NCBI GenBank assembly: GCA_944332265.1
Contig: CALVJQ010000004.1
Location: 1,840 to 65,839, forward strand
Source of the DNA: an uncultured Bacilli bacterium
GTDB lineage: Bacteria; Bacillota_I; Bacilli_A; RF39; UBA660
Direction of reading: 5' to 3'
Length of the DNA: 64,000 bases
Under the pieces are notes generated by a model. The model did not search any database. It was not told the DNA's origin and was given only the letters and a program-made list of their open reading frames with translations. How positions within the stretch are numbered: the stretch's first letter is position 1; every line of letters starts with the position of its first letter. Shown here in pieces: positions 1-64,000 of this stretch. The translations under genes and the position numbers were made by a program.

Positions 1-139
1 CACACTTTGTGCAAGCACGATGAGGTTGGATAGTTGCTCCACATTTTGGACATTTAGTTAAAGTTCCAACTTCTTTTTTTAAGTGAGTACGACGCATTCT
101 TTTTTTAGTTTTACTTGTTCTTCTAAAAGGAACTGCCAT
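1..139 (-). CDS. rpmF: 50S ribosomal protein L32 (C-terminal end runs off the window start)
   Basis: My translation of the minus strand from the ATG at 139..137 gives [46 protein letters not shown]. This is an L32 N-terminus with CxxC...CxxC zinc-ribbon. It lies immediately downstream of a DUF177 gene, the conserved pairing. It is absent from the ORF track because it is truncated. Confidence 0.85.
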
Positions 140-143
140 GATA

Positions 144-623
144 TCACTCCTTCCCTTCTTTTTCAAGTAGCTCTAACAAAGGAGCTAATCTTGGATCTAA
201 CTTTTTTCTTTCTTCATCTACTAGTTCCCAACCTTCACCTTCAAGGTGATACTTTTTATCTGGTTCACGACGAACACTAATTGGGACCTCTAGTACAATA
301 TTTTGCCATAAAACATCCATAATATCAAGTGTTTTTAATTCATTTTGATCCTTTTCATCATCATTTTCACTTAATACTTCTGATATTTCGAAACTAAATG
401 GATAATCTAACGGTTCTAAATCTATAGCATCTAATAACACCATAACACCTTCAACATGACAATCAAAAACTATTTCATTGGTAACACTATAATAAGCTCT
501 ACCTTTTATTTTTACATTATCTAATTTTTGTATTGGTGTATTCTTTATATATTCGTCGCCAAAAGATACTATATCATCAATTACAATACCTTTTTCATCG
601 ACTTTAGCTAAATCAATATACAT
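144..623 (-). CDS. YceD/YlbN-family DUF177 protein
   Basis: 159-aa acidic ORF directly upstream of rpmF, the conserved DUF177-rpmF arrangement. Size is typical of the family. Confidence 0.7.
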
Positions 624-715
624 CTATATCACCCACTAGCCACATAATTATACCAACTTTTCTTGAATAATACAACTTATTATAATAAAATAAAAACTAT
701 AAAGAAGGTGTTTCT

Positions 716-1834
716 ATGAATATCATTGGTATTATCGCTGAATACAATCCATTTCATAATGGACACATATACCATCTAAAAAAAATAAAAGAAAAATATC
801 CTAATTCTCTTATTATTCTAGTACTAAATGGTTATTTTACTGAACGAGGTACTATTTCCGTCCTATCTAAAGAAGATAAAGTAAAAATTGCTTTAAATCA
901 TGATATTGATATTATAATTGAATTACCTTTTGTTTATGGAACTCAAGCCTCAGATATCTTTGCTTATCAAAGTATCAAGCTTTTAAATGAATTACAAATA
1001 GATCATCTAATCTTCGGTAGTGAATCCAATGATCTAAATCTCCTAAATAAAATAGTAGATATCGAATTAAATGATCCTTCTTACGAAAATAAAGTTAAAC
1101 AATTTCTAAAAGAAGGAAATAACTACCCAACTGCTATGAAAAAAGCTCTTAATATAAAAGAAGATATTAATAATCCTAATGATTTATTAGGAATCTCCTA
1201 TATAAAGGCAATAAGAAAGATAAACCCTACTATAATACCTGAAACAATAAAAAGAACAACTGATTACCATGATATTCTATCTGATCAAGAAATAGTTAGT
1301 GCAACTAATATTCGCACTAGACTTCAAAACAATGAAGATATTTCTAAATACTTACCAATCTCAACTATTCCTTTTCTAAATAATATATCTAATGATAATT
1401 TATTTAGTCTTTTAAAATTTAAAATTCTAACTGATAAAGACTTAAGTCTTTATTTAGATGTTGATGAAGGTATTGAATATCGTATTTTAAAAAATATTAA
1501 TATATCTAAAAGCTTTGACGAATTAATTAGCAATATAAAAACTAAAAGATATACATATAATAAAATAAATCGAATGTTAATCCATATTCTAATTGGTTTA
1601 ACTAAAAATGATAATCAAAATGTAAAATTAGATTATTTAAAAATCCTTGGCTTTAATAAAAAAGGTCAAACCTATTTAAATAAAATAAAAAAAGATATTT
1701 CCCTTCCAACCACTCCACCTAAAGATTCTCTTCTATGGCAATACGAACTAAAAGCAGCTTATCTTTATGAGCAAGCAACTAAAAAGAAACTAAACAATTT
1801 TGATTTAAAAAATATTCCAATAAAAAAAGGTTAA
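716..1834 (+). CDS. tmcAL: tRNA(Met) cytidine acetate ligase (YlbM/UPF0348 nucleotidyltransferase)
   Basis: N-terminus MNIIGIIAEYNPFHNGHIYHLKKIKE carries the HxGH-type nucleotidyltransferase motif typical of TmcAL. Length is 372 aa. An SD (AAGAAGGTG) precedes the ATG. Confidence 0.7.
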   Translation: MNIIGIIAEYNPFHNGHIYHLKKIKEKYPNSLIILVLNGYFTERGTISVLSKEDKVKIALNHDIDIIIELPFVYGTQASDIFAYQSIKLLNELQIDHLIFGSESNDLNLLNKIVDIELNDPSYENKVKQFLKEGNNYPTAMKKALNIKEDINNPNDLLGISYIKAIRKINPTIIPETIKRTTDYHDILSDQEIVSATNIRTRLQNNEDISKYLPISTIPFLNNISNDNLFSLLKFKILTDKDLSLYLDVDEGIEYRILKNINISKSFDELISNIKTKRYTYNKINRMLIHILIGLTKNDNQNVKLDYLKILGFNKKGQTYLNKIKKDISLPTTPPKDSLLWQYELKAAYLYEQATKKKLNNFDLKNIPIKKG

Positions 1835-1835
1835 T

Positions 1836-2129
1836 CTATTTATAGATATAGCCTTTTTTCTTTAAATATCGATAAAAAGAATTATTAGATTTATTTAAAA
1901 AATATAAATCAATTCCCAATAATATTAAACTCATTGTTAATAAAATACTTCCTATCATAACATCTATATATAATAATAAATACATTCCAATAATAGATAA
2001 TATTCCTAAGATAACATATAAAATAAATAATTTTATCGAATAATTATATTCCTTTTTACATTTATTTTTATAATCTCTTCTTATTTTATTTTGTTCTTTG
2101 CTTGATAAAGAATGAAATTTTTTCATCAT
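1836..2129 (-). CDS. small two-TM membrane protein, unknown function
   Basis: 97-aa ORF with a basic N-terminus followed by two hydrophobic helices (LFILYVILGILSIIGMYLLLYI, IGSILLTMSLILLGIDLYF). Confidence 0.4.
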   Translation of the reverse strand: MMKKFHSLSSKEQNKIRRDYKNKCKKEYNYSIKLFILYVILGILSIIGMYLLLYIDVMIGSILLTMSLILLGIDLYFLNKSNNSFYRYLKKKGYIYK

Positions 2130-2144
2130 TAACTCTCCTAATCT

Positions 2145-2486
2145 TTAAAAATTACTACCATTCCATCCCCAATTATGATATTCACCATAACTAATATAAA
2201 TATTTTCTGGTTTTAAACCTAACTCCTCATTTAGTATTTGGCATACTTGCTTTGTAAATTCTTGATAACATCGATTATCACGAGTTCCAAATATCTTAAC
2301 CTCAACATAAGCACCAGAAATATTTTCTTCTCCTCTAAAATATAAATGAGCATTAGAAACGAACTCAACCATCAACCATTCTTCTGTCTTACCAATTAAC
2401 TCTATAGATTCTCCAAGTCGTTCTTTTATTAATTTTTCTTTCTCTCTAGTTATTTCTTTACTAGTTCTTAATTGAATATAAGGCAT
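2145..2486 (-). CDS. tautomerase/MIF-superfamily protein (PptA-like)
   Basis: 113 aa starting MPYIQLRT. Pro directly after the initiator Met and the beta-alpha-beta sized repeat are typical of tautomerase-superfamily members. Confidence 0.45.
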   Translation of the reverse strand: MPYIQLRTSKEITREKEKLIKERLGESIELIGKTEEWLMVEFVSNAHLYFRGEENISGAYVEVKIFGTRDNRCYQEFTKQVCQILNEELGLKPENIYISYGEYHNWGWNGSNF

Positions 2487-2529
2487 TTTATCATCTCCTA
2501 ATAAAATTATATCATAACTGTCTTAATTT

Positions 2530-3669
2530 TTACAAAACTAGTCTTTTTACTTTTTCTAAATTAACATCCCTTAATTGCTCTTTATTAATTCCCAAAACCA
2601 AGTTATGTTCATCTCCAAACATCATTTTTTTCGTTTCACGAACTACTTTAATAGTACCATCTTGAATTAAAGGTTCTAGAGTAGCAAAAATCTCCTTAGT
2701 TCTCTTCTTATCATTAAATCTATTATACATTCTAGCATAATCTAATACGGTTATATCTCCCTTCATAGCTAAAATATATTCAATTGTTTGATAATCAACT
2801 GTTTGCCATTTGCGTCCTGAAGCAACTCTTAAATAATGCATTACATATTCTTTTTCTAATTCCTTCTTAACTGTTATTAACATATATTTTATAAATTTAG
2901 TAAGTTCATACCAATTCTTACATTCTCGAATAACTTTATCATAAGAAACATCAAAATTAATTCCTCTATTAAATATGATATAAGGATATATTTCATGATT
3001 TAATAAATACCACATTGCAATCGTTCTACTAGTACGTCCATTCATATCAAAATATGGATGAATATATACAAAATAAAAATGCATTATTTGTGACTTAATA
3101 AAATAATCTGTTGCTGAAGAGAAATCATTATCTTTATTAACATATTCAAAAAAGACATTCATATACTCATCTATATCTTTAGCATCAATTCCATAATCCA
3201 TTACTCCATCTAAGCGACCATTTATTAAAATATAAACTGGAGCAGTTCTATATTTAGGTCCCATTCTTATTTCATCTCTTGGATCTAATAAATCCTTGCT
3301 TAGTATTTGATATAAATCAGCAACAGTTTTATCATTTATTTCATAACCATTTAAAATATATTTATATCCATTATATAAATTAATAATTCTATTTCTTAAA
3401 CCAGCATCTGAAACTGTTTTAGCATTTTCAATAACCTTCTCAATCAAAGAAACCGAATCGTTAATTCCTTCTACCGTATTATTAGCTTTTATTTCATGTG
3501 TAAACATTACCTTCTTAGAAAATGTACGACTATTCATAAAATCCTCGTCTCTTAAAAAATCTTCTAATTCCGTAACTAAATCCTGTAAATACTCTCTATT
3601 AATAGTAAACAATCTTCCAGTCGTTGTCTTTAAAGGTAATGGCTCTTTACTAGTATTAAAATTAAGCAT
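2530..3669 (-). CDS. Fic/DOC family protein with non-canonical active-site loop
   Basis: Fic core HPYFDMNGRTSR (nt 3025..3060), compared with canonical HPFx[D/E]GNGRxxR. Size of 379 aa fits the Fic_N + Fic + C-terminal wHTH architecture. Confidence 0.8.
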   Translation of the reverse strand: MLNFNTSKEPLPLKTTTGRLFTINREYLQDLVTELEDFLRDEDFMNSRTFSKKVMFTHEIKANNTVEGINDSVSLIEKVIENAKTVSDAGLRNRIINLYNGYKYILNGYEINDKTVADLYQILSKDLLDPRDEIRMGPKYRTAPVYILINGRLDGVMDYGIDAKDIDEYMNVFFEYVNKDNDFSSATDYFIKSQIMHFYFVYIHPYFDMNGRTSRTIAMWYLLNHEIYPYIIFNRGINFDVSYDKVIRECKNWYELTKFIKYMLITVKKELEKEYVMHYLRVASGRKWQTVDYQTIEYILAMKGDITVLDYARMYNRFNDKKRTKEIFATLEPLIQDGTIKVVRETKKMMFGDEHNLVLGINKEQLRDVNLEKVKRLVL

Positions 3670-3722
3670 TTCAATCCCCCCATTTATATTTGCTATTATA
3701 TCAAATAAAAAGAAATAAACAA

Positions 3723-4325
3723 TTATTTATTTCTTTTTCTTAAAATAACAATAAATTCTAAAAGAGCAAACATCAATAAAGTAATTATTATTAATAAATA
3801 TATAAAATTTGAAGATTTATCTTTTTTAAAGAAAACTTCTGTCCTAACAACTTCTTCATTTTCTTTATTAATTACACTACATGTTTCTTTATTACTAATA
3901 ATAACTTCATTACCTAAAACATCTATTTTATCTGGAACATACTCTGAAAAATTAATTAAGATATTAAAAGAAACCAAAGTATCACCCAACTCCAAATGAA
4001 TATTATCTTCAATATTATAATTAATATAACTTCGATTTGCACTTTTTAAACTAGACAAAAGAACATTTTTTATTTTATTACCTTCAATATTATCTATCTT
4101 TATATCATAATTATCATATCTATCTATTAATCCTAAACTATAATTATCAATTAAGGATACTAAATCTCCACTTTTATAAGTTAATACATTAACTGGAATA
4201 AGAACCGTATTTTCCTTATCTTCAACACACTTTGGTACTTGACTAACAAAACTAGGTACATCTAAAGCTATTACTCTAAGACTTCCTATAAATAAGATAA
4301 TAAAAATAAATAATCCCTTTTTCAT
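3723..4325 (-). CDS. secreted, C-terminally membrane-anchored protein, unknown function
   Basis: Signal-peptide-like N-terminus MKKGLFIFIILFIGSLRVIA. C-terminal TM plus basic tail (FIYLLIIITLLMFALLEFIVILRKRNK). Start chosen at the internal ATG; the track ORF extends to 4343. Confidence 0.45.
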   Translation of the reverse strand: MKKGLFIFIILFIGSLRVIALDVPSFVSQVPKCVEDKENTVLIPVNVLTYKSGDLVSLIDNYSLGLIDRYDNYDIKIDNIEGNKIKNVLLSSLKSANRSYINYNIEDNIHLELGDTLVSFNILINFSEYVPDKIDVLGNEVIISNKETCSVINKENEEVVRTEVFFKKDKSSNFIYLLIIITLLMFALLEFIVILRKRNK

Positions 4326-4392
4326 ACTATCACCATAAACCAATTATAACAAAAAAAACAGCTTATCAAAAGCTATTTCCTCTAAAATATAT

Positions 4393-4680
4393 CTATAATG
4401 ATAAACCATGACTTACAATCTTTTCATCACTAGGAATATTATACATATCAGTTATATTAATTCCTAACTCAGAAACTGCCATATAAAATGTTTGATTCAA
4501 AGCACGAACATTTCCAAACCAATAGTTAACAAAATCCATCATATAATCACTTAATTTAGTAATTTCTGCCATATGATAAGTTTTTATATTTTCTAAAACT
4601 TTTTTATCTCCTCTTGCAATATGATTACAAAGTCTCATTTGTAAATCGCTAGATATCATTTTCTTCTTTTCTTCGCTCAT
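4393..4680 (-). CDS. hypothetical protein (95 aa)
   Basis: Intact ORF with an upstream GGAGGAG-type SD (rc of ctcctcc at 4691..4697). No recognisable motif. Confidence 0.4.
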   Translation of the reverse strand: MSEEKKKMISSDLQMRLCNHIARGDKKVLENIKTYHMAEITKLSDYMMDFVNYWFGNVRALNQTFYMAVSELGINITDMYNIPSDEKIVSHGLSL

Positions 4681-4743
4681 AGTTTCTCTCTCCTCCCCCT
4701 AAAAAAACTAATGCTAATCCTAACATATTTATGACCAAAAAGC

Positions 4744-4780
4744 AAATAAAAAGTTATTTTTTTTCAAATAACTTTTATTT
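4744..4780 (-). terminator. rho-independent terminator after mutM
   Basis: 11-bp stem aaaagttattt / aaataactttt with a T-rich loop and T-rich trail on the minus strand. Overlaps the mutM stop codon. Confidence 0.5.
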
Positions 4781-5593
4781 TTGACACTTTTCACAATAAT
4801 ATGTGCTTCTTCCACCTACGACTATTTTTTTTATTAAAGAATGACATTTTTTACATTCCAGTCCTTCTCTTTTATGAACCATTAAATTCTGTTGAAATCT
4901 TCCAGTAACTCCTAAACTAGAAGTATAACTTCGAATAGTCGTTCCTCCACATTTAATTGCTTCACTTATAATATCATTACTAGCTTTTCTTATTTTATCA
5001 CATTCTTCTAAAGTAATTGATTTTCCTAATCGTAAGGGATTAATTCCAGCTTTAAATAATACTTCATCAGCATAAATATTCCCTAATCCAGAAATAATAG
5101 TTTGATCCAATAATAAACTTTTCATTGGTAAACTCTTCTTGTGAAACTTGTAAAATAAATATTCTTTAGTTAAGTTAGAATCAATTGGTTCAATACCTTG
5201 CTTCCTTACACCTTCAACAGTATCCAATTTATCTTTTAATACCAAATTCATTCTACCGAATTTCCTTGTATCATGATATCGCAAATCTATCCCATCTTCA
5301 AAGGTAAAAATAACATGTTCATGCTTATTTATTTCCTCATCATGATTCTTAATAAAATACTTACCTTCCATTCTTAAATGACTACATAAATAATAATCAC
5401 CTATATCAAATAATAACCATTTACCTTTACGCAAAATATCCTTAAATTCTAAACCTATCAAATTCTTTTTAAATTCCTCTAAATCACTTTCAATGATTCT
5501 TTCATATAAAACATTAACGCTTTTTATTTTTTTGTTTAGTATTCTTTTTCTTAGCGTTTGTCTTACCGTTTCTACCTCTGCTATTTCTGGCAT
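4775..5593 (-). CDS. mutM: formamidopyrimidine-DNA glycosylase
   Basis: MPEIAEVETVRQTL N-terminus with the catalytic Pro2 and Glu. C-terminal zinc finger CKKC...CEKC. Length is 272 aa. Confidence 0.85.
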   Translation of the reverse strand: MPEIAEVETVRQTLRKRILNKKIKSVNVLYERIIESDLEEFKKNLIGLEFKDILRKGKWLLFDIGDYYLCSHLRMEGKYFIKNHDEEINKHEHVIFTFEDGIDLRYHDTRKFGRMNLVLKDKLDTVEGVRKQGIEPIDSNLTKEYLFYKFHKKSLPMKSLLLDQTIISGLGNIYADEVLFKAGINPLRLGKSITLEECDKIRKASNDIISEAIKCGGTTIRSYTSSLGVTGRFQQNLMVHKREGLECKKCHSLIKKIVVGGRSTYYCEKCQK

Positions 5594-6431
5594 CTTGTTT
5601 CAAACTCCTTACCTTTACTTTTACTTTCTTCTTTTCTTTATCAACTAAAATAATTTGTACAACATCTGCTTTTAATTTTTTAAACAAATAATCTTGTAAA
5701 GTAATAACAAAAGATATTAAATCCAATAATTGTAAACTATCCTTAATTAAAATATTACAAGAAGCTTTAGTAATTCCCCCATATGCCGTAACTTCTAATT
5801 TATCTAGACTTTTTATTTCATTTCTACCTACAATCTCATTCTTTACTTCTGTATTAATATCTAAAGAAAATCTATCTTCCATTTTTTTAAAACTATTACT
5901 TATAATTCTTATCCCTTTAAATAAAATTAATCCAGCTATTAAAATAGTTCCAATACGATCAGCATACTTAAATATATCAATCCATTTACTTAATTTAGCT
6001 AAAACTAATACGCCTAAAATAATTCCATAATTATAAAAGTCTATTGTACTATTAATAACTCCATACATTAATAAACCTTTTTTCTTTTGATAGCTAATAT
6101 TTGTTTTAAAACAAGGAATTAAATATCTAATAATAATTGTAATTACTAAAAATAATAAAATAAAGAAAGAAGGTATCATAATTTTTTCTACTTCACTTAT
6201 AAATACAATTCCTATTGCTGATAATATAAGTAAAAATCCCCACCATGAACTAATAATTCCTCTATATTTCGTATTATTATTCTCTTTTATGACAAATAAA
6301 GCAGATATAATCAACCCTATATCATAAATTCCACTAGCAAGTAAAGTATAAGAACTACATAGTAAACCTCCTACTAGTTTAATAATAAATAAAATAAAAT
6401 CAGCAATAATAAAACTTTTTACTTCTTTCAT
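5514..6431 (-). CDS. cation diffusion facilitator (CDF)-like membrane protein, metal ligands apparently degenerate
   Basis: CDF-like N-terminus IADFILFIIKLVGGLLCSSYTLLASGIYDIG, where the usual ADxxHxxxD ligands read ASGIYDIG. Six TM segments plus a cytoplasmic C-domain. Lys-rich tail overlaps mutM by 80 nt. Confidence 0.5.
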   Translation of the reverse strand: MKEVKSFIIADFILFIIKLVGGLLCSSYTLLASGIYDIGLIISALFVIKENNNTKYRGIISSWWGFLLILSAIGIVFISEVEKIMIPSFFILLFLVITIIIRYLIPCFKTNISYQKKKGLLMYGVINSTIDFYNYGIILGVLVLAKLSKWIDIFKYADRIGTILIAGLILFKGIRIISNSFKKMEDRFSLDINTEVKNEIVGRNEIKSLDKLEVTAYGGITKASCNILIKDSLQLLDLISFVITLQDYLFKKLKADVVQIILVDKEKKKVKVKVRSLKQDARNSRGRNGKTNAKKKNTKQKNKKR

Positions 6432-6446
6432 AAAATCATCCTATTT

Positions 6447-9011
6447 CTATTTTGTTTCATACCAATCTGTTCCATAATCATGGCTCACCTTAAATGGCAC
6501 ATCTATCTTAACACAAGTTTCCATATTTCGTGTAACTAATTCTTCTAAAATATCTTTTTCTTCTTTCAAAACATCAAAAATTAACTCATCATGTACTTGT
6601 AACAACATTTTACTCTTTAAATTCTTCTCTTGCATCTCTCTAAAAATACTTACCATCGCAATTTTCATAATATCAGCACTTGAACCTTGAATAGGTGTAT
6701 TTAAAGCTATTCTCTCTCCACTTTGTCTAATCATAAAATTTTTATTATTAAGTTCATCAATAATTCGCTTACGATTAAATATTGTCTTTACATAACCGTC
6801 TCTATAAGCATCCTTAACAATATTATCCATATAATTTTTAACACCTGGATACAATTCATAATATTTATTAATAAAAGCACGTGCTTCCTTAGCACTAATT
6901 TCTAAATTCTCTCCTAAGCCAAACCCAGAAATTCCATAAACAATTCCAAAAATAACCGCTTTAGCTGTTTTCCTTTGTTTCTTTGTAACTTCCTCAATAG
7001 GAATTCCATACATATCAGCAGCAACACGACTATGAATATCTTCGCCATTTATAAAAGCTTGTTGCAACTCTTTAGAACCAGATACATGAGCCAATACTCT
7101 TAACTCCATCTGTGAATAATCAGAGCTTAAAAACATGTCATATTCAGGTAAGAAAGCTTTTCTAATTTTACGTCCATCTTCATCTCTAGCTGGAATATTT
7201 TGTAAATTAGGTTCAACAGATGATAATCTTCCTGTACGTGTTAAATTCTGTTTATAAATAGTATGTATTTTTCCATCCTCACGAATATAATTAGTTAATC
7301 CTTCTAAATAAGTACTTTTAATTTTTGATAAACCACGATATTCTAAAATTTTATTAATAATAGGATGCTCATCAACTAATTTATTTAAAATGCTAACATC
7401 TGTTTTATACCCTGTTTTTGTTTTTTTAGCACCTGGTAATCCTAATTTTTCAAATAAAACAACTCCTAATTGTTTAGGACTACTTATGTTAAATTCACAA
7501 GATGCTAACTCATAAATTTCTTTTTCAATTCCTGACAGCCTTAAAGTCATTTCTTCTTCCATATCCTTTAAAATTCCTGCATCAACTCTTATTCCCGTAT
7601 ATTCCATATTTGCTAAAACAGTTATTAAAGGCATCTCAATATTATTAAATAAATCTAACATTTCTTCTTTTTCTAAATCTTCTAAATATTTAGGAACAAT
7701 ATCATATATAAATCTTGCTTTTAAAACAATATCTTTTTTATCAAAGCCATTCTTTAAACTCTGAGAATAAAAAGTTATTTCACATCCATTAGAATTCATC
7801 AAATAAGCTATATCATCTTTACTATTAATATTCAATAAATAAGCAGCAATCATTACATCAAAAGACGAATTTAATTCTATTCCTTCTTTTTTTAATACAA
7901 CAAAATTTTTCTTTTGATCATAAGTATAAATTTTTTTACCCTTTAAATAATCAACCACTATATCAAATACATTATTACTAATGAAATAATTATTTTTACT
8001 ATCACATAATCCAATTCCTACAATATTAGCATTATGATAATTTTCAGCATCAACTTCTACATATAAAGATATAATATCTTCTAAATCTTTTAAGTCATCT
8101 ATATCTTTAACATTAATAAATTTTGTCGTATTAACTGCGGCTTTACTACTTTCCACATTTTTCTTTATATAAGAATAAAATTCTAATTCTTCATAAATTT
8201 TGTTTAAAGATATTAAATCAGGTCCATTATATTTAACATCTTCCAACTTTACATTTAAAGGAACATCACGATATATAGTTGCTATCTCTTTACTTATAAA
8301 AGCATTCTCTTTATCATCTAATAATTTTTCTTTTAATTTACCTTTTATTTCATCAATATGATTATAAATATCTTCAATAGTATCATAAGTTTTTAAAAGA
8401 TTTATTGCTGTTTTATCCCCAATTCCTTTTACTCCTGGAATATTATCAGAAGCATCACCAGCTAATGCTTTATAATCTATCATTCTAATTGGTTCAAAAC
8501 CCCAATCTTCTTTAAAAGTTTTATGATTATAACGAATATAATCTTTCTGTTTTAATAATTTAACTTCTGTTTCTTCACTTATTAATTGTAATAGATCTTT
8601 ATCAGAAGAAACAATTGTTGCTTCATATTCCGGATCTTCTTCGCACATTTTAACAAACGTTCCTATAATATCATCAGCTTCATAGGGTTCTAACTCAAAA
8701 TATTTAACACCCATCGCCTGTAAAATATCTCTAGCAACAGGCATTTGTAATTTTAAATCATCAGGAGTTTCTGCTCTTCCTTCCTTATAAGTTTCATACT
8801 TTTGTTTTCTAAAATTTTTTCCAATATCAAAAGCAACAGCTATATACTCTGGCTTTTCTTCATGAATAATTTTATTCATCATCCCCACAAAACCATATAA
8901 AGCATTAGTAGCCATTCCTTTGCTATTTTTCATAACATTACCTGTATAACAAGTAGCATAATAACTTCTAAACATTAAATTATTTCCATCTACCAAAATT
9001 ATTTTTTTCAT
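6447..9011 (-). CDS. polA: DNA polymerase I
   Basis: 5' nuclease N-terminus KKIILVDGNNLMFRSYYA. Polymerase motifs DYSQMELRVLAH, RKTAKAVIFGIVYG and QVHDELIF. Start placed at the ATG (MKKIIL) 5 nt after AGGTGA; the track ORF begins at a GTG at 9020. Confidence 0.9.
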   Translation of the reverse strand: MKKIILVDGNNLMFRSYYATCYTGNVMKNSKGMATNALYGFVGMMNKIIHEEKPEYIAVAFDIGKNFRKQKYETYKEGRAETPDDLKLQMPVARDILQAMGVKYFELEPYEADDIIGTFVKMCEEDPEYEATIVSSDKDLLQLISEETEVKLLKQKDYIRYNHKTFKEDWGFEPIRMIDYKALAGDASDNIPGVKGIGDKTAINLLKTYDTIEDIYNHIDEIKGKLKEKLLDDKENAFISKEIATIYRDVPLNVKLEDVKYNGPDLISLNKIYEELEFYSYIKKNVESSKAAVNTTKFINVKDIDDLKDLEDIISLYVEVDAENYHNANIVGIGLCDSKNNYFISNNVFDIVVDYLKGKKIYTYDQKKNFVVLKKEGIELNSSFDVMIAAYLLNINSKDDIAYLMNSNGCEITFYSQSLKNGFDKKDIVLKARFIYDIVPKYLEDLEKEEMLDLFNNIEMPLITVLANMEYTGIRVDAGILKDMEEEMTLRLSGIEKEIYELASCEFNISSPKQLGVVLFEKLGLPGAKKTKTGYKTDVSILNKLVDEHPIINKILEYRGLSKIKSTYLEGLTNYIREDGKIHTIYKQNLTRTGRLSSVEPNLQNIPARDEDGRKIRKAFLPEYDMFLSSDYSQMELRVLAHVSGSKELQQAFINGEDIHSRVAADMYGIPIEEVTKKQRKTAKAVIFGIVYGISGFGLGENLEISAKEARAFINKYYELYPGVKNYMDNIVKDAYRDGYVKTIFNRKRIIDELNNKNFMIRQSGERIALNTPIQGSSADIMKIAMVSIFREMQEKNLKSKMLLQVHDELIFDVLKEEKDILEELVTRNMETCVKIDVPFKVSHDYGTDWYETK

Positions 9012-9082
9012 CATAATCACCTACAAATATTATACCAAAAAATAGCTATTATAACGTCTTTTTAACATAAAAAAAGAAAATA

Positions 9083-9766
9083 TTATTTTCTTTTACAACA
9101 TTCATTAATAAAGACTTTAAAAAGTTCATTAAATTGTGGCAATATTTCAGGATGAAACTGAACTCCTATTACAAAGTTATCATCACCTTTGGCTTCTATA
9201 CCTTCAATCAAATTATCCTCTGATAAAGCACTAATTCTAAAACCACTACCAACTTCAGTAATCGTATTCTTATGAACACTATTTACCATAATTTCTTCCA
9301 TTTTTAAAATTTTAAATAATTTTGAATCTTTAAAAACAAAATCTTTATGAGCTAAATCCTGATTATTTTCCCTTTTTAACTCAATTGGCCAATGATCAAT
9401 CCCATTATCAATTTTCTTTATAATTCTTTTTTGTCCCACGTTTTCTAAATTAACAGAATACATCGCTAAAGTTTGCATTCCTAAGCAAATACCTAATATA
9501 GGTTTATTATTTTTATAAAAATAATCAATTATCTCAAAATTAACTGGTCTTACTCGATTTCCCCCAGGTAACAATAAACCATCACACATTTCTAAACTCT
9601 CATTAATTATTTTTTCATCATTCAAAGGAATTAATAAAGGAATTCCCCCATTTTCTACAATTTTTTTTATATAATTATTACCAAATCTATAAATATCAGC
9701 AAATGTATCATCTGTAACTAAATAATTACTAGTTGGTAAAATTCCAATTATTGGCTTCTTTTCCAT
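9083..9766 (-). CDS. class I glutamine amidotransferase, peptidase C26 (gamma-glutamyl hydrolase-like)
   Basis: Nucleophile elbow GICLGMQ and the His-Glu pair in VQFHPE. Length is 227 aa. Confidence 0.7.
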   Translation of the reverse strand: MEKKPIIGILPTSNYLVTDDTFADIYRFGNNYIKKIVENGGIPLLIPLNDEKIINESLEMCDGLLLPGGNRVRPVNFEIIDYFYKNNKPILGICLGMQTLAMYSVNLENVGQKRIIKKIDNGIDHWPIELKRENNQDLAHKDFVFKDSKLFKILKMEEIMVNSVHKNTITEVGSGFRISALSEDNLIEGIEAKGDDNFVIGVQFHPEILPQFNELFKVFINECCKRK

Positions 9767-9922
9767 AACTATCCCTAATCTCCTCTCTTCTAAATTTTAA
9801 CTATTTATAAAAAAATTTCATTAATATAATAATTCTAAAATAATTTTAACATAAAAATAAAAATATATAGATAAATTATTAAATATATGCTATCATTTAT
9901 AATAGGAAAGAGGTTATACAAA

Positions 9923-10720
9923 ATGAAGAATTTAGATGTCAAAAAACTTTTAGTTCTTATCTTAATAATTGCATTAATAGGAATCATTATTTTCTTTGTT
10001 ATTAAAGGTCTAAACAAAGAAAAAATAACTGAAGAAGAAAAAAAGTTAGCAGAAACAAGAATAGCTGAGTATTACACTTCTTTAACTTATGGTTTTAATA
10101 CTCAATATAGTGGAATCGATGTTTTATACAATGCAGATAGTATTGTCTTTGATGATTTGTCAAGAGCTTCAGTTCTAAATATTGCTGCTACTTATGCTAG
10201 TAGCGCTGAATATAATAATAACATATCACAAAATATTGTTGAAAAATTAAAAGCTAAAGGAACATATGGTAATATAGACGAAGCTAGTTTATATCTAGGT
10301 TCAAGTATTAGAAAAGCTATTAAAGACCTTTTTGATGTTAATATTGAAGATACAAGTGCTGCTGATAATTACGATTACATCTATGATTATTACTATGATA
10401 AAGAATATGATATATATATATCTGTTCGTAATGATGTTACTGATTACTCAACACCAAATGAATATGTAGATTATTCTATTATAGAAACTGTTAAAGAAAA
10501 AGATAAAATTAAAAGTACTGTTGCAATTGCCTATGCTTATAATGATGGAACTAATACAAATTACTACAAAGATCGTAATGGTGAAAAAGTTGTAGCTGAA
10601 AATGTTACTGAATTTCCAAAAGATAAAATAGATGAATTTGATAAATATGTATTTACTCTTAAAAAAGCACAAGACAATGATAAAAATTATGTATTTGAAA
10701 GTATTGAAAAAGTAAAATAA
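9923..10720 (+). CDS. N-terminally membrane-anchored protein, unknown function
   Basis: MKNLDVKKLLVLILIIALIGIIIFFVI signal-anchor followed by a Tyr/Asp/Asn-rich domain. The ATG at 9923 is preceded by GGAAAGAGG; the track ORF starts at 9887. Confidence 0.5.
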   Translation: MKNLDVKKLLVLILIIALIGIIIFFVIKGLNKEKITEEEKKLAETRIAEYYTSLTYGFNTQYSGIDVLYNADSIVFDDLSRASVLNIAATYASSAEYNNNISQNIVEKLKAKGTYGNIDEASLYLGSSIRKAIKDLFDVNIEDTSAADNYDYIYDYYYDKEYDIYISVRNDVTDYSTPNEYVDYSIIETVKEKDKIKSTVAIAYAYNDGTNTNYYKDRNGEKVVAENVTEFPKDKIDEFDKYVFTLKKAQDNDKNYVFESIEKVK

Positions 10721-10723
10721 ATT

Positions 10724-10758
10724 AAAAAAAGTAATTCACTACATGAATTACTTTTTTT
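10724..10758. terminator. bidirectional rho-independent terminator
   Basis: A7-gtaattca-ctaca-tgaattac-T7 between the convergent 9923..10720 (+) gene and polC (-). Confidence 0.6.
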
Positions 10759-10759
10759 A

Positions 10760-13700
10760 TTAAAATAAACTTAACTGATTACTTTCTGACATATTATCTA
10801 AACAACCCAAAGCTTTTAATTTTTCCATTGAAGAAGTATTAACTTTTCCACGGTTTCTTAAATCTTCCATTGAAATAAATGGTCCACCTTGGCGTGCTTT
10901 TACTATTGCCAAAGCAACGTTTTCACCTAAGCCATCTAATGCTCTAAAAGGAATAATTAAACCTTTTTCATCTTCAGTAATAACAAACTTTTTACCATCA
11001 CTTTTATCAACATCAATATTTTTAAAATAAAAGCCACGACAAACCATTTCTAAACAAATACACAAAGTTTCACGTGTATCAATTTCTTTATTAGAAGCAC
11101 TATTTCCCTTAGCATCTATTTCATCAATCTTAGCTCTAATTGCATCTTCTCCCTTAATCATCGATTCAATATCAAATTGATCACGACGAATTGATAAATA
11201 AGCACAATAATATAATATTGGATAATGAACTTTAAACCAAGCAATTCTAAAAGCTGAAGTTACATAAGCTGTCGCATGAGCCTTAGGAAACATATACTTT
11301 ATTTTACGACATGATTCAATATACCAATCAGGAATACCTGCTTCTTTCATCGTTTTAGCATGTTCAGCCCAAGCTGCCGGATCTTTTGAAGCTTTTCCTT
11401 TACGGACAAATTCCATTATTTTAAATGCTTTAGCTGGTTTCATCCCCCAAGCTATTAAATTAACCATAATATCATCACGACAACCAATTACATTCTTAAA
11501 TGGAACTTGAATTACTCCCTCAGCATTTGGTGTACATAAATCTCGAGCATTCCCTAACCAAACATCAGTACCATGAGACAAACCAGAAATTTTAATAAGT
11601 TCAGCAAATGTTGTTGGTTTAGTCTCCTCTAACATTCCAAGCAAGAAAGATGTTCCAAATTCTGGTACTCCCAAAGTTCCAGTTGGACAATACTTTCTTC
11701 CATCTTTATCAGTTAATCCTCTTAAACGATAGCGATCAACTCCCAGTATTTCCGGACCAGTAAATATCTTCATAGTATCTAAGTCACCTAAATCAATTGC
11801 TGTGACATCAAAATTATACTCACCATGTGTAATATATTTATTAGCTAAATCTTGTAACATACGTAAGACTGTCGGATCATCGTGTCCTAGTATATCTAAT
11901 TTTAATAAATCCGCATCGATAGCATGATAATCAAAGTGAGTCGTACGCCAAGCTGCAGTTGGGTCATCAGCTGGATATTGAAAAGGCGTAAAATCCCAAA
12001 TATCTTTATATCCTGGAACTACAACAATACCTCCAGGATGCTGACCAGTCGTTCTTTTAACCCCTGTACATCCAACAGCAATTCTTTCTACTTCTGGTGT
12101 GCGTACAAAAGACTTAATAATCCCTTTCTTTTTTAATTCGTCTTTACTATTAACAGCTAAACCATAGCTTTGAGCTTCTATTTTTAATATATCATGTAAA
12201 CGTTCTTCATAAAAACCTTGAACATAACCAAAAGCTGTCTTATCTGCAACTGTTCCAATCGTTCCAGCACGATAAACATTATCTGTTCCAAATAAGACCT
12301 TAGTATATTCATGAGCTGCTGCTTGATTATCTCCCGAGAAATTAAGATCTATATCAGGTACTTTTTCTCCAGCAAATCCTAAGAATGTTGCAAATGGCAT
12401 ATCATTACCTTGATGAATCATTACAGCCCCACACTTCGGACATTTTTTCTCTGGTAAGTCAAAACCAGAAGGATAATTTTCTGAATATGGAGTTCCATCA
12501 TCATCATTAAACTCACTATGTTGACAATCTGGACAATAATAATGCGCAGGTAAACCATTACATTCTGTTATTCCCATCATTGAAGCTACAAAAGACGAAC
12601 CAACAGAACCACGTGATCCAACCAAATAACCATCGTCATTAGAATGCTTAACTAATTTTTGCGCAATTAAATAAATTACATCAAATCCTCCACCAATAAT
12701 TCCTGTCAATTGTGCTTTAGCCTTTTCTGTTGCTTCATCATCACTCATTGGTTCAGTTGCAGTGCGTAACACCTGCTCTTTTTTTAACTTAACAACTCCA
12801 TCATAACCACTCATTATAACTTCATGCAATGTAGGCGTAAATATCTTATTAATTTCCTCTTCACTTATACCAGGATGTTCAATTGCAATCTTTTCTTTAA
12901 CTAAATCATTTATCTTATCGCCATAAAATTCTTGTGCAATACGTTCTTCAATATTATCTGGTAAAGGATCTCCATACATGCTATGAGCTTTAGCAAATAC
13001 CATATCACGACATGTTTCTTGAGAATGCTCTATAATAGGTGAATAAGGCTTATCAGGATAAACAACAACTTCTATTTCCTCAATCATATCTAAAATTTTA
13101 TTAGGATTATCAACAACTATTTCTTTTATTAATTCCTCATCTTCTAAAAATGCGAATTCTTCTTTCATTTCCTTAGTAGTTCTAAAAAATTGATTTGGAA
13201 TATGTCCCGAATTAACAACATCAGAATCATTATAATTACCATTTAAAGAATAAACATTATCTTTCTCTTTTATAATTCCTAAAACATTTAATTTTCTAAG
13301 AGCACTACTAATAGCTTTTAATTTTTCACTTTCTCCATCTTTACCTTTAAAAGCTTCTTCTAAGCTTTCACTTTTATTAGGAACATATATATAAGCTAAA
13401 TTTAACGCCGTTATTGGTATCCTTTTAACTTTTGTTAAAACATAAATATATCTTAAGACTTTTTCTTCTACTTTATTTAAAGTACTACCTTGTTCTTTAG
13501 CTTTTTCAATATTTCTTATAATATTATCTTCATTATTATTTCTTTTACTAACTCCATTTAAATACCTAGCTAAAGGATGTCTTCCCTTTCCAGGAACATT
13601 CTGATTAACAATAATTTCTCTATACAGACGATCCTCTCTATTAATATTATGAACATCTCCTGTTGCAACAACTAATTTACCAGCTTTTTTAGCACAATTA

Positions 13701-16552
13701 ATTATCTTCTTTAAAGCATAATGCAAATGTTCAATATTATTAATGTCATGTCCACGTAATAAATGAGAATAATTTTCTGGTGGTTGAACCTCAATATAAT
13801 CATAAAATTCCATAGCTTTAATTAAATCTTCATCAGAGCGAGTCAATGCTATATTAAATATTTCCCCATTTAGACATGCACTACCAACTAATAATCCTTC
13901 CCTGTTTTCTTCAATTAGCCTTCTAGGTATTCTAGCATTTCTTTGTAAAAAATTAGTATTAGCAAAACTAACTATTTTAAACAAATTCTTTAACCCTACT
14001 TTATTCTGTGCAATAAATGTTACATGTTTACCATTATCATATATATTAGCAATATGCTCCTTATAATTTTTTCCTGGAATATTTTCATACATTTGTAACC
14101 AATCATCTTTACACCACTCATATTTCCAACGATACTCAGTATTGCTAAATTTAATAAAAGGATATTCTTTTATTTCTGTATCATCATTCTCTTCTATCTT
14201 AGTTACATAATTCTTTATCGTACTTAATTCACCAATATGATCTAATAACTTCTGATTATTTTTAAAACTAATTTCTTCTAAAAGTCCAAGATTATTTAAG
14301 TCACTTAACTTTTCAATTCCACTAATTTGATTTAACATCTTATTAAAAATATAGCCTGTATTTTCTGAGTCGACATCAGCACCATGGTGTTGTCCAACAT
14401 AAATAACTAAAGTTAAACTTTTTTCACCAAAATCATCCATATATTTAATTTCGATATCATTTTCTGCAGGATGTAATTTAATTTCTGGTTGAAAATCAAT
14501 TAAAGTTATTCCCTCATTAACTTCAATTACTAAATTAATTGATTCTGTCTTAGCAGCTTTATGTAAAGTATCTAAATGATATATATTACGATATTTTTTT
14601 ACTCTTTCCTCTGTTGTAATATCGACATCATAATATTCTTCTTTTTCAATATTTAATATCTCTTCACCATCAATTTTGATACTTTTAAAAGCTTCGCCAA
14701 CAGCTGAATCTAAAATAGTTCCACTATAACCAGATTCATTCACTGTCTCCTCATCATCATCTGCTTCACCTGTATCTATTCCATAAAATTTACCTAATGC
14801 TTTTAAACTATGTTTTTTTAAATCACGATTAATAACTCTTGATAACATTAGCGTATCAATAATTGGATTATTTAAATTACCTAATCCATATTTATAATAT
14901 GCCATATCCAACATATTTTTATCAAAACGAGCATTATGAGCAACTAAAGGTAAATTACCAATCCATTCTTTAAAACGTTTAACTACTTCTTCTTCAGGAC
15001 TTGCATCTTTAACATCATCATCACTAATATCTGTAACTCGTGTAATCGCCTCATCAATATGATGTCCTGGATTAATCAGTTCATCAAAACGATCAACCAC
15101 TTCACCATTATGGATTTTTACACCACCTATTTCAATCATCGAATCGCCTAAGCCGGGATTAAACCCCGTTGTTTCAGTATCGAATATAACAAAAGTATTT
15201 CCTTCTATTTTTTCATCATTTGGATTAAAACAAACATTCAAATAAGATTCACACATTTCAATCTCAGATCCGTATCCAGCTTTAAAGAATTTAAGATTTT
15301 CCTTCTCTTCCATAGCATTAGCTATCATTTTTTCCATTTCGGCAATTCCTTCTTCATTGCCAGATTCTTTTATCTCTTCTAATGATTTTTTTAAATCATC
15401 TATCTTAGCTTGCGCTTTTTTCTTCAACCCTTTATTGTAAGAAGTAACTTCTCCAAAAACATGTGGAAAAGATTGACAACAATCATGATCAGTAATAGCA
15501 ATTCCTGCATGTCCCCATTCAATAGCTTGCTTAACTAGTTTAACTTCATCACACACTCCATCCATCTGACTCATCATTGTATGTGCATGTAATTCTACTC
15601 TTTTTTCATCTTCATTATCAGTTCTTTTAAAACTCGGAATTTCTTTTAAAGGTTCATAACTTCTAAAATTAAAAACTAAGTCATCGGCAAAGTTATCATA
15701 TCTAACTTGGCCTTTAAACTGAAACCATCCACTTTTTAATTCTTTTGACTTAGCTAAAAAATCTTCTTCATCTTTCGCAAAACATTTAGCTAAAATACTC
15801 GATGTATTATCACTTATTTTTAATGTTATTAAAAATAAATCCCTTCCATCTTTAGTTTTCAATTGATTAAATTCCGAACCAAAAACATAAGCTTCAAGAT
15901 GAACATTATTCTCTTCTCGATCAATACTATCTATTGTAATTACCCCTTCACGAGAGTAATCAATTTTCTTTTTAGGTACCCATCCATTACTCGAAGAATT
16001 AACTACTTCTTCATAAGTTACCTCAATTTTACGATTACGATCTTCAATAATTTCTTCTTGAATTTTTCGCTCATTCTCTTTATTGATTTCCGTTACAATA
16101 TCCATTTCATAAAAGCCTAAGTCTACTAAACCCTGACTTAAACCTTTAACTTCTTTAGCTAGAATATCAGCTTCTTCACTTTTACTATCTAATTCAACTA
16201 TTATATTATCGCCATCTATCCTAATATTCTTATTCTCCAAAGATACTAAAGACGGTCTTTTAACAATTAATTCTCCTAATAAGACTTTAAATGCTTCTAA
16301 AATATCTTTATCATCCATATCGCTATATATATAATGGATATAACATTTATTTTTACCATTAATTCCATTTAAACCACATTTAAGTAACTCCGAAGTTGCA
16401 ACAGGAGAGATTGGCCAATCATTTTCAATAAAAACATCAAAAGATTGTTCTTTACGGTTTAAAATTACTTGTGAAATAGTCGCTTGACAAAAATCACCAT
16501 TTTTATCTTCATAGCCAACACTATTCAAAAATTTACTTAACTTCTCCTGCAT
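10760..16552 (-). CDS. polC: DNA polymerase III PolC-type, unusually long (1930 aa)
   Basis: PHP motif HAHTMMSQMDG..ITDHD. DEDDh exonuclease motifs FVIFDTETTG, VAHNARFDKNML and QHHGADVDSE. Zn finger CPDCQH...CPKCG. Polymerase core GSRGSVGSSFVA, DIDLNFSG and GVKRTTGQHPGG. C-terminal HhH region. GGAGG sits 7 nt upstream of the ATG. Confidence 0.95.
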   Translation of the reverse strand: MQEKLSKFLNSVGYEDKNGDFCQATISQVILNRKEQSFDVFIENDWPISPVATSELLKCGLNGINGKNKCYIHYIYSDMDDKDILEAFKVLLGELIVKRPSLVSLENKNIRIDGDNIIVELDSKSEEADILAKEVKGLSQGLVDLGFYEMDIVTEINKENERKIQEEIIEDRNRKIEVTYEEVVNSSSNGWVPKKKIDYSREGVITIDSIDREENNVHLEAYVFGSEFNQLKTKDGRDLFLITLKISDNTSSILAKCFAKDEEDFLAKSKELKSGWFQFKGQVRYDNFADDLVFNFRSYEPLKEIPSFKRTDNEDEKRVELHAHTMMSQMDGVCDEVKLVKQAIEWGHAGIAITDHDCCQSFPHVFGEVTSYNKGLKKKAQAKIDDLKKSLEEIKESGNEEGIAEMEKMIANAMEEKENLKFFKAGYGSEIEMCESYLNVCFNPNDEKIEGNTFVIFDTETTGFNPGLGDSMIEIGGVKIHNGEVVDRFDELINPGHHIDEAITRVTDISDDDVKDASPEEEVVKRFKEWIGNLPLVAHNARFDKNMLDMAYYKYGLGNLNNPIIDTLMLSRVINRDLKKHSLKALGKFYGIDTGEADDDEETVNESGYSGTILDSAVGEAFKSIKIDGEEILNIEKEEYYDVDITTEERVKKYRNIYHLDTLHKAAKTESINLVIEVNEGITLIDFQPEIKLHPAENDIEIKYMDDFGEKSLTLVIYVGQHHGADVDSENTGYIFNKMLNQISGIEKLSDLNNLGLLEEISFKNNQKLLDHIGELSTIKNYVTKIEENDDTEIKEYPFIKFSNTEYRWKYEWCKDDWLQMYENIPGKNYKEHIANIYDNGKHVTFIAQNKVGLKNLFKIVSFANTNFLQRNARIPRRLIEENREGLLVGSACLNGEIFNIALTRSDEDLIKAMEFYDYIEVQPPENYSHLLRGHDINNIEHLHYALKKIINCAKKAGKLVVATGDVHNINREDRLYREIIVNQNVPGKGRHPLARYLNGVSKRNNNEDNIIRNIEKAKEQGSTLNKVEEKVLRYIYVLTKVKRIPITALNLAYIYVPNKSESLEEAFKGKDGESEKLKAISSALRKLNVLGIIKEKDNVYSLNGNYNDSDVVNSGHIPNQFFRTTKEMKEEFAFLEDEELIKEIVVDNPNKILDMIEEIEVVVYPDKPYSPIIEHSQETCRDMVFAKAHSMYGDPLPDNIEERIAQEFYGDKINDLVKEKIAIEHPGISEEEINKIFTPTLHEVIMSGYDGVVKLKKEQVLRTATEPMSDDEATEKAKAQLTGIIGGGFDVIYLIAQKLVKHSNDDGYLVGSRGSVGSSFVASMMGITECNGLPAHYYCPDCQHSEFNDDDGTPYSENYPSGFDLPEKKCPKCGAVMIHQGNDMPFATFLGFAGEKVPDIDLNFSGDNQAAAHEYTKVLFGTDNVYRAGTIGTVADKTAFGYVQGFYEERLHDILKIEAQSYGLAVNSKDELKKKGIIKSFVRTPEVERIAVGCTGVKRTTGQHPGGIVVVPGYKDIWDFTPFQYPADDPTAAWRTTHFDYHAIDADLLKLDILGHDDPTVLRMLQDLANKYITHGEYNFDVTAIDLGDLDTMKIFTGPEILGVDRYRLRGLTDKDGRKYCPTGTLGVPEFGTSFLLGMLEETKPTTFAELIKISGLSHGTDVWLGNARDLCTPNAEGVIQVPFKNVIGCRDDIMVNLIAWGMKPAKAFKIMEFVRKGKASKDPAAWAEHAKTMKEAGIPDWYIESCRKIKYMFPKAHATAYVTSAFRIAWFKVHYPILYYCAYLSIRRDQFDIESMIKGEDAIRAKIDEIDAKGNSASNKEIDTRETLCICLEMVCRGFYFKNIDVDKSDGKKFVITEDEKGLIIPFRALDGLGENVALAIVKARQGGPFISMEDLRNRGKVNTSSMEKLKALGCLDNMSESNQLSLF

Positions 16553-16563
16553 TTTTACTCCTC

Positions 16564-19464
16564 CTAAATTTTCTCTATACTTGAAACAACAACTTGATAC
16601 TTATCATTTCTTCTAGTAACTTGTCCTCTAACTTTAATAAAATCATTCTTTCTTATTTCTCCTAAAATTTTATTATTTCTAGGAAAAATAATAAAATCAG
16701 CCATTCCAGTTTCATCACTTCCAGAAAAGAATCCCATATCTTCTCCTCGTTTTGTTTTTATTTTTCTAATGCTATCTATTATAATAACTAAATTTACATA
16801 TTTGTCAAAGAAATTCTTTATATTCTTTATTTTCATAATTCCATCCTGATATTTAGATGCTGGATGATTTGTTACATAAAAGCCAAAAGTTGCAAGTTCG
16901 CGTCCCATTAACTCTGAATCACTAAATTCACTATTATATTCATAATCAGGTTTCATAATTAGTTCCAAAGCCAAATCACTACATAAAGCTGCATAATCTA
17001 AGGCACTATCAATACTATTAATAAGCGTATGATGATTAATGTTAAAATCTCTAAAACAATCTGCATCAATTAAAGATTCTAAAGTTTTACGATTAACACT
17101 TTTCCCATAAGTTCGTGCAACAAATTGATAAAAATCTTCAAACTTCCCATTTGCATGACGTTCATTTATAATTTCTTTAACAGCTGAACCACCGACATTA
17201 TGAATAGCATTAAGTGGCAACAATAATGCATTATCTTTTATTAAATAATAATCTTCACTAACATTAATATTAGGTTTAAACACCATAATATTTTTTTGCT
17301 TCGCTTCATCAATATACTCTTTAGTTTTAATATCGCTACCAATACTCATATTTAATAAATTAGCAATAAAATATACTGGATAATTAGCTTTTAAATAAGC
17401 CATCTGATACCCAATTAAAGCATAAGAAACAGAATGAGCTTTATTAAAACCATAATTAGCAAATTTCAAAATTAAATCATAAACTTCTAATGCCTTATCT
17501 TTAGAATATCCATTACCAATTGCTCTTTTAACAAAAACTTCTCGTTCTTGTTCCATTACCTCAATCTTCTTCTTACTCATTGCTCTACGAATATTATCTG
17601 CTTCAGCAAAAGAATAATTTCCCATCTTAACTAAAACTTGCATTATTTGTTCTTGATAAATCATTATTCCATACGTATCAACTAATATATCTTTTAAAGA
17701 TTCATCTGGATATGTAACTTTTTCTCTGCCTTCTTTACGCCTAATAAACGAATCAATATTTTGCATAGGTCCAGGTCTAAATAAGGCAACAGCAGCAACC
17801 AACTCACTAAAATTATCTGGTTTTAACTTTGCCAAAAAATTTTTCATTCCCGAACTCTCATATTGAAATATTCCCTCTGTATCAACCTTTTTAAATACTT
17901 CTAATGTTTCTTTATCATCCAAAGGAATTTTAGCTAAGTCAATCTTCTTACCAGTTTCTTTTTCAATTAATTCTAAAACATTTTGAATAATTGTTAAATT
18001 TCTTAATGCTAAAAAGTCCATCTTTAAAAGACCTAATTCCTCTAAGTACTCCATTGTTACTCCTGTTAAAACATCTTCGCCACTCATACATATCGGAATA
18101 ACATCATCTAAAGTAATTGAAGAAATAACAACTCCAGCTGCATGTGTACTAATATGTCTTTTCAATCCTTCCAATTTATAACTGATTTTATAAACACGTT
18201 CAATATCCTTATTATTAAAAACAAACTCTTTTACATTCTTATTTTTTAAATTATCTCCCAAAGTACTTTTTGGATCTAACAAATTACTTAACATATCAAT
18301 CATTTTAGAATCAACATTCAAGCATCTTCCAACATCTCTTATAACTTGACGTGCCCCTAAAGTCCCAAAAGTCATAATATTAGCAACCTTATCATAACCA
18401 TATCTATTTTTAACATATTGAACAACTTGATCTCTTTTAGTATATTCAAAATCAATATCAATATCAGGCATAGTTACTCTATCTGGATTTAAAAAACGTT
18501 CAAATAACAAATTATACTTAATCGGGTCAATATTCGTAATTCCTAAACAATAACTCACTAAAGAACCAGCTGCACTACCTCTACCAGGACCAACTAAAAT
18601 ATTATGCATTTTAGCATATTTAACATAATCATATACTATTAGAAAATAATCAACAAACCCCATCTTCTTAATTACATTTAATTCCATCAACAATCTATCT
18701 ATATAATTATTATCTAACTTACCATCTAATCTTTTACTAAGTCCCTTCTTACAAAGACTACTTAAATAAGCAAAAGAATCTGTAATATTATCATCATAAT
18801 GAGGAATATATCTTTTATTAAATTCTATTTTTAAATCAATCAAAGAACAAAATTCTTCTACCGATTTCGCATCTTCTTTTGTAACATCTCTTGCTAAATA
18901 AGATTCATCATAAACTAATAAATCTACACTTTCCCCTGTATCAATTTCTCTTAATAAACCTAAATATTTAATATCTTGAAAAGAAAAAGCTCTTATCTCA
19001 TTAACATATACAATATTATTATCTATTAACAAAGCATTTTTCTTTTCAAACTGATTACCATAACCTATAAATAATTCACTATATATCTTTTTAATTTCAT
19101 CATAAATTTCAATACTTTTATAAGGCAATACTCCTATAATATCTAATTTATATTTAATTAAATCAATAAATTGTAAATCTCTTTCTTGGATAATTGTATT
19201 AATCTTTAATAAATTTTGATATCCATGATAATTTTTAGCATATAAATATACTTGTTTATCAAATATTCTTACATTTAAACCAATAATTGGTTTAATACCA
19301 TTTTTCAAACATTGTTTATAAAAACATATACTACCAAACAAATTATCATCTAAAAGACCACAGGTACTAATATTATGTTCTTTTAAATATCCTATTAAAT
19401 CAGGAATTTTTATCAAACTTTGTAACAAAGAATAATCTGATTTAATTCCAATTGGAATATACAT
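16564..19464 (-). CDS. dnaE: DNA polymerase III alpha subunit, DnaE-type
   Basis: 966 aa. Has an N-terminal PHP domain, PGRGSAAGSLVSYCLGITNIDP, PDIDIDF, FNKAHSVSYA and a C-terminal OB fold. Its stop codon overlaps the polC SD. Confidence 0.9.
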   Translation of the reverse strand: MYIPIGIKSDYSLLQSLIKIPDLIGYLKEHNISTCGLLDDNLFGSICFYKQCLKNGIKPIIGLNVRIFDKQVYLYAKNYHGYQNLLKINTIIQERDLQFIDLIKYKLDIIGVLPYKSIEIYDEIKKIYSELFIGYGNQFEKKNALLIDNNIVYVNEIRAFSFQDIKYLGLLREIDTGESVDLLVYDESYLARDVTKEDAKSVEEFCSLIDLKIEFNKRYIPHYDDNITDSFAYLSSLCKKGLSKRLDGKLDNNYIDRLLMELNVIKKMGFVDYFLIVYDYVKYAKMHNILVGPGRGSAAGSLVSYCLGITNIDPIKYNLLFERFLNPDRVTMPDIDIDFEYTKRDQVVQYVKNRYGYDKVANIMTFGTLGARQVIRDVGRCLNVDSKMIDMLSNLLDPKSTLGDNLKNKNVKEFVFNNKDIERVYKISYKLEGLKRHISTHAAGVVISSITLDDVIPICMSGEDVLTGVTMEYLEELGLLKMDFLALRNLTIIQNVLELIEKETGKKIDLAKIPLDDKETLEVFKKVDTEGIFQYESSGMKNFLAKLKPDNFSELVAAVALFRPGPMQNIDSFIRRKEGREKVTYPDESLKDILVDTYGIMIYQEQIMQVLVKMGNYSFAEADNIRRAMSKKKIEVMEQEREVFVKRAIGNGYSKDKALEVYDLILKFANYGFNKAHSVSYALIGYQMAYLKANYPVYFIANLLNMSIGSDIKTKEYIDEAKQKNIMVFKPNINVSEDYYLIKDNALLLPLNAIHNVGGSAVKEIINERHANGKFEDFYQFVARTYGKSVNRKTLESLIDADCFRDFNINHHTLINSIDSALDYAALCSDLALELIMKPDYEYNSEFSDSELMGRELATFGFYVTNHPASKYQDGIMKIKNIKNFFDKYVNLVIIIDSIRKIKTKRGEDMGFFSGSDETGMADFIIFPRNNKILGEIRKNDFIKVRGQVTRRNDKYQVVVSSIEKI

Positions 19465-19578
19465 AATATCACCACCCTTTCGTTAATAATTATATCAAAA
19501 AACCAATATCTATTAAACTAATATTAACACTTTTATTAACAAATTAACTAGCGATAAAATAATAAAAATAACAATTTA

Positions 19579-19607
19579 ATTGACTTTATTAAAGCATTAT
19601 GGTAAAG
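19579..19607 (+). promoter_or_regulatory. candidate sigma-A promoter for rpmB
   Basis: TTGACT (19579..19584), a 17-nt spacer, then TAAAGT (19602..19607), with TG at the extended -10 position. It lies about 35 nt upstream of the rpmB ATG. Confidence 0.4.
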
Positions 19608-19641
19608 TGGGTAATGAAATGATTTTTAAGGAGGCGTAATT

Positions 19642-19818
19642 ATGGCAAAAAAAGTAAGTACAAAAAAACCTTTAACTGGTAATAGAAGAAGTCATGCTTT
19701 AAATGCAACAAAACATGCTCAAAAGCCAAACTTCCAAAAAGTAACTATCAATGGTACAAAAGTTGTTTTAACTGCTAGAGAAGCTAGAACAATGAAAAAA
19801 GAAGAAACAGAATCTTAA
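19642..19818 (+). CDS. rpmB: 50S ribosomal protein L28
   Basis: My translation gives MAKKVSTKKPLTGNRRSHALNATKHAQKPNFQKVTINGTKVVLTAREARTMKKEETES, 58 aa and therefore below the track cutoff. The GNxxSHAxNxTK core is diagnostic of L28. AAGGAGG lies 7 nt upstream. Confidence 0.85.
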   Translation: MAKKVSTKKPLTGNRRSHALNATKHAQKPNFQKVTINGTKVVLTAREARTMKKEETES

Positions 19819-19824
19819 TTTTTT

Positions 19825-19853
19825 AAAATCTACATATGTAGATCTTTTTTTTT
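19825..19853. terminator. bidirectional terminator between rpmB and rpoZ
   Basis: Perfect palindrome atctacat/atgtagat flanked by an A-run and a T-run, between convergent genes. Confidence 0.6.
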
Positions 19854-19868
19854 GCCAAAAAAAATTAA

Positions 19869-20066
19869 TTACTCTTTAATAGTAATTAATCCCTTTTCTA
19901 TTTCTTCCAAGGCACGGCCTAGTTCTTTTTTATTAACATATTCATTTTGTTTCATTTGAAAATGTTTAGTTTCTAACATTTGCTTACTACGTCTTGCAGC
20001 AATATGAACTAATTTGTACTTAGAATCGACAATATTTAATAATTTGTCAATAGAAGGATATATCAC
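19869..20066 (-). CDS. rpoZ: DNA-directed RNA polymerase subunit omega
   Basis: IYPSIDKLLNIVDSKYKLVHIAARRSKQM matches the omega signature (PSID.LL..v.skY.Lv..aakRArql). Start placed at the second in-frame GTG; the track ORF extends to 20075. Confidence 0.8.
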   Translation of the reverse strand: MIYPSIDKLLNIVDSKYKLVHIAARRSKQMLETKHFQMKQNEYVNKKELGRALEEIEKGLITIKE

Positions 20067-20158
20067 ATTTATCACGCCCTTACACTAATATCATACATAA
20101 TTTTCCCATTTTATTATAGTATTTTATTATTTATTGACAAATATTTTACAAATTATAT

Positions 20159-20539
20159 TTATTCTTCTTCAATAACTTCTGCCGTAACATTTCCATTTTC
20201 TAAATAAGCCATTTTTATTTTCAACCCATTTAAAGTAGCATTACTATTTCGTGGATCAATTACATTACCCTCACTATCATCAGCAACATAATAGCCTTTT
20301 TCAATTAAATCATTCAAAGTAATGATTAAATTGCCTTCCTCTTCTAAATTATTTAAAGTCTTTCCATATATAGCAGCTTGTCTTTCAATTAAATGAACTA
20401 TCTCATTATAATAACTTTCACTTTTATCTTTAAAAGCATAAGAAGTTGTTGATAAAATACCAATCGTAAAAACTCCTAACACAATAATAACTACTAACAT
20501 TTCCAATGCTGTATAACCATTTCTTTTCATATACTTCAC
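20159..20539 (-). CDS. prepilin-type N-terminal cleavage/methylation domain protein (ComGC-like or type IV pseudopilin-like), orphan
   Basis: Class III signal MKYMKRNG|YTALEMLVVIIVLGV, with Gly at -1, Glu at +5 and a hydrophobic helix. Length is 126 aa. Confidence 0.7.
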   Translation of the reverse strand: MKYMKRNGYTALEMLVVIIVLGVFTIGILSTTSYAFKDKSESYYNEIVHLIERQAAIYGKTLNNLEEEGNLIITLNDLIEKGYYVADDSEGNVIDPRNSNATLNGLKIKMAYLENGNVTAEVIEEE

Positions 20540-20704
20540 CTTATATAATTATAACACAAATCAAATTAATAATAAATAATAGAAATTACATTCATATAAT
20601 TAGAAATGTAGTGTTACAATTGATGTTAAATATTTCTATATAAAAAAAGTAATTCAAGTCTTATAATTGAGTTAACCAAAAAACAAAGAAAGGACTTGAA
20701 TTAC

Positions 20705-20902
20705 ATGATAAATATATTACAAAACATTAGATATTTACCATATAATTCAAACACAAAATATTATAGAAATAGAAATAGAGCTAAGTATGTTTGTAGAAAT
20801 TATCATATTTTCCATCCCCATATCTCATTGGGACAAAAAATTGATGTTTTTAAAGATTATCTTGTTTACAAATCACACCAACCATTACTCATACAGAATT
20901 AG
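20705..20902 (+). CDS. possible small His/Tyr/Asn-rich protein (65 aa), doubtful
   Basis: ATG preceded by GAAAGGA at 10 nt. Sequence MINILQNIRYLPYNSNTKYYRNRNR..NYHIFHPHIS. No homology recognised and composition is close to the AT-rich background. Confidence 0.2.
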   Translation: MINILQNIRYLPYNSNTKYYRNRNRAKYVCRNYHIFHPHISLGQKIDVFKDYLVYKSHQPLLIQN

Positions 20903-21023
20903 AATTAAAATAGATTCTCCTACTGAATTAGGTAAAAAGTAACAGATAGATGTTAAACATCTTGAATTAATTTTATATTTTTTGTTTCACATCATTAAAA
21001 TATAGAAGAAATTATAATCCAAC

Positions 21024-21047
21024 AAAAAAGGTCAAAAGACCTTTTTT
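21024..21047. terminator. hairpin terminator downstream of the CotD-like gene
   Basis: A6-ggtc-aaaa-gacc-T6. Overlaps the stop codon of the CotD-like gene. Confidence 0.5.
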
Positions 21048-21339
21048 AAAAATTACCACCACATTGATCATATACATTACATACTTCATCTTCCATCGTA
21101 CAAGTATACATTGGCTGATAAGTATGTTTATATATATGATGATTAACAATTCTCGTATTAATTGGAATAATATGTGGAACTTCATAACACATTTCACGAT
21201 GACACACTCTTTCTTGTGGACACTCCATTATTGGCTGACAACAACATTGTTGACAATAAGGACATGTATTTACATCATTAACCATATTATTCATATTAGT
21301 TCCACTATTATCTTTTTCATAACATCTATTTATAAACAT
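21046..21339 (-). CDS. Cys/His-rich CotD-like spore coat protein
   Basis: CPYCQQCCCQPIMECPQERVCHREMCYEVPHIIPINTRIVNHHIYKHTYQPMYT resembles the CotD-family repeat pattern (..PH..P..T...NH........). The ATG at 21339 has GAAAGGA 9 nt upstream; the track ORF starts at a TTG at 21348. Confidence 0.5.
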   Translation of the reverse strand: MFINRCYEKDNSGTNMNNMVNDVNTCPYCQQCCCQPIMECPQERVCHREMCYEVPHIIPINTRIVNHHIYKHTYQPMYTCTMEDEVCNVYDQCGGNF

Positions 21340-21360
21340 CCTAAACAATCCTTTCTACTT

Positions 21361-21387
21361 TATGATATGTAAATAAAAAGAAATTGT
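21361..21387 (-). promoter_or_regulatory. possible mother-cell (sigma-K-like) promoter for the CotD-like gene
   Basis: Minus strand reads AC, then 16 nt, then CATATCATA. This matches the sigma-K consensus AC-N16/17-CATAnnnTA and sits between the upstream terminator and the SD. Short degenerate match in AT-rich DNA. Confidence 0.25.
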
Positions 21388-21394
21388 TTAGGAT

Positions 21395-21422
21395 AAAAAA
21401 AAAGACTTTTAATTAAAAGTCT
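21395..21422 (-). terminator. rho-independent terminator after the 372-aa membrane protein gene
   Basis: Palindrome agacttttaa/ttaaaagtct followed on the minus strand by T8. Overlaps the stop codon. Confidence 0.55.
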
Positions 21423-22531
21423 ATATCACATTCTTTTAAAGTAAATGTATAAATATCTTTATCACTAATTAAAACAAATATACATTTTTGATTTTTAACT
21501 ACTTCATAATAAATAATTGGTTTATTAATTAATCTTTGAGCATCTAATAATTCAGAGAAACTATAACAATCTATAATATTATAATCGCTTAATTTTGGTA
21601 ATTTTTTAGAATTAACAATTATTTTATCATAATCCTTTAATAAACCATCTCTTAAAACACAATATTTACTCTTTTTAACTCTTGTTCTAAATATAAATGA
21701 TAAAGCTAATAAGAAGAAAATTGTATCCATAATTAATAAACATATTCCAGAATATAATGAAAATTTATTAATTAATTGTGGACGATGATGTTCAACATAA
21801 GTATCTTTTTTTGAAACATCATTAGCGATATTTATAGTTACATGTGTAGATAATAATTGAATTGGAACTTCAATATAACTTTCTTTTACAATCTTTTCAT
21901 CAAACTTATTATAATCAATCTCCAAAGTAATATTCATCTTTAATGTCACTTTGCCTGTTATATTACCTGATTGATTCAAAGTCTTAGCTAAATTATTATA
22001 AGAATCATAATCTAAAGTAACATTTTGATTAATTTTAACTTCTTTAACATCTTTTGCTAAAACAACTTCATCAGGTACTAATGTATTAGAATCTTCAGAT
22101 ACAACAATATCACCATCTTTTATTGTTTTTACAGCAACAACATTATATGTATATTTTATATTAGCATTCTTATCTAATTCAAATTGATAATTAAAATCTG
22201 TACTTATATCATCAATATAATCAGAATAATAAGAATCAACTGAATTCAATTGACCAGTTCCAAATGGACTTTGATCTAAATATATAACATTTGATTTAAT
22301 ATCTGCATCTTCACTATAAGAAATTTTTTCATCAATACTTGAAGTAAAACTTTCATCAAAGCACACATAAGAAAAATAACCTATAATAGCAATTGAAACA
22401 AACATTAATACAACTCTTACCCAAAATGAAAAATAAAAATGAAAAGACTTATCTACATACTTATTCCTTCTATTAGGAATCTTTTTCATTTTGGCAAATT
22501 CTTCATCCTTTACTTTAACTTTCTTCTTCAT
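21413..22531 (-). CDS. two-TM membrane protein with large extracytoplasmic domain, unknown function
   Basis: Basic N-tail, TM (FWVRVVLMFVSIAIIGYFSYVCF), about 200-aa external domain, second TM (ICLLIMDTIFFLLALSFIF), and about 90-aa cytoplasmic C-domain. Overlaps the upstream gene by 17 nt. Confidence 0.5.
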   Translation of the reverse strand: MKKKVKVKDEEFAKMKKIPNRRNKYVDKSFHFYFSFWVRVVLMFVSIAIIGYFSYVCFDESFTSSIDEKISYSEDADIKSNVIYLDQSPFGTGQLNSVDSYYSDYIDDISTDFNYQFELDKNANIKYTYNVVAVKTIKDGDIVVSEDSNTLVPDEVVLAKDVKEVKINQNVTLDYDSYNNLAKTLNQSGNITGKVTLKMNITLEIDYNKFDEKIVKESYIEVPIQLLSTHVTINIANDVSKKDTYVEHHRPQLINKFSLYSGICLLIMDTIFFLLALSFIFRTRVKKSKYCVLRDGLLKDYDKIIVNSKKLPKLSDYNIIDCYSFSELLDAQRLINKPIIYYEVVKNQKCIFVLISDKDIYTFTLKECDIDF

Positions 22532-23075
22532 TTAAATCACCTTTATCTATACTTTCAAATTCTATCTCTATTTTTAAATCTTCTAATTTAATAGTTTTAA
22601 TCAAACCACTTTCATCATATAAAGGATTAAAATAAGTAGTTCTAACATTTACCTTCTTAATTACTTTGTCAGATTCAACTACATCACCAACGTTTATTCC
22701 TTCAATATTAATATCGATATAATCTTTATATTCTTCTATTCCATAAATATTGATATTAACAACTCTACCAGCCAAGTCACCTTTATTACTTATATCAAAT
22801 TGAAATAGTGCTCCAGAATTAATCTTTTTTAATTCAAGACCATATCCAATCTCATTACTAGTAATAATTGGATTTTTTATTACACTACCCGTATCCTCAT
22901 CCATATATATCCTAGTTGGGCTAATTAATTCAATTATAAAAGAATCTTCTTTTATTTTAGCTACTTCTGAAGAAGAATAAGAAATTCTTAACGCAGCCAA
23001 ACTACTACCTAAGCTCATTATTCCTACTATAAGACCTAAAACTATAAATAAACTTATCTTTTTAGTTTGACTCAT
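22515..23075 (-). CDS. secreted protein, unknown function
   Basis: Signal peptide MSQTKKISLFIVLGLIVGIMSLGSSLAA followed by a beta-rich 150-aa domain. Apparently in an operon with 21413..22531. Confidence 0.5.
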   Translation of the reverse strand: MSQTKKISLFIVLGLIVGIMSLGSSLAALRISYSSSEVAKIKEDSFIIELISPTRIYMDEDTGSVIKNPIITSNEIGYGLELKKINSGALFQFDISNKGDLAGRVVNINIYGIEEYKDYIDINIEGINVGDVVESDKVIKKVNVRTTYFNPLYDESGLIKTIKLEDLKIEIEFESIDKGDLNEEES

Positions 23076-23120
23076 ATAAGCACACCCTATTCTTAAAATA
23101 GTATATCATATTCCACCTTT

Positions 23121-23159
23121 TTTTAAAATAAAAAGAGTATTTATTTTTTAAATACTCTT
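23121..23159 (-). terminator. rho-independent terminator after ffh
   Basis: 10-bp stem aagagtattt / aaatactctt followed by a T-rich tract on the minus strand, immediately after the ffh stop. Confidence 0.6.
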
Positions 23160-23160
23160 C

Positions 23161-24468
23161 CTAAAATGGTAATTTCATATTTCCACTACTCATCATTTTC
23201 ATCATTTTTTTCATTTCTTCAAATTGTTTTAATAAACGATTTATCTCAGCAACATCTCTTCCTGACCCCTTACTGATTCTCTGCTTACGTGAAGCTTTTA
23301 AAACTTCAGGATGTTTTCTTTCATATGGTGTCATTGATAAAATTATCGCCTCAACATGAGCCATGTCTTTAGGATTAATATTTATATTATTTAATCCCAT
23401 CTTTCTCGCTTGAGGTAATAACTTAATAATATTTTCTAATGGTCCTAACTTCCTTATTTGTTTTAAATTAGTTAAAAAATCCTCTAAATCATATTTCCCA
23501 CTCATCATCTTTTTAGCTTGGGTCTCTGCTTCATCTTGTGATATTACATTTTCTACTTTCTCAGCAATTGATAAAACATCACCCATATCTAAAATACGTT
23601 CGGCCATTCTATCTGGGTAAAAAGGAGATAAGCCATCTAACTTTTCAGAATCTCCCACAAACTTTATTGGAACATTAGTTAAATGTCTAACAGATAAAGC
23701 AACTCCACCTTTTGTATCTCCATCTAATTTTGTTAAAATACAACCAGTTAAAGAAAGCTTATCATTAAACCCTTTTATAACATTTATTGCATCTTGTCCC
23801 ATCATAGCATCAATAACCAACAAAACTTCTTGTGGATGACATACATCAACAATTCCAACTAACTCATCCATCAAACCTTCATCAATATGTAAACGACCAG
23901 CAGTATCTATAATAACATAGTCATTACCATTTTCTAAAGCGTATTTTAAAGCATCTTTAACTATTTTATTAACTTCAATTTTACCTTCTGTAAAAACAGG
24001 TATATTAAGTTGTTTGCCTACCGTTTCCAATTGTTGAATTGCTGCTGGACGATAAATATCACAAGCAACCAACAAAGGCTTCTTCGCATGTTTCTTACGT
24101 AAATAATTAGCTAATTTACCACAAGTCGTTGTTTTACCACTTCCTTGTAAACCAACTAACATTGTTATAGCAGGTTTCCCCAAAACATTTAACGGAACTT
24201 CCTCTCCGCCTAATAAAGAAACTAATTCATCTTTAACTATTTTAATAAATAATTCATCAGGTTTTATCGATTTTTGTACTTCCATTCCTAAAGCTTTTTC
24301 TTTTACTTTATTAACAAACTCTTTAACTACCTGATAATTAACATCAGCTTCCAATAAAGCCATACGAATCTCACGCATCGCTTCACTAATATTCTCTTCT
24401 GTTATTCTTCCCATTCCACGAATATTCTTTATTGCTTTTGATAGTCTATCTCCCATATATTCAAACAT
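23161..24468 (-). CDS. ffh: signal recognition particle protein Ffh
   Basis: N domain, G domain with GLQGSGKTTTCGKLA, DTAGR and TKLDGD, and a Met-rich M domain (KKMMKMMSSGNM). ATG (MFEYMGDRLS) lies 5 nt after AGGTGA; the track starts at a GTG at 24477. Confidence 0.9.
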   Translation of the reverse strand: MFEYMGDRLSKAIKNIRGMGRITEENISEAMREIRMALLEADVNYQVVKEFVNKVKEKALGMEVQKSIKPDELFIKIVKDELVSLLGGEEVPLNVLGKPAITMLVGLQGSGKTTTCGKLANYLRKKHAKKPLLVACDIYRPAAIQQLETVGKQLNIPVFTEGKIEVNKIVKDALKYALENGNDYVIIDTAGRLHIDEGLMDELVGIVDVCHPQEVLLVIDAMMGQDAINVIKGFNDKLSLTGCILTKLDGDTKGGVALSVRHLTNVPIKFVGDSEKLDGLSPFYPDRMAERILDMGDVLSIAEKVENVISQDEAETQAKKMMSGKYDLEDFLTNLKQIRKLGPLENIIKLLPQARKMGLNNININPKDMAHVEAIILSMTPYERKHPEVLKASRKQRISKGSGRDVAEINRLLKQFEEMKKMMKMMSSGNMKLPF

Positions 24469-24511
24469 TTTAATCACCTATTTCCTATTATATCATATCT
24501 TTATTCTTATT

Positions 24512-24536
24512 AAAAAAGATAAGATTACCTTATCTT
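24512..24536 (-). terminator. rho-independent terminator after the 204-aa unknown gene
   Basis: Stem aagataag / cttatctt with a T6 trail on the minus strand. The stop codon lies inside the hairpin. Confidence 0.5.
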
Positions 24537-25139
24537 AAATCCTGTATTATTATCATTTTGCTTCATTCTTATTAATTTACCCATAAAAGAATCTTCTTCT
24601 CTAATCCCCAACATTCCTAAGGAATCATCCCTATTTAAAAAATTATTAAGCGTTTTCATTAAATAAGTATTATCTGCAAAAACATTCGCTAATAAAAGAT
24701 TTTCATCATCAACAAAATAATAAGAATAAGATTTTCCATTATCATCTACCATCAATAAACCATAATAACTATTATCTTTTTCTATTACCAATAATCTATT
24801 CAAACAACCAGCTAAAAAAATCAAACCAGGATTATCAACTATAGACATTATAATTTGCTTATTATTTAAATTCTTCGAATGTAAATAATTTATAATCTTT
24901 ATTAAATTCTTCCTTGTTAATATAATATCTAAAAACTTATCTCCATACATTTCATAAGCATTTATATAATAAGTAGAAAAAGAACTATTATCCATAAACA
25001 TAGAATAATATAGGTTGTTAATTGCTTTTTTTTGTAAATTTTTATCAGTTGTTAATCCTAAAAATAAATTAGTTAATAAATCTTTTTTATTTTTAAAATA
25101 TTTTAAAATACTATTATACATTTCTTTATTTACAATCAT
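24525..25139 (-). CDS. hypothetical protein translationally coupled to the HipA-like kinase
   Basis: ATG at 25139 overlaps the upstream TGA (ATGA), with AAGGGGGA 5 nt upstream. 204 aa with no motif recognised. The track ORF extends to 25163. Confidence 0.5.
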   Translation of the reverse strand: MIVNKEMYNSILKYFKNKKDLLTNLFLGLTTDKNLQKKAINNLYYSMFMDNSSFSTYYINAYEMYGDKFLDIILTRKNLIKIINYLHSKNLNNKQIIMSIVDNPGLIFLAGCLNRLLVIEKDNSYYGLLMVDDNGKSYSYYFVDDENLLLANVFADNTYLMKTLNNFLNRDDSLGMLGIREEDSFMGKLIRMKQNDNNTGFKIR

Positions 25140-26239
25140 CGCAATCCCCCTTTTACTTTCCATTCCTCTAAATCAAATCTTTTTTCTATCTCAGAAATAT
25201 GAACTTTAAAAATTTCTGCCAAATAATATTTTAACTTATCTGGTAAAGGTTGTCCAATCTTTTTTTCAACCTCTTCATATACTTCATTCATTCTTCCATC
25301 TTTTATAAAAGAAATCATTTTACCTAAAATTTCTTTATATTGACTATCAGAAATTACAATAAAATCCTCTAAAACATCTAAACAATTCTTCTTATCTTTT
25401 AAATTGTCACGTAATTCAACAGTTAATAAAGTACTTGGATGATAAACTTGACCTAATATTTTCTTATATAATCGAGGCTTTTTTATTTCATTTAATTTCT
25501 TATAAGAATTAAAATTATTTACTAAACTATCAAAAGTCTTTTGTCTATTTAAATTTAAAGCATTAGAATTATCATAAAGAGGTGCTAAAAAAGCTTTACC
25601 ATTTTCATCTATTCCAACCATCCAATTATCAGAATGACGATCTCCTTGAATTGTTAAAGCATCAAACATATATAAATTTGCTAAAGAGCTCATTAGTCTT
25701 GTAACATTATCTTCGGCATATGGTTTATTTCTAAAAAAATTAGTTAAAATAAGCCATAACTCTTCTAAACTATTAAGCTTATTAAGTAAACTTTTTTCAT
25801 CTAAACCTTCTAACCCTAACTCCTTAATTAAACCAATATCATTTTTTATATACCTATTATATACATCTACTATAATATCAGAACCAGTATAATATTTAAT
25901 CCCTTCTTTTTTAAAATTTTCTGTAATAACTCCTAAAATTTTTTTATCTTTATAAGTCAAAACCGCTAAATCATACTTTGCTGCTGATAAATAAGGTATT
26001 TGCATTTTTTCAATCATTAAAGACAGAATAAGTTCTGCATAAGCTTCCAAAGTATCTACATATTGTTCTTTAAACATCACTCTTCTATCATCTAAATCAA
26101 ACCAAAACTTACTTCGATTTCCTAATTGCTCTAAAGTTATCACATTTCTTAAATCTGTTATTTCATTAACATTAATACCATATTTACTAAAAAAGAATTC
26201 ATTTAAATTAATATAGCCATTTTCCCTTATTAATTGCAT
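25136..26239 (-). CDS. HipA-like Ser/Thr kinase domain protein
   Basis: Catalytic-loop-like IQGDRHSDNW and Mg-binding-like LAPLYD (nt 25571..25650) match the HipA_C pattern GNxDxHxxN....LAPxYD. Possible nucleotide-binding LGNRSKFWF. AGGAGA SD upstream. Confidence 0.55.
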   Translation of the reverse strand: MQLIRENGYINLNEFFFSKYGINVNEITDLRNVITLEQLGNRSKFWFDLDDRRVMFKEQYVDTLEAYAELILSLMIEKMQIPYLSAAKYDLAVLTYKDKKILGVITENFKKEGIKYYTGSDIIVDVYNRYIKNDIGLIKELGLEGLDEKSLLNKLNSLEELWLILTNFFRNKPYAEDNVTRLMSSLANLYMFDALTIQGDRHSDNWMVGIDENGKAFLAPLYDNSNALNLNRQKTFDSLVNNFNSYKKLNEIKKPRLYKKILGQVYHPSTLLTVELRDNLKDKKNCLDVLEDFIVISDSQYKEILGKMISFIKDGRMNEVYEEVEKKIGQPLPDKLKYYLAEIFKVHISEIEKRFDLEEWKVKGGLR

Positions 26240-26271
26240 CTTAATTCTCCTAATCTATAGACATTATATCA

Positions 26272-26300
26272 TAAAAAAACAATGATTTTAAAATCATTGT
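26272..26300 (-). terminator. rho-independent terminator after tmk
   Basis: Perfect 22-nt palindrome acaatgatttt/aaaatcattgt followed by T7 on the minus strand, 1 nt after the tmk stop. Confidence 0.6.
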
Positions 26301-26301
26301 T

Positions 26302-26982
26302 TTAATCCAATGTCTTCTTAACAATTTCATATACTTTTTCTTGAACTTCTTCTATATCTTTAAGTTTTCCTTTTTTATCAACACAATTAATTTTTTTATA
26401 TCCGTGAAGCTCAGCTAATTCCAAATATGCATGCTCAGCATTTCTAATATGTAATGGGCTAGCCTCATGTTGATCTGCCGGCTCTACTCTACCTCTTTTT
26501 AACTCAGCTACTTTCTTATATGGAACATATAAAAATATTGTTAAATCAGGTTTAGGTAATTCTAAAAAGCCATACTCTAAATTTGCTAAATCTTCATACA
26601 ATTTCAATCTTTCCTCTTTATCAAAAATTTTTCCCCCTTGATGTCCCATGTTACTTTCAACATAACGATCTAATACAACATCAATTCCTTGGTCTAACAA
26701 ATCAATTATTTCTTGACGATGATAACGACGATCAGCAGCATAATATAAAGCTGCCACTTTAGGATCAACAGATGCCGCTCCTTCAGGGAAAAAACCATCA
26801 CATATATATTTCTTACCTAAATAAGGCCCCCCGACAATCTTTCCAGTTGGTGAATCATAATCAGGAAAACTTAATCTTTCTATTTTCCTTCCTTCACGAC
26901 GCAATCTTTGAACTAACAAACTCGTTTGTGTTTCTTTACCAGAACAATCAGTTCCTTCTATAACAATTATCTTACCTTTCAT
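26302..26982 (-). CDS. tmk: thymidylate (dTMP) kinase family protein
   Basis: P-loop IVIEGTDCSGKETQ, the DRY motif (VLDRYVESN) and an LSFPDYDSPTGK segment resembling type I TMP kinases. Length is 226 aa. Confidence 0.7.
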   Translation of the reverse strand: MKGKIIVIEGTDCSGKETQTSLLVQRLRREGRKIERLSFPDYDSPTGKIVGGPYLGKKYICDGFFPEGAASVDPKVAALYYAADRRYHRQEIIDLLDQGIDVVLDRYVESNMGHQGGKIFDKEERLKLYEDLANLEYGFLELPKPDLTIFLYVPYKKVAELKRGRVEPADQHEASPLHIRNAEHAYLELAELHGYKKINCVDKKGKLKDIEEVQEKVYEIVKKTLD

Positions 26983-27075
26983 AAACTCTACCTACCTTAT
27001 AAAAATATCATAACACAATTCATATATTAATAAAAGTGTAAAAATTACACTTTACAACAAAAAAAGAAAATACTC

Positions 27076-27375
27076 TTACATATCAAGTATTTCTTTTAAT
27101 TTATTTTTTAACAAAGCTAAATCTTCTAAATTAACAATTTCAACAAGAGCAGTTTTCTTTTTATAAATATGTAAATTATCCTCATAATAATTTAATTTAT
27201 CAATTACATTTTTTAAAGTCTTATAAACAGCACTACGACTAACATTTTTTTCTGAAGCTATTTCTGAAAGAGATAAATCTTCATGATAATAATCTCTAAA
27301 TGTTACCCTTTCCTTTTCTGTCAAAAGAGCCTCATATATATCAAATAAATTATTATAATAAATAAACTCTTCCAT
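27076..27375 (-). CDS. ylxM: YlxM/UPF0122 putative DNA-binding protein
   Basis: 99 aa. LTEKERVTFRDYYHEDLSLSEIASEKNVSRSAVYKTL is a sigma-70 region-4-like HTH typical of YlxM. It lies directly downstream of ftsY. Confidence 0.8.
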   Translation of the reverse strand: MEEFIYYNNLFDIYEALLTEKERVTFRDYYHEDLSLSEIASEKNVSRSAVYKTLKNVIDKLNYYEDNLHIYKKKTALVEIVNLEDLALLKNKLKEILDM

Positions 27376-27377
27376 TA

Positions 27378-28490
27378 TTACATCATATCCTTAAATAAAC
27401 CATAAATATAATTTTCAATATCAAAAGGTTTTAAATCAGTCATCTTTTCTCCTAATCCAATAAATTTAACTGGAATTTTAACTTCTTCTTTAATTGCCAA
27501 AACTATACCACCTTTAGCTGTTCCATCTAGTTTAGTTAAAACTATTCCTGTTATATTAGTAATTTCTTTAAAAGCTATTGCTTGACTAACCCCATTTTGT
27601 CCTGTTGTTGCATCAATTACTAAAAGAGTTTCATGAGGTGCATTAGGAATTTGTCTCCCTATTACTTTATTAATTTTTTCTAATTCTTTCATCAAGTTAA
27701 CTTTATTTTGTAATCTTCCAGCCGTATCTATTAAAACAATATCAGCTTTTTCTTCTTTGGCTTTTACTAATCCATCAAAAATAACCCCTGCTGGATCTAT
27801 ATCCTCTTTCCCATAAAATAACGAACCAGTCTTATTTGCCCATTCTTCTAATTGCTTAACTGCTCCTGCTCTAAACGTATCTCCTGCAATCATCATTACT
27901 TTCTTACCATCACTAATATATTTATGAGCTAATTTAGCAATTGTTGTTGTTTTACCTACACCATTAACACCCACCATCAAAATAACAGTTGGACCATCTT
28001 GAGCTATATTAATTTTATCTGACAATGAATCATTATCAACATAAATAATAAATAATTCATCAACTATTACTTCATTTAAATATTCAGTACTAGTAATTTT
28101 TTCTTTTTTTACACGATCTCTAATTCGATCCATAAAATTCATTACAGTATTAACTCCAACATCAGCATTAATAAGCAATTCTTCCAATTCTTCAAAATAT
28201 TCTTCATTTATCTTAGTGTATTTAATTCCTAACATAGATAACTTAGAAACAAATTCCTTACGCGTCTTTTCTAATCCTTTATCATAAGAATCTATATCTT
28301 GTGCTGCTTGAATCCTCTGTTGTTTATTAACAAACTGAACCCAATCATCATCTTCTACAGTATTAATATCTTTTTCTTCTTTTACTTCTTCAATTTCTGA
28401 CACTTCATCAACTTGAAATTCTTCTTTTACTTCTTCAACTGTTTTTTCTTTTTTTGTTATTAAATTTTTAATTTTATCAAATAATCCCAT
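27378..28490 (-). CDS. ftsY: signal recognition particle receptor FtsY
   Basis: Acidic N-terminal region and an NG domain with GVNGVGKTTTIAKLA, DTAGR and TKLDGTAKGG. Confidence 0.9.
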   Translation of the reverse strand: MGLFDKIKNLITKKEKTVEEVKEEFQVDEVSEIEEVKEEKDINTVEDDDWVQFVNKQQRIQAAQDIDSYDKGLEKTRKEFVSKLSMLGIKYTKINEEYFEELEELLINADVGVNTVMNFMDRIRDRVKKEKITSTEYLNEVIVDELFIIYVDNDSLSDKINIAQDGPTVILMVGVNGVGKTTTIAKLAHKYISDGKKVMMIAGDTFRAGAVKQLEEWANKTGSLFYGKEDIDPAGVIFDGLVKAKEEKADIVLIDTAGRLQNKVNLMKELEKINKVIGRQIPNAPHETLLVIDATTGQNGVSQAIAFKEITNITGIVLTKLDGTAKGGIVLAIKEEVKIPVKFIGLGEKMTDLKPFDIENYIYGLFKDMM

Positions 28491-28541
28491 TTATATCACC
28501 ACAACTAGTATACCTTAACTTCCAAGCTTTTTCTATATAAA

Positions 28542-30275
28542 TTAAACTTTAAAATGCGAAATCTCCTTTATTTCATCCACCAATTCACTATTAACCAAAT
28601 TCGGATTATCCCTTAACCTATCTTCAATCGTCCTAATTCCTAAATTATTAGAAAATACTGAATATGAAAATCTAGTTAATCTTCTATCAGGACGATTACT
28701 ATTCCATTTAATATATTCATTTATTATTCCTCTATATTTATTAACAATTGCTAATTCAGCTTTAATAACTTTAACTCTTCTTCTAAATAAAGTATTAAAC
28801 TTATCTCTATCATCTAAAGAACCCAAAAAAACTCCTGTATAACTATCTAACATATCTTTAATCGCCCTTACTTGTTTTTCAAAATCATCAGCAATTATCA
28901 TAAAATAAGATAAAACATCATCATAACTACATCTACTAATATCTACTTTACCAAATATTCCATGACTTATCATATATTCTATTACTTCACTAAGAATTCT
29001 CTTTTTGTTTTCATCTCTTTTTTTATCTAATTCTGTATAAACACTTAATATTTCATAAGGACTTTTTAAATAACCATCTTCTTGAAAAAGAATCTTTAAA
29101 ATAGGAAATTTACTTAATAATAAAGGATTTTTAACTAATTCTTTTTCCATCATCTCTATATTATAGTCTCCTATATATGTTAAAGTCCCATCTTTCTTTT
29201 TCTGTAAAGCTCTAGATAAAGATGTCCTCAATAAATGATTTTGATAAAGAGCAAAATTAGCATTTTCATGCGATATATTATATTTTCTATATAATTCTAA
29301 TAATTCATAACCAGCTTTAACATTCGCTTTATTTTCTGTTTCTTTATAACCATAATTAGTCATAAACTCATTATACTCTTGATTCTGTTGTAAAACGGCC
29401 TTTTTAGAGTAAATATAATTTGCTTCATTAAAAATATTATTACGTACACTATATGCTTGATAATAATGTTCTAATTCATGTAAAACAACATAAGCATATG
29501 AATGTCTCTTTCTTAACAATAAATTATCTCTATTACAAACTCTTTCATTTATTAATACTAAACCATCATAAGAATGTAATCCATTCCAAAAAGGTTTATT
29601 ATGTTTTAAATCAACACTTGTAACATAACAATTCATATATGGTAAATCTTTATTTTTACATTTTAAAAAAGTTAAATACTGAATAATAAATTTATTCTCA
29701 AAAATTGAAGGTTCACTAATTCCCTTTAAATTAGCTTTCAAAAAATAATCAAAAATTCCTTGATAATTAGAATCATACGGTGATAATTTAGATTCCAAAA
29801 AACGAAATAATTTTGCATCTTCTAAAGGAGTTATTTTTATTCCTGCTTTCACTTTTTTAAAAATCTCTCCACAAACTTTACTCGTACTATCTAAATATTG
29901 TTTATATAAATTATAACTATCTCCCGTAAAAAAATAATTTGCATAATTTGGTTTCAATAATAAAGAATTAATATAACTAACACGATTATTTTTAATAACA
30001 TCTAACAAAACATTTCTAATACCTTCTAAAAACTTCTTTTCATCTTCATCTTTAGGCCCTAAAATAGCAATTTTAACTGCCAATGCCTCAATATAATCAA
30101 TCTTTAATTGATCAAGAACATCCATTTTATTAGCATTTTCATGATTAAACATATTTAAATCATTTATTCTATAAAGTCTTACTAAATAATAAGGATTTCG
30201 TAAAACTCTTTTTAAAATATCATCATCAAATTTACCATATGTAATAGACCTTTGTAAAACACTTGTATAATCCAT
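28542..30275 (-). CDS. large helical protein with a HExxH zincin-like motif, unknown function
   Basis: 577 aa. VVLHELEHYYQ is encoded at nt 29466..29480. No signal peptide or TM segment. Divergent from rnj. Confidence 0.5.
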   Translation of the reverse strand: MDYTSVLQRSITYGKFDDDILKRVLRNPYYLVRLYRINDLNMFNHENANKMDVLDQLKIDYIEALAVKIAILGPKDEDEKKFLEGIRNVLLDVIKNNRVSYINSLLLKPNYANYFFTGDSYNLYKQYLDSTSKVCGEIFKKVKAGIKITPLEDAKLFRFLESKLSPYDSNYQGIFDYFLKANLKGISEPSIFENKFIIQYLTFLKCKNKDLPYMNCYVTSVDLKHNKPFWNGLHSYDGLVLINERVCNRDNLLLRKRHSYAYVVLHELEHYYQAYSVRNNIFNEANYIYSKKAVLQQNQEYNEFMTNYGYKETENKANVKAGYELLELYRKYNISHENANFALYQNHLLRTSLSRALQKKKDGTLTYIGDYNIEMMEKELVKNPLLLSKFPILKILFQEDGYLKSPYEILSVYTELDKKRDENKKRILSEVIEYMISHGIFGKVDISRCSYDDVLSYFMIIADDFEKQVRAIKDMLDSYTGVFLGSLDDRDKFNTLFRRRVKVIKAELAIVNKYRGIINEYIKWNSNRPDRRLTRFSYSVFSNNLGIRTIEDRLRDNPNLVNSELVDEIKEISHFKV

Positions 30276-30426
30276 ATAAAATCCACCTTATTATATATTA
30301 ATAATACCATATATCTAATAAATATAAAATTAAAATTATTGATATAACTAGACATTTATTTATAATTGATATATAATTACATATAGCGAAGAACTATACT
30401 TTTTATTTTTTTGAAAGGAAGATTTT

Positions 30427-32106
30427 ATGAATAATAAAGACAGCTTTACGTCTGTCATTGCTTTAGGTGGCTTAGGAGAAGTCGGTAAAAACATGTACGT
30501 TTTTACCCATAAAGACGAAATATTTATAATTGATGCTGGAGTTATTTTCCCAGAAAGTGACTTACTAGGTGTTGATTATGTAATTCAAGACGTAACATAT
30601 TTAAAACAAAATGAGAATAAAATAAAAGGTTTATTAATTACCCATGGACATGAAGATCATATTGGTGGTATATCTTTTTTACTTCAAAGTGTTAATATCC
30701 CTGCTATTTATGGTGCTAAAACATCAATAGATTTAATAAAAAATAAATTAGAAGATCGAAACATAGGTTATAAAAACTTAGAAATTATTAATTCTGATAC
30801 TAAAATTAAAACAAAATACTTTGATATCGAATTTATTGCTACTACTCACTCAATACCTGATAGTTTTGGTATAGTTCTTCATACACCAAACGGAACAATA
30901 GTATCAACAGGAGACTTTAAATTCGATTTAACTCCTATTGGTCCAATGGCTGATTTACATAAGATGGCCAAAGTTGGTTCAGAAGGTGTTAAACTTTTAT
31001 TGAGTGATAGTACAAATGCCCTATCTGAAGGATTTTCTAAATCTGAAAACTCAGTAGATGAAGCGTTATCTGATATAGTAAATGGCTATAATGGTCGTAT
31101 TATTATTGCTACCTTTGCTTCAAACATTTACCGTATCAAACATATAGTTGAAACATGTCGTAAAAACAATCGTAAAATTATTGTTTTTGGTCGTAGCATG
31201 GAAACAGCAACTAATCTTGCACTAAATAATGGACTATTAACTGATAAATCAATTTTTATTGATACAAATCAAGCCAAAAGTTTAAAGAAAAATGAAATTT
31301 GTATTCTATGTACTGGTTCACAAGGAGAACCTTTAGCAGCTCTATCAAGAATTGCTAATGGTACACACAAACAAATCTCATTAATGCCTGATGACCTAGT
31401 TGTTTTCTCATCAAACCCTATTCCAGGTAATGCTGCTGGTATTAATAGAATTATTAATAAATTATATCTAAAAGGAGTTAAAGTTATCACCAATTCTGAA
31501 TTTAGTGATATACATACATCTGGTCACGCTAAACAAGAAGAATTAAAACTAATGCTTCGTTTAATAAAACCAGAATACTTCATGCCAATGCATGGAGAAT
31601 ATCGTATGCTAAAATCACATGCCCAATTAGCTATAGATTGTGACATTAAAAAAGAAAACATCTTTATTATGAATAATGGTGATTCTTTAATCCTTGATAA
31701 TGAAGGTGTTCATCGTGGTCCAAGTGTAACCGCTGGTGATGTATACGTAGATGGTTCTAGAATTGGTGAAGTTGGTTCAGTAGTTATAAAAGATCGTAAA
31801 TTAATGAGCCGTGATGGTATCCTAATTACTATTATAAATATAAATCCTCTAAATCGTCGTCTACTAATAAAACCAAATATCACAACTCGTGGTTTTGTTC
31901 TAGTAAACGAAAATACAGAATTAATTAACCAAATTGAAAAGAAAACAACTGATATAATAACTAAATTTTTAAATGAAAACCCTTATAGTTATACGGATCT
32001 AAAAAATCAAATTATTCTTGAATTACATCCATTTATAAATAATTTAACTGGTCGTCATCCAATTATTTTACCAGTTATTATGGAAGTAAGAGAAACAACA
32101 AAATAA
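30427..32106 (+). CDS. rnj: ribonuclease J
   Basis: Metallo-beta-lactamase motif ITHGHEDHIGG, beta-CASP region and RNase J C-terminal domain. Length is 559 aa. Confidence 0.9.
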   Translation: MNNKDSFTSVIALGGLGEVGKNMYVFTHKDEIFIIDAGVIFPESDLLGVDYVIQDVTYLKQNENKIKGLLITHGHEDHIGGISFLLQSVNIPAIYGAKTSIDLIKNKLEDRNIGYKNLEIINSDTKIKTKYFDIEFIATTHSIPDSFGIVLHTPNGTIVSTGDFKFDLTPIGPMADLHKMAKVGSEGVKLLLSDSTNALSEGFSKSENSVDEALSDIVNGYNGRIIIATFASNIYRIKHIVETCRKNNRKIIVFGRSMETATNLALNNGLLTDKSIFIDTNQAKSLKKNEICILCTGSQGEPLAALSRIANGTHKQISLMPDDLVVFSSNPIPGNAAGINRIINKLYLKGVKVITNSEFSDIHTSGHAKQEELKLMLRLIKPEYFMPMHGEYRMLKSHAQLAIDCDIKKENIFIMNNGDSLILDNEGVHRGPSVTAGDVYVDGSRIGEVGSVVIKDRKLMSRDGILITIININPLNRRLLIKPNITTRGFVLVNENTELINQIEKKTTDIITKFLNENPYSYTDLKNQIILELHPFINNLTGRHPIILPVIMEVRETTK

Positions 32107-32168
32107 CTTTAAAGTTAAACTTTAAAGTTTTTTTTTATAAAATATGATAAAATATAATTGGTGAAAAT

Positions 32169-33167
32169 ATGAAAAAGCGCAGATTAAAAAAAGGAATTAA
32201 ATTTATACTAACTATTTTATTAGTTATAATTATTAGTTATATATCTATAACTATATATCAAAAATATAGTGAAAATAACTTCAAAATAGAAGTTCCAGAG
32301 AATCAAGAAATAAAAAGATTAAAAGAACTAAACTATAAAGATGAAGAAATTGATTTTATAATCAAAGAAATCAGTAAAGAAAATCTAAATTATTTAATAA
32401 AAAACAAAATAGATCATACAATAGCTTACTCTATAATAAAAGAAACCTATTATATAGACGAATATCTAGAAAAATATATAAAATATTTAGAAAATAATCA
32501 AGATTTATCATTTAAAGAAATAATAACCCGTATAAATTGTCATCTAGATGTAGAATTTTATACAAATACAGAACCAACAAATACTAAAATAGGTAAATAT
32601 GTTATCTTAAATAAACATTACTATGCTGATGGATCATATAAAGGAGAAAATCTAGTTGATATTGATGGATCATATAATCTATATGGGACTTCTTTTAAAT
32701 TATCAAAAGAATGTTATGAAGCATTTCTAAAAATGTATGAAGATGCTAAAGCTCTTGGCTATGGTTTCAAAATAAATTCTGCATATCGTAGTTTTGAAAG
32801 TCAAAAAAGCATTTATCAAGGATGGGTTAATCAAGATGGTCAAGAACTTGCAGATACTTATTCTGCACGTGCTGGTTACTCTGAACACCAAACAGGCTTC
32901 GCCTTTGATGTTCGTGATTATCCATTTACAAACGATGATTACTCCAAAACAAAATCATTTACTTGGGTAAGCCAAAACGCCTATAAATATGGTTTTATAA
33001 TCCGTTTTCCTAAAGGAAAAGAATACATAACAGGTTATCAATACGAACCATGGCATTATCGTTATTGCGGCTTAGAATGTGCCGAATATATTAATAAACA
33101 TGACATAACATATGAAGAATATTATGAATATTTTATTCGTTATAATAATCCTCGTAATTTAAAATAA
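32169..33167 (+). CDS. membrane-anchored D-alanyl-D-alanine carboxypeptidase (peptidase M15B, VanY-like)
   Basis: N-terminal TM segment, then SAYRSFESQ, SEHQTGFAFD and EPWHYRY, the VanY-type Zn ligand and catalytic motifs. Confidence 0.75.
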   Translation: MKKRRLKKGIKFILTILLVIIISYISITIYQKYSENNFKIEVPENQEIKRLKELNYKDEEIDFIIKEISKENLNYLIKNKIDHTIAYSIIKETYYIDEYLEKYIKYLENNQDLSFKEIITRINCHLDVEFYTNTEPTNTKIGKYVILNKHYYADGSYKGENLVDIDGSYNLYGTSFKLSKECYEAFLKMYEDAKALGYGFKINSAYRSFESQKSIYQGWVNQDGQELADTYSARAGYSEHQTGFAFDVRDYPFTNDDYSKTKSFTWVSQNAYKYGFIIRFPKGKEYITGYQYEPWHYRYCGLECAEYINKHDITYEEYYEYFIRYNNPRNLK

Positions 33168-33212
33168 AAAAGATAATTAAAATTTCAATTGAAATTTCAA
33201 TTATCTTTTTTT
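33165..33212. terminator. bidirectional terminator
   Basis: 19-bp arms aagataattaaaatttcaa / ttgaaatttcaattatctt with one mismatch, flanked by A-run and T-run, between convergent genes. Confidence 0.6.
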
Positions 33213-33996
33213 AAACTCCCATACTCATTGTTTCAGGAAGTGTACTACCACCATCAATTACAATTCCTTGAGCAGTTATATAACTAGATTCGTCACTTGC
33301 TAAAAATGCTGCCAATTCCCCTAATTCCTCAATTGTTCCAAGTCTTCCCATTGGAATACCTGCTGCGATTCCCTTAACAACACTTTCTGGATTCTCTGGA
33401 TTAGTCTCTTTAGCCATTCCATCAACCATCGGCGTTCTTATATAACCAGGTAATATTGCATTAACGCGAATTCCATCTTGAACCAACTCAGCAGCCAAAG
33501 CTTTTGTAAAACCTAAAACAGCTGCTTTTGTAGTTGCATAAGCAACCTCTCCACTATCAGCTACCATTGGCCCTGTTACACTTGAAAGATTAACAATTGA
33601 TCCCGTATTTTTAGTCATATAAGGTAAACTACTCTTAGTAACATTCCATGTACCTTTAATATTAACATCAAAATGAAAATCTCTTAATTCATCATCCATA
33701 TCAGCAAATTTAGCTAAACTACAAACTCCAGCATTATTTACTAAAATATCTATCTTTCCATACTTTAACACAAAATCCTTAATAGCTTGATTAACAGCTT
33801 CTTTATCTCTTATATCAACAAAAAATCCCATTACATTTTCATTATTTAAATATTCAGCAATATTTAAAACTTCTTTATCATAATCTAATACTCCAACTTT
33901 CGCACCATACTTTAAAAAAACTTTAACTATTCCTAATCCATTACCTTTAGCTCCACCTGTTACTAAAGCTATTTTATTATCTAATTTCATTTTCAA
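33211..33996 (-). CDS. short-chain dehydrogenase/reductase (UcpA/FabG-like)
   Basis: Cofactor motif VTGGAKGNGLG, NNAG, and catalytic YATTKAA (YxxxK). Length is 261 aa. Confidence 0.8.
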   Translation of the reverse strand: MKMKLDNKIALVTGGAKGNGLGIVKVFLKYGAKVGVLDYDKEVLNIAEYLNNENVMGFFVDIRDKEAVNQAIKDFVLKYGKIDILVNNAGVCSLAKFADMDDELRDFHFDVNIKGTWNVTKSSLPYMTKNTGSIVNLSSVTGPMVADSGEVAYATTKAAVLGFTKALAAELVQDGIRVNAILPGYIRTPMVDGMAKETNPENPESVVKGIAAGIPMGRLGTIEELGELAAFLASDESSYITAQGIVIDGGSTLPETMSMGV

Positions 33997-34033
33997 TCCT
34001 CCTACTTAAATTATACCAAATAAAAAAGAAGAA

Positions 34034-37000
34034 TTAAATCTTCATTTCATATTTTCTTAATTTAATTCTTCCCTCTACTACAAATAAGATTAAAACAATA
34101 CCTAAAAGCCCACCAATAATCCATACACGATCATGTGTTTCAGGATTTATATCATTTGGTTTATTAATATCTTCTGCAATTATCGGTTCTTCAGAATACT
34201 TATTAATAAATAAATTATTATTATTTAAATATTCATAAACATTAGAAATTACTTTCATTGTTCCATCACCATTATCAAGTAATTCAATAGTTAATAAACA
34301 CTTACTTAAATCATAATAAATATGATTAGAATCACCTTTTACTTGAACAATCTCATATAAATACTTACCAGGTTTATTATAATTGATAGTTTTAAAAACA
34401 ATATCTCCCTCTAAATTATTATAAGCATAATCTATATAACCATTACTACTACCACTAGATATATCCTTAATCATAAATTTAAAATCTTTATCTTTTAAAG
34501 TATTATTTTCTAAAACTACCTTTACTTCTGGTAAAAAACTACCTTTAGTAACATAATTATTATTAAAAATAATTTGCATTGTCTCATCTTCTGTAATTCC
34601 AGTATAAATAATCTGTTTATTTTCATTATCTACTTGATAATTAAGATTATCTAATTTTACTGTATAATAATCTTCAATATCTTGAACAATCTTATAACTA
34701 ACATCTTTAGGAACATCTACTATCTTAATTTGTTCATCACTTTTTAAAGAAACATCGTAATTAATTTCTCCATTATCTAAAGATACCAAAGTTGTTATTT
34801 TATTATTATTTTTATCTACAACATCATAATTACCATTTATTCCAAATAAAGATATATGATAATTAAATGTTTTATCTTCATCGATATAATCACTACTATT
34901 TAAATTACCAATTATTAATCCATTAGGTATATAAGTATTATTAAAAGTAATTTTATCAACTAATTGATCTAACTTATTATAATATTTAACTTCCTTATTT
35001 AAATTACCCTCTCCATCATTAGTAACATTAACTACAACTTTATATGTCATCATATCATAAGATATCTTTGGCTCTCCTAAATCAATTTGCTTAATATAAT
35101 AAACAAACTGACCTTCAACATTATCAAAATTAATCGTTTTAAATTTAACATTTCCTTCACTATTAATTACTTGTTGATCAACATAACCATTATTATCTGA
35201 TAATTCTAAAGTAAATTGTTGATTACTTATTTCTTTATCATAAGTAACATTAGCTTCTAAATCTAAAGAAGTATTAACATCATAAACATTAGTAAATAAA
35301 TAATTTACCATTCTTTCTTCATTAGTTTTACCTTCTACTACAACATAATTATCTAAAGAAGAATTACTTACATTTACAGAAGTTTCATAACCTAAAACCT
35401 TTTCTTGTTTAATAACATAATCTATTCCACCAGGTAATAATCTTATAGTTAAACTATCATCACCTAAAATCATTCCTTCGTAATGACCACTACCATCTTC
35501 TAAGATTTCAAAAACACCAACTACTTCATTATCCTTATTAACTACATCATAAATACCTTGATTATCTACATTTCCTGATACTTCAATAATATATTTAAAT
35601 AATTTATTTTTATCAGCTAAATTACCATTTAATTGATTAGTAATTTTAATATCAGTAACTACCTGATATAAAGTACTTACTATATTAGTATCATCATCAT
35701 ATAACTTCAAAGAATTATCATAAGGATTAACTAAACTAATATGAGCACTACTTTTATACATTGTCCCTAAACTAATATCACTAGGTACTTGAACACTATA
35801 TTCAAAATTAAGATTTTCATAAGCATTTAAACTTGAAACATTCCATATAATAGTTCTTGCATCAGCATCATAAATACCACCATTATTAATAGAATCTTCT
35901 ATAACTATTAATCCATCTGGTACAATATCAGATACAACTAAATTATTAGCTACTACATTTGAATTATTATTAACACTTACACGATATTGATATATTTCAT
36001 CTTTTTTAATAATCAAAGAAGATACATCACTAAATTCTATAGAATCACTTGTCTTTGCATATTTATTATATTCTAAAGTTGGAACTTCTAACTTATTATA
36101 TAATGTTTTACTTAAATCATAGCTAAGATTATCTAATTCATTTAAGCTAATCTTAGTTTCCAATACTTGGCTAAAATCAATTTTATCTAAATCTATACTC
36201 GTCGTAATTTTAATATCAATACTTTCATTAGCTTCTAATTCATTTATATTAATAACTAATAACTGATTATCAAAAGTATAATCATTATTATAACTATTCC
36301 CTAACGAAGAAATGCCTTCAACATTATTTACCACTATTCCATTAGGAATTGTTATTTCTACTTTTAAGTTATCATAACTATATAAATTACTACTATTATT
36401 TATTTTTATTTCATATGATAAGTCATTATAAACTATAGCAGGTTGTTCATAAGTACCCAAACCAACATTAGTAGTAGCATCTAAACTAATTGTTGCCCTA
36501 TCTAAAGATACTTCAGTCATATTACTTTTTATAATATTATTAGAACCATTATTTATACTTTGATAATATAATACAGCATCATTATAAGCTTTTAAACTAT
36601 CCTTATAATTATTAGTAGCTTGCATTAATAAATCTACATGTATAGCTTTGTTCTCTTTTCCTTTAAAAATATAATCACCACAGTCAACTGCTATTGCTGT
36701 AACACTTCCTATATTTCCAGGTTTATTAGTTGACCAATCATCACCACTTAAATTAATATCTTCTAAATTAACATTAACATTTGTTGAATAATAAATAGTA
36801 GGATTTACCCCAATACTTTTTAAGTAGCTGATATCTACATCTCTTAAAATACCTTTAAAATAATTATTATCTACATAACTATTTTCTATTTTATCAACAA
36901 ATACTACATTTGAAATTTCTTCATAATCTGAACCTAAAATATATTGTAAACGATAACTATAATTATTACTTTCTGCAACTACCGTTTCACTATTAAATTC

Positions 37001-39580
37001 TAATTCATACTCATTTTTAGCATTTTTTTCATATTTACCTTCAACAACAACTATTTTATCTAATAGTGTATTATTAGTCATAAAAACTTTATTTTTCATA
37101 GTATCATCATTAATTAAATCATTATAAAGATTTTTAACATCACTATCACTAAATAAAGAATCAGATGCATCACTTACATTTATATATCCATCACTTAATG
37201 AACTACCACTTACATAAGCTATATCATTATATAAATTATTACCATAAGCTAAATTATTAGCATCACTGTACAATAGATTATAATTAACTATATAACCTGA
37301 TCCAATATAATTATCATTACTATAATAATTATTATCACTATCTATTTTAATAACTAATAAAGTTCTTAAACTATCATTATAATTAGTTAATTCTTCAATT
37401 TCATATTGAACATCTTCATTACTACCATATTTTTTTACAACTAATTCACCATCTAGTATAGCACCCTTTGGTAAAAGAATATAAAAAGTACCATTTTTTT
37501 GCTCTACTATCATTTTTTTTGCTTCATCCAAAGTTAATTTTCCATAGTTTAATTGTTCATAGACATAAGCAGTTAAACTAACTGAACTATTATCATCAAT
37601 TTTTTCATTAATAACACTTGAAATATTACTATAAGTATTACTAGTTAACAAAGTTAAATAAGTCGCTATATTATAATTATCCATTTCTTCATTATATTTA
37701 ATAAAACTATTATTTTTTAAAACTACTTCATTTTTATCTAAAGTATCAACATAAGAAATTATATCTTGATTAGAAACTAACTCTGTTTTAAAATTAATTC
37801 CCAAATAAATTCCAGCTCTTTTGCCAGTATATTTAACTTTTAATTCTCTTGTTCCTTCTGGTAACAATATAGGTTGATTAGCTGTAACATTATTATTAGA
37901 AGTCGTTCTATCATCAACAGCCACATAAACTATATTACCATTTTCATCTTTTTTATAAGTACCAATTAATTCATAATCATCAGCAATTTTAATATATACT
38001 TCTTTTTCTGAATATAAAGACATATCATTTTCTTGACTTAATACATAAGAATTACCTTCTAATAAATAATTATATTCAATATCATCTTGTGGATAAAAAG
38101 AAGTAATTACATAATTATCTTTTAAATTATAAGGATTCTCTTCATTATTATAAGAAGAATCTAAATTAGCTCCATTACTACCAACTTCAATAGTATAATC
38201 TTTTGTCCCATTTTCAGTTAAATTCCATAAATTAAATGCTTTATTTTCCCCTGTCAATTTATCAAGATCAGCTTCTACTAACCAATCAAAAGATATATTT
38301 TCTTGTTCATTAATCTTATTAATCGCTCCAATACCAGCTGTATCTGACAATAGCTCTTGTTTAATATCTGTACTTATTCCTACTGGGTAATTTATTTCTT
38401 CTTCATCTTCTAAACCATAACTAAAATGCCAATCAAATTCTTTATTAACAGTTCCTTGAGCAGAAGTTAAATTAGCTATTATTTTAAAATTACCATCTTT
38501 TGTAGTTGTACTATCATCTAAATTATAACCAACTACTACACCATAATTAATCATTGTAGGTATATTATATTCCATATTACAACTAATATTAGTAAGATCA
38601 TTATCATACAAATCAGAATTACAAACATAAGCTAGTATATTACCATCATTATTATCAATATCATAATTTAAAGAATATAATTCATTACCTAAAATAAAAC
38701 CTTGTACTCCATATTCTATATAAAAATCATATTCTTCTTGTAAAATACCCCATTTATCTTGCCAATCAGTATAAATTACCTCTTGATTAGCTTCTACATA
38801 TTCTAAATTTGCTCCAGCATCTTGTGGAATAGTTTTTATAAAAGATATATATGGGAAATCAACAAACTCAATATCTGCAAATGATATATATGGAAAAATA
38901 TCATTAGAATTATTAAGAACAATCTCACTAGAAACAAAGCTATATACTACATCAAAAGTAAAACTATAATCTTGGACACTCGTTAAAATGTCTTTATTAT
39001 TATAAATATAAATACTATATTCATCATACATCCATAAAAATTCATTTTCTAAACTAGAACAATCAGAAATATTATAATCACAATAAGCTACTTCACTAGG
39101 TAATTTAGCATATCCTAAAACTTTATCATCATCACTTAAAAATTTTAAAACATTACTCTCTTCATCAACTAATACTGGATATTCATATTGATTAGTAAGA
39201 AAAAGATATAGTGGCAAATTAAGCATAAATTCTTTTTCTTTAATATCAACTTTTAATGAATCATTTTCTAATATTCCCCAAGTTGACAATATTACTTCAT
39301 TATCTTCTAATACTTCGCTTGTTGAAGATATTGAAACTTGTGAACCATCATCACTAATTAAAACATTGCCATTATCTAAAACCTCTGATGCCATTTCCCA
39401 ACGACCATAATCCCAGCCATTTTCTCCAACCGAAATAAGTGGCGAAGTCTTATCAACTGTTACATCAAAAAAATACTTGTCTTTTACTAAAAAAGTAACA
39501 AATAATAACAATAAAAATAATAAACCAAATAATACTTCTTTCTTTATTTTATATTTCCCTAATACTTTCATATTTTTCAC
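34034..39580 (-). CDS. giant cell-surface protein (1848 aa) with DUF11-like repeats and pilin isopeptide-linkage/SpaA-like domains
   Basis: N-terminal signal-anchor (VLFGLLFLLLLFVTFLV). Two DUF11-like segments (YQYRVSVNNNSNVVANNLVVSDIVPDGL...). Two copies of the Spy0128-type module (QFTLELSDNNG..GNVKFKTINFDNVEGQFVYYIKQ..ISYDMMTYKVVVNV, and FKFMIKDISS..GDIVFKTINYNKPGKYLYEIVQ..IYYDLSKCLLTIEL). C-terminal NPETHD + TM + RIKLRK tail. Confidence 0.8.
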   Translation of the reverse strand: MKNMKVLGKYKIKKEVLFGLLFLLLLFVTFLVKDKYFFDVTVDKTSPLISVGENGWDYGRWEMASEVLDNGNVLISDDGSQVSISSTSEVLEDNEVILSTWGILENDSLKVDIKEKEFMLNLPLYLFLTNQYEYPVLVDEESNVLKFLSDDDKVLGYAKLPSEVAYCDYNISDCSSLENEFLWMYDEYSIYIYNNKDILTSVQDYSFTFDVVYSFVSSEIVLNNSNDIFPYISFADIEFVDFPYISFIKTIPQDAGANLEYVEANQEVIYTDWQDKWGILQEEYDFYIEYGVQGFILGNELYSLNYDIDNNDGNILAYVCNSDLYDNDLTNISCNMEYNIPTMINYGVVVGYNLDDSTTTKDGNFKIIANLTSAQGTVNKEFDWHFSYGLEDEEEINYPVGISTDIKQELLSDTAGIGAINKINEQENISFDWLVEADLDKLTGENKAFNLWNLTENGTKDYTIEVGSNGANLDSSYNNEENPYNLKDNYVITSFYPQDDIEYNYLLEGNSYVLSQENDMSLYSEKEVYIKIADDYELIGTYKKDENGNIVYVAVDDRTTSNNNVTANQPILLPEGTRELKVKYTGKRAGIYLGINFKTELVSNQDIISYVDTLDKNEVVLKNNSFIKYNEEMDNYNIATYLTLLTSNTYSNISSVINEKIDDNSSVSLTAYVYEQLNYGKLTLDEAKKMIVEQKNGTFYILLPKGAILDGELVVKKYGSNEDVQYEIEELTNYNDSLRTLLVIKIDSDNNYYSNDNYIGSGYIVNYNLLYSDANNLAYGNNLYNDIAYVSGSSLSDGYINVSDASDSLFSDSDVKNLYNDLINDDTMKNKVFMTNNTLLDKIVVVEGKYEKNAKNEYELEFNSETVVAESNNYSYRLQYILGSDYEEISNVVFVDKIENSYVDNNYFKGILRDVDISYLKSIGVNPTIYYSTNVNVNLEDINLSGDDWSTNKPGNIGSVTAIAVDCGDYIFKGKENKAIHVDLLMQATNNYKDSLKAYNDAVLYYQSINNGSNNIIKSNMTEVSLDRATISLDATTNVGLGTYEQPAIVYNDLSYEIKINNSSNLYSYDNLKVEITIPNGIVVNNVEGISSLGNSYNNDYTFDNQLLVININELEANESIDIKITTSIDLDKIDFSQVLETKISLNELDNLSYDLSKTLYNKLEVPTLEYNKYAKTSDSIEFSDVSSLIIKKDEIYQYRVSVNNNSNVVANNLVVSDIVPDGLIVIEDSINNGGIYDADARTIIWNVSSLNAYENLNFEYSVQVPSDISLGTMYKSSAHISLVNPYDNSLKLYDDDTNIVSTLYQVVTDIKITNQLNGNLADKNKLFKYIIEVSGNVDNQGIYDVVNKDNEVVGVFEILEDGSGHYEGMILGDDSLTIRLLPGGIDYVIKQEKVLGYETSVNVSNSSLDNYVVVEGKTNEERMVNYLFTNVYDVNTSLDLEANVTYDKEISNQQFTLELSDNNGYVDQQVINSEGNVKFKTINFDNVEGQFVYYIKQIDLGEPKISYDMMTYKVVVNVTNDGEGNLNKEVKYYNKLDQLVDKITFNNTYIPNGLIIGNLNSSDYIDEDKTFNYHISLFGINGNYDVVDKNNNKITTLVSLDNGEINYDVSLKSDEQIKIVDVPKDVSYKIVQDIEDYYTVKLDNLNYQVDNENKQIIYTGITEDETMQIIFNNNYVTKGSFLPEVKVVLENNTLKDKDFKFMIKDISSGSSNGYIDYAYNNLEGDIVFKTINYNKPGKYLYEIVQVKGDSNHIYYDLSKCLLTIELLDNGDGTMKVISNVYEYLNNNNLFINKYSEEPIIAEDINKPNDINPETHDRVWIIGGLLGIVLILFVVEGRIKLRKYEMKI

Positions 39581-39650
39581 TTCACAATTCTCTTATTATA
39601 TAAAAAATTATATCATATAACAAAGTAATATTTCAATTAAAAAAAAGAAA

Positions 39651-41204
39651 CTATTTAGCTTCTTCTTGAGCTCTAGTTTCTCTAATAACTGTTATTTTTA
39701 TAGTTCCAGGATATTGCATTTCATTTTCAATTTTTTCCTTCATTTCACGAGCTATTTTATAGCTTTGAGAATCATCTATTTCTTCTGGTTTTACCATAAC
39801 ACGAACTTCACGTCCAGCTTGCATTGCAAACGTTTTTTCAACACCTTCAAAACTATTGCCAATTTCTTCAAGTTGTTCTAAACGTTTTATATAATTTTCT
39901 AATGAATCATTACGTGCTCCAGGTCTTGCTGCTGATAATGTATCGGCAATTTGTACTAATACTGATATAACACAATTTGCTTCTATATCACCATGATGAG
40001 ATTTTATAGCGTTTATTACAACAGGATCTTCATGATATTTTTTAGCTATTTCTTCACCTAATTCAACATGGCTACCTTCAACTTCAAAGTCTATTGCTTT
40101 GCCAATATCATGTAATAATCCAGCTCTTTTAGCTAAATTAACATTCTCACCTAATTCAGCTGCTAACAATCCACATAAATATCCAACTTCTTTAGAATGT
40201 TGCAATGCATTTTGTCCATAACTTGTTCTAAAATTCAATTTACCAATCAAATTTACCAACTTAGGATCAACTTTAGTCAAACCTAATTCATAACACGCTT
40301 CATTTCCAATTTCTGTAATTTTTTCAACCATATCATTAGAAACTTTATCATAAACTTCTTCTATTCTAGCAGGATGAATTCTTCCGTCTTTAATTAAAGT
40401 TTCTATTGTTATTTTAGCTATTTCTCTTCTAAGTGGATCAAAAGATGATATAACAATTGCTTCTGGTGTATCATCAATTATTAAGTCTACACCTGTAACT
40501 GATTCAATAGTTCTAATATTTCGTCCTTCACGACCAATCAAACGACCCTTCATTTCATCATTTGGTAAAGTAATAGTACTAACAGTTTGCTCGTTAGTTA
40601 CATCGTTAGCATATCTTTGCATACTAGAAACAATTAAATTCTTAGCCATCTCATTAGCTTTTAATTTGGCTTCAGCTTCTTTTTCTTTAATATAATCAGC
40701 TATTTCAAGCGCCATATTTTCTTCTACTCTTTTCATGATTAAATCATGAGCTTTTTCCTTTGAAAATTTTGCAACTGCTTCTAATTGCTCCATTTCTTGT
40801 TTTAATAATTCGTCAATTTTAGCTTCCTTCTCTTGTAAATCTTTCTGTTTATTAAGTAAATTATTATCTTTTTGATCTAACAAAGTATCTCTATTTTGTA
40901 ATATTTCTTCTCTTTTATCCAAACTTTTTTCACGTTGTAAAATTCTTTCTTCAGATTCTTTTAGTTCAGCTTTTTTCTCTTTTATTTCCTTATCTGTTTC
41001 CTGTTTAAGTCTATAAGATTCCTCTTTCAATTCTAAAAGAGCATCTCTTTTTTGCTTTTCAGCTTCTTTCTTTGCTTGATCAATGATTTTTGTTGCATTA
41101 TTCTCATTATTCTTATTACGAATAGTAACAACAATTAGTATTATAATAACACCTAAAAAAATCCCCACAAGAAGTGCTAAAATGGCCATTAAAGTATTGT
41201 CCAT
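39651..41204 (-). CDS. rny: ribonuclease Y
   Basis: N-terminal TM segment, coiled coil, KH domain (GRLIGREGRNIRTIE) and HD domain (LLHDIGKA). Length is 517 aa. Confidence 0.9.
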   Translation of the reverse strand: MDNTLMAILALLVGIFLGVIIILIVVTIRNKNNENNATKIIDQAKKEAEKQKRDALLELKEESYRLKQETDKEIKEKKAELKESEERILQREKSLDKREEILQNRDTLLDQKDNNLLNKQKDLQEKEAKIDELLKQEMEQLEAVAKFSKEKAHDLIMKRVEENMALEIADYIKEKEAEAKLKANEMAKNLIVSSMQRYANDVTNEQTVSTITLPNDEMKGRLIGREGRNIRTIESVTGVDLIIDDTPEAIVISSFDPLRREIAKITIETLIKDGRIHPARIEEVYDKVSNDMVEKITEIGNEACYELGLTKVDPKLVNLIGKLNFRTSYGQNALQHSKEVGYLCGLLAAELGENVNLAKRAGLLHDIGKAIDFEVEGSHVELGEEIAKKYHEDPVVINAIKSHHGDIEANCVISVLVQIADTLSAARPGARNDSLENYIKRLEQLEEIGNSFEGVEKTFAMQAGREVRVMVKPEEIDDSQSYKIAREMKEKIENEMQYPGTIKITVIRETRAQEEAK

Positions 41205-41318
41205 TTCGTACCTCCAAAATCTATTTTATAGAAAAATTATAACAATCTAATCATCTACAAACTTATTATAAAAAATTTTTTCTTTTTTTTCAATACAAAA
41301 GAAAAGAAGGTTAACTAA

Positions 41319-41900
41319 TTAACCTTTTTTATTGTTATAAGCAAGCACTAGTTTTCTTATATCACTCTTATTTCGAATATGTTCATTAATAACAGATATT
41401 GTTGCTTCCGGTACTTTTTTACCACATAAAACAATCATATGAAAATACTGATTATAATATAATTGTTCTATTATATTAGGACTTTTAACATAACGTAATA
41501 AAACCTCTAACACTCTAAGTTTTGTAGGATTATAATAAAACTTTCCTTTTTTATCTTTTTTAGACAACTCTTGCATACTAAAAAATTTTTTATTAATAAT
41601 TATTTGTCTTAATTCTTGATTACTTGTAGTACCAATTCCTAACAATATTTTTTGTATATGAATACTATTCCACATTAATTCTTGAATCAAAGCAGGTACT
41701 GCTCTAAAAATTGATGACATAGATTCGTAATCAGTAACTCTTTCCAATCTTTTCAAAATATCATCATTAAATAATTCTATTTTTTCTTCATTAGTTAAAT
41801 CTCTCATCATTCTAGTAAATTTAGCTCCCCCAAAATGAGCTGAACTTTTCAATAAATAATCTCTTATCTCCTGTATTTTATTAAATTCTATATCAACCAT
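41319..41900 (-). CDS. hypothetical protein between recA and rny
   Basis: Intact ORF. The ATG (MVDIEF) is preceded by GAGGGA; the track ORF extends to 41942. No motif recognised. Confidence 0.45.
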   Translation of the reverse strand: MVDIEFNKIQEIRDYLLKSSAHFGGAKFTRMMRDLTNEEKIELFNDDILKRLERVTDYESMSSIFRAVPALIQELMWNSIHIQKILLGIGTTSNQELRQIIINKKFFSMQELSKKDKKGKFYYNPTKLRVLEVLLRYVKSPNIIEQLYYNQYFHMIVLCGKKVPEATISVINEHIRNKSDIRKLVLAYNNKKG

Positions 41901-41972
41901 ACTCATCCCTCGATAATAAGTTATTCTAGCACAACAACTCAATTAAAAAAAAGGAAAATAAGCATTTTCCCT

Positions 41973-43055
41973 TTATTCTAAAACTTCTCCCGTTTCTGGA
42001 TCAATTTTTACTTCATCATCTTTTACAACATCTTTCTTTACTGCTTTTGGCTTTTTCATATCATTTATAATTCCATAATGTTCCCTAATTTTATATTCAA
42101 GTTCGTCTCTTAAATTTGTATTTTCTTTTAATAATAATTTAACATTTTCCTTACCTTGACCAATTTTTTCACCATTATATGAATACCAAGCTCCACTTTT
42201 TTCAAGAACATCAATTTCAGTTGCCAAATCAACTATTTCTCCTTCTTTTGATACACCTTCTCCATACATTATATCTAAGGTTGCTGTTCTAAAAGGTGGA
42301 GCAACTTTATTTTTAACAACTTTTATATTAGTTCTGTTTCCAATAACTTTATCACCTTGTTTAATTTGTTCCGCACGACGTACCTCTAATCTAATTGATG
42401 AATAAAATTTAAGCGCACGACCACCAGGTGTTGTTTCAGGATTTCCAAACATAACTCCTACTTTTTCACGCAATTGATTAATAAATATTGCTGTTGTTTT
42501 AGTTTTATTTAAAGTTCCTGATAGCTTTCTTAAAGCCTGACTCATTAAACGTGCCTGTAACCCAACATGAGAGTCTCCCATTTCACCCTCTATTTCCGCT
42601 TGAGGAACTAAAGCTGCAACTGAATCGATAACAACTAAATCAATAATTCCACTTCTAACTAATGCTTCACAAATATCTAAAGCTTGTTCTCCTGTATCAG
42701 GTTGTGATAATAATAATTCATCTAAATTTACTCCCAAATTCTTTGCATAAACAGGATCCAAAGCATGTTCTGCATCTATAAAAGCAGCTCTTCCTCCCTT
42801 TTTTTGAACCTCTGCAATTGCATGTAATGCAAAAGTAGTCTTACCAGAAGACTCAGGACCATATATCTCAACAATACGTCCCTTAGGATATCCTCCTACT
42901 CCTAAAGCTACATCCAAAGTAATTGAACCTGATGAAGTAGCTTCAATATTTAAATGAGCATCAGATCCAAGTTTCATAATTGACCCTTTACCAAATTGTT
43001 TTTCTATATCAGCTAAAACTTGATCCAAAGCTTTATCTTCTTTTAATGTTTTCAT
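41973..43055 (-). CDS. recA: recombinase RecA
   Basis: Walker [20 protein letters not shown] and the L1/L2 loop regions. Length is 360 aa. Confidence 0.95.
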
Positions 43056-43125
43056 TTTTTTCCTCCCACTTATTAAATGACATCTTAATTTTATAATAAA
43101 TAAAAGTAGTTTGTCAACCTTTTTT

Positions 43126-43139
43126 CGAACATTTGTTTT
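43126..43139. promoter_or_regulatory. degenerate Cheo (LexA/DinR) box-like site upstream of recA
   Basis: CGAACATTTGTTTT against the consensus CGAACnnnnGTTCG: one good half-site and one weak one. It lies just upstream of a TTGACA-16 nt-TATAAA promoter (rc of 43090..43117). Confidence 0.3.
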
Positions 43140-43200
43140 TATCTACTTTAAAACCACAAAAAAAAGAATTTTATTTATAAAAATAATTAAAATTCTTTTT

Positions 43201-43830
43201 TTATACTTCTGAAAAAATAAAATCTTTATTAGCTAAATAATATTGACATGCTGATACAACACTCATTACTGTAGCAACAAAAACAAATAAGTAATCTATA
43301 CGTATTCCTCCACCAATAAAAGCAAATGGCATATTATAGAAGAATGTTAATGTTATCCCTATCATCATACAAATAGTTTTTATTTTACCAGGCCATGAAG
43401 CAGCAACAACCTTACCCTTACTACCAGAAACCATCTTTATCGAATCAACAACTATATCTCTTGTAATAATAATTACTGGTACAACTAAAGGTAAAAACTT
43501 ATTATAAGCTAAAATAATTAAAACACCATTAACTAACACCTTATCAGCTATAGCATCCATCACTTTACCAAAATCAGTAACTATATTATTCTTTCTTGCA
43601 ATATACCCATCTAAAAAATCAGTAATTGATCCAATCATAAATAATATTCCACATATTATATATTTTAAATCAACATTTTCAACATTTAAAACTGGATATA
43701 CTGGAAACGTTACACCTATCTCTCTCCAAGGCATACATAAAATTATTAAAACTATAAAAGAAAGAACTAATCTAACACATGTAATTTTATTAGGTAAATT
43801 CATTTTCTTTTTCTTATCTTTCTTTTCCAT
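43201..43830 (-). CDS. pgsA: CDP-diacylglycerol--glycerol-3-phosphate 3-phosphatidyltransferase
   Basis: CDP-alcohol phosphotransferase motif DGYIARKNNIVTDFGKVMDAIADK. Multi-TM. Conserved position between rodZ and recA. Confidence 0.85.
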   Translation of the reverse strand: MEKKDKKKKMNLPNKITCVRLVLSFIVLIILCMPWREIGVTFPVYPVLNVENVDLKYIICGILFMIGSITDFLDGYIARKNNIVTDFGKVMDAIADKVLVNGVLIILAYNKFLPLVVPVIIITRDIVVDSIKMVSGSKGKVVAASWPGKIKTICMMIGITLTFFYNMPFAFIGGGIRIDYLFVFVATVMSVVSACQYYLANKDFIFSEV

Positions 43831-43841
43831 CTTGCACCTAC

Positions 43842-44324
43842 TTATCTATTACTTTCTACATAACTAATCATATTAGTTGTCATATTATTCACCGTTATTT
43901 GTTTAACTGACCACATAAGAATCAATACAACTAATATTCCCAAAGCAACTAAAAGACAAACTACTAGTTTATTCATTGGTTTTCTAGTTGAATTTGTATA
44001 TGGAGATACAATTTTTTGTTCAGGTATCTCTTCTTTTTGTTGTTCTTTCATTGCTTTTTCAATATCTTCTAGTGGTATTTTTGATGTATACTCAAATAAA
44101 TATTCATTAAATTCATCAATTATTTTATCTGGTTCTAATCCCAAATATTTAGCATAATCATAGATATAATCCTTTAATACAAAGATATCTTTAAAACAGC
44201 CAATATTTCCATCTTCTATATTTTCTAATATCAGTGTCTTAATCTCTAAATCACCACTGGCTTCTTCTAAGCTTACCCCTGATTCTTCACGAGTCGATCG
44301 CAATAGTTCGCCAATCTCATTCAA
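43842..44324 (-). CDS. rodZ: RodZ/YmfM-like HTH membrane protein
   Basis: N-terminal Xre-type HTH (IGELLRSTREESGVSLEEAS) with a single TM segment near the C-terminus. Located upstream of pgsA as in B. subtilis ymfM. Confidence 0.6.
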   Translation of the reverse strand: MNEIGELLRSTREESGVSLEEASGDLEIKTLILENIEDGNIGCFKDIFVLKDYIYDYAKYLGLEPDKIIDEFNEYLFEYTSKIPLEDIEKAMKEQQKEEIPEQKIVSPYTNSTRKPMNKLVVCLLVALGILVVLILMWSVKQITVNNMTTNMISYVESNR

Positions 44325-44359
44325 GATTATTCACTCCTTTTCTAATTTGAATAAAAAAT

Positions 44360-44720
44360 AAAATAAAAGCTTAATAAGCCACGTTCTGTACCCCTAAAAG
44401 GGGTGGCAAATATTTATCTACCTATAAATAGGTCCTTTACCTCATTCTTAATTATCAGTAAAGACTCCCCTACCATAATTTGGGTTTCTCACTTGCGGGG
44501 TTTACCACGTTCCACTCTAAAGATTACTCCCTAGACTCGTCTCTTTGGCACTTTTATATCTAATTTAATCCCATAGGACTATTTCGAAGCCGTTAGTATA
44601 TAAAATACTACCTAAGGTTATTTTTTCCCTTAGCACAAACACTACAATCATCACAGACTGTGTGAGCTTGGACTTTCCTCTATGTAATAAATACATAGCA
44701 TTTGCCTAAAACCTTTACTT
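44360..44720 (-). ncRNA. rnpB: RNase P RNA (probably Firmicutes type B)
   Basis: The minus strand carries the universal P4 strands GAGGAAAGTCC (rc of ggactttcctc near 44670) and ACAGAACGTGGCTTA (rc of taagccacgttctgt at 44374..44388), plus GGTAAACCCC and a P1 pairing between the ends. The region has no ORF, and it lies downstream of gpsB as in B. subtilis. Ends are approximate to about 10 nt. Confidence 0.85.
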
Positions 44721-44723
44721 TAT

Positions 44724-45059
44724 CTATTCCTCATTTTTTCCATAGACAACTTTTTCAAGTTGACTTAATCTTCTAAGAAGGTCAACATTACTAACTGAAT
44801 TATTATTAGAGGCAGAACCTTCAGCCGCTTCAATATTTGCTTTAATACGACGAAGCTCATTTTTTAGTTTATTATTATCATCATTAAGATACGTAATCTC
44901 CTTTTTTAACCTCTTTATTTCAGCGATAAATTCATTATAATCATTAATAACTATATCTAAAAACTTATCAACCTCTTGTGGTCTATAGCCTCTAGCATCA
45001 ATTTTAAACTCCTTATCTAAAATATCTTGTGGAGTCAAAGTTATCTTATCATTATACAT
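44724..45059 (-). CDS. gpsB: cell-cycle protein GpsB (DivIVA domain)
   Basis: LTPQDILDKEFKIDARGYRPQEVDKFLDIVINDY is the DivIVA/GpsB N-domain. C-terminal coiled coil. Divergent from recU-ponA. ATG follows GGGTGAT; the track start is 45065. Confidence 0.8.
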   Translation of the reverse strand: MYNDKITLTPQDILDKEFKIDARGYRPQEVDKFLDIVINDYNEFIAEIKRLKKEITYLNDDNNKLKNELRRIKANIEAAEGSASNNNSVSNVDLLRRLSQLEKVVYGKNEE

Positions 45060-45087
45060 AAACAAATCACCCTTCTTATGTCATAAA

Positions 45088-45198
45088 TTATATATCTTTC
45101 CTATCTAATTTGTCAAGATTACAAGAACCAACTAAAAGCTTCCTATCAACCTCATTAACCATATCAATCATATCTTGTAAAAAAAATTCAACACGCAT
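45088..45198 (-). CDS. possible 36-aa small protein upstream of gpsB
   Basis: My translation gives MRVEFFLQDMIDMVNEVDRKLLVGSCNLDKLDRKDI. A strong SD (GAAGGAGGGAT) lies 5 nt before the ATG. No homology recognised. Confidence 0.25.
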   Translation of the reverse strand: MRVEFFLQDMIDMVNEVDRKLLVGSCNLDKLDRKDI

Positions 45199-45356
45199 TT
45201 TTATCCCTCCTTCATTATCATAAAACAATAGCAATATAAATTCATTATATTAGACAAAATAAGAAAAAATAAGAAATGTAAAGCAAATAAATTATCTTTC
45301 ATTATATACTATATTTTATCCCTATTATATAGTATAATTATGTAAGGTGATTGATT

Positions 45357-45920
45357 ATGCAATACCCTAATAATATAAAAAAAAGTTTTACTAAATTAAG
45401 TGTTTCTCATAGCAATCGTGGAATGAATCTAGAAAATGCACTTAATTCAAGTAATAATTACTATCTAAAAAAAGATTGGGCTTTAATATATAAGAAACCA
45501 ACTCCTATTGGAGTAGTAGATGTATCGTATAATAATCACAAAAAAATAATTGAAAAAGCTTATTTTAAAGAACAATCAACTCTTGATTATAATGGTCTAT
45601 ATCGTGGAAAATATATAGAATTTGATGCTAAAGAAACACTAAATAAAACATCATTTCCATTATCAAATATTCATGAACATCAAACTATCCAAATAAGAAA
45701 CGTTATAAAACACGGAGGAATTGTTTTCTTAATTATTAGAATGAATAATATAAATTATCTTCTAACTGGTGAAGATTACATAACATATATTGATTCAACT
45801 AATAAAAAATCAATAAGCTACAAATACATTCAAGAAAAAGCACATATAATAAAAGAAACATATCAACCACCACTAGATTATCTAAAAGTAGTTGATAAAG
45901 TATATTTTGAAGGAGAATAA
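45357..45920 (+). CDS. recU: Holliday junction resolvase RecU
   Basis: NRGMNLENALN, PTPIGVV, DYNGLYRGKYIEFDAKET and FPLSNIHEHQ are the RecU catalytic and stalk motifs. The ATG follows AAGGTGA. Directly upstream of ponA. Confidence 0.85.
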   Translation: MQYPNNIKKSFTKLSVSHSNRGMNLENALNSSNNYYLKKDWALIYKKPTPIGVVDVSYNNHKKIIEKAYFKEQSTLDYNGLYRGKYIEFDAKETLNKTSFPLSNIHEHQTIQIRNVIKHGGIVFLIIRMNNINYLLTGEDYITYIDSTNKKSISYKYIQEKAHIIKETYQPPLDYLKVVDKVYFEGE

Positions 45921-45922
45921 AA

Positions 45923-48601
45923 ATGGTAAATAACAAAAAGAATTCGACAAGTCAAAATAGCAAAAATAAAACTAACAATCAAAAATCACGAGCACTAATT
46001 ATTAGTAAAGAAAAAAACAATAAAAAGCCAATACCAAATAAAAATATTTCAACTAACAAACCAGTTGGTATTATAAAAGACAAAGTAAAAAAGAAAAAAA
46101 ATAAAGGTAAAATACTTAATGTAGTACTAAGTTTCTTAATGTTTACAGGTATTATCATAATGATAACTATGATGTTATTCTTTGGTTATATAGTCTTAAC
46201 TGCTCCAGAATTTGATACTGATTTACTATATAATAAAGAAGCAACAATCTTTTATGATAAAAATGGTGAAGAATTTGCCCGTGTAGGTTCTGAACAAAGA
46301 GAACTTAAAACATACGAAGAACTTCCTCAAGTATTAATTGATGCCATTGTTGCTACAGAAGATTCAAGATTCTTTCAACACAATGGTTTCGACGTTGTTC
46401 GCTTCGTTAAAGCATCTCTTGGTCAATTAACTGGTCAAAGTGGTGCCGGTGGTGCATCAACATTAACAATGCAAGTCGTTAAAAACACCTTCACTTCTAA
46501 AGAATCAGAAGGTATCAAAGGTATAATTCGTAAATTTACTGATATATATATGTCTATTTTCTTAGTAGAAAAAAATTATACTAAAGAAGAAATAATGGAA
46601 TTCTACGTAAATGCTCCTTATCTAGGTGCAAGTTCATGGGGAATAGAACAAGCTTCTCAATCATACTTTGGTAAATCAGTTAGTGATTTAACACTAGCAG
46701 AAGCCTCTTTACTTGCTGGTATATTTAATGCACCAGGTTCATATGACCCATTTATTAATCCAGATTTAGCATCCCAACGTCGTTCAATAGTTCTTAATTT
46801 AATGGTTAGACATGGTTATATTACCGAAGAACAAGCTGAAGATGCTAAAGCTATTACTGTTGAATCATTACTAATCGACCAAAAGACTTCTACTATTAAT
46901 AAATACCAATCTTTTATCGATGTCGTATGTTCCGATATTATGGAAAAATATGGTAAAGATATGGATCCGTACTCAGTTCCAATGGAAATATACACAACAA
47001 TGGATCCAGATATTCAAGATGTTTTTGTTGATTTAAATAATGGTAAACTAAATTACAAATGGAAAACTTATAAATACAACGACTATCGTGATAACATCCA
47101 ATTTGGTGGTATTGTTACCGATGTTCATGACGGTTCAATTAGAGCTGTAAATGGTGGACGTAATCAAACAACACCTAAAGCTTATAATCGTGCAACTATG
47201 TTAAAAACTCAACCAGGTTCTACAGCTAAACCTATATTCGCTTACGGGCCATACATCGAATATAATAACGGAAATACTGGAACTTTATTCTTCGATAATA
47301 AAATGACATATTCCAATGGTCAAGAATTAACAAATGCTGATAAAACATATATGGGAGCAATGACAATGCGTCAAGCACTTGCTCAATCACGTAATATCCC
47401 TGCTGTTCAAGCATTCCAAGCTGTAGACAAAAATAAAATAGCTGAATTTGTCCATAATTGTGGAATCGACTATGGAGAAAACCTATATGAAGCCTATGCT
47501 ATCGGTGGTGGACTAGAAGTCAGCCCAGAAGATATGGCAGCAGCATATGGTACATTCGCTCGTAATGGATATTATATAGAACCATATTCATATACTAAAA
47601 TAATCTTCCGTGAAACAGATGAAGTTGAAGAATATAAATATGAAAAAGTTCAAGCTATGAGTGAAGAAACAGCATATATGATAACTGATATGTTAATTAC
47701 CGCTACAAAGCAAGGTGTTGGAGGAAATATAAAAGTTTCTGGAACTCAAATAGCTTCTAAAACAGGAACTTCAACTCATAGTAAATCAGGTGTTCCTGAT
47801 GGAGCATCACAGGATAACTGGGTTATTACCTACTCTCCAGACTACGTTATATCTTTCTGGTATGGAACCGATTATCTAACTAAAGACGAATATACGCTAG
47901 CTTTAAATGCCGCTCGTGAAAGAAAATTAATATCGGCACAATTAGCTAACAATATCTATAAAAAGAATTCAAAATTTAAAAAACCAAGTGGTGTTGTATC
48001 TGCTAAATATGAAAAGGAAACAAACCCTGCTGAGCTACCATCTCAATACACTCCAGCTAGTTTGATATCAACTGAGCTTTTTAAGAAGGGGACTGAGCCA
48101 AGTGAGGTATCGGATCGATTTGACCAATTACAAGATCCAACGAATGGTAGCATTGAGATTAGTAACAATCAAATCAATCTTAGCTGGGATGCAATAGCAA
48201 CACCAAATGCTATAAATGCATCTTACTTACAAAATTACTTCAGTGAAAACTACGGACAATTTGCTTCAATGTATTTAAATAAAAGAAATTCATATAACAA
48301 TTCAAATATAGGAACGATAGGATATCAAGTATATCTTCAAACTGAAACAGGACTACAATCGCTCGGATATACAACTGATACATATTACGTATATAATGCA
48401 CCAAGTAGTGGGAATTATACCTTCGTAATAAAATCTGCATATAGTATATTTAAAGCTAATATGAGCCCTGGATTAACAATAACAGGAACTATTGAAGGAG
48501 CAATCCCTGAATTGCCAGATAATCCATCAATCGATAATCCTGATGGTGAAGGTGATGAAAATGGTGATCAAACAACCGAACCACCAACACCTATAACATA
48601 A
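45923..48601 (+). CDS. ponA: bifunctional penicillin-binding protein 1A (glycosyltransferase/transpeptidase)
   Basis: GT51 motifs EDSRFFQHNGFD and GASTLTMQ. Transpeptidase motifs STAKP, SRN and KTGT. Lys/Asn-rich cytoplasmic tail, TM segment, and a C-terminal Fn3-like domain. Confidence 0.9.
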   Translation: MVNNKKNSTSQNSKNKTNNQKSRALIISKEKNNKKPIPNKNISTNKPVGIIKDKVKKKKNKGKILNVVLSFLMFTGIIIMITMMLFFGYIVLTAPEFDTDLLYNKEATIFYDKNGEEFARVGSEQRELKTYEELPQVLIDAIVATEDSRFFQHNGFDVVRFVKASLGQLTGQSGAGGASTLTMQVVKNTFTSKESEGIKGIIRKFTDIYMSIFLVEKNYTKEEIMEFYVNAPYLGASSWGIEQASQSYFGKSVSDLTLAEASLLAGIFNAPGSYDPFINPDLASQRRSIVLNLMVRHGYITEEQAEDAKAITVESLLIDQKTSTINKYQSFIDVVCSDIMEKYGKDMDPYSVPMEIYTTMDPDIQDVFVDLNNGKLNYKWKTYKYNDYRDNIQFGGIVTDVHDGSIRAVNGGRNQTTPKAYNRATMLKTQPGSTAKPIFAYGPYIEYNNGNTGTLFFDNKMTYSNGQELTNADKTYMGAMTMRQALAQSRNIPAVQAFQAVDKNKIAEFVHNCGIDYGENLYEAYAIGGGLEVSPEDMAAAYGTFARNGYYIEPYSYTKIIFRETDEVEEYKYEKVQAMSEETAYMITDMLITATKQGVGGNIKVSGTQIASKTGTSTHSKSGVPDGASQDNWVITYSPDYVISFWYGTDYLTKDEYTLALNAARERKLISAQLANNIYKKNSKFKKPSGVVSAKYEKETNPAELPSQYTPASLISTELFKKGTEPSEVSDRFDQLQDPTNGSIEISNNQINLSWDAIATPNAINASYLQNYFSENYGQFASMYLNKRNSYNNSNIGTIGYQVYLQTETGLQSLGYTTDTYYVYNAPSSGNYTFVIKSAYSIFKANMSPGLTITGTIEGAIPELPDNPSIDNPDGEGDENGDQTTEPPTPIT

Positions 48602-48628
48602 AAAGCCAATATATTTGGCTTTTTTTTT
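48601..48628 (+). terminator. rho-independent terminator after ponA
   Basis: Stem aaagccaa / ttggcttt with loop tatat, followed by a T-run. Confidence 0.65.
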
Positions 48629-48630
48629 AC

Positions 48631-48659
48631 AAAAAATAAATGCAGATACCTCTGCATTT
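48631..48659 (-). terminator. rho-independent terminator after the 115-aa gene
   Basis: Stem aaatgcaga / tctgcattt with loop tacc, and a T-rich trail on the minus strand. Confidence 0.55.
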
Positions 48660-49005
48660 ATTTTAAACTTACATTATTTCTAACCTTTACAATTGGTATA
48701 ATTATTAGCAATAACGTCATAATAGAAATCAAAATAACAATAAATAATTTTATAAAATCAGAAGTCTCAGGATTATCTCCTATATATTCATCTAAAACAT
48801 ATATACTTCCATTATTTAGCGGTTTTACAACACTTAAATCGAATCCATCTGGATAGTATTCTTCTCCAAAATCTTCCTTATATTTATAAATATAAGAATG
48901 CTCTTTATTAATTCTATACCCAACAGGAGCTTTAACTTCTCTCAAACGATATAAATAATTTACATACATTATTTTATTACTATTACGACCATCTTCACCA
49001 ATCAA
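48658..49005 (-). CDS. short Cna-B-like C-terminal fragment with NPETSD + TM + basic tail (possible gene remnant)
   Basis: LREVKAPVGYRI resembles the Cna-B-type motif (E.kAP.GY). GDNPETSD (nt 48757..48774) is followed by a TM segment and KVRNN. There is no signal peptide. TTG start with AAGGAAG upstream. Confidence 0.4.
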   Translation of the reverse strand: MIGEDGRNSNKIMYVNYLYRLREVKAPVGYRINKEHSYIYKYKEDFGEEYYPDGFDLSVVKPLNNGSIYVLDEYIGDNPETSDFIKLFIVILISIMTLLLIIIPIVKVRNNVSLK

Positions 49006-49055
49006 TACACTTCCTTACTATTGTAAATATAAAACGTTTTTAAACAAAAAAAAGA

Positions 49056-49682
49056 CTAAATCTTTTTCTTATCCTTGCTACTACAATCATCATAAAATTT
49101 ACATTCTTCGCACAAAGGACTTCGTGCTTTACAGATATATCTACCAAATAAAACTAATTGATGATGACTCCTACTCCATAAATTTTCTGGAATCATCTTC
49201 ATCAATTTTTTCTCTACTCCTAATACCGAATCTTTACTCCTAGCTATTTTAAGTCTCTTACTAACTCTCTCTACATGAGTATCTACCGCAATAGTAGGAA
49301 CATTAAATAAATTAGATAAAACAACATTAGCCGTTTTTCTTCCTACTCCAGGTAAGCTTTCTAAATAAGCTCTATCATTAGGAACAACACCATTATAATT
49401 AGTAATTAAAGATTGAGCTATCTTAATAATATAATCAGCTTTCTTAGTATAAGAACCACAACTACGAATTATTTTTTCAATCTCCTTTTTTGAAGCTTTA
49501 GCTAAACCATAAATATCATAATGACTAAATAAAACTCTAGTTACCTCATTAACCCTTTTATCAGTACATTGTGCTGATAAAACAGTCGCAATTACTAATT
49601 CATAATCCCGATTATAATTTAATTCACATCTAGCATCAGGAAACATTAAATCTAATTTTTCATTAAAATTATTTATTTTCAT
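49056..49682 (-). CDS. nth: endonuclease III
   Basis: HhH-GPD motif (LPGVGRKTANVV..DTHV) and 4Fe-4S cluster CKARSPLCEECKFYDDC. The ATG overlaps the dnaD stop (TAATG). The track ORF extends to 49697. Confidence 0.9.
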   Translation of the reverse strand: MKINNFNEKLDLMFPDARCELNYNRDYELVIATVLSAQCTDKRVNEVTRVLFSHYDIYGLAKASKKEIEKIIRSCGSYTKKADYIIKIAQSLITNYNGVVPNDRAYLESLPGVGRKTANVVLSNLFNVPTIAVDTHVERVSKRLKIARSKDSVLGVEKKLMKMIPENLWSRSHHQLVLFGRYICKARSPLCEECKFYDDCSSKDKKKI

Positions 49683-50341
49683 TATCCATCCAACCAATCA
49701 TAATCTGATATTTCTTGTTCCTTTTTAGATACAACTTTATCCTTACTTTTTTCATTATAACGATTCTTTATATAAGAATTAACCTCATCCATCGTTTTAA
49801 ACCCTTTTTTCTCCCATTCATAAATAATTTTATCAATATACCTAAAATTACTTACACCGTTATAAACAGCTTCCCTTAAAGCTCCTAAGATTAATTCCTC
49901 AGACGTTCCACTAATTAACCAACCATTAATAAGTTCTAATTCCATCGGTGACATTGTTCTTCCTAATTCCTTCTCAAATGTTCTAAAAATATCTTCTTTT
50001 ACTATAGACTTACTCTCTTCAATAGAACTATCCATAATCAACCTATAAGTTCCATCCAATTTAACTACTTCATTAAGACGATTTTCTATATCCTTAACAC
50101 TTTCTAAACTTACTAATCCTTTAACCATTAAACTATTAAAAGCTTCCATCGCCTTATTAACATCTAATCCCAACACCTTACTAACTAATTCAATATCAAA
50201 ATTATTATTAAAACTATTATCAAAATATATTAAAACTAAAAATTCATCTAAAGACAAATTACTATTAATTGCAACTTTAATAATTTCACCACTAACTACT
50301 AATTTCTTAGCAGTTAACAACTTCATAACCTGGTCTTTCAT
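49682..50341 (-). CDS. dnaD: DnaD-domain replication initiation protein
   Basis: The C-terminal DnaB_2/DnaD domain shows SPMELELINGWL...ELILGALREAV...NFRYIDKIIYEWEKKG. The conserved dnaD-nth adjacency is present. Confidence 0.75.
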   Translation of the reverse strand: MKDQVMKLLTAKKLVVSGEIIKVAINSNLSLDEFLVLIYFDNSFNNNFDIELVSKVLGLDVNKAMEAFNSLMVKGLVSLESVKDIENRLNEVVKLDGTYRLIMDSSIEESKSIVKEDIFRTFEKELGRTMSPMELELINGWLISGTSEELILGALREAVYNGVSNFRYIDKIIYEWEKKGFKTMDEVNSYIKNRYNEKSKDKVVSKKEQEISDYDWLDG

Positions 50342-51434
50342 TCAACCACTTCCTTTTATTATCTACTAAATATTTTCTAATAGAATTATTATCATTATCC
50401 AATTTCTTTTTTAATATTAACTCTTTTAAATCATCATAAACAATATGAATTATCTTACTAGGTTTAATATTTAGTATTAAACATATTTCATCAGAAGTAA
50501 CAGCAATATCCTTAATTCTTTTAATTGGTAAATTTTTCTCCAAATTAGTAATATATTCCCTTTCTACTCCCATAATACTACCTGCTACTAATGAAGCATA
50601 TAACCCATATGTAAAAACAATATTTTCATCTATAATACCATAATCTAAGATATTTTTTACAATTTTTATATTATCTTTTTCTTCTTTAGAAAAAGGAAAT
50701 TCTTTTTTTAAGATTAACTGACTATACATTCCACAAATATCACTAACATAGACTAAATTATCATTAAAATCTATTCCAACAAATTCTAAGAATCCTAAAT
50801 CTCTCATCATCTTAAGACCATTTAAAGCATTCTTACTAGTTAAAATTTTATTTAACTCTTCTTTTATTCTCTCTCTAGATAATTGATCAATTAATTTTCG
50901 ATTTCTTTTTAATTCTCTATACAAATTATTTTCAATTCTAAAATTTAATGTTGTTGCAAATCTTACTGCTCTAAGCATTCTAAGAGGATCTTCATTTAGA
51001 CGATCATTAATATTCCCAACACATCTAATTACTTTATTTGCTATATCTTCTCGACCATTTAAGACATCAATAATATTTCCTTTCTTATTCATACATAAAG
51101 TATTCATTGTAAAATCACGACGATTTATATCATCTAGCAAATTATCAACATATTCTATTTCTACACGACGTCGACTTCCATTATATTTAAGGTCTCTTCG
51201 ATAAGTCGTAATATCTATTCTTGAATCATTACTAATTAATTTAACAGCTCCATATTCATTACTAGAAACATTATATTCACTAAAAATATCTAATAGTTCC
51301 TTAACTCTCGCATTAGTACATATATCGACATCTCCAGAATTAATTCCTAATAAATAATCTCTAACATACCCTCCAACAATATAAGCTTCAAAACCATTTT
51401 CTTCTATTTTTTCTAAAACATTAAATGCATTCAT
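50307..51434 (-). CDS. cca: CCA-adding enzyme / tRNA nucleotidyltransferase
   Basis: Pol-beta head motif GGYVRDYLLGINSGDVDI plus RRDFTMN and DPLRMLRAVRF. Confidence 0.8.
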   Translation of the reverse strand: MNAFNVLEKIEENGFEAYIVGGYVRDYLLGINSGDVDICTNARVKELLDIFSEYNVSSNEYGAVKLISNDSRIDITTYRRDLKYNGSRRRVEIEYVDNLLDDINRRDFTMNTLCMNKKGNIIDVLNGREDIANKVIRCVGNINDRLNEDPLRMLRAVRFATTLNFRIENNLYRELKRNRKLIDQLSRERIKEELNKILTSKNALNGLKMMRDLGFLEFVGIDFNDNLVYVSDICGMYSQLILKKEFPFSKEEKDNIKIVKNILDYGIIDENIVFTYGLYASLVAGSIMGVEREYITNLEKNLPIKRIKDIAVTSDEICLILNIKPSKIIHIVYDDLKELILKKKLDNDNNSIRKYLVDNKRKWLNERPGYEVVNC

Positions 51435-51528
51435 TAATCGATTCTCCTCAATACAATTATACCATACATAAAGACTTCATTTAATTAATAACATCTCTAC
51501 TAGACACTAAAAAAGATAAGACCAAGCC

Positions 51529-52167
51529 TTATCTTAAACTATTTATTTTATCTTCATAATTATCACTTAATACGACATAAGAACCTGATACTACCATATC
51601 AGCCCCAGAATCTTTACATAATTTAGCTGTTTCCTCATTAATTCCACCATCTACTGATATTATATAATGATAATTATTTTCTTCTCTAATATCTTTTAAA
51701 GTTTCAATTTTATATAAAATTTCTTCCATAAACTTTTGACCACCTTTACCAGGTTTAACACTCATTACCAAAACCTGATCTATATGATTAAGTAATGGAA
51801 CTATATGGCTAACTTTCGTTTCTGGATTTATAGCAATTCCAACTTTCATATTAGTATGTCTAATCATATTAATAACATCTATTGGTCGACGATGAGATTC
51901 ATAATGTAAAGTCAAATAAGTAACATTTTTTAATTTTGTAAAATCCTTAACATATTTATTAGGTGAACAAACCATCATATGAACATCCAATGGTTTAGTT
52001 GTATCTTTAAATATTTTTTTTAAATCAGAAACAGAATAATTCGCATCCCCAGCAAACACTCCATCCATCATATCGACATGAATATAATCTGCACTAGATT
52101 CATCAATTTTCTTTATAGTTTCTTCTAAACTATCATTTCTTGTTAAAAAAGATACTCCTACTTTCAT
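51529..52167 (-). CDS. rpe: ribulose-phosphate 3-epimerase
   Basis: HVDMMDG, DVHMM, MSVKPGKGGQKF and VDGGI motifs. Length is 212 aa. Confidence 0.85.
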   Translation of the reverse strand: MKVGVSFLTRNDSLEETIKKIDESSADYIHVDMMDGVFAGDANYSVSDLKKIFKDTTKPLDVHMMVCSPNKYVKDFTKLKNVTYLTLHYESHRRPIDVINMIRHTNMKVGIAINPETKVSHIVPLLNHIDQVLVMSVKPGKGGQKFMEEILYKIETLKDIREENNYHYIISVDGGINEETAKLCKDSGADMVVSGSYVVLSDNYEDKINSLR

Positions 52168-52997
52168 TTCCGAATTTCCTCCAAAAATAATAAATAATCA
52201 TTATATCTAGATTGTAATATCATTTTATTTTCTAAAGCCTTTTTTACACCACAATCATTTTCTTTATTATGCATACAATCTCTAAACTTACATTCATAAT
52301 TATTAAATTCTAAGAATGTATCTCTAAGTTGTTCTCTAGACATTTCACTTATATCTAAAGCTGAGAAACCAGGAGTATCAGCAATATAACCATCAGCAAT
52401 AGGATATAACTCAACATGTCTTGTTGTATGTTTTCCCCTACCTAAAGCTTCACTAATTTCATCAGTTTTAACATTTAATTTATCATCCAATTTATTTAAT
52501 AAACTACTTTTTCCAGCTCCAGTTTGACCAGCTAAAACAACTATTTTATTTTTTATTAATTTCTTTATATCATTTGTTTCTGTATTATATAAAACATTTA
52601 TTCCAATCATCTCATAATAGCGACGTAGTGATTCAATCATTTCTAATTCTGCTTCATTTAATAAATCCAATTTCGTAAAACATATTACTGGTTCAATATC
52701 ATTAAATATTATAATACTCAATAACTTATCCAATAAATTCAAATCTAAATTTGGTTTTTTAGTACTAGTTACAATTATTGCCATATCAACATTTGCAATA
52801 ACCGGTCTCTTTAATTCATTTCGACGAGGTAAAATATCATTAATCACATTATTATCAATGTCAATAATTACATTATCACCAACAATTGGTGTTATTTTAT
52901 TTTTACGGAAAATACCACGAGCACGACATCCATATAACTGATCATCTATTTTTACAGTATATAAATTACTAATTACACGTACAATTTGCCCATTCAT
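52164..52997 (-). CDS. rsgA: ribosome small subunit-dependent GTPase A
   Basis: OB domain and circularly permuted GTPase (TKLDL ... GQTGAGKSSLLN). C-terminal Zn-binding CKFRDCMH..C. Confidence 0.85.
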   Translation of the reverse strand: MNGQIVRVISNLYTVKIDDQLYGCRARGIFRKNKITPIVGDNVIIDIDNNVINDILPRRNELKRPVIANVDMAIIVTSTKKPNLDLNLLDKLLSIIIFNDIEPVICFTKLDLLNEAELEMIESLRRYYEMIGINVLYNTETNDIKKLIKNKIVVLAGQTGAGKSSLLNKLDDKLNVKTDEISEALGRGKHTTRHVELYPIADGYIADTPGFSALDISEMSREQLRDTFLEFNNYECKFRDCMHNKENDCGVKKALENKMILQSRYNDYLLFLEEIRK

Positions 52998-54737
52998 CTA
53001 ACAAAGTCCATTACAATCATCGTCAACCACTTCTTCAGTTTCTTCAGGAGCGGATGCTACTGTTATCATAAATACTGTTCCATTAGTAATTGTATATCCT
53101 TCTGGTCTACTTTGTTTAAGAATTGTTCCTTCATCATAACTTGAATTTTCTTCATGTTTTATTTCTAAAGATATATTATATTTTTCACAGAATTTTTGAA
53201 CATCTTCTACAGTATAAGATCCATCAGTAAAATCAGGATACTTAGCAGCTACATTTGGAATATATAAAGTAATACTATCTCTTGCTCCTAACTTAGAACC
53301 AGGTTCAATATCTTGCTCAATAATTTCTCCATCATCATAATCTTCTGGATCTTTAACATCTTTCTTTTCAACATAAACTAAAATATTATGTGCTTCTAAT
53401 GCTCCTTTTACCTCTAAATAATTCTTTCCTGTATAATCTTCTATTTCGTATTTAGCATCTCCAGTTGAAACATAAATTGTTACAACAGTTCCTTCTGTTC
53501 TTTTAGCACCACTAGGTGGATTAGTTTTTACTACTTTTCCTTCTGGAACTTTATCATCGCTAATATCTACAGTTTTATCAGCAACTTCAAATCCCATATC
53601 CTGCAACTCTTTTACAACAGCACTTACCTCTTTACCAGACACTTCAGGTATAGTAATATCTTCACTATTTAAAACAGATGGTAAAAATAACATAAATGCT
53701 GCTACTATAACAATTAGTCCAACAAAAATAGCTGCTAAAATAACTAATATTTTATTTTCCTTTTTCAGTTCTGAATCACTAACTTTCTTAACTTCAATTT
53801 GTTCCTCATCATCATTTTCTACACTTATTGCTTTTTCAACTTGTTTCGTAAATTTCTTATTATCACTATCTAATTCTGGATATTGATACTCATAACGAGG
53901 TTCATTCAAACGCGATTCATCTAAACAAGTTTTTAAATCCTCATACATTTCTCGTGCATCATTATACCTATTCTTAGGATTCTTTGCTGCACTTTTTAAA
54001 ATAATATTTTCTACACTTTGTGGTAAATCAGGTAATTCATCTCTAATACTAGGTAAAGGCTCTTTTAAATGCTTCAAGGCAATCTCTACCGCATTATCTC
54101 CACGATATGGTAATTTTCCTGTTAACAATTCATACATCAAAATACCCATAGAATAAATATCACTTTTTAATGTTGAACCTTTACCACTAGCTTGTTCAGG
54201 TGGCAAATAATGAACACTACCCATAACTGAATTTGTTTGCGTAAGTTGCGTAGCATTCATTGCCATTGCTATACCAAAATCAGTTATTTTTACTAAACCA
54301 TTCTCCAAAATCATAATATTTTGTGGTTTAATATCACGATGAATAATATAAGAATCATGCGCAACAGACAATCCATCAGCAATCTGACTCATTATATCAA
54401 CAACTTCTGAGGTAGTTAATTTCCCACGCTTTTTTAACAAATCCTTTAAATTTTTTCCTTCAATATATTCCATAACAATGAAATATTGCCCATTATCGTC
54501 CCCAACATCATAAACTTCAACAATATTAGGATGACTCAAACTACTAGCATTCAAAGCTTCTCTTTGAAATCTTCTAACAAACTTTTCATCGTTAGATAAA
54601 TCTCCACGTAACACTTTTACTGCTACATCACGATCAAGTATAGTATCATAAGCTAAATAAACATTAGCCATTCCACCTTCACCAATTGATTTTATTATTT
54701 GGTAACGATCATTTATCTTTTGTCCTTTCATTATCAT
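52998..54737 (-). CDS. prkC: Ser/Thr protein kinase PrkC with PASTA repeats
   Basis: Hanks kinase motifs GEGGMANVY, HRDIKPQN and DFGIA. TM segment, then three PASTA-like repeats. ATGA overlap with prpC. Confidence 0.9.
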   Translation of the reverse strand: MIMKGQKINDRYQIIKSIGEGGMANVYLAYDTILDRDVAVKVLRGDLSNDEKFVRRFQREALNASSLSHPNIVEVYDVGDDNGQYFIVMEYIEGKNLKDLLKKRGKLTTSEVVDIMSQIADGLSVAHDSYIIHRDIKPQNIMILENGLVKITDFGIAMAMNATQLTQTNSVMGSVHYLPPEQASGKGSTLKSDIYSMGILMYELLTGKLPYRGDNAVEIALKHLKEPLPSIRDELPDLPQSVENIILKSAAKNPKNRYNDAREMYEDLKTCLDESRLNEPRYEYQYPELDSDNKKFTKQVEKAISVENDDEEQIEVKKVSDSELKKENKILVILAAIFVGLIVIVAAFMLFLPSVLNSEDITIPEVSGKEVSAVVKELQDMGFEVADKTVDISDDKVPEGKVVKTNPPSGAKRTEGTVVTIYVSTGDAKYEIEDYTGKNYLEVKGALEAHNILVYVEKKDVKDPEDYDDGEIIEQDIEPGSKLGARDSITLYIPNVAAKYPDFTDGSYTVEDVQKFCEKYNISLEIKHEENSSYDEGTILKQSRPEGYTITNGTVFMITVASAPEETEEVVDDDCNGLC

Positions 54738-55483
54738 AAATCTTCACCACTTTCAAGACTTAAATAAGCAATTGAAATATTATCAGTTCCACCTCGTGCA
54801 TTACTCTTTCTAATAAGTTTAATAACTTGTTCTTCAATTTCCAATTCTTTATCATTTAAAACTTTCTCAATTTGTTCTTTTGTTAACATCGATGTTAATC
54901 CATCACTACAAAGCAATATCCCATCTACATCCATATCCATAACATCAAAAACATCTAAATCAGCTTTATCACTACTTCCTAAAGCTTTCATTAACACATT
55001 TCTCTTAGGATGATATTTAGCTTCCTCTTCTGTTAAATCACCAGCTGCTACTAATAAATTTACCAAAGTATGATCATTAGTTACTTTAGTTAATTTACCT
55101 TTTTTAAATACAAAGCCAGAAGAATCTCCAATATTTCCAAATAATAAATAAGAATCAGTTAATAAAGCCATCACAGTTGTTGTTCCCATTCCCATAGCTT
55201 CAGGATGTTCTTTTGTATAATCAAGAATTTCTTGATTAATCTGACTTATATTATCTTTCATCCAGTTTATAGCTTCTAACTTAGTACCTACTGTACTTCT
55301 TTCGGAAAATTTCTTTCCCATATGATTAACAGAAATAGAACTTGCTACTTCACCAGCTCTATGTCCCCCCATACCATCAGCTACAATAAGTAAATATTCA
55401 TTATTAGCATTCTTTAAAATTGTAACAGAATCTTCATTATGATCTCTAACTTTACCTGAATCTGTTAAATAAAATGATCTCAT
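54734..55483 (-). CDS. prpC: PP2C-family Ser/Thr phosphatase
   Basis: RDHNEDS, ADGMGGH, LCSDGL and GGTDNIS motifs. Confidence 0.9.
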   Translation of the reverse strand: MRSFYLTDSGKVRDHNEDSVTILKNANNEYLLIVADGMGGHRAGEVASSISVNHMGKKFSERSTVGTKLEAINWMKDNISQINQEILDYTKEHPEAMGMGTTTVMALLTDSYLLFGNIGDSSGFVFKKGKLTKVTNDHTLVNLLVAAGDLTEEEAKYHPKRNVLMKALGSSDKADLDVFDVMDMDVDGILLCSDGLTSMLTKEQIEKVLNDKELEIEEQVIKLIRKSNARGGTDNISIAYLSLESGEDL

Positions 55484-56502
55484 GCTTTCACCTCTTTACT
55501 TCTAAGTTGCCCACAAGCTGCATCAATATTACTACCAAACTCTCTTCTTATTGTAACATTTATTCCTTTTTTCTTTAATATATCATAAAACTTTAATATT
55601 CTATCTTTACTAGATCTTTTAAATTCTATATGATTAGTTTCATTATAAGGAATTAAATTAACGTACACATTTAACCCTTTTAATAAAGCTGCTAACTCCA
55701 AAGCCTGTGTATCATTATCATTAACATTATTTAACATTACATATTCTATTGTAACACGTCTATTTGTTTTTTGGATATACTCTTTAATAGTATCCATTAA
55801 ATCATTTAATTTATACGCCTTATTAATTGGCATTATTTTATCACGTAATTGAGAATTTGGTGCATGTAATGATACTGCTAAATTAATTTGTAAAGCTTCA
55901 TTTATCAAATCCTTCATTTTAGGAATTATTCCACAAGTTGACAAAGTAATATGTCTCGCACCAATTGCTAAACCTTTAGCATCGTTAATAATCTTTATAA
56001 AATCCAAAACATTATCATAGTTATCAAGTGGCTCTCCAATTCCCATAATAACAACACTTGAAATACGTTTTTTTATATCATCTTCAATTAACAAAATCTG
56101 TTGAACCATCTCATAACTATCTAAATTTCTTACTTTTTTTAATCTCCCCGATTCACAAAAAGCACATCCCATATTACATCCAACTTCACTACTAACACAA
56201 ACTGATAAACCATAATCATGTTGCATTAAAACAGCTTCAACAAAATTTCCATCAAATAACTTAAACAAATATTTCTTCGTTTCTTTATCTTCTTGTTTCT
56301 TTTGAATTTTAATCATTCTAAAAGAAAAATCCTTATCTAGCTTATCTTGTAAATCTTTCTTTATATTAGTCATACTAAAAAAAGAAGAGACTTTTTTTTC
56401 ATAAAGCCATTCAAACACTTGTAAGGCTTTAAACTTTTTCTCATTTATATCTAAAAAATAATTTTCTAAATCTTCTCTTTTAATACCATATATATTCATC
56501 AT
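55480..56502 (-). CDS. rlmN: 23S rRNA (adenine2503-C2)-methyltransferase, radical SAM
   Basis: CNMGCAFCESG radical-SAM cluster and C-terminal DAACGQL. ATG (MMNIYG) follows AGGTG; the track ORF extends to 56535. Confidence 0.9.
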   Translation of the reverse strand: MMNIYGIKREDLENYFLDINEKKFKALQVFEWLYEKKVSSFFSMTNIKKDLQDKLDKDFSFRMIKIQKKQEDKETKKYLFKLFDGNFVEAVLMQHDYGLSVCVSSEVGCNMGCAFCESGRLKKVRNLDSYEMVQQILLIEDDIKKRISSVVIMGIGEPLDNYDNVLDFIKIINDAKGLAIGARHITLSTCGIIPKMKDLINEALQINLAVSLHAPNSQLRDKIMPINKAYKLNDLMDTIKEYIQKTNRRVTIEYVMLNNVNDNDTQALELAALLKGLNVYVNLIPYNETNHIEFKRSSKDRILKFYDILKKKGINVTIRREFGSNIDAACGQLRSKEVKA

Positions 56503-56583
56503 ATTTACACCTATTATAATTATATCATAAATCAAATAAAAATAACGAAAAAAAACAATTAAGTACCTTAATTGTCCTTTTAT

Positions 56584-57327
56584 CTACACTTCATCTTCTA
56601 AGACAAATTTATTTAAACGATGTACTAAACTAACACATCTTAAAGAATTTAAACTTAAAAATATTGAAATAACTATAACAATTATATATTTAATATAAAC
56701 ATAACCTTCTATACTAATATTTGCTGTATTTAAAAATTTAACTTTAACTAATAATTTAAAAATATCTTGATAATTATTTACTAAAGCAAATAAAACAATA
56801 GCTATTATAATATAAAAGACAATATTCCATATCACAATAAAGATATCATATATATAAATATTCATTTTATTTAAATATTTATATTTAAAGACTCCTTTTA
56901 TAGCACCTCTTATATTACCTCTAACTAATAAACAAAATAATAATAAAATTAAAAAACCTATTACATAAAAAATAACTGTATTACCTGTTCTTGAAATAAT
57001 ATTTAAGAAAAAGCTCTTTACTGCTTCTATCCATCCTGTAAAATAAAGTAACGAAAAAATAATACCTCCTAATACCAATATATCAATTATTGAACTAAAA
57101 AAACTTCTAACTCCCGTTCTTACACAAGCTCCTACTATTCCTATTTCATTTTTTATTCTCGAAGAATCACTAGTTCCAATATCTTTATCATTATCTTTAT
57201 CAAAGTCATAACTAACTAAATTATTTAAAGAATTTAAACTATCTTTTAAAACATAATTACTATTTTTAACTTTAGTAGTAGTTTCATTTTTATTTTTACT
57301 ATTTTTTTCTATCTTAATTATTCCCAT
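56584..57327 (-). CDS. multi-pass membrane protein, unknown function
   Basis: 247 aa. Asn/Lys-rich N-terminus followed by 4-5 hydrophobic helices. Confidence 0.5.
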   Translation of the reverse strand: MGIIKIEKNSKNKNETTTKVKNSNYVLKDSLNSLNNLVSYDFDKDNDKDIGTSDSSRIKNEIGIVGACVRTGVRSFFSSIIDILVLGGIIFSLLYFTGWIEAVKSFFLNIISRTGNTVIFYVIGFLILLLFCLLVRGNIRGAIKGVFKYKYLNKMNIYIYDIFIVIWNIVFYIIIAIVLFALVNNYQDIFKLLVKVKFLNTANISIEGYVYIKYIIVIVISIFLSLNSLRCVSLVHRLNKFVLEDEV

Positions 57328-57371
57328 ACTACCACTCCATTATCCTTTTAAAGTATAACACAATTAATAAC

Positions 57372-58061
57372 CTATTCCAAATGTATTCGCAATTTTTTTA
57401 TTACTTTCTTTTCTATTCTAGATATATATGACTGACTAATTCCTAATATCTCTGCCACTTCTTTTTGTGTATATTCTTGAGTATTATAAAGTCCATACCT
57501 CATTATCATAATTTTTTTATCACGTTCATTTAATTTATCTAAATAGTTTTTTAATATTTCAATATCAGTTTGTTTCTCATACTCACGATACGTAATATCT
57601 TCATCTTCACTTATAATATCTTCTAAATGTAATTCATTTCCTTCAGCATCATAAGTTAAAGCTTCTTCAAAACTTATATCACTAACTCTTTTTTTATTTT
57701 TACGTAAATACATCAATATTTCATTAGAAATACATCTTGAAGCATATGTTGCTAATCTAATATTTTTATCTATCTTATAAGTATTTATTCCCTTTATTAA
57801 ACCTATCGTTCCAATACTTACAATATCTTCTAAATTATCTAAAGTAGTTTCATACTTCTTAGCAATAAATACGACTAATCTTAAATTATGTTCTATCAAT
57901 TTATTTCTTGCTTTTAAATCTCCCTTTTGCGCTTTAATTAATAAATCCAACTCTTCATTTTTATCAAGAGGAGCTGGTAATACATCACTGCTACCAACAA
58001 AAAAGAATTGATTATACTTTCCAAATAATTTAATTAATATTCTCCTTATAAAATTAAACAT
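57372..58061 (-). CDS. sigE: sporulation sigma factor SigE (pro-sigma-E)
   Basis: Pro-sequence plus FFFVGSSDVLPAPLDKNEE (compare YYIGGSEALPPPL). Regions 2 and 4 are present. Immediately downstream of spoIIGA. Confidence 0.85.
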   Translation of the reverse strand: MFNFIRRILIKLFGKYNQFFFVGSSDVLPAPLDKNEELDLLIKAQKGDLKARNKLIEHNLRLVVFIAKKYETTLDNLEDIVSIGTIGLIKGINTYKIDKNIRLATYASRCISNEILMYLRKNKKRVSDISFEEALTYDAEGNELHLEDIISEDEDITYREYEKQTDIEILKNYLDKLNERDKKIMIMRYGLYNTQEYTQKEVAEILGISQSYISRIEKKVIKKLRIHLE

Positions 58062-58855
58062 TATCTTAATCCCTCCATTATTTTATTATTAATAATACAA
58101 TTAATCCCATCAATAAAAAAATTCTCATCACTAATTCCTACTAAAAATTTATCATAAGATTTACCATCTATCTCTATCCTCCGTGCTTTATAACACTTTA
58201 ATAAACCTTGATTATTTAAACTATGATAAGGAACATACAAAGTAACATAATTCCTACTCTTATCAATTAATTTATCATCTACTAATATTATAGATTTATT
58301 ACTATAAGGATCTTTTAACTTATTTCCAGTATCTAAAAAGGCATTAACTACTAAAACATTATCATCTTCAAAATAAATTTTACAATTATAATAATTACTA
58401 TAGTGATATCCCATTTCTCTAATACTTTTTAAATACTTAATAAAAATAAAAATTCCTAAAATAAAAATAATCCCATAATAATACCCTATATCCTGTTCAG
58501 TAAAAACTAATCCCTTATTACTATAAGCAAATTGATTTTCTAAAAAATATATTCCTCCCCCTAAAAGCATGCTAACTATATAAAAATATGTAATATTTTT
58601 TATTACATATTTAATATCTTTATAACCAAAAGCAACCAATATTATTACTAAAGAACATACTAATTTACTTAAAACAAACACAATATTATTTATTCTTATA
58701 AAAAGTAAAATTATTGTTATATTCCCCATAAAACTCCCTAAAATCAATCTCCATAATTTACTATTTCTTCGTAAAATAAAATTAACACTCATAAGTAATA
58801 TTAAATCCAATACAAAATTTAAAATAATAACTAAATCTATATATATTTTCATCAT
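58061..58855 (-). CDS. spoIIGA: sigma-E processing aspartic peptidase SpoIIGA
   Basis: Five N-terminal TM helices and the catalytic FLDTGNKLKDP motif. Positioned between ftsZ and sigE. Confidence 0.85.
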   Translation of the reverse strand: MMKIYIDLVIILNFVLDLILLMSVNFILRRNSKLWRLILGSFMGNITIILLFIRINNIVFVLSKLVCSLVIILVAFGYKDIKYVIKNITYFYIVSMLLGGGIYFLENQFAYSNKGLVFTEQDIGYYYGIIFILGIFIFIKYLKSIREMGYHYSNYYNCKIYFEDDNVLVVNAFLDTGNKLKDPYSNKSIILVDDKLIDKSRNYVTLYVPYHSLNNQGLLKCYKARRIEIDGKSYDKFLVGISDENFFIDGINCIINNKIMEGLR

Positions 58856-58914
58856 ATCACCATCTTCTTTTTATCATTTTTAATATCCGAAAAAAGTCAA
58901 AAAAAAACGATTTA

Positions 58915-59985
58915 TTAAAAATCGTCTCTATTTCTTAAAAATGGTGGAATATCTACATTATCGAAATCATCATCGTCATTCATATATGAAGTATTCTTAG
59001 GTAAATCATTATCTAAACCGCCACCAATTTGTTCTCTTGCATCATCAAAACCTGTAGCAATTACAGTAACAATTACTTCGTCATTTAAATTCTCATTAAT
59101 AACAGCACCAAATATTGTATTAATATCAGTATTAGCGGCATTTCTAACAACTTCAGCAGCATCTTCAGCTTCAAATAAAGTTAAAGAATTACCACCAGTA
59201 ATATTAATAATTGCATCAGTCGCTCCATCAATTGTTGTTTCAAGAAGTGGTGATGAAACGGCTTGTTTAGCTGCTTCTATCGCTCTATCTTCACCAACAC
59301 CAATTCCTATACCTATTATCGCATTACCACGATTTTGCATTACTGCCTTAACATCAGCAAAATCCAAGTTAACTAAACCAGATACAGCAATTAAATCTGA
59401 AATAGATTGTACCCCACGACGTAATACATTATCTACTTCCTTAAATGCTTCCACAATAGGTGTTGTTCTATCAATCATATCTCTTAAACGATCATTTGGA
59501 ATAACAATAATTGTATCAACATGTTTTTTTAATTCCTCAAGACCAACCTCAGCTTGTTCCATTCTTTTACGACCTTCAAATTTAAAAGGTTTTGTAACAA
59601 TAGCAACAGTCAAAGCTCCTTGTTCTTGAGCAATTTCAGCAACTATAGGTGCTGCTCCAGTTCCTGTTCCACCACCTAAGCCACAAGTAACGAAAATCAT
59701 ATCAGCTCCAGCTAAGGCTTCTTCAATCTCTGATTTACTTTCTAAAGCCGCTTGACGACCTACTTCTGGATCAGCTCCTGCTCCCAATCCTTCTGTAATA
59801 TTCTTTCCTATTTGTAATTTAGTTTCCGCATTACTAACATTTAATACTTGTAAATCCGTATTTGCAACAATGAAATCAACGCCACCTACACCAGACTCAA
59901 TCATTCTATTAACGGCATTACAACCACCGCCACCTACACCAATAACTTTAATCTTAGCTATTTGATCTCTTGTTAAATCGTGCAT
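58915..59985 (-). CDS. ftsZ: cell division protein FtsZ
   Basis: Tubulin signature [22 protein letters not shown], and C-terminal DIPPFLR. The ATG follows AGGAGGA by 6 nt; the track ORF extends to 60003. Confidence 0.95.
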
Positions 59986-59999
59986 TTCAAATCCTCCTA

Positions 60000-61238
60000 T
60001 CAACCATTAAAAATATACCCGAACAACTTTCCAATTACGCTTTCATTTTGTGTGTTTAAATTAGCGCCACTTAACACTTGTTGTTCATCTATTGAAAATA
60101 TCGAATAATCTTTGTTTTTTAATTTTGCATTATAAGCATAATATTTAAGTAAGCCTAAACATGAACTATATTTATTGTTACGAACTCCTATTTCCAAAAT
60201 ATTACCAATAGTGACTTCATTACCAAAAACTTCATGTAAAATTAAATTAAAATCTTTTAATTCCGTTAAGCCTCCTGTAAATATTATATAACTTATTTCT
60301 TTTTTTGTTAAGTGATTTATCTCTTTCTTACTTAAATTAAGTATCTCACTAAGCCTACTCATAACTATTTCGCTAATTTCAAACTGATTAATTTTAATGC
60401 TTTCTGAAGAATTATTTAATACTTCTACAACATCAGTTGCTTGTGCCATATTCTTATGGGCTAAAGCAAACTCCTCCTTTAATCTTTTAGCTGTTTCTAA
60501 AGGTATCTTATAAATATAAGATATATCATTATCTATATTTCTTCCACCTAATAAAGAAACACTTGAATTAGTTAATACCCCTTTATTAAAGATTGAAACA
60601 GTAGTCGTTTCATCACCTAAATCAATAACAACTCCTACTTTCTTATCCGTCTCTTTATTCTTAAATTCAAAATAATCGCCTATTGCTGAAATAGTAATAT
60701 CTAAAACATCAATTCCCATTCTCTCTAAACAAGCAAGGACAGGATATATATTCTTTTTAGGAGCCAAAACCATAACCCCTCTTACTGACAAAATCTTTGA
60801 AGTTAATCCTTTAGGATCTTTAACAACTCGATTATCATCTAAAGAAAAGCTAGTTGGCATCATCGAAATATATTCAAGATCATTGTTTCTTCGTCCTTTA
60901 ATTGCTTTTTGAACAACTCTTACAATATCATGTCCTTCAATCATATTTCCTTCATTAGTGATTGCAACACTACCATTAACAACTTGAAACTCTACATTAT
61001 TAGATGGTACAGACACAATTAGTTGTCTAATCTTAAGACCGATTATTTCTTCACATTTTTGTATAACATTTTTTAATGGTTCTAACAGGTAATTTGGTTC
61101 TTCAACTATTCCGTTTTTCACTCCTTTCGAAGGAGCTTCAGCAACAGCCAAAATATTAAGTTTCCTTTTAACCATTTCACCTACTACGCATTTTACGGTA
61201 TCAGAGCCAACATCTAAACAAGCCATTATCTTACGCAT
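60000..61238 (-). CDS. ftsA: cell division protein FtsA
   Basis: Actin-like ATPase ([31 protein letters not shown]). Directly upstream of ftsZ. Start taken at MRKIMA; the track start is 61247. Confidence 0.9.
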
Positions 61239-61337
61239 TTCCACCACTCCATATTATACTAACCTTAATTATACAAGAATAAGTCTAATAAATCAATAAA
61301 ACTGGCACAAAAACTACATATTTTAGTCTTAAATTAA

Positions 61338-61365
61338 TAAAAAAAAGTAATCTAAAAGATTACTT
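61338..61365 (-). terminator. rho-independent terminator after rplT
   Basis: Stem aagtaatct / agattactt followed by T8 on the minus strand. Overlaps the rplT stop. Confidence 0.6.
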
Positions 61366-61872
61366 TAAAGCTTCTAATAATTCAGCTTTTTTCATTGAAG
61401 TATAACCTTCAATACCTTTTTCTTTAGCTACTTCTTTTAACTCAGCAACAGTCATTGAAGAATAATCTTTTTTATCTTCCTTTTTTACTTCTTTTTTTTC
61501 TACTTTAACTGTTTTACCTTCTAAAGCAGCTTTAGCAACATTAACTAGATTTGTAAAAGCTTCAGTATCATCAATAGCAATAGCACTAAGCATTTTTCTA
61601 TTAACTTCAATACCCGCTTTAGTTAAACCATTAATGAATTTTGAATAACTAATATCATTTTCTCTACAAGCAGCATTAATTCTTTGAATCCATAATTTTC
61701 TAAAATTTCTTTTATTTTGTCTTCTATCTCTAAATGCATAAACTCCACTATGGAAAGTTTGTTCTTGAGCTGTTTTAAATAATCTATGTTTAGAACCAAA
61801 ATAACCTTTAGCTTCTTTTAAAACTTTTCTTCTTCTATTTTTTGCAACATTTCCGCCTTTAACTCTTGTCAT
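61360..61872 (-). CDS. rplT: 50S ribosomal protein L20 with about 50-aa C-terminal extension
   Basis: [26 protein letters not shown]...[12 protein letters not shown] is a canonical L20 core (about 118 aa). It is followed by a K/E linker and [33 protein letters not shown]. Confidence 0.9.
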
Positions 61873-61887
61873 GTCTTACTCCCCTTC

Positions 61888-62082
61888 CTAGATGAAATCC
61901 TTTAGACGTTTTGTATCACTTTTAGATAATACGCCTTTATTTCTTCTTTGTCTTACTGCCTTTGCAGAATCTTTTCCAGTTATATGATTACCATTAGATT
62001 TTTTATAAACTAATTGACCATTTTTCTTAGCTTTTAAAACTTTACTAGATGCTTTATGTGTTTTTTGTTTAGTCTTTCCCAT
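61888..62082 (-). CDS. rpmI: 50S ribosomal protein L35
   Basis: MGKTKQKTHKASSKVLKAKKNG is L35-like. Located between infC and rplT. The ATG follows AGAGGAAG; the track start is a TTG at 62088. Confidence 0.85.
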   Translation of the reverse strand: MGKTKQKTHKASSKVLKAKKNGQLVYKKSNGNHITGKDSAKAVRQRRNKGVLSKSDTKRLKDFI

Positions 62083-62105
62083 ATTCAACTTCCTCTTTCT
62101 AAATT

Positions 62106-62633
62106 TTATTTTTTAGGCGCTAATAGCATTATCATCGTACGACCTTCTAACTTAGGTTGTGCTTCAATAGTTGAAACCTCGCTTAATTCTTCAGCAAAAC
62201 GTAACATAACTTCTTTACCTAGTTCAGGGCGATCGATTCTACGTCCCTTAAATCTAATTGAAACTTTAATCTTATGACCTTTAACTAAGTAATCTGAAGC
62301 ATTCTTTTTACGCGTATTAAAATCATGAATATCAATATTAGGACTAAGCTGATATTCTTTAATATCTTTGTTACTTTCTCTTTGCTTCTTTTGTGATTCC
62401 TTAAGTTTCTTTTGTTTTTCGTAACGATATTTGTTATAATCCATAATTTTACCAACTGCTGGTACTGAATTTCCATTCATTAATACTAAATCAAGTCCAG
62501 CATAATTAGCCAAAGTAAGAGCATCAGATAACTTCTTAACTCCCATTTGTTCTCCATTAGGACCAATAACCATTAATTCTGCCACTTTAATTTTATCATT
62601 AATAGGCATTTCATTTTTATCCTTTGCTATAAT
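62106..62633 (-). CDS. infC: translation initiation factor IF-3, probable ATT start
   Basis: INDKIKVAELMVIGPNGEQMG...KIMDYNKYRYE...KEYQLSPNIDIHDF are IF-3 N and C domains. The track ATG at 62666 would translate through the GGAGG (62639..62643). ATT at 62633..62631 lies 5 nt after GGAGG, consistent with the conserved non-AUG infC start. Confidence 0.85.
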   Translation of the reverse strand: MIAKDKNEMPINDKIKVAELMVIGPNGEQMGVKKLSDALTLANYAGLDLVLMNGNSVPAVGKIMDYNKYRYEKQKKLKESQKKQRESNKDIKEYQLSPNIDIHDFNTRKKNASDYLVKGHKIKVSIRFKGRRIDRPELGKEVMLRFAEELSEVSTIEAQPKLEGRTMIMLLAPKK

Positions 62634-62784
62634 AAGCACCTCCACACAATTAAAAAGGGCGAACATCTAGTATCCACCCTTAAAAAACGAAATAAAAATA
62701 ATTTTTATTTAGCTCTTTACCTATCATAACTCACTACAATCAGGTGGATGTGGATACATCGCTTTCTTTTCAATAACAAGATAG
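62634..62784 (-). promoter_or_regulatory. infC-rpmI-rplT leader (candidate L20-responsive leader)
   Basis: About 150-nt untranslated leader between a consensus promoter and infC. It contains complementary segments GTATCCAC(ATCCACC) and GGGTGGATAC (rc of 62743..62757 and 62670..62679) plus an A/T hairpin with a T-run. This is the location of the Firmicutes L20 leader. Confidence 0.45.
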
Positions 62785-62813
62785 ATTATATACTAAAAAT
62801 TTTTAGTTGTCAA
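62785..62813 (-). promoter_or_regulatory. consensus sigma-A promoter of the infC operon
   Basis: On the minus strand: TTGACA (62813..62808), an exactly 17-nt spacer, then TATAAT (62790..62785). Confidence 0.65.
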
Positions 62814-62850
62814 CATTATTTTATGTAAGAATATCTAAAATATTCATTTC

Positions 62851-63984
62851 TTACTTTATTAAAACTTTCTTATATAGAATTTCTCCGTTTTTTACTAACT
62901 TTTCTCGTAAAGATAACGGCATAAATAACATATACTTAATTTTCATATCTTCGGTAAAATATACTCTCAAATGACAAGCTCCTCCATCAGCCAAACGTTC
63001 CATAAAAGCCGGTAAAAAATAATAAGAATCAGGATAATTGAATAAACATTTATGCATATGACCAAAAATGTCAATATAAGAATCTGCTCGAGTTCTTCCT
63101 TGACTTTTATAAAAACTTTCTAATTCTTCTAAAGTTTTTCGTGAATCCAAACCATCTTCATTAAAATGAATATTATAATCAAAATTAAATGGATGATGAA
63201 TAGCAAAACTAGTTAGCAAACTCCTACTACCATTAAAAGTTATCGTACAATGTTCATAACCTAAATTAATAAAATCTTCCCTTTCATCAGCTAACATACC
63301 AATAGGATCTAATCCAAACTTAAACATTTTCTCATCATGATTACCACCAATCACAGCATAATAAATACTATCAGTTTTAGGAATTAAAGAAATAGCTTTT
63401 TCAACACAACTAATATTAGTCATAGCATCATCATATGAAATTTTCCCACTACTCTTACCTTCAAATAAATCTCCTAAATTTAAAACCAAATTAATATTAT
63501 TATCTATACAATAATTATTAATTTTATCAAAACGCTTAATAGTTCCACTATTCATTTCTCTTATTTGAAAATCAGCTGCTAAAAAAATATCATAATACTT
63601 TGTTCCTTCTGGAACTTTTATATCAAAAGTTCCATTTCTAACTACATTAGGTGGTGAAACACTATATTCAGGCTTATCAGCAAAACAATTTCTTACTATA
63701 TTTATTCTTGTTCCTAATTCCTTTATTAATTGATGAACTTCTTCTTTAGTTACTACATATCCTGCCTTATTTAAATCTTTCATTAAATCATTTATATTAG
63801 AAGCTTTTGCTAAAAGATGTTGATACAATAATACTTTAATAGCTTCAGTAGTTTTTATATGCATTTCTCTATTTTGTTCTTCAACTTCATACTTTACAAC
63901 ATACTCTCTTAGCTGTTCAACTAAATTAGACAATTCTAAAGCTTTTTCTTTATAAGAAAGCAATTTATTATTTGTTTCCCCCAA
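62851..63984 (-). CDS. metallophosphoesterase-like protein with N-terminal coiled-coil/helical domain
   Basis: NLGDLFEG (GD), GGNHDE (GNHD/E) and IFGHMH (GHxH) motifs. The first DxH motif is not evident (AADFQ). Length is 377 aa. Confidence 0.6.
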   Translation of the reverse strand: MGETNNKLLSYKEKALELSNLVEQLREYVVKYEVEEQNREMHIKTTEAIKVLLYQHLLAKASNINDLMKDLNKAGYVVTKEEVHQLIKELGTRINIVRNCFADKPEYSVSPPNVVRNGTFDIKVPEGTKYYDIFLAADFQIREMNSGTIKRFDKINNYCIDNNINLVLNLGDLFEGKSSGKISYDDAMTNISCVEKAISLIPKTDSIYYAVIGGNHDEKMFKFGLDPIGMLADEREDFINLGYEHCTITFNGSRSLLTSFAIHHPFNFDYNIHFNEDGLDSRKTLEELESFYKSQGRTRADSYIDIFGHMHKCLFNYPDSYYFLPAFMERLADGGACHLRVYFTEDMKIKYMLFMPLSLREKLVKNGEILYKKVLIK

Positions 63985-64000
63985 TTGTCGAGCTTCCTCT

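Follow-up and report, generated by a model that had tools for sequence, protein, structure and literature searches.

The polC gene of an RF39 gut bacterium close to Candidatus Coprovivens encodes what is very probably a genuine replicative PolC that has taken up folded insertion domains in a stepwise manner. Low-G+C Gram-positive bacteria depend on PolC as their essential replicase. In the window, the whole 64,000-nucleotide stretch of DNA that was analysed, the gene forms one stop-free frame of 1930 codons, and in DNA of 26–30% G+C a chance origin of this frame is ruled out. The product exceeds the 1474-aa E. faecium PolC of solved structure (9qpc_A) by 456 aa and does not match the typical PolC length of ~1400–1480 aa, which leaves its catalytic definition unaffected. 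PolC had been considered an enzyme whose architecture hardly varies in length (PMC3919608), and no prior description of such PolC insertions was found in the literature.

Judged from its sequence, the polC product is a PolC-type DNA polymerase III that is complete and retains all of the catalytic motifs. Pfam recovered PHP, RNase_T, DNA_pol3_alpha, the finger domain and HHH_6, with the C-family palm, fingers and HhH matched at 1.2e-52 (PF07733), 2.6e-22 (PF17657) and 1.8e-14 (PF14579), respectively. PHP was recovered as two stretches on either side of RNase_T, that is, as a PHP domain interrupted by the DEDDh exonuclease. Both E. faecium PolC (9qpc) and G. kaustophilus PolC (3f2b) were matched by phmmer at E=0, and the 653-aa C-terminal block scored 725 bits to 9qpc. 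The motifs quoted in the first-pass annotation were all found where it had placed them. These included ExoI FDTETTG (aa 457–463), ExoII HNARFD (aa 539–544), ExoIII HHGADVD (aa 722–728), GSRGSVGSS (aa 1312–1320), the palm motif DIDLNF with the catalytic aspartates (aa 1400–1405) and GVKRTTGQHPGG (aa 1497–1508). Within the clade of long PolCs described below, the DTE of ExoI (aa 458–460), the ExoII motif, the ExoIII residues H722, H723, D726 and D728 and the zinc finger C1340/C1343/C1371/C1374, which aligns to E. faecium CPEC...CPKC, are invariant. In the alignment, ExoIII reads HHGADVD in the window PolC versus HHRADYDAE in the shorter RF39-like relatives. The C-terminal QLSLF is presumably a sliding-clamp-binding motif, as it fits the beta-clamp-binding consensus QL[SD]LF. 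The OB region aligned to 9qpc residues 256–352, and the N-terminal 206 aa gave only a sub-threshold PF11490 match (E=0.0044; 17 bits versus a cutoff of 26). N-terminal domains of PolC are poorly conserved (PMC3919608). The domain order appears to be that of a canonical PolC, with a putative N-terminal domain and OB fold followed by PHP split by the DEDDh exonuclease, the palm and its zinc finger, thumb, fingers, HhH and the C-terminal QLSLF. It differs from the canonical enzyme in the folded extras B, C and D and the smaller inserts A, E, F, G and H, which interrupt the PHP, exonuclease and palm regions.

The extra length had been proposed to consist of discrete in-frame insertions between intact catalytic blocks, and alignment bore this out. 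Against 9qpc_A, phmmer returned five collinear blocks (query residues 207–365, 424–594, 842–996, 1112–1209 and 1278–1930), and the gaps between them coincide with inserts A–E. The gap holding B plus C spans aa 595–841 versus 51 aa in 9qpc. Boundaries were then refined by alignment with 74 relatives, giving B 595–719, C ~757–830, D ~1000–1111 and the inserts F, G and H, the last of which adds 10 aa. The palm and fingers together contain a further 59 aa compared to 9qpc. Coordinates are collected in Table 1.

Table 1. Positions of polC, its neighbour dnaE and the segments of PolC within the window.
Feature	Amino acids	Nucleotides	Strand	Sequence	Description
dnaE	966 aa	16564..19464	(-)		Directly upstream of polC, same strand; Pfam PHP, DNA_pol3_alpha, finger, HHH_6, OB
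polC	1930 aa	10760..16552	(-)		Single frame, ATG start, from the ORF list
Insert A	366-423	15284..15457	(-)		K/E-rich PHP-loop expansion
Acidic linker into B	595-611	14720..14770	(-)	GEADDDEETVNESGYSG	Net charge -7
Insert B	612-719 (595-719 with linker)	14396..14719	(-)		Acidic domain, predicted all-beta
ExoIII motif and helix	720-745	14318..14395	(-)	VGQHHGADVDSENTGYIFNKML	Canonical DEDDh part between B and C
Insert C region	746-841 (net ~757-830)	14030..14317	(-)		Predicted compact alpha/beta module
Insert D	997-1111	13220..13564	(-)		Predicted N-terminal helix and winged helix-turn-helix
Insert E	1210-1277	12722..12925	(-)		Acidic; start of palm; ~0 aa in 9qpc
Insert F	1452-1482	12107..12199	(-)		Basic, +28 aa, palm, before the GVKRTTGQHPGG block
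Insert G	1570-1581	11810..11845	(-)	ANKYITHGEYNF	+9 aa
QLSLF	1926-1930	10763..10777	(-)		C-terminal; invariant in the clade; fits QL[SD]LF

Full-length long homologues were collected from ENA, NCBI, JGI and Logan, amounting to 118 sequences of 1890–1950 aa with 60–100% identity, and the same PolC architecture was present in ~24 GTDB species representative genomes. In an NJ tree built on core columns, the long PolCs formed a monophyletic clade on a long stem, placed in the order RF39 and including Candidatus Coprovivens. The insert-length table, the NJ tree and the site alignments showed the order of gain, with E first (order-wide) and A, which is patchy, second. Inserts B, C, D and F were acquired jointly, on the stem leading to the long clade. 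In correction of the first-pass annotation, E is not special to the window PolC, since all 80 RF39-like relatives examined share it, and several shorter relatives carry A as well. E and A are older than B, C, D and F and more widely distributed.

Among the smaller inserts, E lies between ...RIAQEF and IIGGGFDVIYL and is probably helical. Its site measures 54–100 aa in the relatives, including those with PolCs of ~1500 aa, and its profile found nothing significant among PDB sequences. Insert A fills the PHP loop that joins the ITDHD strand/helix to the FKAGYGSE strand. Long-clade PolCs and some of the shorter relatives have 55–58 aa at this site, others 17–18 aa and 9qpc 9 aa. From its sequence, A is probably a helical hairpin; Pfam returned only coiled-coil-like noise for it, and low-complexity filler is perhaps a plausible description. 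The F site holds 31 aa versus 3 aa in short relatives. The G site holds 18–19 aa versus 10 aa, the longer form occurring only in the window PolC and its nearest relatives, and the clade consensus there is QDLSGIDVT; by this alignment, G is a recent gain.

The structures of the isolated larger inserts were predicted with AlphaFold2, using B and C as a two-domain query and D as a second query. Insert B, placed three residues ahead of the catalytic His in the ExoIII motif of the proofreading exonuclease, was modelled as an all-beta domain of nine strands with a pLDDT of ~90, and it may be an Ig-like beta-sandwich. Its net charge is -9 to -12, and SK(T/S)(E/D), LHPAxN and YVG are conserved in it. 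The acidic linker leading into B was predicted to be disordered (pLDDT <50 for model residues 1–20) and may plausibly be low-complexity filler; in the alignment, the sister clade already has an acidic extension of 8–9 aa at this position. No match to the B–C model was found by Foldseek in PDB or BFVD at E<1e-3. The best matches to this two-domain query had E ~0.004 or weaker and TM <=0.23 and were mostly Ig/FN3/BIG2-like. Pfam gave sporadic Ig-like matches to B in single members (for example, FixG_C at 3e-5). Searched against 1.84e9 representative proteins, the B profile retrieved only long-clade PolC and its fragments, and against PDB sequences it retrieved nothing significant.

Insert C sits at the junction of the exonuclease and the second half of PHP, in a region 97 aa long, whereas short relatives have 25 aa there and one relative, L018, has 48 aa. 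It carries the conserved pattern YPF...W.C...LQMYENIPxKT and was modelled with a pLDDT of ~90. Searches of PDB and Pfam with C gave no match, and the profile search of proteins returned only short fragments of such PolCs. The one fragment that came from a long contig (P0128) turned out to be part of a polC gene riddled with frameshifts. On the evidence of these profile searches, B and C are confined to long-clade PolCs. Neither appears to be strictly required, since B is partly deleted, to 85-aa variants, in some sublineages and C is halved in L018.

Insert D occupies the PHP loop between GRHPLAR and IPNQFFRTT, a site of 0–4 aa in all short relatives and ~0 aa in 9qpc. Its model (pLDDT 82 to ~90, pTM 0.73) contains predicted helices at residues 36–51, 58–64 and 82–99 and strands at 103–106/109–112 that form a beta-hairpin wing. 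Nearly all top Foldseek matches in the PDB were winged-helix proteins, including Fur/PerR, BrxC wHTH, MotA, E2F-DP, Rpa2 and MukE, with probabilities up to 1.0, TMq of 0.41–0.54 and weak E-values (0.04–0.65). The model thus predicts that D is a winged helix, and the earlier suggestion that the end of D has this fold is supported by both the model and the structural matches. Insert D is also the sole net-positive large insert (+3 to +4) in a protein with a total net charge of -84.

Profile comparisons further suggested that D is remotely similar to the first winged-helix domain (wHTH1) of BrxC. The D profile matched BrxC aa 470–548 among PDB sequences (E=0.024), and positions 460–536 of the PADLOC BrxC model PDLC02471 matched 12 of 25 D sequences from the clade, with E-values from 1.2e-6 to ~1e-3. 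The D of the window PolC itself fell below the PADLOC BrxC threshold, and no match to the Pfam BrxC family was obtained with D. Compared to the wHTH1 of Acinetobacter BrxC/PglY (9ZDX/9ZLL), D has the same helix and winged-helix layout (TM 0.48–0.54, probability 1.0). Unlike BrxC, D has no AAA+ ATPase joined to it, and BREX genes are not involved. The similarity is marginal, and the Fur/PerR, MotA, MukE and Rpa2 winged helices score about equally in structure. In the study that mapped the BrxC domains, a wHTH1-containing fragment alone did not bind DNA (PMC13326643). A profile search of proteins with D, which missed even D-containing PolCs, yielded no short word-sharing homologue, and viral contigs contained no relatives of D.

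Internal duplication of other PolC parts was rejected as the source of the inserts, as hhalign of each insert profile versus the other regions gave probabilities <7%. Low-complexity filler was ruled out for B, C and D by their pLDDT of ~90.

We favour a reading in which the lineage acquired folded domains in successive steps, in loops on the surface of PolC. They would remain in the mature enzyme, where they would serve as added surfaces for interaction and take no part in catalysis. As had been proposed for them at the outset, the inserts could be accessory or regulatory domains. From its place in the PHP domain, insert D would most plausibly touch duplex DNA or else an acidic partner within the replisome, a proposal based on its basic charge within a very acidic protein and on a predicted winged helix that may be related to BrxC wHTH1. 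Because they flank the ExoIII helix, with B only three residues from the catalytic histidine, B and C are likely to be located at the mouth of the proofreading site. There they may influence access of the primer 3' end to the proofreading site or the docking of a partner.

The inserts could instead be tolerated, essentially functionless expansions. According to this explanation, the AT-rich and fast-evolving RF39 genomes repeatedly expand permissive surface loops of PolC, and the inserts persist since the fold would become less stable without them, a case of constructive neutral evolution. Other lineages have gained insertions independently at these sites, which points in this direction. They comprise a 66-aa insertion at the F site in L060 and E-site inserts of 95–100 aa, together with a further 110 aa at the N terminus, in L028/29/30/38. 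Such same-loop insertions in other RF39 lineages fit tolerance as well as function. The shortened forms of B and C, the absence of function-annotated homologues of either and the rate of change of the inserts, which is 2–5 times faster than that of the core, likewise speak for this explanation. Against this explanation stand the confidently predicted compact domains B, C and D, the invariant surface-type motifs LHPAxN, SKTE and LQMYENIP and the constancy of insert lengths across the 118 homologues, down to ~60% overall identity and with a gap fraction of 0.01–0.02. In a single comparison, in which dS was 0.7–1.5 and close to saturation so that the values are rough, dN/dS was 0.03–0.17 for the inserts (A, 0.08; B, 0.14; C, 0.17; D, 0.14; E, 0.03; F, 0.03) versus 0.02–0.09 for the core. 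Even the 0.14–0.17 of B, C and D is far below 1, and the inserts are under purifying selection and hence constrained. We consider functionless expansion possible but doubtful.

A further reading treats the inserts as integrated replisome accessory modules in a PolC architecture without precedent. Here, a winged helix sharing ancestry with the wHTH of the phage-defence ATPase BrxC would have been captured into PHP, and PolC would be tethered by it either to duplex DNA or to some partner specific to the lineage. Insert B, an orphan acidic Ig-like domain, would have grown from the acidic loop and, together with C, would gate or regulate how the primer end reaches the proofreading site. The modules may even replace functions that reside in separate subunits in other Firmicutes. 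That all of these parts should hold together seems improbable to us.

It is less probable still that the window gene encodes a specialised second PolC, dedicated for example to repair or a mobile element, and not the chromosomal replicase, in which case the inserts would reflect a new function. Extra atypical PolC copies do occur in some Clostridia and Negativicutes (PMC3919608). The present gene lies between dnaE and polA amid housekeeping genes, and a relative with 89% protein identity on a 615-kb contig has the same gene in the same neighbourhood. The core is very strongly conserved, with an identity of 85–93% and dN/dS of 0.02–0.07, and the catalytic, zinc-finger and QLSLF motifs are all invariant. 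No second PolC from any long-clade assembly was found among the best 80 of 507 genome matches (down to 53% identity). A link between the dnaE–polC adjacency and the inserts was rejected, as many relatives with short PolCs have this adjacency too.

Inteins, degenerate mini-inteins or other splicing or homing elements have next to no probability. C-family polymerases such as DnaE are known hosts of inteins (PMC3919608), and the inserts resemble the split inteins of cyanobacterial DnaE in being discrete, in-frame extra segments in a replicative polymerase gene. However, no Hint, intein, LAGLIDADG or HNH Pfam match was obtained at E<=10 in inserts A–F, and none of the six inserts combines an N-terminal Cys/Ser with a C-terminal His-Asn followed by Cys/Ser/Thr, as seen at the boundaries of B (GEADD...YVG|QHH) and D (YLNG...NSG|HIP). 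The folds predicted for B, C and D are not Hint, and Foldseek returned no intein. The inserts also lie in variable surface loops outside the conserved motifs and are fixed across the clade, not sporadic. The first-pass statement that they do not look like inteins was thus correct.

The window comes from a metagenome-type assembly, but it is just as negligible an explanation that the contig is chimeric or that polC has become fused to genes beside it. The identical protein occurs on 4 contigs and belongs to a cluster with 115 member sequences. The 118 homologues, which stem from independent projects, carry these inserts at matching sites, and the ~24 GTDB species genomes and the relative on the 615-kb contig agree. 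Reference PolCs lack the segments and close relatives have them, so that the inserts characterise the lineage and are no artefact of assembly.

Folded insertions in a multi-domain polymerase have a parallel in bacterial RNA polymerase, in which the lineage-specific insertions of beta/beta' (SI1–SI3 in E. coli) are folded, mostly beta-rich and located in surface loops. These insertions are fixed by lineage and change more quickly than the core does; they modulate the polymerase but take no part in catalysis. They offer what may be the closest analogy to the PolC inserts, although RNA polymerase is a different enzyme family and none of its insertions was among the Foldseek matches of the PolC inserts.

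The polymerase described here is an otherwise ordinary replicase with lineage-specific insertion domains, and the known catalysis of PolC is not overturned. PolC is a current antibiotic target, with ibezapolstat and ACX-801 as examples (PMC12592400). The PolC of this group of common gut commensals shows that sizeable inserted domains are tolerated at particular loops of the enzyme. Such loops would be useful for engineering, for tagging and for mapping free surfaces of the replisome, and the orphan folds of B and C provide a case study of domain birth inside an essential enzyme. As candidate lineage-specific interaction surfaces, the inserts could alter fidelity, processivity or drug susceptibility in RF39 bacteria.

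The window protein is PolC by every catalytic criterion and differs solely in its length and extra domains. Because the surrounding DNA is just 26–30% G+C, a stop-free frame of 1,930 codons could not have arisen by chance. The protein matched both solved PolCs, from E. faecium (9QPC, 1,474 aa) and G. kaustophilus (3F2B), with phmmer E = 0, and Pfam assigned PHP (in two pieces), RNase_T (DEDDh) exonuclease, C-family NTPase/palm, finger and HhH domains. All of the catalytic motifs quoted in the first-pass annotation were found where it had placed them and are invariant among relatives, as judged by sequence and alignment. The zinc-finger cysteines are also invariant, as is the C-terminal QLSLF, which we take to fit the clamp-binding consensus.

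Alignment with E. faecium PolC by phmmer returned five collinear blocks (aa 207–365, 424–594, 842–996, 1112–1209 and 1278–1930), and inserts A–E were defined as the query stretches left unaligned between them. The last block holds a further 59 aa compared to the E. faecium protein. Boundaries were refined by alignment with 74 related PolCs from GTDB genomes. The first-pass annotation had attributed the excess length to at least five in-frame inserts, and its coordinates proved right to within a few residues against E. faecium PolC and the 74 relatives. Insert G is a recent 9-aa gain (ANKYITHGEYNF versus SGI in the clade consensus), limited to the window and its closest relatives (genomes L001, L002, L006, L007 and L026).

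Features of the window and of its PolC (reference, E. faecium PolC; F–H and the separate B and C entries are from the alignment with 74 relatives)
Feature	Window position	Strand	PolC residues	Remarks
polC	10760–16552	−		single ORF, 1,930 codons, ATG start
Insert A			366–423	reference has 9 aa at site
Inserts B plus C			595–841	reference has 51 aa at site
Insert B			595–719	acidic linker 595–611, domain 612–719
ExoIII site	14318–14395	−	720–745	
Insert C			about 757–830	
Insert D			997–1111	reference has none at site
Insert E			1210–1277	reference has none at site
Insert F			1452–1482	
Insert G	11810–11845	−	1570–1581	
Insert H				adds about 10 aa
dnaE	16564–19464	−		966 aa, C-terminal OB fold; directly upstream of polC, 11-nt gap
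1,848-aa ORF	34034–39580	−		Spy0128-like isopeptide (FctA), DUF7601 and DUF11 in C-terminal third
RNase P RNA	44370–44713	−		class B, bacterial; 276 bits; sole Rfam family above gathering score in window
Class A penicillin-binding protein	45923–48601	+		transglycosylase plus transpeptidase
Ser/Thr kinase	52998–54737	−		PASTA domain

polA lies about 1.7 kb downstream of polC. The adjacency of dnaE and polC is not tied to the inserts, as it recurs in many RF39-like genomes with long and short PolC. The organism appears to make peptidoglycan, since it encodes the class A penicillin-binding protein and the PASTA kinase; several relatives carry the database labels Tenericutes or Mycoplasma despite the peptidoglycan genes in the window. 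The class B RNase P RNA is consistent with a Bacillota origin, and the 1,848-aa ORF probably encodes a pilin- or adhesin-like surface protein. Across positions 1–64000, GC skew stays strongly negative almost everywhere, reaching a cumulative −11, and the minus strand carries nearly all ORFs of at least 150 aa. A PolC-using Firmicute would be expected to show such extreme strand co-orientation, and the window is probably inside one replichore.

The inserts, whose lineage-wide occurrence had been raised in the first-pass annotation, are common to 118 full-length homologues (60–100% identity, every one 1,890–1,950 aa) from ENA, NCBI, JGI and Logan assemblies and to about 24 genomes in a scan of GTDB species representatives. 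Four contigs carry an identical PolC, which belongs to a cluster with 115 member sequences. Carriers include a genome labelled Candidatus Coprovivens sp., a genus equivalent to GTDB UBA11963 (order RF39, family CAG-1000; PMC8035907), with a PolC 81% identical at the protein level, and on a 615-kb contig of a relative with 89% protein identity the gene is found in an identical dnaE–polC…polA neighborhood. The occurrence of the same long PolC across independent assemblies rules out an assembly artefact.

An AlphaFold2 model of aa 590–845, built from a 62-sequence alignment, had a mean pLDDT of 82 and a pTM of 0.46, too low to fix how B and C are oriented relative to each other. The acidic linker is predicted to be disordered and B to be an all-beta domain of nine strands (pLDDT about 90), followed by the ExoIII helix and then by C, a compact alpha/beta module (pLDDT about 90). 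Foldseek found no structural neighbors at E < 1e-3 in PDB or BFVD, with weak Ig, FN3 and BIG2-like similarities. A B profile searched by HMMER against 1.84 billion representative proteins retrieved a single long-clade PolC, three short frame-shifted fragments of such PolCs and one weak repeat protein and nothing else, while the C profile matched polC gene fragments only. B and C thus rank as orphan modules restricted to the long clade, the monophyletic group of PolCs with B, C, D and F. Fragments of broken polC also account for the apparent 'standalone' insert homologues that turn up in protein searches with short queries; in L082 (VOFC01006352.1, a 33.6-kb contig; 1–3500), a long-clade polC is split into many short ORFs by frameshifts, probably through error-prone long-read assembly. 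Among the invariant motifs, B has SK(T/S)(E/D) and LHPAxN and C has LQMYENIPxKT, and some sublineages have lost parts of both inserts. The ExoIII site reads HHGADVDSE across the long clade except in L018, its deepest member, which shares HHRADYDAE with all shorter relatives. These R-to-G and Y-to-V changes, beside the catalytic His/Asp, track the presence of a full-length C module rather than that of B.

Insert D (aa 992–1118 modeled by AlphaFold2; pLDDT 82, pTM 0.73) is predicted to comprise an N-terminal helix, a three-helix core and a beta-hairpin wing. Nearly all of its top Foldseek matches were winged-helix domains (Fur/PerR, BrxC, MotA, E2F-DP, Rpa2, MukE and Mcm6), with probabilities up to 1.0, TM scores of 0.41–0.54 and weak E values of 0.04 and above, in line with the earlier guess that D ends in such a fold. 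Sequence comparison agreed independently: the D profile matched BrxC residues 470–548 in the PDB sequence set (E = 0.024), a region corresponding to the wHTH1 domain after the AAA+ module (PMC13326643). About positions 460–536 of the PADLOC BrxC model were matched by 12 of 25 clade D sequences (best E = 1.2e-6); as the window's own D fell below threshold, the link is a lead rather than membership. Judged by sequence, A resembles a K/E-rich helical hairpin and E seems to be helical.

dN/dS was estimated from one pair, the window and the 89%-identical relative, giving ratios that are rough because dS is 0.7–1.5: 0.08 (A), 0.14 (B), 0.17 (C), 0.14 (D), 0.03 (E) and 0.03 (F), compared to 0.02–0.09 for core segments and 0.14 for the N-terminal domain. 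Over the 118 sequences, the inserts have a mean identity to the query of 50–66% and gaps of just 1–2%. Low dN/dS, rare gaps and invariant motifs indicate that the inserts are selectively maintained, more loosely than the core. The catalytic machinery is intact, and the inserts are retained, predicted-folded surface modules under purifying selection; we consider it likely that they are constrained, lineage-specific insertion domains in a genuine replicase. Within that statement sits the question of whether they are merely tolerated, lacking a specific role, which we regard as possible but rather doubtful. A second, specialised paralogue is unlikely, as the PolC core is 85–93% identical within the clade, the gene sits between dnaE and polA amid housekeeping genes and no second PolC came from any long-clade assembly among the 80 best genome matches. 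In agreement with the first-pass annotation, the inserts are not inteins: no Hint, intein or homing-endonuclease family matched them at E ≤ 10, sequence and alignments gave no splicing residues at their boundaries, their predicted folds are not Hint-like and they are fixed clade-wide in variable loops. Internal duplication was rejected as their source, as comparing each insert with all other PolC regions by hhalign gave probabilities below 7%. Literature searches found no prior descriptions of these PolC insertions. Bacterial RNA polymerase carries lineage-specific insertions, which offer the best functional analogy; no structural similarity to them was detected here.

B is attached three residues before the ExoIII histidine (…IYVG-QHH…) and C comes after the ExoIII helix, a sequence position that would put both on the edge of the proofreading site. 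In E. faecium PolC this site is located beneath the thumb and binds a 3-nt ssDNA (PMC12592400). The net charge of B, roughly −16 to −19 with the linker included, makes it an unlikely DNA binder; it might instead repel the primer strand or guide it, or provide a docking site for a basic partner. Among the large inserts, D alone is positively charged overall (+3 to +4; whole protein, −84) and, given this charge and its winged helix, would be the strongest candidate for a module that contacts DNA or a partner from the PHP domain.

In an NJ tree of core columns only, read with the insert-length table, the long PolCs group as a single clade subtended by a long stem, with L018 as a deep-branching member. 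Insert E (54–100 aa) is old, as it occurs in 80 of 80 RF39-like relatives, including those with ~1,500-aa PolCs. A (51–58 aa versus 17–18 aa elsewhere) is common to the sister group (L032, L046 and other genomes) and some other lineages, and B, C, D, F and H are restricted to the long clade. The sister group already has an acidic extension of 8–9 aa at the B site and four extra residues at the D site. Relative L060 (polC ORF 5999–10951) has an independent 66-aa insertion at the F site, and L028, L029, L030 and L038, with PolCs of about 1,670 aa, have an independent E-site insert of 95–100 aa and an N-terminal region longer by about 110 aa. Since other RF39 lineages insert independently at the same loops, these are expansion hot spots, and PolC loop expansion is recurrent across the order RF39.
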